A stretch of DNA of 63,298 bases from Octopus bimaculoides. Taxonomy: Eukaryota. This document shows positions 1 through 63,298 of this stretch, one piece after another (positions within the stretch are counted from its first letter, which is position 1; each line of letters opens with the position of its first letter). The position numbers were made by a program, and so were the translations under genes. Location of the stretch: the NCBI RefSeq assembly GCF_001194135.2, contig NC_068997.1:26747598-26810895 (forward strand), given 5' to 3'. The notes beneath the pieces were generated by a model. The model was not told the DNA's origin. It worked only from the letters and a program-made list of their open reading frames with translations, and did no database searches.

Positions 1-1431
1 ATATAACATAATATAATATAACATAATATAATATGTGTATAATCTACAATGTAAAGCTATCTTCAGCCGCAAAATTGTAGATTATACACATATTATATTA
101 TATTATATTATGTTATATTATATTATGTTATATTATATTATACACATGTAGAGCTTGAAACACGTGTACCGCGGAATCCTTTGTAGTTTTGTTGTTATTT
201 TTTTTCTTTTGGATTTACAATTTATATATATATATATATATATAATATAGATATAACAAAACAGGCAACTGGAAATTTTGGGGTATTATTTATTCACCAT
301 TACACATGTTTCATTTGCTAATAAGAATTACAAAGTTTTACATATTAGATATACATGTAAGGAATTTCCTATTAGAAATTCTTCAGACAGAGAAATTCAA
401 TTATACAACTGAGACTACATATTGGATTGTAAGAATGGAATAAGCAAATATGCTTCAAGAGGAAACAGCTGGGATTTACCCTAACTACCTACATGATATA
501 TAATATAGATAGATATTTATTATCATCATCGTTTAGATGTTCACTTTTCCATGCTGGCATGGGTTGGACAGAATTTGTTGGGGCACATTATCTATGGCTG
601 AATGCCCTTCCTGCCGCCAACCTTTTTTCCAAGTAATATTTCTCTATTACCAGGTAGGTTTTTCCAGAAGATTAGGAATGAAAGACACTGCTTGCATGAT
701 GGTGACACTCATTTACAGCTATGACGTGATGTCTGGTGTTTAAAACCCATTTTGCCAGTCATTTGAATAATGATGTAACATAGTTTGTAATGAAACATTC
801 ATTTCACATGAACCATTCACTCTAATATGAAGTAATCACTACAGATTTATATAATTACTCCATCTGATTGTTACCATGGTTTCAAATGTTTGTTCAACTC
901 TGAGAAATCCATTGCATAGAGCTATGATTTGCATTAAATGTCTGGAAGATTCAGTTTCGTATGTTTAATATTCTACAGTTGAAATGTATCTGGCAAACAT
1001 TCAGCAATGAATATATAATATTTTGTGATTTAAATATGTCTGGAATATTTAGTTATCACCGTTGTCGTCGTCATCATCATCATCATCATGATGGAAGCCA
1101 GGCGTTTAATGCTCATCTTGCACTATTTAACAAAACCTAGCAAGTGAGAGGACTGCATAGAGCTCCGGTGTTGGCTTTAGCTTGGTTTCTACAGATGGAT
1201 GACCCTCCTAGCATCAACCACTTTACAAAGTATACTTGGATGCTTTTTTCATGGCACCAGCACTAGTGAGGTCACCAAGTAACTCACAAGACTAGACTTC
1301 TCATTGAGTAGGCATGCAGTATTGAGAGAGGTGACTCTGTGCCAAAAGTATAATAGAAGGACAGAAATAAATGTCTTGCTGTAGAGGAAATGCATGGCTG
1401 CCCCAGCAAGAGTGAGATGGTAAAGTTAAAG

Positions 1432-1475
<44 letters not shown>

Positions 1476-2081
1476 CTAAGGTCCTGGTAGAGTACAAAAG
1501 TAGGGTACGTCAAGAGAGGCACTCAACCTGAGTTCAAGGCTATCAACACTTTGGGATTCCAGACGAATACCAAAATTCTTCAGATGTAAAAAAATTCTGA
1601 TTTCACAATTTTTGTTATAATCATTCTGTCCTTGTGTGTATGTGTGTGAAACAGCATATCTAGGGGTACATTATCTAATTTCAAATCATACAATATTACA
1701 TTGGTGTTGTTCAGATCAAGCTGACAAATGACCAAAGATATTCCAAGCATAATCTTCCTATTCGTGTTGGCTTATCACTTACTCTTGGACATTAATGTCT
1801 CAAGTCCTAGGATTCATAAGGCTGGTTACTTGGTTTCCATGGTGTATAAGTGACCAAGATCATAACATTCCCCACTAAACAAGACACCAGTTTGTTGCAG
1901 GGTTTATTCATTTACAGCTAAGTGGACTTAAGCAATGTGAAATGAAGTGTCTTGGTCAAGAATACAATCCACTGCCCAGTCTGGGAATTGAAACCACAAT
2001 CTTGTAATCCACTAACCACTATGTCACATTCTTCACTTTCCATATTGTCTAATGTGTCCTCTGTTTCCTTTTTATTTTTAA

Positions 2082-2274
2082 CCCTTTGACTTCAAAATTC
2101 CATTCCATGCTTATTCCAGTAATGATGGTAAATATCTGCCAATATATGGAATTGGTATTTTAGTTTCAAACATGATATTCCTCGATAAAAAATAGTTTCA
2201 TACATAAAACTGTTTTCAACTGTTAAGGGTAATTAAATTCTGAGTGTTTATATCTAATTTCCGCAGTAAAAGGG
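2082..2274. mobile_element. Second piggyBac-like MITE family copy
   Basis: TTAA|CCCTTT ... AAAAGGG|TCAA; related copy near 29940-30180. Confidence 0.55.
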
Positions 2275-3369
2275 TCAACCCTTTACCTTTTCAACCATCT
2301 ATATCCATCTTGAATGTTCTACCTGTTTTACATTAAAATTAACCGAATCTGGCCTCTTGCACTTATAACATCATTCTACAAATAAGCAACCACATCATCG
2401 AAATCTCAAATGCTACAAGATAATGCATGATAGATTTAAGCTAATGTGAATAAACAAGCATTACATTTGACAGAGTAATCATCATCATCATTTAACGTTC
2501 GCTTTCCGTGCTAGCATGGGTTGGACGTAATCTGAATGCTTAAAGAGTTAAAGGTGGTATGATTTTGAGGGAGACTAGGCTGCACTTTCCAGCAGGTCAG
2601 TCCAACAGACTGATGATGCAAGCACAGCCCAGTTGTGTGTAGTGTTACTAATATTTGACCTTGTGACCTGACCTCCTATGTCAGCAGCAGTGTGGTACCC
2701 TACCCTACTAGTAGTCTTCAGGCCGTACACACATACGGAAATAATTGCAACTATGAATTATTTATTTATTATTGAATTTATCCTTTTCCCTGTTTTTGTT
2801 GCTAGGTTTGTTTTGCTGCTGTTTTTTTTTTAATAATTTTTTTTTTTGTTGCTTTTCTTCTTCCTTCCATAATAAATCTGAAAAAGAAAAGGAATGATAC
2901 AAAACACACACACATATTTGCATCACTGTGCATGCACATGTATACACACACAAATGCATACTGCCCTGTCTACTTCATAAAAACAAAAATAAATAAATGA
3001 ATAAAGACACAAATTTCCATCTGTAGAATATTTATGTTTATTATTGTTCAAGAACTGAAAATACAAAAGAATTGGTTAGAAGGAAGAGGAGAGCAAAACA
3101 GCTAAAAAAAAACTATTAATAAATAAAAAAAAAAACAAATAGATGCAAACAAACAAAACCAAAGTTTGTTGTCATTGAGTGAAGAGAATTCCCTTGGAAT
3201 ATTGACTGCTGTGTTAGAATTAGTGCAGAGTAGAATATTGATTCTGATTCTGTGGCTGAAGACAACTTGAGCAACTTTAATAACATTGTGGCTCTTTAAG
3301 AAGATGCCTGATGTGGAGAAGAGAGTGTGTGGGGTGGGGGAGAGGACGAGATTTGTGAGAGTTCCTCAC

Positions 3370-3690
3370 TTAATAGCCTTGTAATAATTGCATCGTTACC
3401 ATCATCATCAGTCATCACTCATCATCATCATCTATCATCACCCATTTGTCACCATCATCATCTACCTTCACCCATAGTCATGATCATCTATCATCATTAC
3501 TCACCATCACTCATCATCCATCATCACTTATTACCAAAATCATCATCATCCATTATTACCCATTGTCACCATCATCACTCATCATCCATCATCACCAAAA
3601 TCATTGTCATCATCCATCGTCATCTATCATCACCATCATCACCCGTTATCTTCATATTATCATCACAATCATCATCACCATTGTCATAAT
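3370..3690. repeat. Degenerate (CAT)n low-complexity tract
   Basis: CATCATCAT/CACCAT runs; source of the His/Ser/Ile-rich spurious ORFs. Confidence 0.9.
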
Positions 3691-3928
3691 TCTTACATTC
3701 ACTTCTCCCTATTTAAGTTGATTGCCTAGGTCCTTTCCCAAAATATCTCACCACTTGTTGTGCCCCGCCACCTGTCCTTCCTTTGTGAGGTTCAACATCT
3801 TGAGATCAGTTATAACCATCTCTACTTCATATCTTAGATCTTTCCATTCACTTTGAGTGCACTGTCATTGCCCTTCACTCATTTCATGCTTGTATCAATG
3901 TGGTCATCTCTAAACGATACAAAGAAAA

Positions 3929-3976
<48 letters not shown>

Positions 3977-3979
<3 letters not shown>

Positions 3980-4290
3980 TCATCATCATCATCGTTTAAC
4001 GTCCGCTTTCCATGCTAGCATGGGTTGGACGATCTGACTGAGGACTGGTGAAACCGGATGGCAACACCAGGCTCCAATCTAAATCTGGCAGAGTTTCTAC
4101 AGCTGGATGCCTTTCCTAACGCCAACCACTCAGAGAGTGTAGTAGGTGCTTTTACGTGTCACCCGCACGAAGGCCAGTCAGGCGATACTGGCAACGGCCA
4201 CCCTCGAAATGGTGTCTTTTATGTGCCACCCGCACAAGAGCCAGTCCAGGGGCACTGGCAACGATCTTGCTCGAAAATCCTACGAAGGCC
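3977..4290 (-). mobile_element. SINE family A / RTE-tail-type repeat ending in (GAT)n (long copy)
   Basis: Reverse complement of ...CATCCAGCTGTAGAAAC...CATGCTAGCATGGAAAGCGGACGTTAAACGATGATGATG; more than 20 copies in the window. Confidence 0.85.
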
Positions 4291-4671
4291 GGTTCAAATA
4301 TACAAAAGACAGAGACAGCTGAGAAAACAAGCCAGATGTTTTAGTTTGACACTTGGGAAAAACGGAAAAGTTTTTGACATTTCGAGCCTATGCTCTTAAG
4401 ACCTGGTTTTAGTTTCTCTTCACTTCTCAAGACAGGAGATATGATTTGAGGGGAAATTTAACTGCTATTTGAAGCAAGTCTGTTGACCTCTTAGAGGTTG
4501 ACCTCTTAGAGGTTATCTCTTTGGCTTTGTCTTGTCCTTTGACCTGCATATGTTAAAATTAAACATCAACCACATTAATCTTACTAGTGTGAGAAGGCTT
4601 GGCTTCGGTTGTGGCTTCTGTTCTGAAATCGTTAACTAATTAATTACTTCACTCTTGCTTCCCTTTAATTA

Positions 4672-4920
4672 TTCAGTTGGTGCATAATTATTGCAGCTTT
4701 TTTTCAACAAATTTTATTCAATAAAGACAATAACAGCATGTAGCAAAAACATCTTTAAATGATTATTCAGGAGCATATTCACCATCTACTTTAACTACTG
4801 CTTTCCATTTGCTTGGCAGACAGTCGGACCGTCATTTAAGATGGTTTTGTTAAATATTGATATTGTTTTTGTTGAATAAAATTTGTCGAAAAACGCCGCA
4901 ATAATTATGCACCAACCCAA
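4672..4920 (-). mobile_element. Internally deleted mariner element (MITE-like)
   Basis: About 53-bp TIRs (TT(C/G)(A/G)GTTGGTGCATAATTATTGC...), TA on both flanks, and a minus-strand transposase C-terminus DCLPSKWKAVVKVDGEYAPE* at 4763-4825. Confidence 0.85.
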
Positions 4921-5013
4921 TAATTACTCTTCCTTCTCTCATTATTACAAACATAAACACAGGAAGTAATCCAAAGACGAATAATAGTCTCCTGTTTCAC
5001 TTGTTTTCATCAG

Positions 5014-5227
5014 GTTCCAAGCTTCTCCTTGGTGGTGAAACCATTCAGATCTGGCAGTTATCATCCCCTATGCCCGATGATGAATTCACCTCAGGAGTCC
5101 AGTTCTCTCTTGGAGATACAGTTGGTGTTGACGAAGAAAATTCACTACACGTGCCAGGTGCTCCTCCTGTTTCCAAAGCTGCTTCAGAAGTGGAACAGCC
5201 AGAATGGATCTGTGTGTGGCAGTGCAA
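5014..5227 (+). CDS. DMXL2: DMXL exon (phase 1-2), N-terminal WD40 region
   Basis: ttttcatcag / AA-gtaagt; GSKLLLGGETIQIWQL...EWICVWQCK. Confidence 0.9.
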
Positions 5228-5399
5228 GTAAGTCTGTTGTTCATTGTTTTCAACATATAACAAGCCACACATGTCCCCACCTATATTCATACACACACAC
5301 ACACACACAACTTTATTTACATATACACGTAGTTCTATATACAACACATTCATATCTCTGTTCCATATACAGCACATACATATATCTCTACCTATTCAT

Positions 5400-5452
<53 letters not shown>

Positions 5453-6523
5453 NNNNNNNNNNNNNNNNNNNNNNNNNNNNNNNNNNNNNNNNNNNNNNNN
5501 NNNNNNNNNNNNNNNNNNNNNNNNNNNNNNNNNNNNNNNNNNNNNNNNNNNNNNNNNNNNNNNNNNNNNNNNNNNNNNNNNNNNNNNNNNNNNNNNNNNN
5601 NNNNNNNNNNNNNNNNNNNNNNNNNNNNNNNNNNNNNNNNNNNNNNNNNNNNNNNNNNNNNNNNNNNNNNNNNNNNNNNNNNNNNNNNNNNNNNNNNNNN
5701 NNNNNNNNNNNNNNNNNNNNNNNNNNNNNNNNNNNNNNNNNNNNNNNNNNNNNNNNNNNNNNNNNNNNNNNNNNNNNNNNNNNNNNNNNNNNNNNNNNNN
5801 NNNNNNNNNNNNNNNNNNNNNNNNNNNNNNNNNNNNNNNNNNNNNNNNNNNNNNNNNNNNNNNNNNNNNNNNNNNNNNNNNNNNNNNNNNNNNNNNNNNN
5901 NNNNNNNNNNNNNNNNNNNNNNNNNNNNNNNNNNNNNNNNNNNNNNNNNNNNNNNNNNNNNNNNNNNNNNNNNNNNNNNNNNNNNNNNNNNNNNNNNNNN
6001 NNNNNNNNNNNNNNNNNNNNNNNNNNNNNNNNCCCACCACACACACACATTTAGGGAATAGAGCAGGTAAAATCCAAGCTACCTATGTTTCCTAGCTAGC
6101 AGAACCATGGCAGTAATAATTACTCTATGAGGAGTACTCCACCAGCTACTAATCAGACCAAAGATTCCTTAGTTGGATGAAGGTTACATTGTCATCAAGG
6201 TATACCAAGTTAACTCGCAGGAGATTTGATTGAAAAAGAGTGGAAAACATGGATTCTTATTTGCATACATAACAACCCCAGTTGATAACTACAAACTATA
6301 CAATAACTTTTTTTTTATCAAACTTTGATATGAGAAAAATTTATAGCTTTGTATGCCAATAAATCATTATTGTTCTTGAAAGTTGTCTTTTATACCTTCT
6401 ACAGACTGCTCAAAGGTTACTAACTTCCTACACCTGGATCCTTAGATCTTACCTTTACATATCATTATATATATATATATATATATATAGTAATTGCTGG
6501 TTATATTCTGTATTCATTTTCAG

Positions 6524-6563
6524 AATGATAGAGTTGTGAAAATTTGGTATGAAGATCGAAAAG
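6524..6563 (+). CDS. DMXL2: DMXL exon (phase 0-1)
   Basis: cattttcag / G-gtaatt; NDRVVKIWYEDRK, matching the DDCLLKVWY-type WD40 strand. Confidence 0.85.
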
Positions 6564-7010
6564 GTAATTCTTTTGTTTTTCTATGAATGCTGTCTTCTTT
6601 TATATTATCCTTTTTTTTTTTTTATAACCATTTCCTTTCCCTACAATCAAGGTACCATAACTGTCAGGTGGGATTACTAGATTATTAAAGCAGATAATCT
6701 TGCTTCTTCTTTTTTTTACCAATTTCAAGTCATTAGACTTAATTAAACTGTGCTGCCTCAGCTCTTTTAATTAGTTATATTGACCCTTTGACCTCAATAC
6801 TTTGTCTGGTAACTTATTTCATCTTCCTGTGAGGAAATAATGGTGAATAACATTAGTGTCTCCAATCATAAAATTTTGAAGGAAATAGTAGTCATTTCCT
6901 TTGATTTCTAGATAGAAACAAATAGGAAATATCATTTACAGGCCAATGACAAAAAGAAAAGAAAATTTTTGTTACTACTACTAATACTACTACTGTTTGT
7001 TTGTTTCTAG

Positions 7011-7146
7011 TGTTGCTGCCTCTCTCACGACAAGAAGGCCATCCAAGCCCTCGCAAAGAAGAATTACATTACTCTTTTGTGTACATATGCCATCCACGAG
7101 CTGTGACAGGTTTTTCATGGAGAAAGACAAGTAGATATATGCCCAG
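7011..7146 (+). CDS. DMXL2: DMXL exon (phase 1-2)
   Basis: tgtttctag / AG-gtaaaa; ...YSFVYICHPRAVTGFSWRKTSRYMPR. Confidence 0.95.
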
Positions 7147-8140
7147 GTAAAAAAAAAAAATAAATAAATATTGNNNNNNNNNNNNNNNNNNNNNNNNNNN
7201 NNNNNNNNNNNNNNNNNNNNNNNNNNNNNNNNNNNNNNNNNNNNNNNNNNNNNNNNNNNNNNNNNNNNNNNNNNNNNNNNNNNNNNNNNNNNNNNNNNNN
7301 NNNNNNNNNNNNNNNNNNNNNNNNNNNNNNNNNNNNNNNNNNNNNNNNNNNNNNNNNNNNNNNNNNNNNNNNNNNNNNNNNNNNNNNNNNNNNNNNNNNN
7401 NNNNNNNNNNNNNNNNNTGCAGCCATCATTTGTTAGTGTTCCCCTACTCCTGGCAGATGACCCCTTTGCACCACTCAGGTGACAACCCTCCAACCCATGG
7501 GTCTGTTTGGGTTGTTGCTTTTGGTGAGGGTTTTTCAAAGGTCAGAGTGCAACTCTTCCCTCAACCTCTTTAAGTCACTTTTTATGACACAGGGAAAACG
7601 TTGGGTTTATTCTTTCACAAGCCAGCCCCCACACCCCACTGGCTAGCCTAAAATACAGGACTTCAAATTATAAAAACACAAGATCCCCATCTTAAAAATT
7701 TGTTACAAACTGAATTATCAAATTTGTAGAATGTCTAATATTTTATAAATTAGTTCACAGAAAAATTAATTTTAAAAAAATTTTGATACCCATTATCATT
7801 ATCATCATCATTTAATGTTTGTCCTCCATGCTGGCATAGGTTAGACTTTTTGACAGAACCTGTGAAGGGACTGTATCAAGTTCTAATATCTTCTTTGGCA
7901 TGGTCTCCACAGCTAGATACCCTTCCTGATGCTAACTACTTTTATTTAATATTTTGTCATAAATAATTATTATTAAAGATTTTTAAAAAATAATTTGTCT
8001 AATTATTATGAAAAGTATTAAAGAAAATGTTTAAAAAAACTTAAGTATATTGAAAAATTTTAAATAAAGTACATATAAAATTTTTATTTTTGTATTATAT
8101 TCTAAAAAAATGTGTATTTGTGTATGTATGGATGTGTGTA

Positions 8141-8202
<62 letters not shown>

Positions 8203-8363
8203 TACACATACATATATACAGAATTATATTTGTATTGTTGAAAATATTTTAAAATAGTTGTATATCTCTTAAGTATCTAGAAGAATTTCAAATAAAATTT
8301 GTATAAAATAAAAAATTTTTTGTAATTATTTTCTAAAAAAAATATGTTCATATATTTTTGTAG

Positions 8364-8549
8364 AGGGGCAGTTGCTAACATGTTAGTGACTTCTTGTAAA
8401 GATAATGTTTGCCGGATTTGGTGTGAAACCATTCTGCCAGACGATGGCCTGGTTGATCTAGACCAGTTTGATCCTGTGGCCACACAAGACCCAAGATATC
8501 ATACTCGCAGACACAAGAAACGCTTCATGCAGAGATTAAAGACAATCCG
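8364..8549 (+). CDS. DMXL2: DMXL exon (phase 2-2)
   Basis: tttttgtag / CG-gtaagt; GAVANMLVTSCKDNVCRIWCETILP... Confidence 0.95.
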
Positions 8550-9260
8550 GTAAGTAGTTAATTCCCAGTTCTATCTTCCTAAGAGTTCTTTCATAGCAAT
8601 AATAATAATAATAATCCATTCTACTATAGGCACTTTGGGGGAAGTACGACTTGATTACATTGACCCCAATGTTTCACTGGTACTTAATTTATCAACCTTG
8701 AAAGGATGAAAGGCAGTCAACCTTGGTGGAATTTGAACTCAGTATGTAAAGTCAAACGAAATACCATTAAGCATTTTGCCTGGCGTGCTAACAATTCTGC
8801 CATGATACTGCCTTAATAATAATAATAATAATAATAATAATGATGATGAAGATGATAATATTGTTTCTTAAATTTGAACAAGGGGCTTAGTCAGTTTCCA
8901 TCGACCCAGTAATTTATTTAGCTGAATGTGATAAGGAAGTCATTTCACCAGGAGCATATTTTGGAAGTTTATCATCACCACCATTGTTTTAACACCCATT
9001 TTTTCCTTGCTTGGATGGGTTGGACAGAGTTTATTGAGGTGAATTTTCTACAGCCAAATGCCCTTCCTGAGGTCGTCTTTGCCTTTCATCTTTTCGGGGG
9101 TTGATAAATGAAGTACCAGTTTCGTACTGGGGTTGATCTAATCGACTGGCCCCCGCCCTCAAAATTTCAGGCCTTGTGCCTATAGAATAAAGGATTATTA
9201 TTATTACTACTACTACTACTACTACTTTTATTATTGTTATTATTATGTTACCATTATTAG

Positions 9261-9436
9261 ACATGCCATCAACAAGAGGAAGAAGCAACAGAAATATGGA
9301 CCAGAAACAGTGATGACCTCAACACAACTGATTGGTACTCAGAGTGTTCATGACTTCCACAAGTTTGGTATCCACCACAATGGAATTGCTCCGGCATTTC
9401 ATTTCCACTTGGCTGGAAGTGTCAATCCAAAAACTG
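9261..9436 (+). CDS. DMXL2: DMXL exon (phase 2-1)
   Basis: cattattag / G-gtaaga; HAINKRKK...FHFHLAGSVNPKT. Confidence 0.92.
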
Positions 9437-9471
9437 GTAAGAAAGATAAGAAAATTCTTTGTTTCCTCTTT

Positions 9472-9502
<31 letters not shown>

Positions 9503-10133
9503 GGTTAGCTGAAATATGTTTGTGACATACTTGAACTTCTAAAGGCAGATTTACTGCAGTGACTATAGAGGAAAAATTCTCCCTTATGGTAAAAGGTGTA
9601 GAAACACCATATCTGCCCAGTGCTTCACTTTAGTGGATTCTCTGATGTGCATTCCTGGTTCTTTAGCCTTCCTCAATGGGAAATACCAAAGAGAGATAAA
9701 CCTGGGTGGATTCAAAGTTGTAGCTTTAACTGAAAAACAGTCAACTTCAGTGACTGAGTTGTGCTTGTGGATCCCCTGGCCAGAATAAAAATAGCAACAT
9801 CTGCACCAAGCATTAATTAGGAATATATGAACTTTAAGTTAGTCAAAAGTGTTTGTGACTTTCTTTTCCTTCTTTTTTATGCTAATGTTTCTTCTTGAAT
9901 CTGTGAATTGTTTAATCCTTTGGCATCATTCCAAAAATGATACCAAAGGACTATATATCATCATCATCGTCCATGTTCCCCTGCTAGTATGGGTTGGACA
10001 GTTTGGTGGATGTTTAGAGGAGACTTGGTGAGGTTCTCATTTGTACATATACATACACATATTTTCTAGATTTTTCTTTGAACCTTTTCTAAAGTTTCTC
10101 TGATAATTAATTCTCCCTCTCTCTCTCTCACAG

Positions 10134-10403
10134 ATATTCCCCTGTTACCAACTACGGGGAACTCAAACGATCAGTTGTTCCACTTTCAACTGAACTGGTT
10201 GAACAACAAAGAACTGCAGTTCACAACAGAGGCAGAGAAGATTCTCCAAGAAATGCACAAACACACAAGCCTCAATGATGGTGGCATGGAACTGAATTCC
10301 TGGATCAGCGACACAGCAGGTTCACAACAACGGAATGGTGCAACTGAGGAACATAACGACACAGACCCTGATACTGGATCTCAGCCTGATGAAACGTCTG
10401 CTG
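10134..10403 (+). CDS. DMXL2: DMXL exon (phase 1-1)
   Basis: ctctcacag / G-gtaatt; DIPLLPT...NWLNNKELQF... Confidence 0.93.
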
Positions 10404-11216
10404 GTAATTTAAAGACATTTACGATATTATAGTGTGACTGTTTGACATAAAATACTTAACTTTACCATAAATCATCCCCCATTCTTTATACTATGAAACT
10501 CACTTGGACATCTGTCTCTGTTGTACGCCCCATTTTGATTTTTTTCTTTCCCTCATCATCATCATTAGCATCTTTTAATATCCGTTTTCCAGGCTGGCAT
10601 TGGTTGGACAGTATGACCAGAGCTGCACTAGGCTCCAGTCTGATTCGGCATGATCTCTACAGCCGGATGCCCTCCCTAACATCAACCATTTTTCTGTGTA
10701 TGCTGGGTGCTTTGAACGTAGCACCAGCACAGGGTGCTTGCAGGCCAATCCTCTTCATTTTTTCTCTCCCTTTTGTCTTATTTTGCTCACTGGACTGCAA
10801 CCATTGCCGAGGCACCATCTTGACAGGTTCAGTCACTCAAACTGATGCCAGTACTCGTTTTTTTTTCTTTTTTAAGTGTGGTACTTATTCTATCAGTTTC
10901 GTTTTACTGAGCTGCTAAGTTATGGAAACATAAACAAACCAACACTGGTTGTCAAGTGGAAGAGAGACAAATTCACACACACACTTGACAGGCTTTTTAC
11001 ACAGCCTTTGTCTATCAAATTAACTCACAAGGCATTGGTTGGCCAGGGGATGTCATAGAAGATACTTGCCTGAGTTGTTGTGCAGTGGGACTGAACCCGA
11101 AACCACATGGTTGCAAAATGAACTGCTTAACCACACAGTCATATATATAGATATATGTATATAGTTCAACATAAAATTGGTCAATTGACTTCACAGCTGC
11201 TTGCTTAACTAGGCCC

Positions 11217-11272
<56 letters not shown>

Positions 11273-11311
11273 CCAGATGCAAAGACATTAATCTGATTGT
11301 TATATATACAG

Positions 11312-11457
11312 GTACAAACCCAAGGAAGAAGAAAGCTACTAAACTATTCCGTCGTAAACACAAACAGGCCAGCAGAAGTGTTGACAGCGGTTCTGATACT
11401 TTGAGCAACTTTAGCTCTGATTATCTGGATTCTAATGATGCCGCTGTTAATGAATAT
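11312..11457 (+). CDS. DMXL2: DMXL exon (phase 1-0), divergent basic/Ser-rich linker
   Basis: atatacag / TAT-gtgagt; GTNPRKKKATKLFRRKHK...NEY; needed to join the phase-1 and phase-0 neighbours. Confidence 0.8.
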
Positions 11458-11700
11458 GTGAGTCAACAAACTTCCTTAATCACTCCATTTGTCTTAGCCT
11501 TGTATAACCACTTGCATTATCCTTGCATAACCATTCATGTTGCCCTTTTGTAACCATTCATGTTACCCCTGTATAACCATTTATGCTAAACCAGTATAAC
11601 CTTGTATAACCAGTTGTGTTAACCTTGTATATTTACTTATGCCAGTCCTGCTTAACCATTCATGTTAACCCTATAAAACAACTGATGTTCACCCTGTATA

Positions 11701-11863
11701 ACTACTTATGTTAGCCCAATGTAACTACTTATGTTAGCCCAATGTAACTACTTATGTTAGCCCTGTATAACTACTCATGTTAGCCCTGTATAAACTACTC
11801 ATGTTAGCCCTGTATAAACTACTCATGCTGGCCCTGCATAACTACCCATGTTAGCTCTGTATA
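11701..11863. repeat. Minisatellite, 23-24-bp unit x7, with decayed copies back to about 11498
   Basis: Unit ACTACT(T/C)ATGTTAGCCC(AATGTA/TGTATA). Confidence 0.9.
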
Positions 11864-11931
11864 ATACTTTTTGTCATCTCATGTTGTTTATTTCCATTCA
11901 TTGATACAAAAACCTTCTTCTTCATCTGCAG

Positions 11932-12044
11932 GGAGCCCTGACTGACATTGTTGATCGTAAAATCGAGAATTTACTGCGAGACTGGCATCAAAGTCCTGAC
12001 ATGTTGTTTAGTGTCCATCCACAAGATGGAAGCTTTCTTGTTTG
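11932..12044 (+). CDS. DMXL2: DMXL exon (phase 0-2)
   Basis: catctgcag / TG-gtcagt; DRKIENLLRDWHQSPDMLFSVHPQDGSFLVW. Confidence 0.95.
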
Positions 12045-12767
12045 GTCAGTGGAGAGATTTTTGTGTTTTGTTTTACAACTTTTAACATTATTTTTTCACA
12101 TCTACCACCACCACTACTGCTACCCACACTGCAACTGTCACCACTGGCACTACCACTAGAATATCTGCACTTCACCACCACCACCTCCAGTGAACCATCT
12201 CCATGCCATTGTCACTACCAAAACCATTACTGCATCACCACAACCATCACAACTGCCAAATGGCTGAAGTGTTGCACACTTGTTAGAACTTCTCCTAGAG
12301 GGAAATTCTAACAAGAACTAGGGCTCCTTCACTCTTAGTGATTCACATATGCTAGTTAACCCATAGTTGGGTCCCTAACAGGTGTGACTACTGAGTCTTT
12401 TCTCTCCTGTCATTTGATTTCTTCCTTTTCTTCCCTGGTAGCTTTGAAGTTTTTGGTTCCAAAGGTGATGGAACACTGCCACTTGGTACAGGCTCAGACT
12501 TGTTCTTCAAATGATTTAGGCTCAAGTCCAGTGGCTTTCAGTGTTGTTTTGACTTGGTCCTTGTGTAAGATAATTGCACTTTGAACAGACCTAGGGATTA
12601 ATGGCCTAATGGTGAAGAATGCTGGAAGTTTGCATTAGAAATAGAGAGTTTGAGTTTGAGTTTGAGTTCAAACCATAATGGAGATATGTTTATATTTAGG
12701 AGTAAAACACCTGAAAATTGATGACAACTATACTGATCCCAATGTTTTCTTTTGTTTCTCTGTGCAG

Positions 12768-13487
12768 GCTTGTTGACTGGTTAGATGAATATACAGCATT
12801 CTGTTTCCGTCAAGCCCAAGTTAGTTTCTCTTGCCGAATACCACATGCAGTACCCATTCTTGATGCCCGGACAATGTCGAGTAACATATTGTTATATTGT
12901 AAATATAGTAAGATGGATATAAAGTCTGCAATGAAACTGAGTGAGAGTGACCACAACATGGAAGGGGGACAGAGAGGGCCCCTCTTAGAATCGGCAGCAC
13001 CAATGGGCAAAAGCTCACCCGGACAAAGCGACAACATGCTCATACCAAATGTACTCATGATCTCGAAACACCTCAACGGTAGCTTGAACCTGTGGCAGGT
13101 CAGTTTCTCTGAGACTTCGAAGTTCTCAACAGTGATGAGTGTGGCACACATATCTCGTGCCTGTGGTCACCGCTTCCGTACAAACTCTGCCTCGTGCCAC
13201 CCTGTGCTGCCGTTGCTTTTGACCACATCACATCACAACATTCCTGAAGCAGACTCCCCCAACAACAACAATTGTGGCGTGCTTGGCCAGTGTGACCGAA
13301 CTAAGGAAGAATCTACCATCAATGGCTGCCCTTCTGGTTTCGAGTTCTGCAGCGAACTTATATTATGGAAAGTTGATCCAGTTGGCCCTCTCTCCAAATC
13401 AGGAGGTATTGTAGAACTGGCCAGAATCAACTCAGCTGAAATTTCAGCTTTTTCTAATGTTTCGTGGATACCAACATTACTTCCCAG
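12768..13487 (+). CDS. DMXL2: DMXL exon (phase 2-2)
   Basis: ctgtgcag / AG-gtaaat; LVDWLDEY...CHPVLPLLLTTSHHN...SELILWKVDPVGPLS...WIPTLLP. Confidence 0.97.
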
Positions 13488-13639
13488 GTAAATATGCTTA
13501 CATCTCTCTCTTTCACTATCCCCCTCTCTCTCTCTCTCTCACTATCCCCCCTCTCTCTCTCTCACTATCCCCCCTCTCTCTCTCTCTTTCTTTCAAACGT
13601 ATGTAGATGATCAAAAAGGCCTATGCTAGAAACATTATC

Positions 13640-14330
13640 AAGGTGGTTAGCTGGCAGAATTGATTGTTAGCTCGCTGAGCAAAATGCTTAACAGTATTTC
13701 ATCTTACATTCTTACATTCTAAGTTCAGATTCTACCTAGGTCAACTTTTCCTTTCATCCTTTCATGGTCAATAAGTACCAGTTGACCACTGGAGTTGATA
13801 TAATTAACTAGTTTCCTCCCCTAAAATTTCAGGGCTTGTGCCTTTGGTAGAAATGATTATTATTGTTATTATTATCATGGCAGTAAGATGGCAGAATTGT
13901 TAGTGTTGGAAAGAAGTACCTTGCAGCATATCTTCCAGTTCTTTACATTCTGAGTTCAAATCTTGTTAAGCTCAATATCACTTTTCATCCTTTTGGGATT
14001 GATAAAATAAAGTACCAGCCAAGTACTAGCATCAATGGTTTTGACTAACCCCTCCCCTCAAAATTACAGGCTTTGTGCCTAAATCAAAAACAGTTATCAG
14101 CATTATTTATCTAAGGCAGCAAACTGGCATGATTGTTAGCACACTAGACAAAATGTTTAGTTGCATTTTCCCCATCTTATCGATCTAAGTTCAAATTCTG
14201 CCAAGGTCAACTTGGGCTTTCATCCTTTCAACGTCAATAAGTATCAGTTGAGTACTGGGGTCAATGTAATCAACTATCCCCCCACCACACAAAATTTCAG
14301 GCCTTGTGACTATGGAAGAAAGGACTAATT
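13640..14330 (+). mobile_element. Three head-to-tail copies of SINE family B (tRNA-like head, CCTTTCATCCTTTCGGGGTCGATAAAATAAGTACC core, (ATT)n tail)
   Basis: Repeated GCTGGCAGAAT..GAGTTCAAAT head and Nin-domain-like core; similar triplets at 46055-46640 and 62440-63050. Confidence 0.8.
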
Positions 14331-14355
14331 ATGTATATATTTGTATTTTTTGTAG

Positions 14356-14488
14356 TAATACACTTGGTGGCTTCAGCAACTCACCTAGTGCCCTCTTTGT
14401 AGCATCTGATGGTGAAAGCCTACGAATGTACCAAGCTGTCATCGATGCACGATCGATGTTGATCGAATCCCATGTTCCAAAGAAAACC
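14356..14488 (+). CDS. DMXL2: DMXL exon (phase 2-0)
   Basis: ttttgtag / ACC-gtaagt; SPSALFVASDGESLRMYQAVIDAR. Confidence 0.95.
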
Positions 14489-14607
14489 GTAAGTATCTCT
14501 TATGAAACAATTTATCTATTCTATTGGTCCAATATTTTAGTGTTTATAAAGAAGATAGAAACTAATCTGTTTGTGAGTTAACAATATGTCTGTTGAAATC
14601 AAATATA

Positions 14608-15174
14608 CAGTAATGCCTTGACATACAAATTAATTTGTTCCCAGAGACTGCTTGTAAAGCAGAAACTCATAAAGCAGAGCAATAATTTCCCCTAGTAACA
14701 ATGTTATAAATTGTAATTTGTTCCAGAAAAATATTTAACCTATAAAATTTATAATACTCGTAAAAAAATGGCAATAAAACAACAGCAGAATGTCAAGAAT
14801 ATTTTATGTAAAGTAAAAAAAAGTCAAGCTCATTCATAATAAAAAATATTATTCTTATTATTGTTTTCTGAATCACTTTCACTTGCACTAGACTTGAGCA
14901 CACCATCACTTGCAGGCGTGATTGTTGATTCACAAGCACTCATAGATGGACTTGTAGATTTCTTTAGAGTTGTTTCCTTAGAATCAATTTTATGCTGTCA
15001 TTTTACTCTGGCATTATATTGCGCTGTGTAGGTGTGTCGGAACCAGTGTCGCCACATGTTGCAATGTTGCCACACACACAAAATGGCTGTTTAACCTTTT
15101 TATATTTATTATAGAATTAACTTGTAAACTTGGGGGTCTCATAAAGTGGGTCCTCATAAGGTGAGGTATTACTG
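14608..15174. mobile_element. Non-autonomous Tc1/mariner-superfamily (pogo/Tigger-like) element
   Basis: TA|CAGTAATGCCT ... AGGTATTACTG|TA termini. Confidence 0.6.
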
Positions 15175-15436
15175 TATTTTTAACAAAAATTTAAACAATA
15201 TCATTATTATTCCTTTTTGTTAAAAAATGATTTTGTCCTTTTTTGTGTTAAAGCATTAGTAGACTTTGTGTGTTGAGGAACCACATGAGCCATATTTCCA
15301 GCTGGCCAAGTATTGGGTCACTTTGTTTCTGACAGTGGGGGTGAGAAGAGAGTTTCCATGACTCAGTGGAATTATTTTACTTGAACAATACCAGTTCTTC
15401 ATTGATGCTGATAAAGGATTATCTTTGTTTTTGCAG

Positions 15437-15595
15437 TGGCTGGAGAGTCAGTCCAGCAGTATGGATACCCATGTAGAAGAGGAAGAAGAAACAACACAGA
15501 CATCAGTGAATGATATTTTCAATATAGTCAGTCTACAGTCCACTGCCCACCCTGGCTGTATCATACAGCTTGAAAGTATTGTCGATGCTAAACAG
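15437..15595 (+). CDS. DMXL2: DMXL exon (phase 0-0)
   Basis: ttttgcag / CAG-gtaagc; ...IFNIVSLQSTAHPGCIIQLESI. Confidence 0.93.
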
Positions 15596-15796
15596 GTAAG
15601 CCATGAGATGATGCTGGGTATGTCCTCTCTCTCTGTTTTTATCTATTTATCTGACTGATATGCCTGCTAGATTTATTATTATTACAGAAGTAATGTGGGT
15701 TGCCTACTTTATGTATTGTTTTTCAATTATTACACTAATCACATTAATGTTTTAATTGAACAACCTTAATCTTTTTTTCTCTATTTTGTTCTTCAG

Positions 15797-16022
15797 GACT
15801 GGCAGGAGACTCAACTACTGCATGTCTTTCAAGAACAGTTGCTCACTGGCAAAGTTCCTATTGATTCCACAATGGAAAACTTGGAAGCTTTTGTAGATCT
15901 TAGGAACTTGGCTTCATTTGAAGAGCATTTCTACTTGGTTCTTTTGGAAAAGTCTAAACATGGTGGATCAGTGCTACACATGTGGAAGATCACCATTGCA
16001 TCTCACTCGGCAAATGAAAGCA
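15797..16022 (+). CDS. DMXL2: DMXL exon (phase 0-1)
   Basis: gttcttcag / A-gtaagt; TQLLHVFQE...HFYLVLLEK...VLHMW. Confidence 0.93.
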
Positions 16023-16432
16023 GTAAGTATTACCCAACTTACCTTCATCACGTAGAGGAGAGTGAATTCACAAGTTATGTAATACATTAAATTTAGCTAC
16101 GAAACATATGTAGTCTTTACCTTTTCCATTCCTTACGTTCTTTGATTTATAGGTCTTTGTGTTTGTCACCACTTGACAACAAGTGTTGGTTTGTTTATTC
16201 TCCCATCACTAAGTGGTTCGGTGAAAGAGATCAATAGAATGAGGGCTAAGCTTAAAGATAAGTATTGGGGTCGATTTGTTTAACTAAAGACTAAAACAAA
16301 TAAAGATTATTCAAAATTAATTGAAACAGACAATACATTTGATTAGAAATATATGGTCATGAAATGGTTAAACCAACGAATGAGACTGTGCTGTCTTACA
16401 ATTTATCAATGGTTGTAACCTTTACCCAACAG

Positions 16433-16587
16433 AGACTCCCAGCCACATGGAACAACAGCACAGAGAACAAAGTTGTGTCAATTCCTTTGATGTCGACTCC
16501 AATGAAGAAGAAGAAGAGGAAGATTCTACTGGCGAACCATTCAGCAAGTCACTTGTCAGTGTGAAAATATCTTATTCCACAGCTAAG
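16433..16587 (+). CDS. DMXL2: DMXL exon (phase 1-0), acidic linker
   Basis: acccaacag / AAG-gtactt; KTPSHMEQQ...EEEEEEDS...YSTAK; required by phase. Confidence 0.82.
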
Positions 16588-16766
16588 GTACTTCAGTACT
16601 CAATCGTTATTGACCTCATTTCTATCTTTGTGATTGGATGTTGAGCCATCCAACCTGTGCCAGCATGGAAGATGGACGTTAAATGATGATGATGTCTAGA
16701 TCTGAAATAAAATGGCTGCTGTTTTTGTTGTTGATTTTGTACTTTACTTTTCTTGCCTCTCTTTAG

Positions 16767-17154
16767 GTGTGTACTCAACAACTCCCGCTACCCAGCAATG
16801 TCGAGGTGATCTGTGCAACAACTGCAGCTGGCCATCTAAGCTCTGCATCAATCTACCCTGCATGTTTGGCCCCTTACCTCATTGTAACGGCCTGTTCCAA
16901 CAAATCTGTATATTTTTGGCGCTGTGAAATGGAATCGGTGGAGCCATACATCTCTGTAGGCGGCATCGACCCCCTCGACGACTATCTGACTACCAGCATC
17001 ACCAGCTTTGAGATGGCCATCGACGACAGACGAGGCTTCAATAAACCTACCTATAAGACACATGTCAAGTCTGTTGCCCTCAATTCACGATACCAGTGGC
17101 AACAGTGGTTCATGAATAATCGGATGAAAAAATCAAGTTCTATATCAATCCCAG
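16767..17154 (+). CDS. DMXL2: DMXL exon (phase 0-1)
   Basis: ctctttag / G-gtgaga; AGHLSSASIYPACLAPYLIVTACS. Confidence 0.96.
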
Positions 17155-17289
17155 GTGAGATATATATTATTTTAATTATTTTACTTCACCTCCTTATATT
17201 TAGATCAATGTAAAATAAAGAAATAAGCAGTACCATTGACTGGTTTTGCTAAACTCTTTCTTTTTTATTATTTTTGGTTTTATTCATCA

Positions 17290-18085
17290 GACAAAATGCT
17301 TAGCAGCATTTCTTCTGGTTTTCCATTCTGAGTTCAAATGCTGCCAAGGTAGACTGTGCTTTTCATCCTTTTAGGGTCAAAAAAATAAGTACCACTTGAG
17401 CACTGGGTCAGTGTAATCAACTTCCCCACCCTTCAAAATTATTATCATCACCACCATCAATAATAAAAATAACAATGATTTCAAATTTTGGCACAAGGCC
17501 AGCAACTTCAAGGGAAGGGGTAAGTTGATTTATGTAAACCCCTGTGCCCAACTGGTACTTATTTTATCAACCTCGAAAGGATGAAAAGCAAAGTCAACCT
17601 TGGTGGAATTTGAATTCAACATAAAGACAGACAAAATACCACTAAGCATTTTGCCCAGCATGCTTATGATCCTGCCAATTTGAATTTTGGCACAAGGCCA
17701 GCAATTTTAGAAGGGGACAGTCAATTACATTGATCCCAGAGTTCAACTGCTACTCATTTTATTGACCCCGTAAAGATAAAAGGCAATGTCATCCTCAGCA
17801 GAATTTGAACTTAGAAGATGAATGAAATGCCCTTAAGCATTTTGTATGGCATGAATCATAGATAATAAGGCAGTAAACTAGCAGAATTGTTAGCATGCTG
17901 CACAAGATGTTTTGCAGCATTCCTTCTGGCTGTTTACATTCTGAGTTCAAATCCCACTGTGGTCAACTTTGCCTTTCATCCTTTTGGGGACACTAAAATA
18001 AAGTACCAGTCGAGTACAGGAGTTGATGTAATCAGCTTGACTCCGGCCCCTAAAATTGCTGACCTTGTGCCAAAATTTGATGCCA
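17290..18085. mobile_element. Four SINE family B copies in +,-,-,+ orientation
   Basis: Core motif on + at about 17290-17445 and 17870-18085, reverse complement at about 17475-17680 and 17682-17850. Confidence 0.8.
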
Positions 18086-18158
18086 TTATCATTATTATTA
18101 CAAAGCGTTGTCATTATTATTACTATTATTATTATTGTTGTTGTTCTTGTTCATTCAG

Positions 18159-18299
18159 GGAAACCCATCACCGTCTGTTGTGCTTACAGTGGGAGATTGG
18201 CTGTGGCATATCGCTTTGGTGGAATACGCACCACATTAGACCAACCTAACAATGTGTTTGTCAACTTATGTGTAGCAATATATGAATGTGAATCAACAG
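18159..18299 (+). CDS. DMXL2: DMXL exon (phase 1-1)
   Basis: tcattcag / G-gtaaat; KPITVCCAYSGRLAVAY...IYECEST. Confidence 0.95.
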
Positions 18300-19455
18300 G
18301 TAAATTTTATTTTCGTCTTGTCTCACTAGTTTACCCATGTAATTGTATCATCTCTACCCTAACACTGTTTCAACTGTTTGCTGTTGTTTAGCCTCATGTC
18401 ATCTTCTGTTGGGTAGACCGATGATTGAAGGTATTCTACCTGTGCCCCTCCCATCATTATCATTAAACATCCTTTTTTCCATACTGGCATGGGTTGTATG
18501 GTTCGACATAAACTGATGAACCAGAGGGCTGTGTTGAGCTTCAGTGTCTTCTTTGGTATGGTTTCCACAATTGGAGGCCCTTCCTAATGCCAACCACTTC
18601 ACAGAGTGTACCAGGTGCTTTTTTTCATAGCACCAGTGTTGGTGAGGTCACCAAGTAATCATAAGACACTATTCCTTAACTGTGTGGGGCATATCATTAA
18701 GAGATATCAAAGTGCCATGCAGTGGGACTGAACCTAAAACCATGTGGTCAGGAAGCAAACTTTTTACCATGCAGTCATGTCCATGACTTGCAGAAGTAAA
18801 ATCTCTACTACAAAACTTAGCTGTAGCTTAAAAGTAAGTCTGCAAGAAATAAATATTTCCAGGAATGTGGCATGAGTGAATTCAAAGATTCTGTCCTGTG
18901 TTGTGTTACATAAATTATAAAATTTTGCTCAGTTTTATTTCAGGTCTTCAATTTTAAATCCATGAACTTGAATTGAATTTCAAGATAAGATTTATAATCA
19001 CAATAAACCCAAGTCTTTTTTTGTCTTACCAACCAGCCTGAGACCATCCCCATTTATATGATACAAATTATATGATGTAAACCTGTGATGTGAAGCCTAT
19101 TTCTATGACACAAATTACCTGTGATGTGAATTAAAACCTTCCATCAAAATTTCATGCTAATTTATGATCCAAATATCAAATTAATAATGACGAAGTTATT
19201 TTGCTAAATGCTTCATTATTTTCAAAATTAGTTGAAACAGTTAATGTATTTCAACAGAAATATGGTAACACAAGAGTTACACTTCACTTTTCTGTAAATA
19301 ATTTCAAGCAAATTATTGTAAGCAAATATATTAGCATAAAATCTGTATTTTATTTGGAAAATGTTTTTTTTTTCTTTTTGTATTTTAAGAGGCATCAAAA
19401 TTTGTTCTTTTTTTTTTCTTTTTCAAAACTTCCTTTGTCTTTGTTTTATTTGCAG

Positions 19456-21087
19456 GTGGGTCAGAATGGTCTCTTGAAGACACTATAGAATTAAACAACA
19501 TAAGCATTCCTGATCCAAAGGCAGAAATAGATTTACACTTGATAATGAGTCCTGAAAATATTAGCATTCCAGTGTTTCGCATTGGAGAAGAGAGTTCTAT
19601 CTCCCCGTCCAGTTCTTTAGCCAACATGTCTCGCACTAAATCTGTTCCTAGTCTCTCGACTATCCACAGCGTACGTAAGTCTATTGCTGAGTATGGAAAC
19701 AAAACTGGCATATTGGTACAGAAACATTTAGTACAACTAGACTGGGTCTCTACTGAAGACGGATCCCACATCTTGACTGTCGGTGTTGGCTCAAAGATTC
19801 TCATGTATGCCCAGGTATCTGAAGAAATTGCCCAGATCTCAATGGGCAAACCTGCAAACACCCGCAAACGGCAAACCAATCATGCAAAACGAATTCACAA
19901 ATCTAAAAGCATTGTCGTGGACAACTACGAAGAAGAAATTCGTTGGATGAAACTCCGATGTATTGAACTCACCACAGCAGATTGCTTACCTCCCCTTCCC
20001 ATGCATATGTCCTGGGTTCGATCAGGTATTCTTGTTGTGGCTATGGATAATGAGGTCCATGTCTACTCCCAGTGGCGAGGTTCTGCTGCTTGCTTTGACA
20101 ACCAAAGCTTTGGTAATTATGATGAGCCAGATTGTGACAAACGAAGTTTGTCAGATTTCAGTCTATCTGCCATCCCGAGTTCCTCTATGCTCACTGCTAG
20201 CAAGTCCATGCAGAATTTCAAGTCATCTTTATCCATATCCAGTTTCAAGCAACTTCCAGGTGCACCACTTACCCCTGTCCACCCCAAGAAGAAAGAGCTG
20301 AGTAAGAGAGCTAGTTTGACTAAGAGTGAAAGCACTGCTAGTTTAACTTTAATCACTGATCTTGGTTTATTTGAAGCTGCACGCCAGGCCAACCCTGTAC
20401 TAGCACAGTACCACCCGAAGCAGTTGATTGAACTCTTAAACTTTGGACGCATCAAACGGGTGCGGGCCATCCTCTCACACCTGGTCCGGTGCATTGCTGT
20501 TAGCGAAGTCTATCAAACAACGTATAGTGATGAAATAGACGCTTCAGAAAACAAAATGCATTCTATGCATCGTCAAAGGGCAAAATCAATTGGTGCCAGC
20601 ACTCCAAACGAAGCAGCTGGCATTTGTGAAGAAGCAACACTTGACTACATTGAAATCACCTCGATTCCACCTTTACCAATTTATGCTCTCCTTGCCGCTG
20701 ACAATGATTCTGCTATCGATGCAGACATTGTTGGTGCCGGTACTGGCACCGGCAAACCAGCTTCACAAGACTACACAGATCTCTTTGAAAACAATTTAGA
20801 CGATTCCGATTCTGACACAGATGTCTTTTCTAACACCTCTGATGATGGCATCACATCTAGACAAAGGTCCAACAGCAACAGGGCCCGTTTTATGTCTATG
20901 TCAGCACCAACACCCCATCAGATGCTCAACGTATTTGGCCCAACGCAATGTCAGTCTCTTGGTAAACACCTCACCCACATGCTTCTACCGGGGCTCACGA
21001 ACCTTGACCAAATGTACCTCCTGGCTTTGGCAGACACCATATCAACGACCAGTACAGATACCAGCACTTACAATGCAATGTCATCAG
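19456..21087 (+). CDS. DMXL2: DMXL largest exon (1632 nt, phase 1-1)
   Basis: atttgcag / G-gtatgt; GSEWSLEDTI...LDWVSTEDGSHILTVGVG...QYHPKQLIELL...LPGLTNLDQMYLLALADT. Confidence 0.98.
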
Positions 21088-21674
21088 GTATGTCCTGTTA
21101 ACCTTTCTCTCATTGTTAGTATTTTTTGAAAATTAAGTAACTTCCTGAGTATTCAGACTTGTTAGTGTTTAGACTCTTAGCATTCAGAATGGTTTAGTGT
21201 TCACACTGTTTAATGTTTAGACTTGTAGGTTTTCAGACTTGTTGGTGTTGTAGCCAGTTTTTTTTTTTTTCTTTTTGTTCAGATTGAGTAACTTGTGTTT
21301 GTAAAACAGTGGAATAAGATAAGCAATACAGCACCAGACTAAATACTTCTCAGCATTTTGGTTCTGTTCCTCTACATTCTTTGTACAAACTCTACTGTGG
21401 CTTTCGTCTCTATGGTGTGTGTGTATGTGTGTGTGTGTATATACACACTCAAAAATTTTGTGTCTGTGTTTGTGACAGGAAATGTGTTTCTTATGTATCT
21501 AATTATATTTAATATTTATAATTGAAAACGTTAACCATTTCACTTCATATATGTGTGTACATAAACATATGTATTTGGTGTCATATAAAGTATTGCATAT
21601 TGCCACATGTACGTATGTTAGTTATCATATAATGTATAATTATCGTTGTTGTTATATGTATATGTAATTATGTA

Positions 21675-21712
<38 letters not shown>

Positions 21713-21814
21713 GCAGACAACCAACATACAGATACCGATATAACTCCAACCAATACAGGTAGGGTATCACTCTCAATCTTATCTACAACCTGCCCCCGCC
21801 AACATTGACACTAT

Positions 21815-21850
<36 letters not shown>

Positions 21851-22082
21851 GTAATAATCGTTTCTACTAATGGCACAAGGCCTGAAATTTGGTGGGAGGG
21901 AACTAGTCGATTACATTGACCCCAGTGTTTTACTGGTACTTAATCTATCAACCCTGAAAGGATGAAAGGCAAAGTGGACCTTGGCAAAATTTGAACTCAG
22001 AACATAGCGACTGGCGAAATACTGTTAAGCATTTCCACCAGTGTGCTAATGATTCTGCCAGCTCACCACCTTAATAATAATA

Positions 22083-22271
22083 ATCATCATCATCATTATT
22101 TAACGTCCGCTTTCCATGCTAGCATGGGTTGGACGATTTGACTGAGGACTGGTGAAACCGGATGGCAACACCAGGCTCCAATCTAATTTGGCAGAGTTTC
22201 TACAGCTGGATGCCCTTCCTAACGCCAACCACTCAGAGAGTGTAGTGGGTGCTTTTACGTGCCACCCGCAC
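22083..22271 (-). mobile_element. SINE family A copy running into a gap
   Basis: Nearly identical to 3977-4165, so a young subfamily. Confidence 0.85.
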
Positions 22272-23491
22272 NNNNNNNNNNNNNNNNNNNNNNNNNNNNN
22301 NNNNNNNNNNNNNNNNNNNNNNNNNNNNNNNNNNNNNNNNNNNNNNNNNNNNNNNNNNNNNNNNNNNNNNNNNNNNNNNNNNNNNNNNNNNNNNNNNNNN
22401 NNNNNNNNNNNNNNNNNNNNNNNNNNNNNNNNNNNNNNNNNNNNNNNNNNNNNNNNNNNNNNNNNNNNNNNNNNNNNNNNNNNNNNNNNNNNNNNNNNNN
22501 NNNNNNNNNNNNNNNNNNNNNNNNNNNNNNNNNNNNNNNNNNNNNNNNNNNNNNNNNNNNNNNNNNNNNNNNNNNNNNNNNNNNNNNNNNNNNNNNNNNN
22601 NNNNNNNNNNNNNNNNNNNNNNNNNNNNNNNNNNNNNNNNNNNNNNNNNNNNNNNNNNNNNNNNNNNNNNNNNNNNNNNNNNNNNNNNNNNNNNNNNNNN
22701 NNNNNNNNNNNNNNNNNNNNNNNNNNNNNNNNNNNNNNNNNNNNNNNNNNNNNNNNNNNNNNNNNNNNNNNNNNNNNNNNNNNNNNNNNNNNNNNNNNNN
22801 NNNNNNNNNNNNNNNNNNNNNNNNNNNNNNNNNNNNNNNNNNNNNNNNNNNNNNNNNNNNNNNNNNNNNNNNNNNNNNNNNNNNNNNNNNNNNNNNNNNN
22901 NNNNNNNNNNNNNNNNNNNNNNNNNNNNNNNNNNNNNNNNNNNNNNNNNNNNNNNNNNNNNNNNNNNNNNNNNNNNNNNNNNNNNNNNNNNNNNNNNNNN
23001 NNNNNNNNNNNNNNNNNNNNNNNNNNNNNNNNNNNNNNNNNNNNNNNNNNNNNNNNNNNNNNNNNNNNNNNNNNNNNNNNNNNNNNNNNNNNNNNNNNNN
23101 NNNNNNNNNNNNNNNNNNNNNNNNNNNNNNNNNNNNNNNNNNNNNNNNNNNNNNNNNNNNNNNNNNNNNNNNNNNNNNNNNNNNNNNNNNNNNNNNNNNN
23201 NNNNNNNNNNNNNNNNNNNNNNNNNNNNNNNNNNNNNNNNNACTTCAAACTTGTTAAAGAACAGGATTAAAAGCCAAAGCAAGAAAATACAAAAATAAAC
23301 TTATGTAATGACTTTGTCCTTTGGTAACATTCAAATCTAAATTTTATGCCCTTCTTTCCACCAAAGTTGTTAAGCGCCTGGAGATGTCAGATCAGCCCTC
23401 TTCGACTAAATTATTTAAACAAATTGTTAAATAAAATTTGTGTTTGTTTGTTTTCTACCAATTTCAGCAACTGTTTAAACTTATTTTCCAG

Positions 23492-23646
23492 AATCTATGG
23501 ATGAGTGTGGAATCAAATTTTTACTGGCAATGCGGTTTCATTCTTACCTGGCAAGGACACTGCCACCCCACCAGAGAAGACAGCTACAAAAAGAAGGACT
23601 GCGTTCCCACTACATTGTTTGGGCCTTCCATTCTGAAGCTACAGAG
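23492..23646 (+). CDS. DMXL2: DMXL exon (phase 1-0), Rav1p_C region
   Basis: attttccag / GAG-gtagtt; MDECGIKFLLAMR...WAFHSEATE. Confidence 0.96.
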
Positions 23647-23694
23647 GTAGTTAATGCATGTAGTTATTCCTTGTCTTTGTTGGGACTTTTCACA

Positions 23695-23875
23695 TCAAGT
23701 CCTCTTGTGTTTTCTGCTCAAGACCATTTGGTTTCTGCTCAAGTGTTCTTGAGTTTCCTGGACTATCATTGTGAGCTTTCCTGCTCAAGTCCTCTTGAGT
23801 TTCCAGTGCAACTCATCCTAAGTTTTCTACTCAATTTATCTTGAGTTTGCTGCTCAAATCATCTTGGATTTCCTG
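23695..23875. repeat. Degenerate minisatellite, about 23-bp unit x8, with internal dyad CTCAAG-N4-CTTGAG
   Basis: Consensus CTGCTCAAGTCCTCTTGAGTTTC read directly. Confidence 0.75.
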
Positions 23876-24194
23876 TTTCACATCCCAAAACTATTCAGCA
23901 TTGAAGGAAGTCTAACTAAAACTGTTCTGTTTTATTAGAATCTAATTCTTCATGCGAATTTTCTTTTCTGATTTTACATTCCAGTAAAAAATGTTGCTTT
24001 ATTTTTGAGAATGTGGTAGAATGAAAAAAAAAAACAGTAGAAGCAATGGCATTTTGAGTTAAACACTTCTTGGTGTTTAGTTCTGTTCATCTTCATTCAC
24101 GCCCTTGTTAATCCTACCATTGCAAATATAATGGCTCGGTGATTGTCCTTTTGGTAGTCTATAATTAACATCACTGTTATTCAAAAAAGACAAT

Positions 24195-24570
24195 GTGTGG
24201 TGAGAAGCTTGCCTCCCAACCATATGGTTCCAAGTTCAGTCCTACTGCATGGCACCTTCTTTGTCTTTGACTATAGTTTCAGGCTGACCAAAGCCTTGTG
24301 AATGGATTTGGTGGGCAGAAACTGAAACATGTCTGTCGTGTGTGTGTATGTGTATTTGTGTGTGTTTGTCATCTCCACCCACTGCTTGACAGCTGGTGTT
24401 GGTTTGTTTACGTCCCCATAACTTAGCAGTTTGGCAAAAGAGAATGTCAGAATAAGTCCAGGCTTCAAAAACCAAAAATCGTACCCACAAAGGTTTGAGA
24501 TATGCTCAACTAAAACTCCACAATATGGCTGCAGTCCAATGACTGAAACAAATAAAAGAAAAAAATCAAG
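24195..24570 (+). mobile_element. SINE family C copy (tRNA-like head CTTCCCAACCACATGGTT..GGTTCAGTCC)
   Basis: Same motif set at 10920-11140(-), 26670-27050(-), 35735-35940(+), 37530-37690(-), 43010-43300(-), 47800-48095(-) and 62230-62390(+). Confidence 0.75.
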
Positions 24571-24703
24571 ATAAAAGACAATTCGTGGTGCAGAGAAGAG
24601 GAAAAAATTACCTTTTACAATTATTCTTCCTTTTAATCGAAGCACACATCCTTTCTGTTAAGGGTTCACTTATTCACTTATTGTTGTTGTTGCTATGCTT
24701 CAG

Positions 24704-24823
24704 GAGCTGCTTGCATGTATCCCTAGTATGAAAAAAGGTGAACCTACTTGGAGTGACTTGAAGCAATATGGTGCTGGTTGGTGGATCACAAATATTAACC
24801 AGCTACGGAAAACCATTGAGAAG
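24704..24823 (+). CDS. DMXL2: DMXL exon (phase 0-0)
   Basis: atgcttcag / AAG-gtaagg; ELLACIPSMKKGEPTWSDLKQYGAGWWITNINQLRKTIEK. Confidence 0.95.
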
Positions 24824-25719
24824 GTAAGGCAGACTTCTTGAAGAACACGTCTTTAATCCTCCTCATTCTCCTTCTTTTTGTTCTTCTTCATCTTGTTATT
24901 GTTGTTGTTCTTCTTCGTTTTCTTCCTCTTCCTGCTGTTCTTCTTCTTCAGGTCTAGGCCAGCCCTGATGGAACTGGTTATGGTCAAAAGCTTTCCAACT
25001 GTCACTTACATATCTTTTTTTTTTTTTTTTTTTTTTTTTTATAGTATATCTAGGAATACATTATTTACTGTGTCTTTCTCTGTTGTTTATCCCCAAGCCA
25101 GTTGATGAAGGTCAGATGTACTGCTTGAAGAAAATCAACTTTGATCCTTCTTGTTATAATTGTTTAACCCTAGGTCACTTCCTGATGGACTTGGCTTATG
25201 GTCAAAGACATTCCAACTATCCCCAACATATCTTCATTTTTTTTTTATACAATATATCTAGGAGTACATTATCTTCCGTATCCCTCTTTGTTGTTAAACA
25301 TTGGGATAGATGTAATTGACTAACTCCCCTCTTTCTATCAACATTTCCTGTCTTGTGCCTATAGTAGAAAGAATTATTATTATTATTGTTTTGGAGTTGT
25401 GCTTATCTCACAAATCACTTGATCTGAGACAGTCTCTCAAAACTGAAACTATTATATCCTGGAGGAGCCATTCCAACCATTTAATAACACACAAAGCTGT
25501 TAATTTTTGACACACATGATATGTACTCAAACTTCAAAGTGAATTTGACAGCTTTGGTACCTCATGAAATAGATTTAAAATTTAAAGGAATTTTAACAGT
25601 TTTGTATGTTATCAAATGGTTAGAATGGCTCTTCTGTTACATACCTAGTATATATTTTTTTTCTTTTGAAATTAACTCTTATTATTTTACCATTTTTATT
25701 TTATTCTCTCCAATGTTAG

Positions 25720-25817
25720 GTAGCAAAAGCTGCATTCCAAGCCAACAAAGATCCAATGGATTCTGCAATATTTTATCTTGCAATGAAGAAAAAAGGCATT
25801 TTGTGGGGTTTGTTCAG
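25720..25817 (+). CDS. DMXL2: DMXL exon (phase 0-2)
   Basis: caatgttag / AG-gtaaag; VAKAAFQANKDPMDSAIFYLAMKKKGILWGLFR. Confidence 0.95.
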
Positions 25818-26009
25818 GTAAAGAGTTTTCTTCTTTCTCGTTTTTTGTTTTGTTTGTTTTGTCTTAATGGTATATCCATGTCAGCAACATGGCCTATGTT
25901 GTTTTTGATGCTCACTTCGTTTAATAAATTTTCATTAACACTATTATAATTTCTTGAATCTGTGATGCCTTTTTTAACACTGTTGTTGTTATTGTTGTTA
26001 CTGCTACAG

Positions 26010-26175
26010 ATCAGTAAATGACAAAAAGATGAGTGAATTTTTCCACAACAACTTCAACGAAGAACGTTGGCGGAAAGCTGCTTTAAAGAATGCATTTGCA
26101 CTCCTCGGCCGTCAGCGATTTCTTCATGCAGCCGCTTTCTTCCTCCTTGGGAACTCATTGTCTGATGCAGTTGAG
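26010..26175 (+). CDS. DMXL2: DMXL exon (phase 2-0)
   Basis: ctgctacag / GAG-gttggt; NFNEERWRKAALKNAFALLGRQRF...DAVE. Confidence 0.96.
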
Positions 26176-27208
26176 GTTGGTAATAATTAGACCCTCTTAT
26201 GGTTCTGTTCTAAACTTCATCCAATCTACATACCATGTTTGTGTGCATAAAGACATACTTTTATTCCAAAAAAAATGTCTGGAAAATTCACCTTTGGTTC
26301 CAATATACAAAGTTGGATCTATATTATATATGCTTAAATGTACTGCAAGCTTTTTCTCTTGAATATGTGGCTGCTGAAATTGAGATGCATTTAATATGTC
26401 CATGTATTTTTTATGCTGTCAAATACATTAATCATAATTTTTTAAAGAATTTTGAAATAATCTAATAATTTGGTAAAAATAGGGCTCAGGGCTTAAGAAG
26501 TTTGTCTGGTCAGGGTTTACCTGGAGCTAATAAATGTTGACATAATCTTCAGGTAGTGACATGTCCATGACTCTGCAGTTCAGTCTGTTATAGGATTTAC
26601 TTGGGGAAATTTAGTTTTTATCAGATAGTTTTGTTATTTTAGATTTTTAGGACATTTTATCTTTTATCTTTTACTTCCTTCAGTCATTAGACTGCAGCCA
26701 TGCTGGGGCACCACCTTCAATTTTTAGTTGAATGAATCAAGCCCAGTACTTTTCTTTTAAGCCTGGTACTTATTCTATCAATCTCTTTTGCCAACCTGCT
26801 AAGTTACAGGGATGCAAACACACCAACACTGGTTGTCAAGTGGTGGGGGCACAAACACAGAGAAAGATACACACACACACATGCAAACACACACACATAT
26901 ATGACAGGCTTTTTTCAATTTCTGTCTACCAAATCTACTCACAAAGCTTTGGTTGACCCAAGGCTATAGCAGAAGACAAGGTGCCATGCAGTAGGACTGA
27001 ATCTGGAACCATGTGGTTGGGAAGCAAGCTTCTTGCCACACAGCCACACCTGAAACTAATTTCTTAAATTTTTCAGATTTTTTTCTTCTTTTTCCATGCC
27101 TATTTTTTTTTATAATATAGAAAATTAGAGTTTGTTAAATCTCTGTTAATATATTTCAATGATACTGCAGTGCTTACATTTCTGTTTTTTGTCTATTTCA
27201 TTTCAAAG

Positions 27209-28346
27209 GTGTGTCTGGATCGTTTGAAAGATATCCAGCTTGCATTAGTTATTTGCCGCTTATATGACGGTGCTGATGGGCTACCAGAAAGTGCGAAAAA
27301 GATTTTATATACCAAAATACTTGGCTGTAATGAAAATGGTCAAAATTACCTTCCTAGCAAAGCCCACCCTGATCCGTTCCTTCGCAGCATTGTATTATGG
27401 ATGTTGAAAGACCACGAAGGTGCCCTGCAGACCCTTCTCCAAACTGGGGTCGGAGCTGGACATATGCTTGAAGAGCAGGATGACGGAGAGAAATATTTCT
27501 CCAGCCCCAGTGTATTTAACTTCTACAATTATCTCCGAGCCCACCCACTCATCATTCGACAAAATAAAGTTTCCAAAGCTGCCGAAATGCCACTTGTTTC
27601 TCAAAGCACTCACATTGGTATTCGTGACAAGAATGCCACCATTGATGATTGCATCACTCCTGTGGAACGCAGACTGTTTTTCACAACAGCTCATGCGCAT
27701 TTCAAAAACGGTTGCCCACTTCTGGCGCTTGAGGTTCTCTCTAAACTACCTCCACTTGTAGACTATGAAGAAGTTATTGAAATCGAAACTCCAGTTCAGT
27801 ACCAAATTTCCGAAATATTTGACCGCAGGTCATCTTTGAAAACAGCTGTGGCACCAGCAGATCTAAGTCAACCAACACAGTTCCAAGATTCCGCCGAAAG
27901 CTATGATTGGAGTGAACCAGTCCAAACCTTGTCACATCAGCGATCTGTTGACTTCGACTGGGGCATGCCAATCACTTCATTAAACACCGACTTTGATGAG
28001 AAACTTGACCTCATTCTTGATGAGAATTCAGAGAGGTCAGACAATGAATCCGATTGTGCCACAAAAGGCAGCAGCCGCAAAAACTCTGTGCCGGTCAAAG
28101 AAGCTGATGATGATTTGTCTTATGATAAGAAAGTCACTGAAGTCGACATAATGGCACAGCAGTATAAGTTCATTGCCTGCCTGAAGGTGATGATGGAGGA
28201 ATTACGGACGTTAGCAACTGGCTTTGAGGTCGATGGTGGCCAAATGCGCTACCAGTTGTATATTTGGTTGGAGAAGGAGGTGGAATGTCTGCGAGTGTTA
28301 TGCAGCTATGGTGGAGGCAAGTCGAACTCCCAATATTTGATGGATG
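27209..28346 (+). CDS. DMXL2: DMXL exon (1138 nt, phase 0-1)
   Basis: atttcaaag / G-gtaagt; VCLDRLKDIQLALVICRLY...HPDPFLRS...ELRTLATGFEVDGGQMRYQLYIWLEKE. Confidence 0.98.
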
Positions 28347-28650
28347 GTAAGTACGATGATCTTATTTTACCCTCTTTGGTCTTCCCTTACATTATACTTT
28401 AGTTTATCATTAAATTTTACCCAGACTATTGTGTCTTAACTAAAGCTGAAAAAAAATTTAGATTTACTGTTCGATGAATTATACACATTTTCATAAAAAT
28501 AGTACACATAATTTTAGTACATAATAATTTCAAAGTGAAGTGTTCCAAAGCAATATTGTTGCTTTAATTAGTATAGAATTTGTTTTGTGAAACCTGATAT
28601 CTATTATAAAGTCTGCTACTGATTGTGTTCTGTGACTTCTCTTTCTACAG

Positions 28651-29245
28651 GTGATCTTGACATTAGTCAGGATTCAAACAACATTGGCGAGGAAGCAATT
28701 GGCAGTATTAGGAGAGACTCTCGTCCATCTTTGCACCAAATCATCCATGCAGAAAAGATGAATTTCGAAGCAAAACTATCAAGGGCTGCTCGTCGGAAAC
28801 AGTGGCTGAAGGTCAATCAACAACTTTTACGCACTCTTCTTAGCTACTGCATTCTACAAGGTTCTGGAACTGGCGGTTTAGCATCAGTTCAGATGGAGTT
28901 GCTTCTTCTGCTGCAAGAACTGCAACAGGAACGCACCCAGCAACAGCTGCTCTCACCGTTGCCATTCCCGACAACGCTACCTCTACTTTCTGCCAGTATT
29001 GCCAGTTCAAAGACAGTCATTGCTGATCCAATCCAATATTTGCAAAACCTAACTCAGGATTTGTTGCACTCAATCGTAGAGTTTTCTATGCCACCCAGCC
29101 TCAATTGCCAAACTAATATCGTGTGGATGATGCGCAACCTCAGCGTTGCTCTGTCTTCATCCATTTACCAATGCTTGTGTGACATAGATAATTCCATGAT
29201 TAATCAAAACCAAAGAACAGAGATGGGTCTTGAAGGATTTACTAG
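28651..29245 (+). CDS. DMXL2: DMXL exon (phase 1-2)
   Basis: ttctacag / AG-gtgagt; GGLASVQMELLLLLQE...PLPFPTTLPLLSASIASSKTVIADP. Confidence 0.97.
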
Positions 29246-29310
29246 GTGAGTACAATGATTTAGATTTTATTTGAGAAGTTGTTTTCATTTCTAAAATAAA
29301 CAAAAGTCTA

Positions 29311-29575
29311 TAGGGTGGGGGGCCCCAACCACTGAATCTGGGATCATTTGGTATCAAGTCACACAGAAAGAATATATATTTAAATTTTATTTCTGTATTA
29401 TCAATTGTCACAGTCTGCAAGGTGTTTTTGCATTATATGTGTATTATATATGTAATAATTAAATTATATATTATGCACTTTATTTTTGTTTTGTTATGTG
29501 CACGATGCCCCAATCCATGGAAAAATTGTCTTGCATGAAAACTGTCCATGGTACAAAAATGGTTGGGATCCACTG
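29311..29575. mobile_element. Degenerate hAT-like MITE
   Basis: Ends ...GGCCCCAACC and GGTTGGGATCCACTG resemble CAG(T/G)GGTCCCCAACC-type hAT termini; TSD not clear. Confidence 0.45.
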
Positions 29576-30386
29576 CTTTAGAAGAAAAAACATATAACTG
29601 TTACATCTAGCAGATTATATAGTGGTTACCTTGTTGGTTCATCGAAGTTGTATAAACTGTTGCCAGTCTTACTAAACCCAATCCTTTCATATGATAATGA
29701 GTGCCATCAGAAATGTGCATGGTTAAGAATTTTGCTTTGCAATCATATAGGTCCAGGAGTCAATATGATGCATAGCACTTTCGACAAGTTTTGTTTCTAG
29801 TGTGTTTTTGAGTCAGTCCAAACCTTGGGATTAAATTGGTCAGATAGAAACTATTTGCATGTCTAAGGAATAGATTGCTTTTTTATTATTTTTATTTTTT
29901 TTATTTGTAGGGATGAGGTAAACCTAATCCATCATCCAACTAAATCCTTTCACTGTGAAAATAAATATTTCATGGTTATTCCAGTAATGATGTTAGATAT
30001 ATCTACCAAAAGGTAGAATTGGTAATTTTTTGCTAGTTATATTGCTTTAGTAAACTTGACATATCTCAACAGAAAATGTTTCCTCAAAAAGTAGACTGGT
30101 ATATAAATTGCTTTCTGCAGTTAAGGGAAATGAAATTTTGAGTGAAACATATCTGCCTTCTGCAGTAATAGAATTAATACTATTACTTGTCCCTTGGTTG
30201 CATTTAGAAAACTAAGATTACTGGTCTGAGGGTAACACTTCCTCCACTGATCATACAAGTCCTGGGTGCTGCTCTTTCTAGCAACTTACCAAGTTATAAA
30301 CAAACATTTCTTTAAATGCCCTATCAGAGACAAAATGATAAACTTTATTTTTTCCTTCCTCCCTGCAACCAAACCTTATTTTTCAG

Positions 30387-30455
30387 AGAAGAGACACGAA
30401 AAACTATGCGACGTAATTATAAAATGTCTAGAAGACATTCTGGACAATTCACCAG
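30387..30455 (+). CDS. DMXL2: Candidate alternative cassette exon of DMXL (69 nt, phase 2-2)
   Basis: cttatttttcag / CAG-gtatct; open in the host frame: (R)EETRKTMRRNYKMSRRHSGQFT; not required for frame. Confidence 0.6.
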
Positions 30456-32436
30456 GTATCTCTGTAATACTCGGTTATATCCCTTTTCAGACATATATTG
30501 TTTATACACACACACACACACACTCAGATATATATGTGTTTATATGCATGCATGCATACATATTGTATATTTGTATATATTCCTAAGTATTTTAGAGTGC
30601 AAGTTGGAAATAAAGAAATTATGACGGAAACAAAAATTAACATTTTTATGTCAATATTTTGGCTTAAAAAGCCCTTTTCAAATCAAGATTGGGAGACCCT
30701 CTCATACATACATGCATGGTACTGATGTCATGTAAAATGAACCCACTACACTCTGTAAAAGTGGTTGGCATTAGGAAGGGCATCCAGCTGTAGAAGACAA
30801 GCCAAAGCAGACAATAACAGAATTTAGTGTAGTCCTGTCAAACCATCCAACCCATGCCAGCATGGAAAACAGACATTAAATGATGATGGTGATAGGCTTC
30901 TCTCAGTTTCTATTTGCCAAATTTGCTCACAAAGCTGTAGATGGTCCCTGGACTATAGTAGGACTATAGTAGAGGACACTTGCCCAAGGTGTCATTTCCA
31001 CATAGAAGGGCTGAATCCAAAACTATGTGCTTGAGAAACAAACATAACTATGTAGACACCTGCACCATTCTCAATAATTAATTTATTAAAACACACCATC
31101 AACAACAAAGCTAACTGCCCAATTTAATGCTACCAATCTCTGAATGTCACAACTTATAACTATGCAGAACAGAGCTAAGATCAGTCATTGTTTTATCTTG
31201 ATGTGGGCCTTTTTTGTCAAAATATTGTAAAAAAGAGATAAAAATTATAAATCTTTGTTTGGCCTTTTGTTGTTTTTTTTTACCCTAACTTGCAATGGTG
31301 TGAAGTTGTAATTCACTTTTAACAGCATTCTACAATGCCTGTAATGAACTACAACATATATATATTTGAGTGTGTGTGGGTGTGGGTACACACATACATG
31401 TATGTATGTATATAAATATATCTTTGAGTGTTTTATCCGAAGTGCCTGGATATAGCTTCTCTTTGAACTTGTCACCCAATGGAATATATATATATATATA
31501 TATATACATATATTTATTTATTTATTTATTTGTTTATTTATTTATAAATCCAGTTGTTAATCCAATCACAGCTCATTCATAACATGTACTTCCACTCTAA
31601 CTGTTGCCCTTGATACCTACCTACCTATTGTTTTATTTAAAATGTAGTCCATTTGGCCTATTGTTTTATCCATCCTACTGCTTTTTACTCTTTATATTCA
31701 TAAATCCTATTGCTTAATCAATCCCTTGGACTCAATATTTTACCAGCCATGATACTTGGTAATTTATCAGCAATGGAACTTATGGTTTTATCAGATACAT
31801 TGCTGTGTTATTTATCAAATATCTCTGCTAATGTTTGGATTGTGGTTCTGTCCCAAAATAGCTGTGATTTTCCTTCCAAAGTTAAGTGTTATTTCTTGTC
31901 TAAACACCAGTTGTTATAATCCTCCTTGTAACTTAACCATCATTTCTGTATAAGCCACATCTTATTCTAACATGTCCCAAATCCTGACTCACCACTGATA
32001 AATACCCCCCCCCCCACTTCTATGACCCTGTTTTCTACTTTGTTTTACATTTTCTATTTACTGATTAATTTTACTGGAATTGTAAACATCTTTGTGTTTG
32101 TATTATTGTTGTTATTGTTGTCATTGTTTACCATTTTGGCTTTTAAACCAGCCATATCTGGCCCAAATGTTCTACCTATTTCATGTTCTAATTCGCCAGA
32201 TCTGGCCTCTTACAATATTATTCTAAAACTAAACTTTCCCATTCATTAAAATCTCAAATCTACAAGACAATGCATGATTAATTCAAAACAATATAACTCA
32301 ATAACATTATTTGAAACAGTAACCTGAATACCAAAGGGTTAACTCCAAATCTGCCCTGATCCAGTAGACCATCTTCAATTATTTTTCTCTTTCACAGATA
32401 TAATACCATATATTTTTTGGCATACAAATCAATGCA

Positions 32437-33452
32437 CACCCAGAACCATGCTAATAGCTTAGGAGTGAAATTTAGGATTTCTTGGTTTTTCTGTGAATCA
32501 GTTTTGATAAAACTTTTCCCAGCTGGTCTTGCACACCATGGCAACACCATTGTTGTTTTCATTATTCTGTGTAACATCCTTTCTTTTTTATTTCAAATTC
32601 TTCAGTTTTTTGGTGAACCACACTAATACTTTTTCTCCTCTCGAAGGAGAAAGGGACATGGAAAAGGTCTTAACGATGACCAAAGAAAATGCTAAAGGCA
32701 CCTCTCTTCATGTCATTGCAGAGAAGTTAGGTCATCGTATGGACACAGTTAGACAATTCCTGAAGGACCCTTTGCCAGGGAAGAAGCAATCCAATTGAGG
32801 GACCTCCAAGACTGTGGCAGATAGGGATTTAAGGAATATTCTCTGCAAATTACATGGGAAACCTGGACAAACAAGCAAAGCCATTTTCACTGCCTCTGGA
32901 CACCCTCATGTACCAAAATCCACTAGAAATTGCATCCTCAGGACTATGGCTTCTGTGTGAGAATCCCTTAAACTACCCCATTCACAAGAGTTTGAAGCTT
33001 CAATAGGCCCAAAAGTATATGACATTAGACACGAGTTGTGTTCTGTTCACTGACGGTTGGGTCTATTTTGGTCTATTTTGGAGATGAGCATCACCAACAT
33101 TTATAACGTCAGCAACAGGGTGGAGGAGTCATGTTGTGGGCTGGTTTCATTGGGGAGAGACTTGTTGGCCGAGTCAGGGTGCCTGAATGGGTTAAAGTAA
33201 CTGCAGCTGCTTACTGCAATCTCCTGAAGGAGGTCTAGATGGCTCTTTTCATTCAAAAGCTATTAGCGTGGTTCACCCAAAAACTAAAAAATCTGAAATA
33301 GAAAAGAAAGGACATTATACAGAATAATGAGAACATAACAATGGTGTTGCTGTAGTGTGCAAACCAGCTGGGAAATGTTTTATCAAAATCGATTCACAGA
33401 AACCCAAGAAATCCTCAATTTCACTCCTAATCTATTAGCGTGGTTCTAGGTG
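32437..33452 (+). mobile_element. Internally deleted Tc1-like transposon with 192-bp IR/DR terminal repeats and a decayed transposase
   Basis: TIRs 32437-32628 and 33261-33452, each with GAACCA(C/T)(G/A)CTAATA at both ends; right flank TA; remnants IAEKLGHRMDTVRQFLK, VLFTD and QGGGVMLWAGF with stops and deletions. Confidence 0.9.
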
Positions 33453-33796
33453 TAATATATAGTGTAAATATGTTGCTTAAACATCATTATCTTTCCAAAT
33501 GCCACTTCATTTTTACATGAAATTTTTGATCTTCCCAAGTCAGACACATTTTGGGCTGAAATTTTTAATCTGAAAATTTTCATCTGTATACCAGAAGATA
33601 TGGTATATCTAGGATTATGTCCAATATGTCTTTTTTTTTAAAAAAAAAAAGATTGTTGGGTGTGATTTGAAGATTTTGTTATAGTAGCTGTATTAAAAGG
33701 GTAGGGTGAGGGCAGTGTCACCCATTGATTTGTGTTCACAATCATCAAAGATTTTAATGTCTCAAATAAAAAAAAAATGAACATTGTTATTTTCAG

Positions 33797-33912
33797 TCAT
33801 AACATCTCTTGCCAAGCAAACAATCTGATGTCAGGATTGAACCCCCAACGACGTCGTTTACCCAGTAGTGTATGTGAAGAGGCTGTGAACACTTCACCTT
33901 CTAAGTGGCCAG
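33797..33912 (+). CDS. DMXL2: DMXL exon (phase 2-1)
   Basis: attttcag / G-gtaaac; ...QRRRLPSSVCEEAVNTSPSKWP. Confidence 0.92.
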
Positions 33913-34066
33913 GTAAACACAATCTTTTTCACTTTACAAATCTGATATTGGCCATTCTATTCCATGTCCCTTTTTCATTGATCATCTATGAAGAAATGTG
34001 CTGCCAGGATTTTAAATGTTGGAATTAGCTCCTTAAATTATGTAGGTTGTCAAAATATTTTTAATG

Positions 34067-34378
34067 GTGTTTTAGATATGTAAATGTGTTTATACGTTGA
34101 AGAGTGGTGCTCCTTGTCTAAAGTTTAACACTTTATTAATCTTAATACTAATAGTGTTAGATATGTCAATGTATTCATATAGAGTTGTGTGTCTTGTCTA
34201 AGGTTTAACACCTTATTATTCTTAATACTGATGATGTTAGATATGTTGATGTATTTACATAGTGGTATGTTTTAGGTTTAATACTTTTGTATTCTTTATA
34301 CTAATGGTCTTAGCTATCTCAGTGTATTCATACAGAGTGGTGTGTCTTGCCTAAGATTTAACATTTTAGTATTCTTAA
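34067..34378. repeat. Degenerate tandem repeat, about 75-80-bp unit x4
   Basis: Recurring TGTTAGATATGT..TGTATT..AGAGT.GTGTGTCTTGTCTAAGGTTTAACA. Confidence 0.7.
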
Positions 34379-34655
34379 ATTATTTATGAATAATTATATC
34401 TAGTTCTATATCTAAATTACTTATGAATAAATTATATCTTAGCAATAAATTATAGAAAGTGTGCCTCTGTTGTACATGTAACTTTTTTTTTAAATATTAA
34501 CTGCATGAATAAAAAGAAACACTAAAATATGTAATACCAAAAGTGAAATAATCATTCAAGATTCTCTTTTTTGTTCTAAACTAACAGCAAAAAAGAAAAC
34601 CAGCATCAAAAACTACATTTTCTACTACTTTAAAGAACTATTTCTAATCTTTCAG

Positions 34656-34901
34656 GTGTGACATCTCTACGTGTCCTATTAGTTCGTGAGCGTGATGAGG
34701 AATCTCCAAGGTTAGATGTACTCTTATGTGAATCATTGGTGGCTGTCTACATGTGTCTGCTCATCAATGGCCTAGCTACTTATGATGTCCACCTACTCTA
34801 TAGACTTGTAGCCCACAAGTTGGACAAGCAGACGTGGGCAGCACTGTTTGGAGGAGGTGTTAAGACTGTAATCAAAAGAAATTCTGTTCTTCTCCCCAAA
34901 G
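34656..34901 (+). CDS. DMXL2: DMXL exon (phase 1-1)
   Basis: tctttcag / G-gtaaga; PRLDVLLCESLVAVYMCLL...WAALFGGGVK. Confidence 0.96.
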
Positions 34902-35093
34902 GTAAGAAACCCAATCAATCACCTATTCTCTCCTGCTTCATCAATCATCTGTTTTCAACTTCTTTTATCATCTTTTTTTTCTCTCTTCCTTCCATTTCTA
35001 ATTTCGAATCCTGTCAATGTCAATTGATATATATATTTGATCATTGTTTCTCTGACATGATTTAGCTAAAGTGTCCATCAATTTCCCGTTTAG

Positions 35094-35233
35094 GTCCTGT
35101 GGATGATGCCGCTAAGCATAGAATGAAAGTTCATATGAAGGCAATGGGTTCAGTAAGGAAAGATGAGAGACAAACATACGAAGAAAGATTTGTGCCGCCG
35201 GAACTAAGTATGATCACTTACTTCATGACAAAG
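35094..35233 (+). CDS. DMXL2: DMXL exon (phase 1-0)
   Basis: ccgtttag / AAG-gtaagg; ...TYEERFVPPELSMITYFMTK. Confidence 0.94.
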
Positions 35234-36007
35234 GTAAGGCTTTCTGGCTGCAAACTTTTCTCGTTCTTCATTACAAACACTATTTATATATTTGTATTTT
35301 TTTTATTTATTTCCCACCCAGTCCTTGCTTCCCCAGAATATTGCAGCTCTTCACCCTGACAGAACTGTTGCTACTGAACTTTCAAGAATTAGTCGTAACA
35401 GTTCTGGGATGGATGTGAAGATGTTTTTTTGGGGGGTTTTTTTTGACACAAGAGTTATTCCCCTTGTTTCTTTTAGATTTTTTTTTTTTCAGACATTCAT
35501 CTACTTCTGATGAATTTTAACTTTTTTTATTGAATAATTCACATGATACTCTCAGATTAATCAAACTTATTCAACTCATATTACATACATGTCACCCCAT
35601 ACAATTTGCTTGTCATATTAGATGGCATTTCACATAATTTATTGCATAGAAGTTTGTCCTGTCCATGTCAGCAACTCTATAGAACAGTTTAGTCTATTTC
35701 TACTTCTTTGATATACACCTCTCTCAGACATAGTCATAGCAGCTGTGTCATTAAGAAGTTGGCTTCCCAACCACATGGTTTTGGGTTCAGTCCTACTGTG
35801 CATCACCTTGAACTAGTACTTTCTTCTATAATAACCTTAGGCCAACCAAAACCTTGAGTGGATTTGGTAGACAGAAATTGTATGAAACTGTTGTGTATGT
35901 CTTTCTGTGTGTTTCTGTCTTTGTATGTCTGTATGTATGTCTGAGACAAAGTAATCTGGTTGTGAAAGGGTTAATAAATACTTTACTTTTCTGTGGTTAT
36001 TCTACAG

Positions 36008-36141
36008 CCATTCCTGTCAACATCCAATTCCATCATCAGCTACGATTCTGATACATCTCTGTCAGACGAAGAAGAGGATGATATTGAGTCTCAAGAAGAA
36101 GAAGATGACAAAATATGGACTTCAGGGAGACCAACAACACT
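36008..36141 (+). CDS. DMXL2: DMXL exon (phase 0-2)
   Basis: ttctacag / CT-gtgagt; PFLSTSNSIISYDSDTSLSDEEEDD... Confidence 0.92.
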
Positions 36142-36190
36142 GTGAGTTTAAGGGGTTTGACCACTGCCAACTGGTCTCTGGTACCCATTC

Positions 36191-36290
36191 AATATCTATG
36201 TGTTTATTTCTATATCAATATCTATGTGTTTATTTCTATATCAATATCTTTCTATATCAATATATTTCAATATCTATGTGTTTATTTTAT
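36191..36290. repeat. Tandem repeat, 26-bp unit AATATCTATGTGTTTATTTCTATATC
   Basis: Two exact and several partial copies. Confidence 0.8.
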
Positions 36291-37787
36291 GTAGATAGAC
36301 ACTAAACTGTAGTTCTTACAACTGATTTGTTTGAGAATTCTTCACTATCTGTGTAGTATATAATCCAGTACCATCTGGTCATATTTGAGTGGCCAGTGAC
36401 TGAATAGACAAAAGCCTAGTAAAGAGTTGAAGGCCAGTAACATCCATATCCTGCGGCAGAGATGGTTGATAGCAGGATTGCCAAGTCCAGTAAGACATTT
36501 GAATGTTAGTTATTTTGTTACATCAATATTTAATTCTATGCTAAGACATTGAGCTGGCTGAATTGTTAGCTTCATGTACAAAATACTTAATAGCATTTTG
36601 TCTGTCTCTACATTCTGTGTTCAAATTTCACAGAGAGGAACCAGTAGATTACATCGACCCTAGTGCTTAACTGGTACTTACCTCATTGACCTCAAAAGGA
36701 TAAAAGGCAAAGTCGACTGAATTTGAACTGAGGTTGACCTATCATTTCATCCTTTCGGGGTTGATAAAATAAGTACCAGTTGAACTCCGAGGTCAATGTA
36801 ATCGACTTACCCCCGCCTCCAAAATTGCTGGACTTGTGCTTAATTCTGTATTGGATTGATCAAGGCCCAGAATCCTCAAAACTGAGTGAAGTGGAGAAAA
36901 TAGGCAAAAAAAATATTGAGATGCTCCAACAGCAAAAATACTATGGTAAAACGCTCAACTCAATTTCACTAAAATAAGAACAATAATAAAACTGAAGTAA
37001 AGAACAAGTAATATATAGTGCAGGGGGGGAAAAAAACAAAAACGCTGTTCTGTTTATCATTATGTGGCATATTTCAACTTATTTNNNNNNNNNNNNNNNN
37101 NNNNNNNNNNNNNNNNNNNNNNNNNNNNNNNNNNNNNNNNNNNNNNNNNNNNNNNNNNNNNNNNNNNNNNNNNNNNNNNNNNNNNNNNNNNNNNNNNNNN
37201 NNNNNNNNNNNNNNNNNNNNNNNNNNNNNNNNNNNNNNNNNNNNNNNNNNNNNNNNNNNNNNNNNNNNNNNNNNNNNNNNNNNNNNNNNNNNNNNNNNNN
37301 NNNNNNNNNNNNNNNNNNNNNNNNNNNNNNNNNNNNNNNNNNNNNNNNNNNNNNNNNNNNNNNNNNNNNNNNNNNNNNNNNNNNNNNNNNNNNNNNNNNN
37401 NNNNNNNNNNNNNNNNNNNNNNNNNNNNNNNNNNNNNNNNNNNNNNNNNNNNNNNNNNNNNNNNNNNNNNNNNNNNNNNNNNNNNNNNNNNNNNNNNNNN
37501 NNNACACACACACACACACACACACATATTTGACGGGCTTCTTTCAGTTTCCATCTCCCGAATCTACTCACAAGGCTTTGGTCGGCCTGAGGCTGTAGTA
37601 GAAGGCACTTGCCCAAGCTGCCACACAGTGGGATTGAACCCAGAACCATGTAGTTGGGAAGTAAGTTTCTCCCCACACAGCCACACCTGATGTTTTTATT
37701 ATTAATATTTTTTTTTTTTTTTTTTTTTTTCTACGATTAAAATATTTATTGAGTTGCCTTTGAAATCGATGTGATTCTGTCTTGCAG

Positions 37788-37983
37788 AACTTCCTGTCAG
37801 TTCTCCGTTGCTACATGCTGTTCTGAAGAATCTGGAACAATGGGAGGAAGTGTTACATAGCAAGCTAGAATTGTTCTCTGGGCCACCAGACAATTACATT
37901 CCTCACTTGATCCTGGATGTTGAAACAGGAATACCTCACACAAAATATGAGGCTTTACTCAAACCTCATAACTCACCCTTCAT
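37788..37983 (+). CDS. DMXL2: DMXL exon (phase 1-2)
   Basis: tcttgcag / AT-gtaaga; ELPVSSPLLHAVLKNLEQWEE...GPPDNYI...NSPF. Confidence 0.95.
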
Positions 37984-38538
37984 GTAAGATAGTTTCTAAA
38001 CTCACTGTATTTTATATATAGATGCATGTGTATTAAGTGCAAGGTGCAGGCGCAATGGCCCAGTGGTTAGGGCAGCAAATTTTGTTGTCTCTAGGGAGTG
38101 TCATCGTGCCAATATAATTAACATACTGGTTCAATTCCACTCATTTATTAAATATCTGGGGTTTTTTTATTTGTTTTTTTTTTTGACAAAGCTCTGCTTG
38201 CTGAGAAGGTTGCAAAAAAGCAATGAAAGGGCTTTGACAAAAAATAGCAGATATTTAATAAATGAGTGGAATTGAACCAGTGTGTATGTTAATTATATTG
38301 GCATGATGACTCTCTCTAGACACAACAAAATTTACTCCTTAGTTACATGTGTTTCAATACTATATGGTAGGTGTTTTGTGTTACAACATACTGCTTGTGA
38401 TCATTGTACACCATATCATATAAGCTTAAATTAAGATTCTCCATTGACCACGTCATCGCTTATGTTTACTATTCATTATGTTTACCATACTTCCATCTCC
38501 ATCTCACATGTTGCGTCATCTCTGCTTTATATTTTCAG

Positions 38539-38659
38539 AAACCACCACTCAACCTTACCCTTGAAACGTCTCTGGTTTCTCATTGTCAAAGAAGAATACC
38601 TGAAGGATGTGTTTATTCGCTACATCTTCCGGAAGAAAAGGTTTCTTGAAGATACTGAG
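38539..38659 (+). CDS. DMXL2: DMXL exon (phase 2-0)
   Basis: attttcag / GAG-gtgagt; LPLKRLWFLIVKEEYLKDVFIRYIFRKKR. Confidence 0.95.
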
Positions 38660-38723
38660 GTGAGTATTTCTTGTCAGTGCTGGAATTGCTCTAACTTTCC
38701 TCTTCTCTCTTATGTGTGTGTGC

Positions 38724-38770
<47 letters not shown>

Positions 38771-39093
38771 TCTATATATATAGTTCAAATTTACAGAAAA
38801 CAAAAGGTGAAGACATGTGTAGGAATAACAAGCTAGCAATGGTTATAACTGAGAATCACAATCACATAAGAAGTGTCATTCATTTCTAGTCTGCTATCAT
38901 TGAAACATGTTCGTCCTGGCCATGAGGGAAGCACTACTCTGCATGGAAACGTGTGAAAGTTGGTGACAGGAAAGGCAACCAGCTGAGGAAAATTTACCAC
39001 AATAAATTCCCATCTGACCCATGCAAGCATGGAAAAGTCAATATTAAAACAATGACAGGAACAACAATGATGATGATGATGACAAACAAGCAT

Positions 39094-39151
<58 letters not shown>

Positions 39152-39219
39152 ACAAACACTTATGCACACTCATACAGATGGATTTCAAGAGCTTTTCTTT
39201 TTCTTTATTTCTATTTCAG

Positions 39220-39324
39220 ATAACACTAAACTCAGGAGACAGCGAAAACTCTGAGAAGAGTTCATCTTTGATGAAAGTTATTCACAAAGAACAAGATATC
39301 ATTACAGCATTCGCTATAAATCAG
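39220..39324 (+). CDS. DMXL2: DMXL exon (phase 0-0)
   Basis: tatttcag / CAG-gtcagt; ...MKVIHKEQDIITAFAINQ. Confidence 0.94.
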
Positions 39325-39776
39325 GTCAGTTTCTCTTCTCACATGTTTTTCTTACCTATCACTCTATAACTTCTATTTTGTAAGATGCTTGTACATAAAT
39401 ATCACACAAGTTACATATCACGCACTACAATGTTACCGGGTTTCAGACTCCTGCTGAACTTAGACTGGCTCTATCTGAACATTCAATGTCATTGTTAAAA
39501 TAAATAGTCCCATCATCAAAATCTTGAAGCTATGAGATAATACGTTTATTTATTCAAAACAATATGAATAATTAAGCATTACATGATTTACAGCCTACAT
39601 GATTTGAGAACAGGATGGTTGTCCTTACCCTAAAGTTTACGACTTGATTAGGAGTGTAGTGGTTGGGTGGTGGACCTGATATGGAGGGTAGTGAAGCAGC
39701 ACCTGGGTAGAAATGTATCCATCGTCTGTGTATGAAATAAAGTCATGTATATATGTGTGTATATCCTCTATTTCAG

Positions 39777-39901
39777 GCCAATCCCAACTGTTTGGCATTG
39801 TCTACTCAGAAGGAAATTGTGGAATTAGATATTGGTGCCTTACTAAATCCGCCAGCCTGGTTAGGTGATGAGAATGAGTACGACATTGAGACCTTGATCA
39901 A
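39777..39901 (+). CDS. DMXL2: DMXL exon (phase 0-2)
   Basis: tatttcag / AA-gtaagt; ANPNCLALSTQKEIVELDIGALLNPPAWL. Confidence 0.93.
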
Positions 39902-40125
39902 GTAAGTTACTCCTTCTTCTTCATTCAGCTTTTATATAACTAACTTACTAATTAAGATCTATAACAATAGGTGTAGGTGTAGCTGTGTGGTTAAGAAGTT
40001 TGCTTCCCAACCACATGGTTTAGTTCGATTTCGATTTCACAATCTGTTTTATAATCAGAAGTAAGCTAACAACTGTCTTTTCCTGCACATTATCATTGTT
40101 ATGTGTGTTTTACTTTATTTTACAG

Positions 40126-40294
40126 TACGACTGCTTATGGATACGATGAATCTGACTTCGTTTTGGTTCAGACGCCGTTCGACCAGCTTCCCAATACCGC
40201 TGTATCCACTCCTGGCACACCAATGTCTTATAACTCGGCCAACACTGCAATACCAAACATACAACAATACAACTCAACTAATCGGGCTAATGTT
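40126..40294 (+). CDS. DMXL2: DMXL exon (phase 2-0)
   Basis: attttacag / GTT-gtaagt; TTAYGYDESDFVLVQTP...STNRANV. Confidence 0.88.
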
Positions 40295-41094
40295 GTAAGT
40301 AAAATCACCTTTTCTTTTTTATTTCAATAACATTATCCTAACTCCTATATGATTTTTCTTTGTTGTTTGTTTTTTAAAACTTTTTTTTTTAAATGTTTTA
40401 AATTCTTCTTAAAAAGTATCTGACATCCATATATTCATTATAGGTGTTGTGTCTGAGAATTTTTCATTTTTGTGAGATTAATATATCTTAACCCTTTTAA
40501 TTAATATATTTTAACCCTAAATGCAATAATACATTAACATTGTTTGTTTTTGTAATTAATTTTATAAATAAATCCTTACTGAGCCATTAAATGGAAGTAA
40601 ACATAACAAAAGGTTCCTACATAATACCATAATAGACTGTTTTTATTTCAATATGGACATTCTCAAATAAGTTTTTTGATAGATTTAGATGGGGCATCTG
40701 GTGGATTAGCATCATAGAACCTGAGGTGGTCTAGGTTGGGTGGGCATTGTAGAACCCGGGGTAGTCTCCAGTTGACTGATATCAAAAGTATTAATATAAC
40801 TGAATCTCCCCTCTCTATGCTAACCCCTCAACTATAAATATAAAATATTAATAATGTGTGTGTGTGTGTGTGTGTGCATGCATTTTTATTGCAAGTTGGC
40901 AGAATCATTAGAGCTTTGGACAAAATGTTTCACAGTGATTGTTCAGTCTCTTTATGTTCTGAATTCAAATCCCACTGAGGTCTGCCTTTACCTTTCATCC
41001 TTTCAAGTTCAACACTATTAACTAAGACTCTCTCCTGAAATTTATGAGCCTTGTGCCTGAATGAGAAACTTTGTTGTTTATTATAATTATTTTA

Positions 41095-41225
41095 TGGAAC
41101 TTGTGAAAGAGGAAGACATGGGACAAATTAGTGAAGGATGCTCTCGGGACTTTGAATCTTATGTAGGAGATGACAAAGAACCTGGACTCCTGGCAATATG
41201 CAGTACTTGAGAAGACATGTCCATC
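41095..41225 (+). mobile_element. Decayed 3' end of an RTE-like LINE ORF2
   Basis: ..KTWDKLVKDALGTLNLM*EMTKNLDSWQYAVLEKT resembles RTE C-terminal motifs. Confidence 0.55.
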
Positions 41226-42336
41226 TTGGTGAAACAGAGGTTCTGGGAGCATAATATGAATATACACAGCTGGGCCCCTCATCCACCTCCAACTGTAGTC
41301 TTCTGCCACTGTAATTAAATGAGGCAGAACGGTATATTTTAACATCTTTTCTGTGATACCATTTATCTTTCTCACTACCCAGAACCACTTCACTTAACAT
41401 CCATCCTACATCCTTGACATTGTCCCTCTTCACTCACATTTTACATTGACACCAACAAATTATCCCTCCCTCTTCATTGAATCACCTCCTGTCAACTTGT
41501 TTCTGTCACTGTATATCTCTCGCTTTTACCACACACTCTATCTCTCCAATCACACTCTTACAGCTTACCCATCAACGCATCTTCTCCCTTTCTCTCATCC
41601 TTCCCCTGTTTACTGTATCACCACTCTTCTGCTCTTCACCCAATCAGCACCTATTTTCCATTCCGTGACCTTCCCTGTAACTCCTGTGTATCATTGATCA
41701 TCCCCTTTGCTATTCATCTCTTGTTCATCTCTCTTCCCTAGTCCATATCTAATCATTATCTACTTTCCCTAACCTTCCATCTGAGTCATATTTATCATCC
41801 TCTCCCTCAACCCTTGTTCATCATTCAGTAAATTCACACCTTTACCCTATCTATAGCCAATCTTCACATTCTTCATAATCTCTTGCAGCCTCTACCCATC
41901 CTCCTTCTTCTGTCTCCAGAGCCAACCCTGACAGTTTGTTCCCAGCTTGTTCTTTTCTATCTTTCAAGCTCCACCTTTAATACTCTCGCCCATTCTTATA
42001 TGATACAAGGTAGCAGTATATTTCCTCAACAACATGAAACCTTTTCTGGCTCCTTCTCTCATACGTTAACCCCTTATCCCACAACATAGAGCTGCTTCCC
42101 TCTCTACTAAAGCTCCACTTCAGTTGAAGAGGAACTTAGTCTTGCGAGCTACTTGGTGACCGCACTAGTACTGGTGTCATGGAAAATGCATCCCGTGTGC
42201 ATTGTACAGTGGTTGATATTAAGAACAGCATCCAGCCTTAGAACTCATTCCACAGCAGATTTTAGAGTACAATGTAGTTTCATGACCAGTTGACCTGTGA
42301 AACTATGCAATTCATGCCAACATGAAAGCTGAGATG

Positions 42337-42374
<38 letters not shown>

Positions 42375-42606
42375 CCTAACTGGCCTTCGTGCCGGTGACA
42401 CATAAAAGCACCCACTACACTCTCGGAGTGGTTGGTGTTNNNNNNNNNNNNNNNNNNNNNNNNNNNNNNNNNNNNNNNNNNNNNNNNNNNNCTGCCAAAT
42501 CAGATTGGAGCCTGGTTTGGCCATCTGGTTCGCCAGTCCTCAGTCAAATCGTCCAACCCATGCTAGCATGGAAAGCGGACATTAAACAATGATGATGATA
42601 TATGTA

Positions 42607-42650
<44 letters not shown>

Positions 42651-42950
42651 TAAATTTCCAAATTAGGTTGGTAGAGATATACAATCCTAGCAGGTTAATA
42701 ATGCTAGCTAACCTCTGTGAGTGTAGAAAAACTCCAGTTAGTTTATTTTACTATCCTCAGTAGATCTTCACAGCAGTAACTCCACATGTCTCTATAGAGA
42801 CTGCATGTTGTCAGCAGAGAAGGAATAGTAAATCAATGATAATGTGAGCAGAGATTTATATATCCAGTTTTATGGATGCAGGTGCAGAAATGGAAAGACA
42901 TGATTGACTGCAAAATAAAACTAGATATATAAATCTGTTCTCCTTATTAT

Positions 42951-42989
<39 letters not shown>

Positions 42990-43324
42990 TATACATGTAT
43001 ACTTAAGTCTAGTACTTATTCTATTGGTGTCTTATGCCAAATCACGTAAGTCACAAGAACATAAGCCAGTGCAGGTTGTCAAACTGTGGTAGGGGACAAA
43101 CACAAAGACACACTTATATGTATGTGTGTGTGTATGTACACATTAGGCTTCTTTTAGTTTCTGTCTACCAAATCCACCCACAAGGCTTAGATTGGCCCTA
43201 GACTATAATGGAAGACACTTGCTCAAGGTGCCATGCAGTGGGCCTTAAACTGGAACCATGTGGTTGGGAGGAAAACTTCTTACCATACAGCCACTCATGC
43301 ACATGAACACACACACACACACAT

Positions 43325-43543
43325 ATAGTAATAATTGGTGAAGGAAACAAAAGATAGGTTTAATACTAGTCTTTATTAGTACAATGATCGTTTCAACTCA
43401 TCCTGCAACTGTCCATTATCAGTAGGATTCTGCACAAAATCCTACCCATAAGGGACAGTTGCAGGATGAGTCAAAATGACCATTGTACTGATGAAAGACT
43501 AGTGCCAAATCTATCTTCTATTTCTTTCATCAATTATTACTAT
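43325..43543. repeat. 219-bp fold-back inverted repeat (MITE or inverted Penelope end)
   Basis: Arms of about 105 bp, roughly 85% identical by eye, 8-nt loop at 43430-43437, TA at both outer ends. Confidence 0.85.
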
Positions 43544-43678
43544 TTAAACTAATACTACAGAATTCCTGAAGTAGATCCAGCAGAAATATGCACCAACCAT
43601 GGATGTCACCAGGTAGCCCAAACCGTGAAGTGAAGGTGCTTTACTCAACACACTAACTGACCCATTAATTAAAAAAAT

Positions 43679-43724
<46 letters not shown>

Positions 43725-44086
43725 CAAGAGTGTTAGAGGTTGTGAATCCAACCAACCAAGGGATAATATCTATCCAATACACTGCTGGTAGAATACCCAA
43801 TTATTGATATTGTATACTAGCCACAACTCTTTATACTGTGGTCCCAACAGTATATATTGTAACTACAATACAATATCCTCAACCTACAAAGTCGAGATTG
43901 TAATCCTTGTATTTCTTTTTCTATCCTCTCTCCCTCCTTCTCCTTCACCCACCCTAATTGTACACCATCTGTGAAATATTGATTTATATGACAAGAATTA
44001 ACTATTGATTTCTATGATGATGATTATCTACATGCACCTGTTTACTCAGAATAGCAAATAGGTCACAAGGTGTTGGATTACAAAGT

Positions 44087-44126
<40 letters not shown>

Positions 44127-44185
44127 ACACATTCTCTGACTGATGTGTGCATAACATTGTAGTGTATGTATGTGTGTGTGCATGT

Positions 44186-44343
44186 GTTTGATCCGGCTCC
44201 AGGCGACTTGAAGTTTTACAGGCTTCTAACAGAAATTCAGCTCATTTAGATTACTGAATCTGATTTTGGTAATCTGAGCCTAAACAAGCTAGGCTTCTCT
44301 TAGAAGCCTGCAAAACTTTAAATCTCATGGAGCCAGATCAAAC
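44186..44343. repeat. 158-bp fold-back inverted repeat
   Basis: GTTTGATCCGGCTCCA...GGCTTCTAA paired with TTAGAAGCC...TGGAGCCAGATCAAAC. Confidence 0.8.
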
Positions 44344-44350
44344 TGTTTTA

Positions 44351-44389
<39 letters not shown>

Positions 44390-45164
44390 TCCTACTAAAT
44401 GTGTTGAGTGCTTTTTTTATTTCTTCTATCCACTCATTCATATATGTATATGTGTGTGCATACATACATACATACATACATATAGAGGGAGAGAGTTGGC
44501 CAGAAGTCACCTGACAGTAAATCAAAACCATTTAATTCCAAGATTAAAACAAAAGATTCTTTTATATGAGACTTCGCTAATAAATAGACAAATGTTGAAA
44601 AAAAAAACAGTGATTTTAATTCACAGTATTCAATTATTAAACATTCATAATTGGAATGAATAAATAAAGTTGAATATTAAGTACTTAGGAAATTTTGATT
44701 AATGTCAGGTGATTTTTAGCCAACACTGTGTGTGTGTGTGTGTGTGTGTGTNNNNNNNNNNNNNNNNNNNNNNNNNNNNNNNNNNNNNNNNNNNNNNNNN
44801 NNNNNNNNNNNNNNNNNNNNNNNNNNNNNNNNNNNNNNNNNNNNNNNNNNNNNNNNNNNNNNNNNNNNNNNNNNNNNNNNNNNNNNNNNNNNNNNNNNNN
44901 NNNNNNNNNNNNNNNNNNNNNNNNNNNNNNNNNNNNNNNNNNNNNNNNNNNNNNNNNNNNNNNNNNNNNNNNNNNNNNNNNNNNNNNNNNNNNNNNNNNN
45001 NNNNNNNNNNNNNNNNNNNNNNNNNNNNNNNNGTGTCAGTAGAGAAAGGGACCGATGCACAATAGGTTGAAATGGTCAAACTGATTAAAAAAAATTATCT
45101 CTTGAATTCTGTTTTCTTGCTTGGAACATTGAAAATCGAACAGATGGGCTAAAACACATTCGGA

Positions 45165-45383
45165 TGTTTTGTCATGTTTCTTCCTGCTCTTCTGATTCTG
45201 CATTCAAATACTGCTGAGGTCAACTCTACCTTGCATCTTTTCAAGACTGATAACATAAGTACCAGTCAAATACTGGATTTGACTGGTACTTATGTTATCA
45301 GTCTTGAAAAGATGCAAGGTAGAGTTGACCTCAGCAGTATTTGAATGCAGAATCAGAAGAGCAGGAAGACACATGACAAAACA
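45165..45383. repeat. Near-perfect palindrome (107-bp arms, 5-nt loop) derived from a SINE family B copy
   Basis: 45165-45271 is the reverse complement of 45277-45383 with one mismatch (45178/45370); loop ACTGG. Confidence 0.95.
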
Positions 45384-45906
45384 AGATGTCTGATATGCTA
45401 ACAATTCTGCTAGCTCAATAATGAATGGCATCAAATTGTGGTACAAGTCCAGTAATTTCAAAGGAAGATGGGAGTTAGCCTATTACATCGACATCAGTGA
45501 TTTTATTTCTGGGGTTGATAAAATCAACTATCCCTGCTCACCCAAAATTTCAGGCCTTGTGCCTATATTAGAAAGAATTATTATCATTATAATGTAAGAA
45601 TGCATGGCCCAGTGCTTAGGGTTTTGCACTCACAATTGTGAGAATGTGGTTTCAGTTCCTAGACTAGGTGGTGTGTTGTGTTCTTGAGGAAAAACACTTC
45701 ACCTCACATTGTTCTACGATCACTCTGACACCAGGTACATGGTACACAATGCACCTGTTCAGCAACATTGATTTGATAGAGGAAGTGAGCTACTCTACAG
45801 TACATACATTTGATCATTATAAAAGAATCCTTTGCTGTACAGGTTGTTCAGCAAAAAGCTGAACATTCATACATTGTCTTTGACAGGAAAGTCCATCATT
45901 ATTATA

Positions 45907-45943
<37 letters not shown>

Positions 45944-47104
45944 GACTGGAGCCTGGTGTTGCCATCCGGTTTCACCAGTCCTCAGTCAAATCGTCCAACC
46001 CATGCTAGCATGGAAAGCGGACGTTAAACGATGATGATGATGATGATGATGATAAGGTGGCAAGCTGACATGATCAACTTCTGCCAAGGTCGACTTTGCC
46101 TTTCATCCTTTTGGGGTCGATTAAATAAGTACCAGTTACGCACTGGGGTTGATATAATCGACTTAATCCGTTTGTCCCTCCTTGTTTGTCCCCTCTGTGT
46201 GTAGCCCCTTGTGGGTAGTAAAGAAATAAGAATCATTAGCATGTCAGGTTAGTGGCATTTCTTCTGTCTTTACAGTCTGAGTTCAAATTCCACTAAAGTC
46301 AACTTTCCCTTTCATCCTTTAGAGGTCAATGAAATAAGTACCAGTTACATATTGGGATTGATATAATCAACTAACCCCCACCCCAAAATTTCAGACCTTG
46401 TGCTTTTAGAAAAAAATATTTTTATTTTTTTAAAGGCAGCAAGCTGGCAGAATCATTAGCATACCGGACAAAATGCTTAGCAGCATTTTGTCCAACTTTA
46501 CATTCTGAGTTCCATGAAGTTGACTTTGCTTTTATCATCCTTTCGGGATCAATAATATAAGTATCAGCTGGGATCAGTGTAATCGACTAAACCCGTCCAC
46601 CCCAAATTTCAGGTCTTGTACCTTCAGTGGGAAGAATTATTCATCCAATTTCTTTTAAGTAGTTAATAACAAATCCTTTATTTATTTTATTATTTCAGAA
46701 AATCCCTTCCAGCTGTCACTCTTTCAATAGTCAGTCATTACTCTGTTTAGTTACACCCACAACTTGTCTTGTAAACATACTGCCAGTGTATGAGAGAGAG
46801 AGACACGTATATAATTTTGATTGCCATATCTTTACATTATACAGACAGAGATAGTGGGGGAGAGATATAGTTATTGATAGGCAGAAAGATAAAACTACGC
46901 ACTTTTAACTTATAATTTTGTTCATAGCTAGGCATATGTTTATCTATTGACTTCAGCACCTTAACTGGTCATTTGATCTCTTTCTCACTTTGATCCTGAC
47001 ATAAAGCTATTTCTTATCATTTGTATTGATTATTTAAAATGTCTACTACTTTTTTTGTTACTATTATTTTTTTCCCCTGAATTCATATCATCTGTTGCCG
47101 TACT

Positions 47105-47314
47105 GCCTGACTGGCCTTCATGCAGGTGGCACGTAAAAGCACCCACTACACTCTTGGAGTGGTTGGCGTCAGGAAGGACATCCAGCTGTAGAAACTCTGC
47201 TAAATCAGATTGGAGCCTGGTGTAGCCATCTGGTTCACCAGTCCTCAGTCAAATCGTCCAACCCACGCTAGCATGAAAAGCGGACGTTAAACGATGATGA
47301 TGATGATGATGATG
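47105..47314 (+). mobile_element. SINE family A copy
   Basis: GCACGTAAAAGCACCCACTACAC...GCGGACGTTAAACGATGATG; similar + copies at 42375-42600, 45945-46052, 49070-49235 and 61835-62010. Confidence 0.85.
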
Positions 47315-47500
47315 TAATAACTACCTTGTTAGTGGTTAAAACAAAATCAAAAAGTGACAGTAAAGCACTTGACAAATCTTTGCTTTCTTTTCTATAGTGT
47401 TTTTCTCAGGGACAACAGTGCTGTGGGGTGTCTTTTCCATCTACCAACAACCTTGCTAAGTTATGCTCTGATAGGGTCATATATATAAATATGTGTGTGT

Positions 47501-47548
<48 letters not shown>

Positions 47549-47751
47549 ATGAAACTCAAGTCACAAGACAAACTCTCAACTTAAAAAAAAAACTGTCCTC
47601 TGCAACTTGTATTGAGCACACCTTTCTCATTTGTTCCGCATTAATAATGTACATATATATTATATCATGCTAGCATGGAGGGCGGACGTTAAATGATGAT
47701 GATGATGATATATATATATATATATATATACACCTTTTTCNNNNNNNNNNG

Positions 47752-47783
<32 letters not shown>

Positions 47784-48492
47784 CTTTTTCACTTTTTACC
47801 TGTTTCAGTCATTAGACTTATTTTTTTAAGCCTGGTATTTATTCAATTGGCCTCTTTTGCCAAATCACTTAGTTACAGGGATGCAAACACACCAAAACCT
47901 GTTGTCAAGCAGCGTGGGGTGGGGAGGACAAACACGCACATGCATATATATATGACAGGCTTCTTTCAGTTTCCATCTGCCAAATCCACTCACAAGGCCT
48001 TGGTCGGTCTGAGGCTGTAATAGAAGGCACTCAAGTCAAGTGTGACTGAATCCAGAACCATGTGGTTGGAAAGCATGCTTCTTACCACACAGCTACGCGT
48101 GTGTGTAGATGTGTGTGTGTGTGTGTATGTATATAGTTTCCAGTTCTTTTAATTACATTGAAGCCCTAACTCTTGTCGGAAGAATTTAGAAATATTTATC
48201 CACACAACGGAACTAACCAGGAAATAGTTTTCTGTAATATTTCCCCTCTATGCTCATTTCACAGTACACTCTGCCACTATGATAACATTTTACTGGGATG
48301 GGATTCTTAGATTTAAATAACTTCCATTTGGTTTTAAGAGGTTTTTTCTTTTTTTTTTTTTTCAAGGTTTTAGTCAGTCTCTATAATGTCTAAGGAAATA
48401 CATTACCCATATGTTTCATTCAATTGATTTTGATAGTAATTTAAATTGGAGTGGATTTTGGAAAATAACTAGCTTTTGCATTCGTTGGTCTG

Positions 48493-48840
48493 TTAAGATG
48501 GTGCTTGGAACAAAAGCGAAATATATATTAGTATATTAAGATGTTTGTATTAGGAATATAGCAAAATGTAAATTGGTAAACAAAAATAGTATTTGATACA
48601 TAAAAATGACAACTGTATATTGGTATACTATGATGGTGTTTGGTACATAAAAATGAGAAGTATATATTAGTATGTTAAGATAGTGCTTGTTATATAACAA
48701 AATATAAGTATATATATTGGGATATCAATATGGTGTTTGAAACATAACAAAAAACAAATGTATATTTGTATATTAAGACGTTTGGAATGAAACAAAAGAT
48801 AAATATACATTGATGTCTTAAGATGGTGTTTGAATACAAA
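48493..48840. repeat. Degenerate tandem repeat, about 45-bp unit
   Basis: Recurring TTAAGATGGTGTTTG..ACATAA.AAAA..TATATATT.GTATA. Confidence 0.65.
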
Positions 48841-49721
48841 TCTCAAATATATACATTTGAGGACAAACTCTTGTTAAATCATTTGAAATTTAAGGAGGGT
48901 GTGTGTGTGTTTCTCAAAAAAATTTGTCTCTGTTTTCATAATCCTTCTCTTTCACCTAACCACAAAGTATATTTCCAAGACTTGAATGGTTTAATTATAA
49001 TTCTCAAGTTTTAATTAACATTACCTATGTATTTGATACATATATGATACAAAAACCACATGAAAGTACAAATCCACTCTGTGGGGTGGTTTGTGTTAGG
49101 AAGGACATCCAACTGCAAAAAAAAAAAAAATGCCAAGACAGTAACAGTAGCCTAGTGTAGTCTTCTCCTTGGCCGGCTCCTGTCAAACTGTCCAACCCAT
49201 ACCAGCATGAAAAGTGGCTGTTAAACGATGATGATGGAACATTGCTACGGCCATCACAACAATAATAATCCTTTCATTTATTTTCCACAAGAGCCCACAC
49301 GTTCTTACAAAACGTGTGTATGTGTTACAGAGAGGATATGTGGAGGGGATGTACACACACATATATATATATATATATATATGTATAAAAATGGAAAAAC
49401 TTGATTAAAAAAAGAAAAGAAAGAACTACTCAAACAGTAAAGAAGGTGCTGTTTTTGTTACAAGTTTTCCACACCCTTAAAAAAAAGTCCCCTTCCTTCA
49501 AAAATAACCCCTCCATCAAAACCTTTATTTAACTAAAACCACCTTTATTGAATGTTCTATATTTGACCTGTTCATCATGACCTGATCTGGTTGTCTTTTC
49601 TCTCTTTTTTTTTTCTCTTCTCCCCCCTCTCTTTCTTTCTACCTTTCTTTCTTTCTTTCTTTGCTGCCGTTGCCACTGCTTGGCTGGATAAAAAAAAAAA
49701 AATTGGTAAATTTCTCTACAG

Positions 49722-49805
49722 ATCAAAGGAATTAATCTGTCAGGGCTTGGAACCCCCCAGTTCTGTCAGTTTGTCCGCGATAGAAGTAGACGCTTGCTAC
49801 AGTCG
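49722..49805 (+). CDS. DMXL2: Candidate alternative cassette exon of DMXL (84 nt, phase 0-0)
   Basis: tttctctacag / TCG-gtaaga, long upstream pyrimidine tract; IKGINLSGLGTPQFCQFVRDRSRRLLQS with no stop. Confidence 0.7.
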
Positions 49806-50644
49806 GTAAGAGCACAGCCTAACCACCTCCACCACCACCTCCTCCTCCACCATTGTCCCCCCTCACTCCCACCTTTCCGTTTATTCATTTGCTTGGTACT
49901 GTTGTAGTCGTTGTTCATGCTCACCCTGGTGTTGTCATCATCATTGTTGTTGTTGTTGCTGCTACTACTGCTGCTGCTGCTGCCGCTCTTATGAATGTTG
50001 TTTTTTAATCATATTATTTTTACCGTTTTCTTATTTAGATGCTTGCAGTTTTAACTTGTATATGCATGTGTTTGGATAAATGGATGTATAAGCGTGTGTG
50101 TATGTAATATGCACATATGTATGAATGCATGTCTGCATGTCTACACACCTGTGCACATACACATCTATATACACACGTATATATGGAAATGTATACATAT
50201 GTTCATTTAAATTTTATCTGGTGTATACATATGTGTGTGCGTTTATGTGTGTATATATGTGTGTGTCTGCATAAGCACTTGCACAGAAAGCTGTGTGTGT
50301 TTGTACAGAAAGGTTATGACATCTGTTAAGATGCATGTGTGTATGTTAGAATGCAAGTTATAATTTCGGCATCATATATATATATATATATTTGCATATG
50401 TGTGTATGTGTACATTTGCATATGTAAGTATATATACATGTAGATACATAAATATGTATATATACATGCATATATATATATACAATTGCTGATGTGTGTG
50501 TGTGTGAATATGCATGCATGTATATATGTGTGTATATATATGACAGATTCAAACATGGAGTAACATGGGTGCAGTATTTAGCCCATGTTGAGACTAGATT
50601 TATCTTCTCTTTGGTTATTTTTTGTTTTTCTTTTATCACAACCG

Positions 50645-50682
<38 letters not shown>

Positions 50683-51254
50683 CACAGTTTTATTTACTTG
50701 TTTCTGTTTTGAACAGTCGGCACCACCACCACCACCGCCATCCCCTGCCCCACTCCCCAGTCCCTCTGTGACACACCTGGAATATCTTAGTGCATCTTTC
50801 TGCAAATATCAAAGACACCTTTCTCACTCATTTCACTGCGTAGTATTCTTCAATATTTTTGCAATATTCTTTCATTAGACAATTTTTGTTTCATAGAATT
50901 ACATTTTCTTTGTTAATGACTTTTGTTAGTGTTCTGGTTCTTGTCATTGTTTTTGTTATTGTTTGTTTGTTTTTTTGGTTGTTGTTTTTGTTTTGTCTTT
51001 GTCAATTTTTAATATCTCTGTTTTGTTTTTTCTAAAAATCTTAAATAGAACTTTCGATATTGTCTTTTTTTTTTTCTTATTACTTTTTACCAATTCCTTT
51101 TTTACTAATTCTGTCTTTTGACTTTTTGACCTCCAGTATTGCCTGGCACATGAAAGCATTTGAATAGATGGTGATCCTTGTGTGTGCGTGTGTGTGTGTG
51201 TGCACGCATGTGCGCGCATGATTCTTTTACTGTCAATGTTATGTGTGTGTAAGG

Positions 51255-51470
51255 GCGGTGAACTGGCAGAATCGTTAGCACGCTGGGCGAAATGCTTAGC
51301 GATATTTTGTGTTCTGAGTTCAAACTCCGCCGAAGTCGACTTTGCCTTTCATCCTTTCGGGGTCGATTAAATAAGTGCTAGTTATGCACTGGGGGTCGAT
51401 GTAATCGGCTTAACTTTGTCTGTCCTTGTTTGTCTCCTCTGTGTTTAGCCCTCTGTGGGCAATAAAGAAA
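51255..51470 (+). mobile_element. Well-preserved SINE family B copy
   Basis: GGCGGTGAACTGGCAGAATCGTTAGCACG...GAGTTCAAACTCCGCC...CCTTTCATCCTTTCGGGGTCGAT; CpG-rich, so young. Confidence 0.85.
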
Positions 51471-51876
51471 TAAATGTTATGTGTGTGTATATTTATGTAT
51501 GTATGTATGTATATATGGAAATCCTTAAAAAGATGTACATTGTTCTATGTGTGTGTTTGCATGTGAATATATGTGTACAGTTTCTTATATTCTCCATGTC
51601 ATATGTATGACACAATTCCCTGTATGTATGTGTATATATGTATGTGGATATTCTGTTTCATATATGTGCGTGTGTGTTTGTATTTATGTATATGTGAAAG
51701 TAGACGGACACAGTCCTGTTTGTGTGTGTATGTGTGTTTTTATGTATGTATGTGTGTATGGTTCTTATATATATTCTCTTTATTACTCTTATATATACAT
51801 GTGTGCGTGTTTGAATGTATTTATGTATGCATATGTATTTAATGATATTTTTAATATAATCTTTCATATTATATTC

Positions 51877-51932
<56 letters not shown>

Positions 51933-52756
51933 TTGTTATTACATTGAGTGTATATTGATTCTCTTTAACTTAACAGTATCATAATTAATTCACATTACTC
52001 TACTAAATAAATTAATAATATTTGTGTGAATGCATTTTGTGTGTGTCTTTGCTGTTCATATGTCTTTAAATTTTTTCTCGTGTTGGCAGTTTTAAACTAA
52101 TATGCAAATGTATTTTTACTGAAATACTTTTTTCTTTCAGACATAGTGTATATAGGAATAAATTATCTAATGTGTCCTTCCTTTCTTTTAAAATGGTTTT
52201 TTTTAAGATGGTAGTGTGATATTAGGGATTTATTTGCTGTTCTTAGCAACTGCAAGAGAGGCTCACTTGTCTCATTGCTTAGTTTTGTTTTTTGTTATCT
52301 TTGTATGGTCGTAGATCTGTACCCTGGTAGAGCAGGTTTCTCATCAAAGTCATTTAGTCTTGACTGTCTCCTCTTTTCAGATGAATTTGTCATGGCTGGA
52401 TGGCATAACTCATCTCAGACTAAGCTATCCTATGTTGTTTTTCTTTTTTCATTTTCTAAAAGATGTGGCTGCTATTTCTACTGATCATATGGAAACACTC
52501 ATTTACTGGTTGCTTTGTTATTGATGTAATTACAGGCATTGTATGTTAATTCTAAGGATAACTGGTGATTGGTCTGTTGGAATTATCAACCATACTGTTA
52601 AATTATGATATAGAATAAATTAAAAAATAGATTTAAAAAATCTGATTTTGGGAAAATGACATCTATGGCTTTATTAAAATGTTTAAAGCAACATATTGAG
52701 GTTTAAAGGTATCAGTTTAAAGAATTTTTTTTGTATTTTGGATGGTTCATCAGTTT

Positions 52757-53145
52757 AACGTTGCTCGCTGTCCACTGAGGTGCGGCCATCTTTGAACTGG
52801 TTTTACTACTCCTTTATTTGTGTTTTCCCCATGGCATCATCTCCAAAGGTCTTCTGAATCTTCTCGATAGTTTGGGCTTTTGTATCACCATGATTTTGGC
52901 AGAATTTGATACAGTATCTTTGCTCAATGCACTCAGTCATCTTGACTCAAAAAGAAAAATTGCACAGCATACTCTTCATGTCTGTCCTCAATGTGTCACT
53001 GCAGGCGAATGGCACAACCTACAGATATAAAAATGTTTGCACATGCTCCAGGAAGGATGCAGCCACCTAATACCCATGTGGATTTTGCACATGCATGATT
53101 ATTTTGTGCAAAAACTCAAGGTCGGATACTTTTTGACTACACCTC

Positions 53146-53146
<1 letters not shown>
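52757..53146 (-). mobile_element. 5' fragment of a mariner transposon
   Basis: Minus-strand TIR-like CGAGGTGTAGTCAAAAAGTATCCGACC next to (TA)n; N-terminal HTH remnant MTECIEQRYCIKFCQNHGDTKAQTIEKIQKTFGDDA...FKDGRTSVDSE from the ATG at 52940. Confidence 0.85.
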
Positions 53147-53192
<46 letters not shown>

Positions 53193-53964
53193 CTGTAGCT
53201 TAACAATCAGCTTTGAGAAGCTAATGTAAATAGTACAGAGACACTTGAGAAAGATTCATTTATGTATAATTCTTGAATGTTATCCAACCCAGCACTTTTT
53301 TCTTTCAATCAGTTTCTTTCAAAATACACAATTGCTATTTCATTGACCTTGCAGAATCATAATTTTTATTTGATATCTTTAATAGAAATAAAAACAGAAA
53401 AAAAGGAAAAGGAAAATTACATTGAGAAGTTTTTAATTTCATTAGATATTTTCTTAAGCTAAATCATTGGCATTATGTAGATATTTTCAGTAAAAATATT
53501 TTGGGAAGTTTTCTGTAAAACCGTTTTAATACTATGTTTGGTGTCTAATTTCGTATGGACTCAATATTGCCCATTGTTTGTGCATGGCATTAGTAAATTA
53601 AAAAACAGGTCACAAGTGATGTAATTGGAACAGAAGCCCACTAAAGTTATGTCCTATGTTTGTTGTATGTGGCATCATCTGGGAAACAGTTCTTCAAAAG
53701 GAGATGCTGGATTGTTCCATTTAGTTTTCGCAGTATCTCTGTGGAGAGTTTTGCTATTTGTGAATTTTTCAGAAGGAAAAAATCCCATCCAATCAATATT
53801 TGACTTGTTTAATATCTTTATATATTTTTTTTATATACATACATTCATGTGTAATATAAATATACAGATATAGGGCAGGGAATTGCCAATTAGTAATAAA
53901 ATTAATAATTAACAATTTTACCAAGTAGTTCAGTATGAAAAAACCCTTTATTGGTAAAACCATT

Positions 53965-54398
53965 TATAATCATAAATATATAGGGCTTAGCATGAGATGC
54001 TTCACCAACATACTGAAAATTTAGAAATAGCAGTCAAATAACTACTGATTCCAAACTACAAATTTTTCTCTAACGGATGGCAATATTTATGGCACACACA
54101 GAACAAAAACAGAAGAGAAAAGCAAAAACAAACCTGCCTTTAGTTAACCATGTACGACGTTTCACGGTTAAGAGTATAAAGCTACCCTACTCCGATCATC
54201 AGCATGGTGTTCGATAAATTTGAAAGTGTCTATATACTCATGGGAATTTGACCATGCGACATCAAAAACACATGAGCAAGGCATTCACAAAATTTATCGG
54301 CTAGTAAGTTCAAACACTTCACCCCAAGAATCTATTCCATGTGCGCCACAAATGTTGATGAAGCATCTCATGCTAAGCTCTATATATTTATGATTATA
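53965..54398. mobile_element. Probable Penelope-like element remnant with 46-bp inverted ends, containing the hammerhead
   Basis: 53965-54010 is the reverse complement of 54353-54398 with 2 mismatches; hammerhead inside; microsatellite-rich surroundings. Confidence 0.55.
54147..54208 (-). ncRNA. Minimal type I hammerhead ribozyme motif (Penelope-like element type)
   Basis: Minus strand: ACCAUG-CUGAUGA-UCGG...CCGU-GAAA-CGUCG-UA-CAUGGU; 6-bp helix I, near-palindromic mini helix III, GUA cleavage triplet; U.U at the base of helix II is atypical. Confidence 0.7.
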
Positions 54399-54422
54399 TT
54401 CATGTGTATGTACATTCATACA

Positions 54423-54463
<41 letters not shown>

Positions 54464-54689
54464 ATGTGTATGTGCGTGTGTGTGTGTGTGTATGTGCATG
54501 TGTGTGTGTGTATGTGCATGTGTGTGTGTGTGTGTGTGTGTAAACTTCTAATATTTATCCTAGATAAATAGACAGACAGAGAGACACACAGATAGATGTG
54601 TATTTATATATGTATGTATACATACACCCACATAAGATTATAAGAAAACCTACTGAGAGCCACAGAATGACTCTTGGAAAGTGTGAAGT

Positions 54690-55110
54690 TCCAGCCAAAC
54701 AGACATGGTAGTATTATAATACTGTAGATAAGTTATAAATGCTGAGAAACAGGCTTAGACAGGTGAAAGAAAGAGGAAAGAGTAGCAAAGAAGAGTATGA
54801 AGTAACTAGAAGACAAGTTGGATGTCAAGTGCACTTGACAAAGGAAGAAGAGGTTTTCACATATTCAACAATGTGAAGCATTCCAAGATTGCAAAGTAAT
54901 GTAGTAGAATGGAGGTATTGCTGGGGAGAAGTGTGTACAGAATGATAGCATTACACTTGTTCTTAATGATGCCAAAAAGAAAGAGGCATGGAATTGCTAT
55001 TATGAGAAGTTGTTGAAAGACGAGAATGAATGGGAGAATGTATTTACCTCAAGTAGACCCAACAGAGAGATTAGCCATTCTAGTTGACAATAACATGGTC
55101 ACCTGTACAA
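54690..55110 (+). mobile_element. Decayed RTE-clade LINE ORF2 fragment
   Basis: Broken frames give GEKCVQND..TLVLNDAKKKEAWNCYYEKLLKDENEWE, resembling the RTE endonuclease-RT linker. Confidence 0.6.
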
Positions 55111-56249
55111 TTAAGTCTTCAGCATTTAAACTAACCATATTCAACCCAAATATTCTACCAGTTTTATGTTCAGACTGGCCAGCTCCAGCCTCTCACACCT
55201 ACCCTACATTGTCATTCTAAAAATAAACAGTTACATCATTGAAATCTAAAAGCTACAAGATAATGCATGATTAAAATTAATGTGAATAAATGGACATTAC
55301 ATTTGACAAATCTGAATATTTAAGGGTTAACATTTGAAGACAAGGAAAACAACTAGACTGTGAAGAATAGTTGCTGTGACACTTGAAATATCTGTCAAAA
55401 TAAGTCCTGTGGGAGTCACTTGTATAGTTAACCAGATAATACAGTGAGATATCATACTATCAATATGAACTACTGTTTACTTCTTGCTTCACACTGTTGC
55501 TTGATGAGGCCAGGATCATCCCATGTTAATAGTCCCAGAGTTGTCATCAGAAGAGCTACACCTGAGATTTTTTTGTCATGGTCTCCAAAATTGTTGTGGT
55601 ATTTCAGTAACAATTCATGGTTTAGAGTTTAGAGTTTCTTTTCTGAATGATTTCTTTATAGTTTCACCAATATTTTTGTTGTTTTTGTTTGGTCATTCCA
55701 AATAGTTTTTGTTGTTTTCTTTTAACTTTGCATCTCATTTCTGTCATCACATTTGTCAGTTGTTCATCTAAAACCAAAGTAGTTTTGGTAGTCTTAGTTT
55801 TTCTGACAGACATTCTCTTAGTTTTATCTTCTTAGCTTTTTCTTTGTTATTTTATTTTTTCTCACAATTAAAAAAAATCCATGAATTTCATTTCCATTTC
55901 AATTTACAGTAGAATAATTAAATGTCATGGTCATATGCCATTTTTTCTCTCTTTTCTAATTTCTAGACATTTTAAAATTCTTTTTTAAAAAAAAAAAAAA
56001 AAAAAAAANNNNNNNNNNTATGAGTGCTCTTTTATATATTTTTTTTTCAATCTCAATAATTTTCATTGTTCTTTTTTTTTTTTTTTATAAATTGCTCTAT
56101 TTTACAATATATTTCATCTGTAATAGTATGCTAATTAGAAACCCATGTTGTATTTGCATGTTGATAATTCAGTGAAAGTGATTTTAATGAAATGTTTCCT
56201 TTTTCTTCTCACTCTCTTTCTCACTCTCTCACTCTCTCTGACTCATCAG

Positions 56250-56310
56250 ATAATTCAGAGAAATGTCACTGGTGTCAGAAGAATTGGAGCTCACCCCCAT
56301 CTACCTCACT
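56250..56310 (+). CDS. DMXL2: DMXL exon (phase 0-1), start of C-terminal WD40 block
   Basis: actcatcag / T-gtaagt; IIQRNVTGVRRIGAHPHLPH. Confidence 0.93.
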
Positions 56311-57592
56311 GTAAGTCAATCATTTCTGATTTTTGTTACTGTTTACTATTTGTAGCTCACAAATATATGCACACACACACACACACACACACATACACAC
56401 TCTAGTAATATGATAATCAAATTGGGTAGTATTTCATGTTCAGATCGATCCAATGATAACAGGTGTACAATTAACTTCTATTCCTTTTGTCCTTGTTAAA
56501 ATTCAAATTCTAGTGGCATTGTCTACACTACACTGCATTAGACATACCAAGTAATACAAAGCCAGCAACACACACCAACATGACTTCATCCAGAAGATAA
56601 GGCTATGTTAGTCTAGGAACATTGTCTTGACCTTGTGGTGGTTGTAAATGGTTATCACCATCATATAAGTGAGGTTGCTCATTTCCAATCTTCCATGAAA
56701 AACATGGCTGGCCATGAGAAATATTATTGTGCCTGGAAACAAGTGAGGGTTGGCAGTAGGAAGGACATCCTGCTGTAGAAAATCTGAATCAACGCATTCC
56801 ATTGAAGCCATGTAAGCAATGGGAAAGTAGACTTTAAAACAATGGTGATAGTGACAGATATAAATAGCAACTGTTTACTTTAAAGTTTGACTACTAAAAT
56901 TGGTTTTAGAAAACAAAGGATGCTTTGAGAAGTTAGTTTTTAAGTAGCCTTGTTTCTGCTTGACAAGTTGGTTTGACCCTGAACTTTTTTTTTGTGTCTT
57001 GTAAAAGTTGGCAATCAATCTACTCTTCATACTTTGTATTTCTGTATTCGTAGTGAGATAAGGAAAGCAATGCATAGAGGTGCAGTGGTATTGTATTATC
57101 AAAAATGAATGAATGTCATCATCATACAAGTGTTGTCCTTTGTTTCCAGTCTTCCTTGAAAACATGTCAGGCCATGGAGAGATATTACTTTTCATGGAAA
57201 CAGATGAGGCAAGAAGGGCATTTAGCTGTAGAAGATCTGGCTTCATGAATTCCTTCCAATCCATGTGAGCATTGAAAAAGTGGATGTTAAAACGAATATG
57301 TTGATATTTTATATATATATATATATATTTCACTTAGATATTGTGAAACAAATGGCCTTGTGTAGAACTGAACTCAACTACGAGTCCACTGTATTTGATA
57401 ACAGAAACAGTTGTGAGCTACTGAAGTTCATAAGATAATCTCTTATTCCTTTGTCATCTCATTTTCTTATGTGTGTACACACACACACACTCACACACAA
57501 TGAAATATGTGGCTTTTGAAATGCTTGTTGTAAACACAAGATTATTGTATTGTCTATTATTTATTGTTGTTTCACTGAACATGTTCATACAG

Positions 57593-57723
57593 ATCTGACC
57601 GGGAGCACTGATGGCAGTGTCCGCATGTGGGAGTGGGGCCATCACCAGCCATTGTCTCTGCTACGACAGCCTGGCTGTTTCTCAAAGGTCACCCGTACCC
57701 TGTTCAATGCCCAAGGTAATAAG
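57593..57723 (+). CDS. DMXL2: DMXL exon (phase 1-0)
   Basis: ttcatacag / AAG-gtaaga; YLTGSTDGSVRMWEW...FNAQGNK. Confidence 0.96.
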
Positions 57724-58629
57724 GTAAGAATCACTTTCAAACTACTTTCTTCATAGTTACCATCTCTCTTGATTCTGCTGCAATTTGAGTGAAAGCATTA
57801 TGTTTACATACTTTGTTGACATGCAAGAGGTTTTGCTGCTCTTTCAAAGACCAGTGAAATAAAATGTATCCCTCAAGTAAGGGTTGGTGACAGGCAGGGC
57901 ATCCAGCCATAAAACATTGCTTCAAATAAACCTTGCCCAACCCATTCGAGAATCGATAAGCAGACATTGAACAATCAATATTTAACGATTGAGGGGAAAG
58001 TTGTTGACAATGTCTTTGATATGCTTGGTTCATCCTTAATATTGCACCTGCTCGCAAACCAGAAGGTATGAGAGCCACTGCCTGATATTGCATCAGGGCA
58101 TTTATTATTCTTATGATTATTAAGGCAGCAAATTAGCAGAAACGTTACAACAGGGGGAATGCTTGACGGCATTTCATCCATCTTTACATTCTGAGTACAA
58201 ATTCCACCAAGGTTGACTTTGGCTTTCTTCCTTTTGGGGTCAATGAAATAAGTACCAGTTGAGCGTGGGTTGATTTAATCGACTTGGTCCCTCCCTCACA
58301 CAAGAAATATTAATTTTCCCCACAAACAGGGAACATTGAAGCAGACAATCTGACACACTGTTATTAACTGATCACCCACAATCCTCAAAGGCTGCATATA
58401 TACATTAATGCAAACCTATCCATCATGCTTATACACAAGATTGAAATATCCAAGATGTTGTTTCACTTGCTCTTAGCTTTCTCTCTTTCTCTCTCTCTCT
58501 GTTTCACACAACTCTGTTTGATGTTCAACATACTACAATCTGACATTGATAATCTATAAAAAAAAAAAAACACACTGGTTGTCTTTTCTGGTTTTATTGG
58601 TTGAGTAATGGGAAATATTGAAAAGAAAC

Positions 58630-59047
58630 TTTGTGTGTGTTTGTGTGTGCTCATGTATGTTTGTGCATATGTGTGTTTGTATGTCTGTTTATGTGTATGT
58701 TTGTGTTGTTTTGTGGGTTTGTGTTGATTTGTGGGTCTGTGTTGATGTGTCTGTATATGCATATCTGTGTATGTGTGCATATCTGGAATATTAGTGTGTA
58801 TCTTAGTGCCTCTAGTGTTGGATTTTGTGTATACATGCCAGCATGGAAGGTGGACGGCAAATGATGATGATGTTTGTGTGTGTATTGTGCCTCTGTGCCT
58901 GTTTATATATATATATATCTATATATCTGTATCTACATATCTTTGTGTACGTGTGCATGTATATGTATATGTAAGTGTTTGTGTTCAATGTGTCTGTGTT
59001 CCCGTCTGTATATATGTTTGTGTTTCTGTATGTGATTGTGTGTGTCT

Positions 59048-59123
<76 letters not shown>

Positions 59124-59240
59124 CTGTGTGTGTATGTATATGCCTCTCTATATGTATCTGTATGTCTCTGTCTCCATTCATCTGTGTGCATGTGTATATG
59201 TTTCTATGCTCTCTGTATATATGTGTGTGTGTGTGTGTGT
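58630..59240. repeat. Compound (TG)n/(TA)n microsatellite field
   Basis: Read directly; similar fields at 50050-50680, 51480-51930 and 54420-54540. Confidence 0.9.
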
Positions 59241-59446
59241 CAATTATTGATTTCAAATTTGATTGTTTTCCCTCTCTGCTCATTGTTGTATTGTTTCTTT
59301 GTTTTGTTGTTCTGTTTCCCAGAAGTATTTCAGATGGAAAGGTTACGAGTTCAAATTGGACCAGACATTTCTCCATTTATCATCAGAAAAAAAACATAGT
59401 GTCGTATTTCATTGAAGGATTTACTTTTATTCTCTTATCGTTTCAG

Positions 59447-59524
59447 TGTTGTGTCAGCGACGCTGAGGGATCAGTGTGCCTCTGGCAAGTTGGTATTGGA
59501 AGCAATTTCAATAAACCAATTATG
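59447..59524 (+). CDS. DMXL2: DMXL exon (phase 0-0)
   Basis: cgtttcag / ATG-gtatga; CCVSDAEGSVCLWQVGIGSNFNKPIM. Confidence 0.93.
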
Positions 59525-59983
59525 GTATGATATTTATTAATTAATCAATTAATTAACTAAAAAGTATGTCAACCTTAATCTTCTTTCCTGTATTACTTCA
59601 TATTTTAACTCCTGCTTCTAAAACCATTGGAAAAGTTTTTTGGTATTTCATCTGACTTTCTATGTTCTGGGTTCAAATACTACCATTGTTAACTTTGCTT
59701 TTCATCTCTCCAGGCTCAATAGAATAAAGTAGGGGGTGGGGTCAATGATGTCAACTATCCTATTCCTTCAAAATAACTGGCCCTGTGCCAAAATTTGAAA
59801 TTATTGTTATTATTCTACTGGGGTCAACTCTGCGTTTCATCCTTCCAGGGTCAATAAAATATGTACCAGTCAAATACTGGGGTCGATGTAATTGATTTAG
59901 CTCCCCTCCCCTCAAAAACTGCTGACCCTATGCCAAAATTTGAAACCACCATTATTATTGTCTCTTTTGTTTTTCATTTCCAG

Positions 59984-60128
59984 AGTTTACAATGTCATAA
60001 CAAAACAACCAGTGATTTTACCTTTGTTGGTTCCTGCAGTCTTATTGCAACAGCTGGCCATTCTTCAGAGAGTAAAAATGTTTGTCTTTGGGACACCTTG
60101 CTACCAACACGAAGTGCCCTTGTCCATC
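59984..60128 (+). CDS. DMXL2: DMXL exon (phase 0-1)
   Basis: catttccag / C-gtcagt; SLQCHNKTTSDFTFVGSCSLIATAGHSSESKNVCLWDTLLP. Confidence 0.96.
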
Positions 60129-60979
60129 GTCAGTACCACCTGCTTTATCAATCATCTCCTCCTCTTCCTCCTTCTTTGTATCACTAAGATTCACCAGTTT
60201 CACCTTCTTTATCACCTCCTCCTCTCTGTTGTTATTCTTTAATTTTTTTCTTTTTTATTTTGTCTTATTTTTTTCCTTTTTTTTTTTTCTTTGTTATCGT
60301 TACCCTCTGAAATTACTGGTATTAGTAAAGTTGTATATGTATCCTTGTTTTTTATGATGTTTGGTTCCAAAAAGACAGTGATAAATAAATCCTCTCCACA
60401 CACTTTGTAAGTAGAATGAAAGCTGATTCATTAGCGGCACCATCACATATTTTCTTGACTGTCTCTACCGTTTTTCATTTTTTTTTTAAATGCATTCTTC
60501 TGTATTGTTTCTCAATATCAGGAGCCTTTGTATTTTTTCTGTTCACTGGTTCCATGTTGATGGTTGCAAGTACATAAGCCATATAAATTATATGCACTGC
60601 CTTGCAGCTCAGTCATGTAAACACAAGCAATAGACAGTGTATTGAGGATTGTGGTTGTAGTAACTGGAACATGTATATTTGTCATGCTCATAATGCATGT
60701 AACAGGTATAATCTGAGGTAACCTTATCCAATATGTCCTTCCTGTTGTTGTAGTTTATCCACTCAACTCAGCCTTTTTTCAGACCTACTGATGTGTGTTA
60801 AAGGATTTCAGCTATGACTATCCCATCTTAATATTTTATTTCAGACATCATGGTCTTGAATTATATAATATGGCTTTCTTCCAAAACGGGACCATCAGCT
60901 CAAGCTACCACATTAAGACTCGTGTATTTTACATATATTCTTGTGTGTTTCTTATATTGCCTGGTGGAATCCTTGTTAA

Positions 60980-61110
60980 TACTATTGACTGAAAGAATCC
61001 TCCAAGTTATTGTCGACACTATTGACTGATGAAATCCCTCTAACTGTTGACAGCATTGACCGAAGGACCCCCTCCCCACAACTGTCGATACTGTTGACTG
61101 AAGGCATGCC
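60980..61110. repeat. Degenerate tandem repeat, about 38-bp unit
   Basis: Recurring TACTATTGACTGAAG..CCCTC..AACTGT(C/T)GA. Confidence 0.6.
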
Positions 61111-61146
61111 TCTATCTAATTATCGAAATTATTTACTATTTTCCAG

Positions 61147-61236
61147 CATTTACCTGTCATGAACACGGAAGCCCAGCAATTGTCTATGCTCCACAGCATC
61201 AACTCATTATCAGTGGCGGCAGAAAGGGAGAAATTT
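61147..61236 (+). CDS. DMXL2: DMXL exon (phase 1-1), followed by a U12-type intron
   Basis: ttttccag / T-gtatcctttt; FTCHEHGSPAIVYAPQHQLIISGGRKGEI. Confidence 0.95.
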
Positions 61237-62070
61237 GTATCCTTTTTGGCTTTTGTAAATTCCATCCTGAAATTTTACATCATCACATCTTACATCTTTT
61301 CAGAGGGTGTTGTTGTTGCTGTTGTGTGTATGCCTCCATGTAAGACCATTTCTTCAATGACTGTTTATCAGAGATATTCTGGTATTCAAACCGACCATTC
61401 CTGATATTTGCTGAAATGTTGGGTTTTGATGGTATGCAGAAACTCCACATTAAACCACAAAAAGAAGTTAAACTGCTAAAGTCAGTTATGTCTTTTGTCC
61501 TTCTAAGATCAATAAAATCAGGTACCACTCAAATACAGTAATTCAATTTAACCCTTTAACATTTAAACCGGCCATATCCGGCCAAAAGTATTCTGTCTGT
61601 TTTATGTTAGAACTGACCAGGTCTGGTCTCTCACACCAACCCTACAATATTGTTTTAAAAAGTAGCAGCTACCTCATCAAAATCTCATAGCTACAAGATA
61701 ATGCATGATTAGTTCAAAACAATGTGGATAAAAAAGCATCAATTTTGGCAGAATAATGCGAACACTAAAGGGTTAAATCAGCTATCACCCTCTCCCTAAT
61801 TTCTGGCCCTGTACTTTTGTTAAAAATTAGTGTTAGTGCAATGAAAAATGTACCCAGTACATTCATTGGCATTAGGAAGGGTCTCCTGCCATAGAAACCT
61901 CCCCAATGTGCACACAGGAGATCAACATAACCCTTAAGGTAATTGGATCCCGTCAAAACCGTCCAACCCCTGCTATCATGGAACACTGACATTAAACAAT
62001 GATGATGATGGATGTGCATCTGTATGTTTCTTTCTTGCTTTTTGTATTGCTTTTTCTTAACCACTCTCAG
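61237..62070 (+). other. U12-type (minor spliceosome) GT-AG intron
   Basis: 5' end GTATCCTTTT; branch-site-like TTTCTTAAC at 62053-62061, about 10 nt before the AG, with no long pyrimidine tract. Confidence 0.85.
61552..61772. mobile_element. piggyBac-like MITE inside the U12 intron
   Basis: TTAA|CCCTTTA ... TAAAGGG|TTAA; related copies near 2280-2550, 32130-32342, 39420-39600 and 55130-55330. Confidence 0.8.
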
Positions 62071-62198
62071 GTTTATTCGATATGAGACAGAGATTAATGC
62101 GACACACCTTCCAAGCCCATGAATCCCCAATCAAAAGTCTGGCCCTGGATCCAGAAGAGAGGTTCTTTGTGACAGGTTCTGCTGAAGGAGACATCAAG
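62071..62198 (+). CDS. DMXL2: DMXL exon (phase 1-0); last exon visible, terminal exon(s) beyond window
   Basis: actctcag / AAG-gtatga; CLFDMRQRLMRHTFQAHESPIKSLALDPEERFFVTGSAEGDIK. Confidence 0.96.
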
Positions 62199-63298
62199 GT
62201 ATGACATATGTACATATATTATATCATATTGTGGGTGCAGACATGGCTGTGTGGTGAACAAGCTTGCTTAACAACTACATGGCTTTGGGTTCAGTGGCAA
62301 CTTAGGCAAGTATTTTCTCTTATAACCCTGCGTTATCCAAAGTCTTATAAGGAGATTTGGTTGATGGAAACATGCACATATTCATTTGCATGTCCTTGTA
62401 CAGAAGATCCTGAGATAGAGAACCAGACAAAACAGCTTCTGATATTTGTTCAAAATATTTATGTTCTGAATTCAGAAACACTCTAAGACCAACTTTGCCC
62501 TCATCCTTTCAGGATCAATAAAATAAAGTACCAATTAAGTACTGGGGTTTGATAGAATTGACTATACCCTCTCCTCAAAATTACTGGCCTTGTACCTAAA
62601 CAAGAAACCATTATTATTATTATTAAGGCAGTGAGCTGGCTGAATCACTAGGCTGTTAGGCCAAATACTTAGCGGTATTTCATCTGTCTTTACGTTCTGA
62701 GTTCAAATTCTGTTGAGGTCAACTTTGCCTTTCATCCTTTTGAGCTCGATAAAATAAATACCAATGAAACACTGGGATCAATGTAATTGACTAGTCCCCT
62801 CCCGCAAAATTTCAGGCCTTGTACCTTTAGTAGAAAGGATTATTATTAAGAATGCAATGAGTTGGCAGAATTGGTAACGTACTGGAAAAAGATCTCCGGC
62901 TCTTTATGCTCTTCTTTCAAATTCTTCTAAGGTCAACTTTACCTTTCATTTATTTTTTTTGAGAGTCAAAATAAATACCAGTTGAGCTCTGGAGTTGATG
63001 TTATCGACTTAGCCCTCCCTGAAAATTATTGGTTTATTCCAAACTTTGAAACCGTTGTTTTATTGTGAAGATCACTCCACATGCCTTCCTTTGGGCAAGA
63101 ACGACAAGCACTTTTCGTCTCTGGCTGGTGGTCATGGCAAAAGAGGTTGTGTGGAGGGCAAGACTGGAAGGATTGATGACAAACACTTCCTCTTTGGCTG
63201 AGACTTTTTTAGAATTCCATTTGAAAATGAAGGTGAGGATTAAAAGGGAGGTGCTGCCATCCAGTAGATTTGTTGAAAGACAGGCAAATGTGACAAGG

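Follow-up and report, generated by a model that had tools for sequence, protein, structure and literature searches.

A probable conserved cassette exon in the long intron before the C-terminal WD40 propeller of an Octopus DMXL gene

The host gene and its RANV/IIQRN junction

The window, i.e., the whole stretch of 63,298 nt of Octopus bimaculoides DNA that was analysed, contains a gene in which three exons match Rav1p_C (PF12234) with 60.5, 81.2, and 28.9 bits (curated cutoff, 27 bits), covering positions 107–626 of the profile. A homolog search with a single 372-aa exon of this gene as the query found 567 homologs, the named ones being dmX-like proteins, and the exons from 37788 on aligned collinearly with dmX-like proteins from many phyla. 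By these sequence matches, the host gene is DMXL/rabconnectin-3-alpha (Rav1 family), whose Rav1p_C region is followed by C-terminal WD40 repeats, in agreement with a previous sequence-only reading of the window, which had assigned the gene to a V-ATPase assembly factor. In the complex that reassembles the V-ATPase, rabconnectin-3-alpha is the large subunit, and its C-terminal WD40 propeller, which is absent in yeast Rav1, has a role that is not understood (PMC8264551); splicing is not mentioned in this review.

The two exons that flank the intron considered here are as follows.

Positions 40126–40294, + strand: upstream constitutive exon; 169 nt, ending in NSTNRANV, with the phase-0 donor GTT/gtaagt
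Positions 56250–56310, + strand: downstream constitutive exon; 61 nt, IIQRNVTGVRRIGAHPHLPH, with homolog and WD40 matches

The upstream exon, through which the spliced frame stays open, corresponds to the DMXL linker in alignments with the homologs; a contig from a related species (L001) aligned over this exon only, with 77.5% nucleotide identity. The host junction, RANV (40294)/IIQRN (56250), is in phase 0; between 37788 and 57723, no stop interrupts the spliced frame. The first WD repeat that can be recognised in the C-terminal propeller begins with the downstream exon. The intron 40295–56249 (16 kb), which had been described as the longest of the gene and as preceding this propeller, is indeed the longest in the window and lies just before the first recognisable blade. 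Residues past the junction resembled WD40 chains in a sequence search of the PDB, in which two queries returned generic WD40 chains only and DMXL was not found.

At a neighbouring junction, deuterostome orthologs exhibit a 13-aa optional segment, a counterpart of which was sought in the intron 39325–39776 of the window and was not found.

Open segments in the long intron

The sequence-only reading had proposed five hidden cassette exons in the long intron. All five segments (candidates 1–5; 72, 66, 6, 84, and 123 nt, respectively) literally possess the AG, the open frame, the multiple-of-three length, and the GT attributed to them, and the acceptors that had been set aside (43561, 52141, and about 55966) run into stops within 2–3 codons. 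However, the intron holds 747 AGs, and an open multiple-of-three segment ending at a GT follows 346 of them (46%), as it does 37 of the 86 acceptors with at least 70% upstream pyrimidine, and the AG..GT pairs with such a segment number 783 in total. The proportion of strong acceptors that are open (5/8) is close to the 46% background rate, and thus the set of five is not above chance. Nor does phase 0 add any constraint, since an open multiple-of-three segment fits any phase-0 junction automatically. The null model that had been suggested as a check therefore leaves the set of five at chance, whereas candidate 4 stands out independently, as described below. In an AT-rich intron of 16 kb, the combination of AG, open frame, and GT is worthless without such a null model, as nearly half of the AGs qualify.

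The intron also contains a gap in the assembly.

Positions 47741–47750, no strand: assembly gap of 10 N in an intronic (AT)n microsatellite between candidates 2 and 3

The gap lies 265 nt past candidate 2 and 617 nt ahead of candidate 3. The contig ends overlap at this gap, as the last 33 bases of the left flank recur 7 bases into the right flank. The gap is irrelevant to the candidates, since none spans it and exon phase is independent of intron length. Further gaps in the intron, at 42440–42491, 44752–45032, and 56009–56018, could conceal additional sequence. Self-comparison of the window placed repeats at 46000–46641, 47094–47314, 47666–48096, 48485–48834, and 49075–49236. As no repeat copy overlaps any candidate, an exonised repeat (a SINE/TE-derived pseudo-exon) was rejected. 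An Rfam search of the intron gave no matches.

Splice sites were scored with PWMs against the host gene's own 28 acceptors and 27 donors, the weakest real donor scoring 4.5. The scores of four candidates are as follows.

Positions 46699–46770, + strand: candidate 1, chance segment; donor PWM 3.2, acceptor 11.3, ordinary codon score
Positions 47410–47475, + strand: candidate 2, chance segment; donor PWM 0.6, rank 274 of 1024
Positions 48367–48372, + strand: candidate 3, treated as chance; 6 nt after a T-run, acceptor 12.2, donor GTCAGT 3.5
Positions 50717–50839, + strand: candidate 5, chance segment; acceptor (0.4) and donor (−8.1) each weaker than every real site

The donors of these four candidates fall below all 27 real donors, which bears out the earlier remark that the segment at 49722 alone has a strong donor. 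Candidates 1, 2, and 5 gave no match above shuffles to 48 long homologs, and were rejected as exons on the basis of their donors and the lack of homology. Candidate 3 encodes two residues and is too short for homology testing; the frame of candidate 5 is open largely through a (CCN)n proline repeat. As judged from these scores and comparisons, candidates 1, 2, 3, and 5 are chance AG...GT open frames. The caveat that some of the segments may be chance thus proved right for four of the five.

It is extremely improbable that the five segments form an array of phase-0 cassette exons through which combinatorial or mutually exclusive splicing tunes the linker, even though all five share the AG, open frame, length, and GT, and the acceptors of candidates 1 and 3 are very strong. 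The shared property is one that 46% of the AGs in the intron have, and the donors of four members lie under every real donor. A filter set at the weakest real sites is passed by none of the four, whereas the reverse-complement control passes it 10 times. In addition to the missing homolog matches for candidates 1, 2, and 5, the pairwise scores among the candidates are at the shuffle level, and a second copy of candidate 4 was not found in the window (next best score, 33; self-score, 143). Mutually exclusive arrays consist of tandem exons that are similar in length and homologous to one another. Arrays of the Dscam type likewise hold several phase-compatible candidate segments in one intron, but the Octopus candidates are dissimilar, ranging over 72, 66, 6, 84, and 123 nt, with candidate 4 unduplicated; membership in this class was rejected, since homologous tandem exons of similar length were not found. 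The four weak donors, the mutual dissimilarity, and the missing duplicate argue against the array and its proposed splicing modes. What stands of the five hidden exons is candidate 4, which is conserved at the junction, whereas candidates 1, 2, 3, and 5 fall away.

Splice sites, homology, and flanks of candidate 4

Positions 49722–49805, + strand: putative cassette exon (candidate 4); 84 nt, phase 0-0, peptide IKGINLSGLGTPQFCQFVRDRSRRLLQS

For candidate 4, the acceptor is ctctacag/ATC and the donor is TCG/gtaaga. The acceptor (PWM 6.2) exceeds 12 of the 28 real acceptors, and the 20 nt before the AG are just 55% pyrimidine. The donor (PWM 8.4) ranks fifth among the 1024 GTs of the intron. No other AG..GT pair of the intron exceeds the lower quartile of the real sites at both ends. 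The codon usage (+0.07 bits per codon, null p = 0.09) comes from 28 codons, which are too few to discriminate. The segment lies outside every repeat family of the window, and a derivation from a duplicated 3' end of the upstream exon was unsupported (p = 0.2–0.99). Candidate 4 would divide the 16-kb intron into 9.4 and 6.4 kb and, since it is symmetric, would leave the frame intact whether included or skipped.

The inserts of homologs were scanned by Smith-Waterman (SW) against the intron and the 63-kb window in six-frame translation. For the spider mite Tetranychus urticae, two isoforms of dmX-like protein 2, XP_015792669.1 (X1) and XP_015792670.1 (X2), both computational RefSeq models, differ solely in residues 3115–3141. 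These residues form the insert AKHNFPGSNNPQFCQYVIERSRHILKP, which lies between the linker and GTRRLCSHPTLPYYLSG, at the same junction as candidate 4. This X1-only insert gave an SW score of 68 at 49710–49904, with the next best scores being 31 (intron) and 32 (whole window). Shuffled queries scored 33.2 ± 3.3 with a maximum of 47, which places the real score about 10 sd above them. Over 23 aligned residues, the two peptides agree at 12, among them PQFCQ, V, and RSR. The mite insert is optional and frame-neutral (27 aa versus the 28 aa of candidate 4), and belongs to another phylum (chelicerate versus mollusc).

For Batillaria attramentaria, which among the recovered homologs is the closest relative to cover the junction, the one model, a Rav1 C-terminal domain protein (KAK7475121.1), includes a 28-aa segment, VKSLSSLGIQNPALTHCILDRSRRLIGV, at the junction of candidate 4. 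The two segments share K, G, P, and DRSRRL, and their N-terminal halves have diverged. The Batillaria insert scored 48 at candidate 4 (next best, 28), a value that a single one of 200 shuffles attained. Placed in the spliced protein between RANV and IIQRN, candidate 4 aligned over its full length without gaps (28 aa versus 28 in Batillaria and 27 in the mite), and the shared core reads PQFCQ[FY]V.[DE]RSR..L. Three nematodes have a shorter related segment at the junction, the SW scores of which (26–27) are not significant alone. Thus, the insert-bearing taxa recovered besides Octopus are five (T. urticae, B. attramentaria, and the three nematodes), and the segment is absent from 14 of the 17 junction-spanning representatives.

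The 28-aa exon escaped a tblastn search of the window with 150 whole homologs and was recovered by the targeted Smith-Waterman scans. Word-indexed protein searches with the junction plus cassette and with a five-sequence insert-junction profile yielded no Octopus protein or transcript, and gave only a genomic read-through fragment from a related species (P0001) and a nematode fragment (P0155). AlphaFold2 run on the insert-bearing P0155 as a single sequence gave an uninformative model (mean pLDDT, 37.7). A literature search found nothing on the candidate 4 exon. At the level of sequence, the splice sites, position, frame, and peptide homology of candidate 4 support a real exon.

The sequence flanking candidate 4 contains the following elements.

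Positions 49586–49677, + strand: pyrimidine tract; 92 nt, 90% pyrimidine, CUCU/UCUU-rich, 45–135 nt 5' of the AG
Positions 49690–49702, + strand: A13 run separating the pyrimidine tract from the 3' splice site, ttggtaaatttctctacag/
Positions 50063–50139, + strand: three TGCATG hexamers starting at 50063, 50126, and 50134, 258–334 nt past the donor

A 125-nt stretch overlapping the tract is 82% pyrimidine, which is in the top 0.04% of the 125-nt stretches on the same strand of the window, and the 300 nt upstream of candidate 4 contain 15 TCTT/CTCT motifs against a mean of 4.0. From this composition, we infer a distant polypyrimidine tract that may serve as a PTB-type regulatory element. Downstream, three TGCATG hexamers in 500 nt compare with a mean of 0.4 (top 3% of window positions), and YGCY clusters occur within about 350 nt, the TGCATG/YGCY counts being in the top 2–3% of the window. 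The hexamers, which are embedded in low-complexity TG/TA-rich sequence, are suggestive of possible Rbfox-type intronic enhancer sites.

Interpretation of candidate 4

Candidate 4 is probably a genuine, ancient 84-nt phase-0 exon and most likely a skippable cassette, with the other four segments being chance. Skipping is likely because the frame is kept either way, most orthologs are annotated without the segment, and T. urticae has an isoform pair. It is possible, if somewhat doubtful, that 49722–49805 is instead a constitutive exon missed by the earlier gene model, with the insert-free orthologs reflecting lineage loss or skipped annotation. In Batillaria, the sole gastropod with a model across the junction, and in the three nematode models that carry the segment, the form with it is the only one; the single Batillaria model fits constitutive use equally well, and the strong donor also speaks for such use. 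In contrast, T. urticae has both forms, and the representatives that lack the segment come from many phyla. The mid-range acceptor, the displaced pyrimidine tract, and the dense candidate regulatory motifs also argue against constitutive use, and skipping of a symmetric exon would be harmless to the frame. A coincidental match to the inserts, or a decayed relic that is unspliced in Octopus mRNA, is very unlikely. The peptide is short, the codon bias is weak, and the Batillaria score alone is within reach of shuffles; against this, the mite insert scores far above its shuffles, and the segment lies on the right strand of the homologous intron, with the expected phase, a matching length, and a frame that is still open, bounded exactly by an AG and a strong GTAAGA.

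As a skippable cassette, candidate 4 would give two mRNAs, both in frame. Inclusion would place 28 basic, partly hydrophobic residues directly before VTGVRRIGAHP, the first strand of the C-terminal WD40 propeller, and may alter binding by the propeller or its entry linker within the V-ATPase-assembly complex. Tissue-regulated, often neural, cassette exons carry PTB-type repressors upstream and Rbfox/MBNL-type enhancers downstream. Candidate 4 resembles PTB/Rbfox-regulated exons in being short, symmetric, and located in long introns, and in having an extreme CU-rich tract displaced from the AG and downstream UGCAUG/YGCY motifs; this likeness consists of motif counts only, partly in low-complexity DNA, with the action of the factors in molluscs assumed. 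Inclusion could thus be regulated, with the tract about 45 nt upstream of the moderate acceptor acting as a PTB-type repressor platform and the UGCAUG and YGCY motifs acting as Rbfox/MBNL-type enhancers, in the manner of tissue-specific, often neural, exons. The alternative use of candidate 4 in Octopus is presumed from these features, as are its regulation and the consequence for the protein.

A splicing switch that extends across protostomes, dates back more than 500 million years, was either lost from deuterostomes or never possessed by them, is included in neurons under PTB/Rbfox-type control, and changes which partner the propeller binds (WDR7, V1 subunits, or Rab3 GEP/GAP) appears unlikely; if true, synaptic-vesicle V-ATPase reassembly would have its own rabconnectin-3-alpha isoform. 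Optional 28 residues at the propeller entry, whose core is conserved among nematodes, mites, and molluscs, would mark a functionally constrained, possibly regulated site. For annotation, the earlier gene model would be without one exon, and the 16-kb intron would really be two introns. Candidate 4 would also provide a concrete isoform pair for comparing partner binding.

Host gene and its 16-kb intron

A large multi-exon gene lies on the + strand of the window. Three of its exons scored above the curated Pfam cutoff for Rav1p_C (PF12234), and one 372-aa exon retrieved 567 homologs; among these, every named protein is a dmX-like or Rav1 C-terminal domain protein, and the top matches come from the gastropods Lottia gigantea and Batillaria attramentaria (~50% identity). 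By these matches, the gene is the rabconnectin-3-alpha (dmX-like) gene. The exons rebuilt around its 16-kb intron (40295-56249) were as follows.

Rebuilt exons
37788-37983, + strand
38539-38659, + strand
39220-39324, + strand
39777-39901, + strand
40126-40294, + strand
56250-56310, + strand
57593-57723, + strand

These seven exons join as a single open frame through the junction ...NSTNRANV/IIQRNVTGVRRIGAHPHLPHYLTGSTDGSVRMWEW, in agreement with the phase-0 host junction claimed by the sequence-only reading, and the C-terminal propeller's first recognisable WD repeat begins with IIQRN.... The last exon has tandem donors 8 nt apart at 57715/57723 (CAAG/GTAATAAG/GTAAGA), of which 57723 alone leads in frame to exon 59447-59524 (...FNAQGNK/CCVSDAEG...). 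A frame break was seen between exons 35094-35233 and 37788-37983 (region 35234-37787), where homologs have ~100 residues with an acidic stretch and ...SWC..R.A......L..F....G.E..ELP; this implies one or more exons that went unrecognised or were lost to the 419-N gap at 37085-37503.

Open segments and splice sites in the host intron

Five segments of this intron had been proposed as an array of hidden cassette exons at the linker before the propeller. All five were as described, with an AG ahead, no stops and a GT after, and the three other acceptors listed there meet stops within 2-3 codons. Splice sites were scored with position weight matrices built on the host gene's own sites (28 acceptors and 27 donors, taken from exons anchored by tblastn); the leave-one-out scores ranged from 0.7 to 13.1 for real acceptors (median 8.8) and from 4.5 to 12.0 for real donors (median 9.5).

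Proposed segments (+ strand), with lengths and splice-site scores
Segment 1, 46699-46770, 72 nt: acceptor 11.3, donor 3.2
Segment 2, 47410-47475, 66 nt: acceptor 7.6, donor 0.6
Segment 3, 48367-48372, 6 nt: acceptor 12.2, donor 3.5
Segment 4, 49722-49805, 84 nt: acceptor 6.2, donor 8.4
Segment 5, 50717-50839, 123 nt: acceptor 0.4, donor -8.1

A stop-free, multiple-of-3 segment ending at GT follows 346 of the 747 AGs in the host intron (46%), 37 of the 86 acceptors with at least 70% upstream pyrimidine and 13 of the 27 with at least 80%; open multiple-of-3 segments lie between 783 AG..GT pairs. Since any such segment fits a phase-0 junction, the phase match adds no independent coincidence. At the 46% rate, five open segments among eight strong acceptors are to be expected, and the open-segment pattern is not beyond chance. 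The frame of segment 5 is open largely thanks to a (CCN)n proline repeat.

The donors of segments 1, 2, 3 and 5 scored under every real host-gene donor; the donor of segment 4 (TCG/GTAAGA) ranked 5th among the 1024 GTs of the intron. Eight pairs in the intron, versus 10 in the reverse-complement control, had both sites at or above the weakest real site, and segments 1, 2, 3 and 5 were absent from the eight. At the lower quartile of real sites, 49722-49805 was the single pair in the intron. Segments 1, 2 and 5 gave no match above shuffles among 48 long homologs, and neither similarity among the five segments nor a second copy of segment 4 within the window was found. With open segments at the chance rate and four donors below all real ones, the five-exon array does not hold, and we regard it as hardly credible.

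Among the assembly gaps, 47741-47750 consists of 10 N within an (AT)n microsatellite, and its left flank of 33 bases (ATAT...ACACCTTTTTC) is repeated 7 bases into the right one; it is a scaffold join of overlapping contig ends, with little or no sequence missing. This gap lies 265 nt past segment 2 and 617 nt ahead of segment 3, and, because no segment spans it and exon phase is independent of intron length, it is irrelevant to the finding. Three further gaps in the intron (42440-42491, 44752-45032 and 56009-56018) could conceal sequence.

Homology of segment 4

The spliced C-terminal region was aligned to 17 junction-spanning homologs. The Batillaria protein has 28 additional residues, VKSLSSLGIQNPALTHCILDRSRRLIGV, exactly between ...GRGTNV and NMRRSVTGVRRIG, the same length as the segment 4 peptide (IKGINLSGLGTPQFCQFVRDRSRRLLQS, 28 residues). 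In an unbiased Smith-Waterman search of six frames of the intron, the top match of this insert was the open frame of segment 4 (score 48 versus 28 for the next best; equalled by 1 of 200 shuffled queries). For Tetranychus urticae dmX-like protein 2, the sole difference between isoforms X1 and X2 is X1 residues 3115-3141, AKHNFPGSNNPQFCQYVIERSRHILKP, at the same junction. This 27-aa insert scored 68 on 49710-49904, with next best scores of 31 (intron) and 32 (whole window) and shuffled queries at 33.2 +/- 3.3 (maximum 47); it shares 12 of 23 aligned residues with segment 4, including PQFCQ, V and RSR. With segment 4 spliced in, the window protein aligned gap-free through the junction to both the Batillaria and T. 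urticae proteins. At this position, proteins of the nematodes Mesorhabditis, Bursaphelenchus and Heterorhabditis carry ...P[FW]IIDRSR..L.K, a weak match alone but consistent in position. The codon usage of segment 4 is weakly coding-like and does not decide the matter, at +0.07 bits per codon against 0.02-0.39 for real exons, with a null p of 0.09. Splice-site scores and homology show that 49722-49805 has the properties of an exon that preserves the frame, carries competent splice sites and encodes a peptide conserved, at this junction, among distantly related protostomes.

The segment is missing in 14 of the 17 representatives, including human DMXL2, a mammalian DMXL1, lamprey, Ciona, sea cucumber, acorn worm, the mosquito Sabethes (both isoforms), Caenorhabditis and Trichuris. 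Contig L001 of a related species (Logan, run ERR12370320) aligned at 853-1012 to window 40120-40279 with 77.5% nucleotide identity, the exon alone, with flanking intron unaligned. As introns are unalignable at this distance, an island of alignment the size of an exon would carry information if it fell at 49722-49805.

INLSGLGTPQ (49731-49760), in the N-terminal half of segment 4, resembles INLPWLGSTQ of the constitutive vertebrate DMXL1 linker (Smith-Waterman 26, unadjusted p = 0.006), possibly by chance; multiple alignment instead pairs this vertebrate sequence with the end of exon 40126-40294. Among deuterostome orthologs, at the neighbouring junction 39324/39777, an optional 13-aa GAWANITCNGVYS is the sole difference between Ptychodera flava X1 and X2; an Apostichopus japonicus model also has a 13-aa segment like it at that junction, and the X1 and X2 of this species differ in length by 13 aa. 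No counterpart was found in window intron 39325-39776.

Inclusion, skipping and flanking sequence

We infer that segment 4 is a cassette open to skipping. That it is instead a constitutive exon overlooked by the gene model is possible, if rather doubtful: Batillaria and the nematodes show the included form only, and T. urticae has both forms. That the match is a coincidence or a relic is very unlikely. A conserved cassette exon, probably alternative, would be nothing out of the ordinary, and database models of other species already contain the homologous segment. No paper describing the exon was found in a literature search; what remains is an annotation correction and a deeply conserved, probably optional segment at the entry of the propeller.

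Skipping would give a product equal to the sequence-only model and most orthologs. Inclusion would place 28 basic and hydrophobic residues (FCQFVRDRSRRLL) immediately ahead of the strand that opens the rabconnectin-3-alpha C-terminal propeller, and this may change an interaction surface or the linker geometry. A 129-aa nematode fragment modelled by AF2 from its sequence alone had a pLDDT of 37.7, too low to inform on structure, and a PDB sequence search with two queries found no DMXL chain.

A 92-nt tract (49586-49677, 90% pyrimidine) lies 45-135 nt upstream of the segment 4 AG, with an A13 run and ttggtaaatttctctacag between the tract and the splice site; an overlapping 125-nt stretch is the window's most pyrimidine-rich on this strand (top 0.04%), and upstream TCTT/CTCT motifs are at ~4x the mean. 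Downstream, TGCATG occurs three times between +258 and +334 (top 3%), together with a (GCT)n/YGCY cluster (top 2%), partly in low-complexity sequence. A CU-rich tract upstream and UGCAUG/YGCY downstream characterise regulated cassette exons in animals that have been studied in more depth. By analogy, these motifs offer a lead to regulation, in which the displaced CU-rich tract might repress inclusion and the downstream elements might favour it in particular tissues.

No segment lies inside the window's repeat families, SINE-like copies lie around segments 1-3, and Rfam gave no match in the host intron. The SINE-like family has many intronic copies of 70-94% identity, ending ...CCAGCATGAAAAGCGGACGTTAAACGATGATGATGA.

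Repeats and transposase-like frames
47094-47314, SINE-like copy, intronic
49075-49236, SINE-like copy, intronic
45940-46051, SINE-like copy, intronic
42492-42599, SINE-like copy, intronic
3976-4195, - strand, SINE-like copy
22077-22270, - strand, SINE-like copy (and others)
46074-46641, second repeat family (...FHPFGVDKI... in translation), also at >15 other places
32511-33235, + strand, transposase-like open frame, intronic
about 52809-52946, - strand, transposase-like open frame, intronic

By eye, the last two frames resemble Tc1/mariner-type transposase remnants, with example translations ...RQQQGGGVMLWAGFIGERLVGRVRVPEW... and ...IEQRYCIKFCQNHGDTKAQTIEKIQKTFGDDAMGKTQIKE.

What the first reader, a model, noticed from the sequence alone, without database searches (positions are those of the whole stretch)
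49722..49805. Strong 84-nt cassette exon isolated in the middle of the 16-kb intron
It has a canonical acceptor and TCG/gtaaga donor, is phase 0-0, and encodes a protein-like peptide, IKGINLSGLGTPQFCQFVRDRSRRLLQS. It is CpG-containing in an AT-rich setting. A pyrimidine tract of about 65 nt (49596-49662) and several UGC words lie upstream, an arrangement typical of regulated exons. Vertebrate DMXL as I recall it joins the flanking exons directly. I have an unverified memory of a similar FCQFV-DRSR-LL segment in some arthropod isoforms, which would make it an ancient protostome alternative exon.
Basis: partly seen in the sequence, partly recalled or inferred. Interest (0 to 1): 0.75.

Follow-up and report, generated by a model that had tools for sequence, protein, structure and literature searches.

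The report
Ancient 84-nt alternative exon of DMXL
The 84-base segment is a real, in-frame exon of the DMXL (rabconnectin-3 alpha) gene, which helps assemble the cell's V-ATPase proton pump; the same exon occurs at the same place in snails, bivalves, insects and ticks, where it is either included or skipped, so it is an old optional protein segment of unknown function.

Summary
Window 49722-49805 is an open 84-nt interval, cag|ATC...TCG|gtaaga, phase 0-0, encoding IKGINLSGLGTPQFCQFVRDRSRRLLQS. It lies in the 15,955-nt intron between DMXL exons 40126-40294 and 56250-56310.

It is not a chance ORF. A profile built only from 12 non-cephalopod sequences hits this ORF alone in the six-frame window (E=2.1e-9; next best E=0.21).

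The homologous 28-aa segment sits at the same junction in gastropods, insects and a tick; a bivalve model has 26 aa there. Two arthropod genomic contigs carry it as a discrete 84-nt exon.

Three Bradybaena similaris isoforms differ only at this junction: skipped, a 7-aa microexon, or microexon plus cassette. Hymenopteran and caenogastropod sequences also show both forms. All sampled vertebrate DMXL1/DMXL2 and amphioxus sequences lack it.

AlphaFold2 of the Lottia orthologue predicts an amphipathic helix that leads into the first strand of the C-terminal WD40 propeller.

Skipping in this species is untested, because no RNA data were available. I found no paper describing the exon. Interest is moderate.

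The parts
40126..40294 (+). Upstream DMXL exon (169 nt). It encodes ...TTAYGYDESDFVLVQTPFDQL...NSTNRANV and ends in phase 0. It contains an LIR-like motif, DESDFVLV, at 40145-40168.
   Evidence: It aligns with the '...(E/D)FLV(V/I)...QTGRGxxV' exon of all DMXL orthologues. The equivalent human DMXL1 FLVI motif is reported as a candidate LIR (PMC12246789).
49591..49662 (+). 72-nt pyrimidine (CU-rich, CTTT-type) tract, 60-130 nt upstream of the cassette acceptor.
   Evidence: the longest Y-tract on the + strand, and one of two of 50 nt or more in the window. A regulatory role is inferred, not tested.
49662..49679 (+). Cluster of four UGC words (TGCTGCCGTTGCCACTGC).
   Evidence: read directly. 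One search counted three from 49663 on. Function untested.
49690..49721 (+). A13 run (49690-49702) followed by the proximal acceptor region ttggtaaatttctctacAG.
   Evidence: Pyrimidine content at -22..-4 is 0.53, against 0.74 and 0.79 for the two flanking exons.
49722..49805 (+). The 84-nt exon, phase 0-0, IKGINLSGLGTPQFCQFVRDRSRRLLQS. It is the orthologue of the protostome DMXL 28-aa cassette.
   Evidence: collinear tblastn; HMM E=2.1e-9; 16/28 identity to Timema and to L002.
49806..49811 (+). Donor site GTAAGA.
   Evidence: Donor consensus score 6/9.
56250..56310 (+). Downstream 61-nt exon, IIQRNVTGVRRIGAHPHLPH + first base of Y. It starts in phase 0 and carries the first strands of the C-terminal WD40 propeller.
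   Evidence: tblastn 70% to Bradybaena. Conserved in every DMXL examined.
57593..57723 (+). Next exon (131 nt), (Y)LTGSTDGSVRMWEWGHHQPLSLLRQPGCFSKVTRTLFNAQGNK.
   Evidence: The intron position before 'LTG' is conserved in many animals.

Best explanation
The window carries most of a mollusc (cephalopod-like) DMXL / rabconnectin-3 alpha gene on the + strand. 49722-49805 is a genuine exon of that gene. It is the orthologue of an 84-nt, phase 0-0 exon present since at least the protostome ancestor, and it is used as an optional (cassette) exon.

Included, it inserts 28 residues into the disordered linker between a conserved LIR-type motif (DESDFVLV, in the upstream exon) and the C-terminal WD40 propeller (WD40_3).

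Shown: the exon's reality, its orthology, its conserved length and phase, and both isoform types in other protostomes.

[quoted passage not shown] Inclusion would then order and extend the N-terminal edge of WD40_3.

[quoted passage not shown] The most likely role is therefore isoform-specific tuning of where, or with what partner, the mRAVE/rabconnectin-3 complex docks. This would set V-ATPase assembly differently in different cell types.

The long upstream pyrimidine tract with UGC words and the weak proximal acceptor are the likely handles for regulated inclusion. This is inferred only.
For: Gene identity. Rav1p_C hits lie in exons 19455-21032 (55 bits) and 27209-28312 (29 bits; cutoff 27), and WD40 hits in the spliced C-terminus. 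The window matches Bradybaena DMXL residues 120-3301 collinearly.

Exon reality. The unique HMM hit has E=2.1e-9. CpG o/e is 0.80 against 0.28 for the intron.

Orthology. The segment occupies the same junction in five other molluscs and in at least six arthropod lineages. Two arthropod genomic contigs hold a discrete 84-nt exon, cag|...|gt, between the same neighbouring exons (L002 2756-2839, L003 424-507).

Conservation. Identity to insects is higher in the cassette (16/28) than in the adjacent constitutive exon (9/21).

Alternative use. Bradybaena isoforms BFY98259-61 are identical apart from a 7-aa microexon and the 28-aa cassette. In Hymenoptera, P0184, P0300 and P0302 include it, while P0174, P0320, P0321, P0309 and P0310 skip it. 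Batillaria includes it and the 92%-identical Logan transcript P0165 skips it.

Structure. AlphaFold2 of Lottia P0163 gives a helix at 169-182 inside the cassette (158-185), with pLDDT 60-82. It runs into strand 184-189, and the upstream linker is below 40. In the skip form P0165 the propeller is intact (pLDDT above 90) and everything N-terminal of the VRRIGS strand is disordered. The hydrophobic moment of PQFCQFVRDRSRRLLQ is in the top 1.3% of shuffles, with net charge +3.

Context. [quoted passage not shown]
Against: No transcript data for the window's species could be reached, so skipping here is extrapolated from other protostomes.

The Bradybaena isoforms are database gene models, and their supporting evidence is unknown to me.

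The codon-usage score of the exon is only weakly positive: 0.16 per codon in frame against 0.35-0.45 for neighbouring exons, and another frame scores higher.

In a second cephalopod-like contig (L001) no cassette was found in the 8 kb upstream of the 61-nt exon; the sequence held stops there.

Helix confidence is moderate. The tool gives no coordinates, so docking onto the propeller is not verified.

The pyrimidine tract is a CTTT-type simple repeat in a repeat-rich genome.
Confidence: 0.8

Rival explanations
1. The exon is real and orthologous, but in cephalopods it is constitutive. It would always be included and would be simply part of the protein here.
For: No skip transcript is known for this species. 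Gene models of Lottia, Batillaria, Candidula and Tegillarca show only the inclusion form. The donor is a good GTAAG.
Against: Skipping is documented or annotated in other gastropods (Bradybaena P0152/P0153, Logan P0165, MetaClust P0001 ending ...GRGSSVIL) and widely in arthropods. The exon is symmetrical (84 nt, 0-0), so skipping is frame-neutral. It has a weak proximal acceptor behind an A13 run.
Confidence: 0.17
2. It is a chance open frame or decaying pseudo-exon that merely resembles an exon.
For: The codon-usage score is weak. The region is rich in simple repeats and SINE-like copies.
Against: The profile built without cephalopod sequences finds it uniquely (E=2.1e-9). It is in the right order and phase between the right exons. 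It is 57% identical to insect cassettes. CpGs are retained.
Confidence: 0.02
3. The segment is a passive spacer. Its inclusion only lengthens the disordered linker before WD40_3, with no folded or binding role.
For: The N-terminal half of the cassette and the whole upstream linker are predicted disordered. The propeller folds equally well without it. Vertebrates do without it.
Against: Length is fixed at 28 aa (29 in Hymenoptera; 26 in the Tegillarca model). The motif FCQFV.DRSR.LL.P is conserved between cephalopod and insects more strongly than the neighbouring constitutive exon. A helix is predicted, with a significant amphipathic moment.
Confidence: 0.1

Closest known systems
Bradybaena similaris DMXL isoforms BFY98259.1 / BFY98260.1 / BFY98261.1 (P0154, P0152, P0153)
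   Same: Same gene and same junction. The 28-aa optional segment VKSLSSLGVNNPMYSYCIVDRSRRLIKP lies between ...GRGSSV and ILRRPVMGVRRIGSHP..., and the isoforms differ only there.
   Different: Only 9/28 residues are identical to the window. This snail also has a 7-aa microexon (PKSHSKT) upstream of the cassette, which I could not find in the window.
Arthropod DMXL cassette (Timema podura CAG2058163.1, Timema genevievae CAD7603680.1, Ephemera danica, Leptidea sinapis XP_050676166.1, Amblyomma americanum; genomic contigs L002 and L003)
   Same: 84 nt, phase 0-0, with the same flanking exons. The consensus is [MVI]KGLxFPG...P.FCQFV.DRS[RK].LL[KR]P. Identity to the window is 14-16/28 for Timema, Ephemera, P0180 and L002, but 11/28 for Amblyomma and 9/28 for Leptidea.
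   Different: The introns around it are 0.1-0.8 kb, against 9.4 and 6.4 kb here. No comparable long pyrimidine tract lies in the 150 nt upstream in L002 or L003.
Vertebrate DMXL1 and DMXL2 (rabconnectin-3 alpha), subunits of mRAVE
   Same: Same family and same exon pair...QTGRGAAV | MIKRNINNVRRMTSHPTLPYY | LTGAQDGSV.... The LIR-type FLV(I/V) motif upstream and the WD40_3 propeller downstream are also shared.
   Different: No cassette is present in any sampled vertebrate or amphioxus sequence. Vertebrates instead have two paralogues.
Yeast Rav1 (RAVE complex)
   Same: It shares the Rav1p_C region and the N-terminal propellers (PMC12246789).
   Different: Rav1 lacks the C-terminal WD40_3 domain, so it has no equivalent of this junction.

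Membership tests
DMXL / rabconnectin-3 alpha (Rav1 family) | Rav1p_C (PF12234) region above Pfam's gathering score | tested here: met
   55.4 bits (exon 19455-21032) and 29.0 bits (exon 27209-28312), cutoff 27.
DMXL / rabconnectin-3 alpha (Rav1 family) | Collinear match to a full-length DMXL, including the metazoan-specific C-terminal WD40 propeller | tested here: met
   34 ordered tblastn segments cover Bradybaena residues 120-3301. The propeller was modelled with pLDDT above 90 in orthologues.
Protostome DMXL 28-aa cassette exon | Position between the '...GRGxxV' exon and the 61-nt 'xxK/RxxVxxxRR..SHP..P.Y' exon | tested here: met
Protostome DMXL 28-aa cassette exon | A discrete exon of 84 nt in phase 0-0 | tested here: met
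   Window. Arthropod contigs L002 and L003 are also 84 nt. Protein-level length is 28 aa in 10 of 12 orthologues.
Protostome DMXL 28-aa cassette exon | Sequence match to the family profile | tested here: met
   34.4 bits, E=2.1e-9. It is the only significant hit in the six-frame window, and the profile contains no cephalopod sequence.
Alternatively spliced cassette exon | Both inclusion and skipping transcripts in the same species | not testable with these tools
   No RNA data for the window's species. A junction 17-mer scan of metagenome contigs gave only chance hits. The feature is met in an orthologue at annotation level (Bradybaena) and in closely related Hymenoptera.
Alternatively spliced cassette exon | Skipping preserves the reading frame | tested here: met
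   84 nt. The upstream exon ends, and the downstream exon starts, on codon boundaries.
PTB- or Rbfox-type regulated exon | Binding motifs placed near the exon and bound by the factor | tested here: inconclusive
   Motifs are present: the 72-nt CU tract and four UGC words upstream, and four UGCAUG at 50063-50332 against 0.66 per kb in the window. All lie in simple-repeat sequence, there is no cross-species intron alignment, and binding cannot be tested here.

The most novel reading that the evidence does not exclude
Protostomes have a single DMXL gene. They may use this more than 500-My-old cassette as a switch that places a basic amphipathic helix and an extra strand on the membrane-proximal WD40_3 propeller, just downstream of the ATG8-binding-type LIR motif. 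This would yield two functionally distinct mRAVE complexes, for example synaptic-vesicle versus lysosomal, or constitutive versus signal-recruited V-ATPase assembly. Vertebrates would have lost the exon and achieved the same split through the DMXL1/DMXL2 duplication.
Probability: 0.15. Interest if true: 0.7.

Novelty: new member of a known kind. Interest (0 to 1): 0.45.

Why it matters
DMXL is the core subunit of the metazoan RAVE/rabconnectin-3 complex, which reassembles V-ATPase on lysosomes and synaptic vesicles. Human DMXL2 variants are associated with neurological disease (DEE81), and DMXL2 appears in hearing-loss and hypogonadism gene studies.

Recent structural and functional work (PMC12527914, PMC12246789) points to the linker plus C-terminal propeller as the part needed for membrane recruitment.

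This optional 28-residue segment is inserted exactly there. It has been kept at fixed length and phase in molluscs and arthropods, and between cephalopod and insects it is better conserved than the neighbouring constitutive exon. That makes it a natural handle for asking how recruitment or partner choice of the complex is tuned.

For genome annotation, it shows that a small exon isolated in a 16-kb intron is genuine. It also gives a profile for finding the exon in other protostomes.

Tried and rejected
(1) A spliced query around the junction against the 5.8-billion protein index found only one 102-aa fragment, P0001. The word index is insensitive here.

(2) Searches of PDB sequences found no DMXL structure, only generic WD40 proteins.

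The single exon 57592-57723 was used instead, and that opened the case.

(4) I first assumed 57593 was the next exon. The join was out of frame with or without the cassette, which led to the 61-nt exon 56250-56310.

(5) Simple codon-usage scoring was uninformative.

(6) I looked in the window for the gastropod 7-aa microexon (PKSHSKT-like). There was no convincing candidate. The intron has assembly gaps at 42440-42491, 44752-45032 and 47741-47750 upstream of the cassette, and at 56009-56018 downstream of it.

(7) A second cephalopod-like contig, L001, was fetched to test conservation of the flanking intron. Only exons align (76-80%), and the cassette is not within the 8 kb held.

(8) A cassette-focused profile search for deuterostome copies produced only 95 candidates. 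It returned three arthropod genomic ORFs with the cassette, plus skip-type exons of vertebrates. This is no evidence for a deuterostome cassette, and sensitivity was poor.

(9) A junction 17-mer scan of metagenome contigs gave 24 chance matches.

(10) Literature searches for DMXL2 or Rbcn-3A alternative exons or microexons found nothing about this exon.

Full report
OBSERVATION

Window 49722-49805 reads cag|ATCAAAGGA...CTACAGTCG|gtaaga. It translates without a stop to IKGINLSGLGTPQFCQFVRDRSRRLLQS.

The gene on the + strand is a DMXL / rabconnectin-3 alpha gene. Exons 19455-21032 and 27209-28312 hit Pfam Rav1p_C above threshold, and the spliced C-terminus hits WD40 models. A full-length snail DMXL (Bradybaena P0154) maps collinearly to the window from residue 120 to 3301.

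The exon upstream of the finding is 40126-40294. It ends ...AAT GTT|gtaagt on a codon boundary.

I first took 57593 as the next exon and found the join out of frame, with or without the candidate. Orthologue sequences then pointed to a 61-nt exon at 56250-56310, cag|ATA ATT ... CAC T|gtaagt. It starts on a codon boundary and supplies the one extra base needed by exon 57593-57723.

The other details also hold:
- The exon has four CpGs (o/e 0.80, against 0.28 in the intron and 0.55 in this gene's other exons).
- The pyrimidine tract runs 49591-49662 (72 nt). It is the longest on this strand and one of only two of 50 nt or more in 63 kb.
- Four UGC words lie at 49662-49679.
- An A13 run follows, then a rather weak proximal acceptor tract.

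IS IT MORE THAN CHANCE?

A codon-usage score was uninformative. Homology is decisive.

The single-exon query 57592-57723 against 1.84 billion representatives returned many DMXL fragments. Two of them, Batillaria KAK7475121.1 (P0031) and Candidula CAG5135030.1 (P0018), carry a 28-residue segment exactly where the candidate lies, between ...GRGxxV and the 'xxRRxVxGVRRIGSHP..P.Y|LTG' exon.

A wider search with an alignment and extraction of the junction from every hit showed the segment in these taxa:
- Molluscs: Lottia, Batillaria, Candidula, Bradybaena, and Tegillarca (26 aa in that model).
- Insects: Timema podura and T. genevievae, Ephemera danica, Leptidea sinapis.
- Hymenopteran sequences: P0184, P0300 and P0302.
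- A tick: Amblyomma americanum.
- Unnamed transcripts: P0180 and P0245.

The consensus is [MVI]KG[LI]xFPG...P.FCQF[VI].[DE]RS[RK].L[LI].P.

I built a profile from 12 of these sequences, none cephalopod, and searched all six-frame ORFs of the window. It hit only ORF 49710-49904, at residues 6-31, which is the exon itself (34.4 bits, E=2.1e-9; next best E=0.21).

Two arthropod genomic contigs carry the segment as a discrete 84-nt exon with cag|...|gt boundaries between the same neighbours (L002 2756-2839, L003 424-507).

The window's peptide is 16/28 identical to Timema and to L002, but only 8-9/28 to gastropods. The adjacent constitutive exon shows the expected opposite pattern: 13-15/21 to gastropods and 6-10/21 to arthropods. 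The cephalopod has thus kept a near-ancestral cassette while gastropods diverged. Between cephalopod and insects, the optional exon is better conserved than its constitutive neighbour.

IS IT ALTERNATIVE?

Three Bradybaena similaris entries (BFY98261, 3323 aa; BFY98260, 3330 aa; BFY98259, 3358 aa) are identical except at this junction. One joins directly, one has a 7-aa microexon PKSHSKT, and one has the microexon plus the 28-aa cassette (checked by string identity).

Other pairs of forms:
- A MetaClust fragment ends ...GRGSSVIL, which is the skip junction.
- A Logan transcript 92% identical to Batillaria skips the exon, while the Batillaria model includes it.
- In Hymenoptera, P0184, P0300 and P0302 include it. 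P0174, P0320, P0321, Dufourea and Melipona skip it. Identity between the two groups is 95.6%.
- Among ticks, Amblyomma includes it and Rhipicephalus skips it.

All sampled vertebrate DMXL1 and DMXL2 sequences and amphioxus isoform X1 join the flanking exons directly. Vertebrate genomic ORFs show the same 21-aa exon. A cassette-focused search found no deuterostome copy, but only 95 candidates were scored.

For the window's own species I could reach no RNA data, and a junction k-mer scan gave only chance matches. Skipping here is therefore extrapolated.

WHAT IT PROBABLY DOES

The insert lies in the linker between a conserved acidic F-x-x-V motif (DESDFVLV, 40145-40168) and the C-terminal propeller.

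In human DMXL1 the equivalent FLVI (2695-2698) is a candidate LIR. Deleting it, or the C-terminal WD40_3 domain, abolishes lysosomal recruitment after TRPML1 activation. [quoted passage not shown] DMXL1/2, WDR7 and ROGDI form the metazoan RAVE complex that assembles V1 onto Vo (PMC12527914).

AlphaFold2 of the Lottia C-terminus, with a 62-sequence alignment, gives these results:
- The upstream linker is disordered (pLDDT below 40).
- Inside the cassette (residues 158-185) there is a helix at 169-182 with pLDDT 60-82.
- The helix runs into a strand at 184-189 ahead of the VRRIGS strand.

In the skip-form mollusc transcript P0165, the propeller is equally confident (above 90), but everything N-terminal of VRRIGS is disordered.

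The helix segment of the window, PQFCQFVRDRSRRLLQ, is strongly amphipathic (top 1.3% of shuffles) and has net charge +3.

My best reading is that inclusion adds an ordered, basic amphipathic helix plus a strand to the edge of the membrane-proximal propeller. This would alter recruitment or partner binding of the complex in a cell-type-specific way. This step is inference. The tool gives no coordinates, and no experiment exists.

REGULATION

Three features fit a regulated exon: the very long CU tract with UGC words placed distally, an A-run that interrupts it, and a weak proximal acceptor. Four UGCAUG motifs lie 260-530 nt downstream (50063-50332; window mean 0.66 per kb).

All of these sit in simple-repeat sequence, and I could not test conservation. 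The other cephalopod-like contig, L001, aligns only in exons and does not reach the cassette. The two arthropod contigs show no comparable tract.

COMPARISON AND NOVELTY

The exon already appears in public gene models of other species. I found no paper that mentions it.

It is a new, well-supported member of a familiar kind: a deeply conserved, symmetrical cassette exon. It sits at an interesting place in a protein whose architecture was described only in 2025.

VERDICT

- The exon is real and orthologous: about 0.97.
- It is alternatively spliced in this species: about 0.8.
- The mechanism is tentative.
- Interest is moderate, 0.45.

Noticed in passing
Orthologues P0152/P0154 (Bradybaena), P0164 (Logan), P0166 (JGI); window intron 40295-49721: A second, very small optional insert occurs at the same junction, just upstream of the cassette. 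It is PKSHSKT (7 aa) in Bradybaena, LKRQLKHQ (8 aa) in a Logan mollusc-like transcript, and YVKSKKK (7 aa) in a JGI transcript. No convincing counterpart was found in the window, whose intron has assembly gaps at 42440-42491, 44752-45032 and 47741-47750.
   Followed up: partly
window 40145-40168: DESDFVLV in the upstream exon matches the conserved acidic F-L/V-V-I/V motif of all DMXLs. It corresponds to the candidate LIR (FLVI 2695-2698) reported for human DMXL1, about 45 residues before the cassette insertion point.
   Followed up: partly
window 50063-50332: Four UGCAUG (Rbfox-type) motifs lie within 270 nt, 260-530 nt downstream of the cassette donor, against 0.66 per kb over the window. They sit in TG/CA-type low-complexity sequence, so this may be a repeat artefact.
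   Followed up: partly
window 49075-49236, with copies at 47149-47302, 22088-22242, 30761-30891, 42509-42597, 45985-46039, 3984-4038 and 522-571: A dispersed SINE-like repeat (68-86% identical copies on both strands) has one copy about 490 nt upstream of the cassette. Its translations give the recurring '...HHHH..T..FHA.MGWT' ORFs seen all over the window.
   Followed up: partly
window 49823-49990: Directly after the donor there is a (CCA/CCT)n block followed by (GTT)n(GCT)n microsatellites. They create long spurious ORFs on both strands.
   Followed up: no
cassette alignments: The cephalopod cassette is closer to insect cassettes (14-16/28) than to gastropod ones (8-9/28), the reverse of the neighbouring exon. 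This suggests accelerated divergence of the cassette in gastropods.
   Followed up: partly
L001:14042-16071: The orthologous intron of the other cephalopod-like contig (ENA ERZ21867824) contains retrotransposon ORFs (rve, SH3_retrovirus, weak RVT_2).
   Followed up: no
P0018 (Candidula unifasciata CAG5135030.1), residues 1-78: The N-terminal part of this partial gene model reads like translated intron (pyrimidine-tract-type FFLLFYVLYLFSF...CWEQ) up to the cassette. This is probably an annotation artefact.
   Followed up: no
window 5453-6032, 7174-7417, 22272-23241, 37085-37503, 42440-42491, 44752-45032, 47741-47750, 56009-56018: There are eight runs of N (assembly gaps, 2,566 nt in all). A few DMXL residues with no tblastn match may lie in them.
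   Followed up: no
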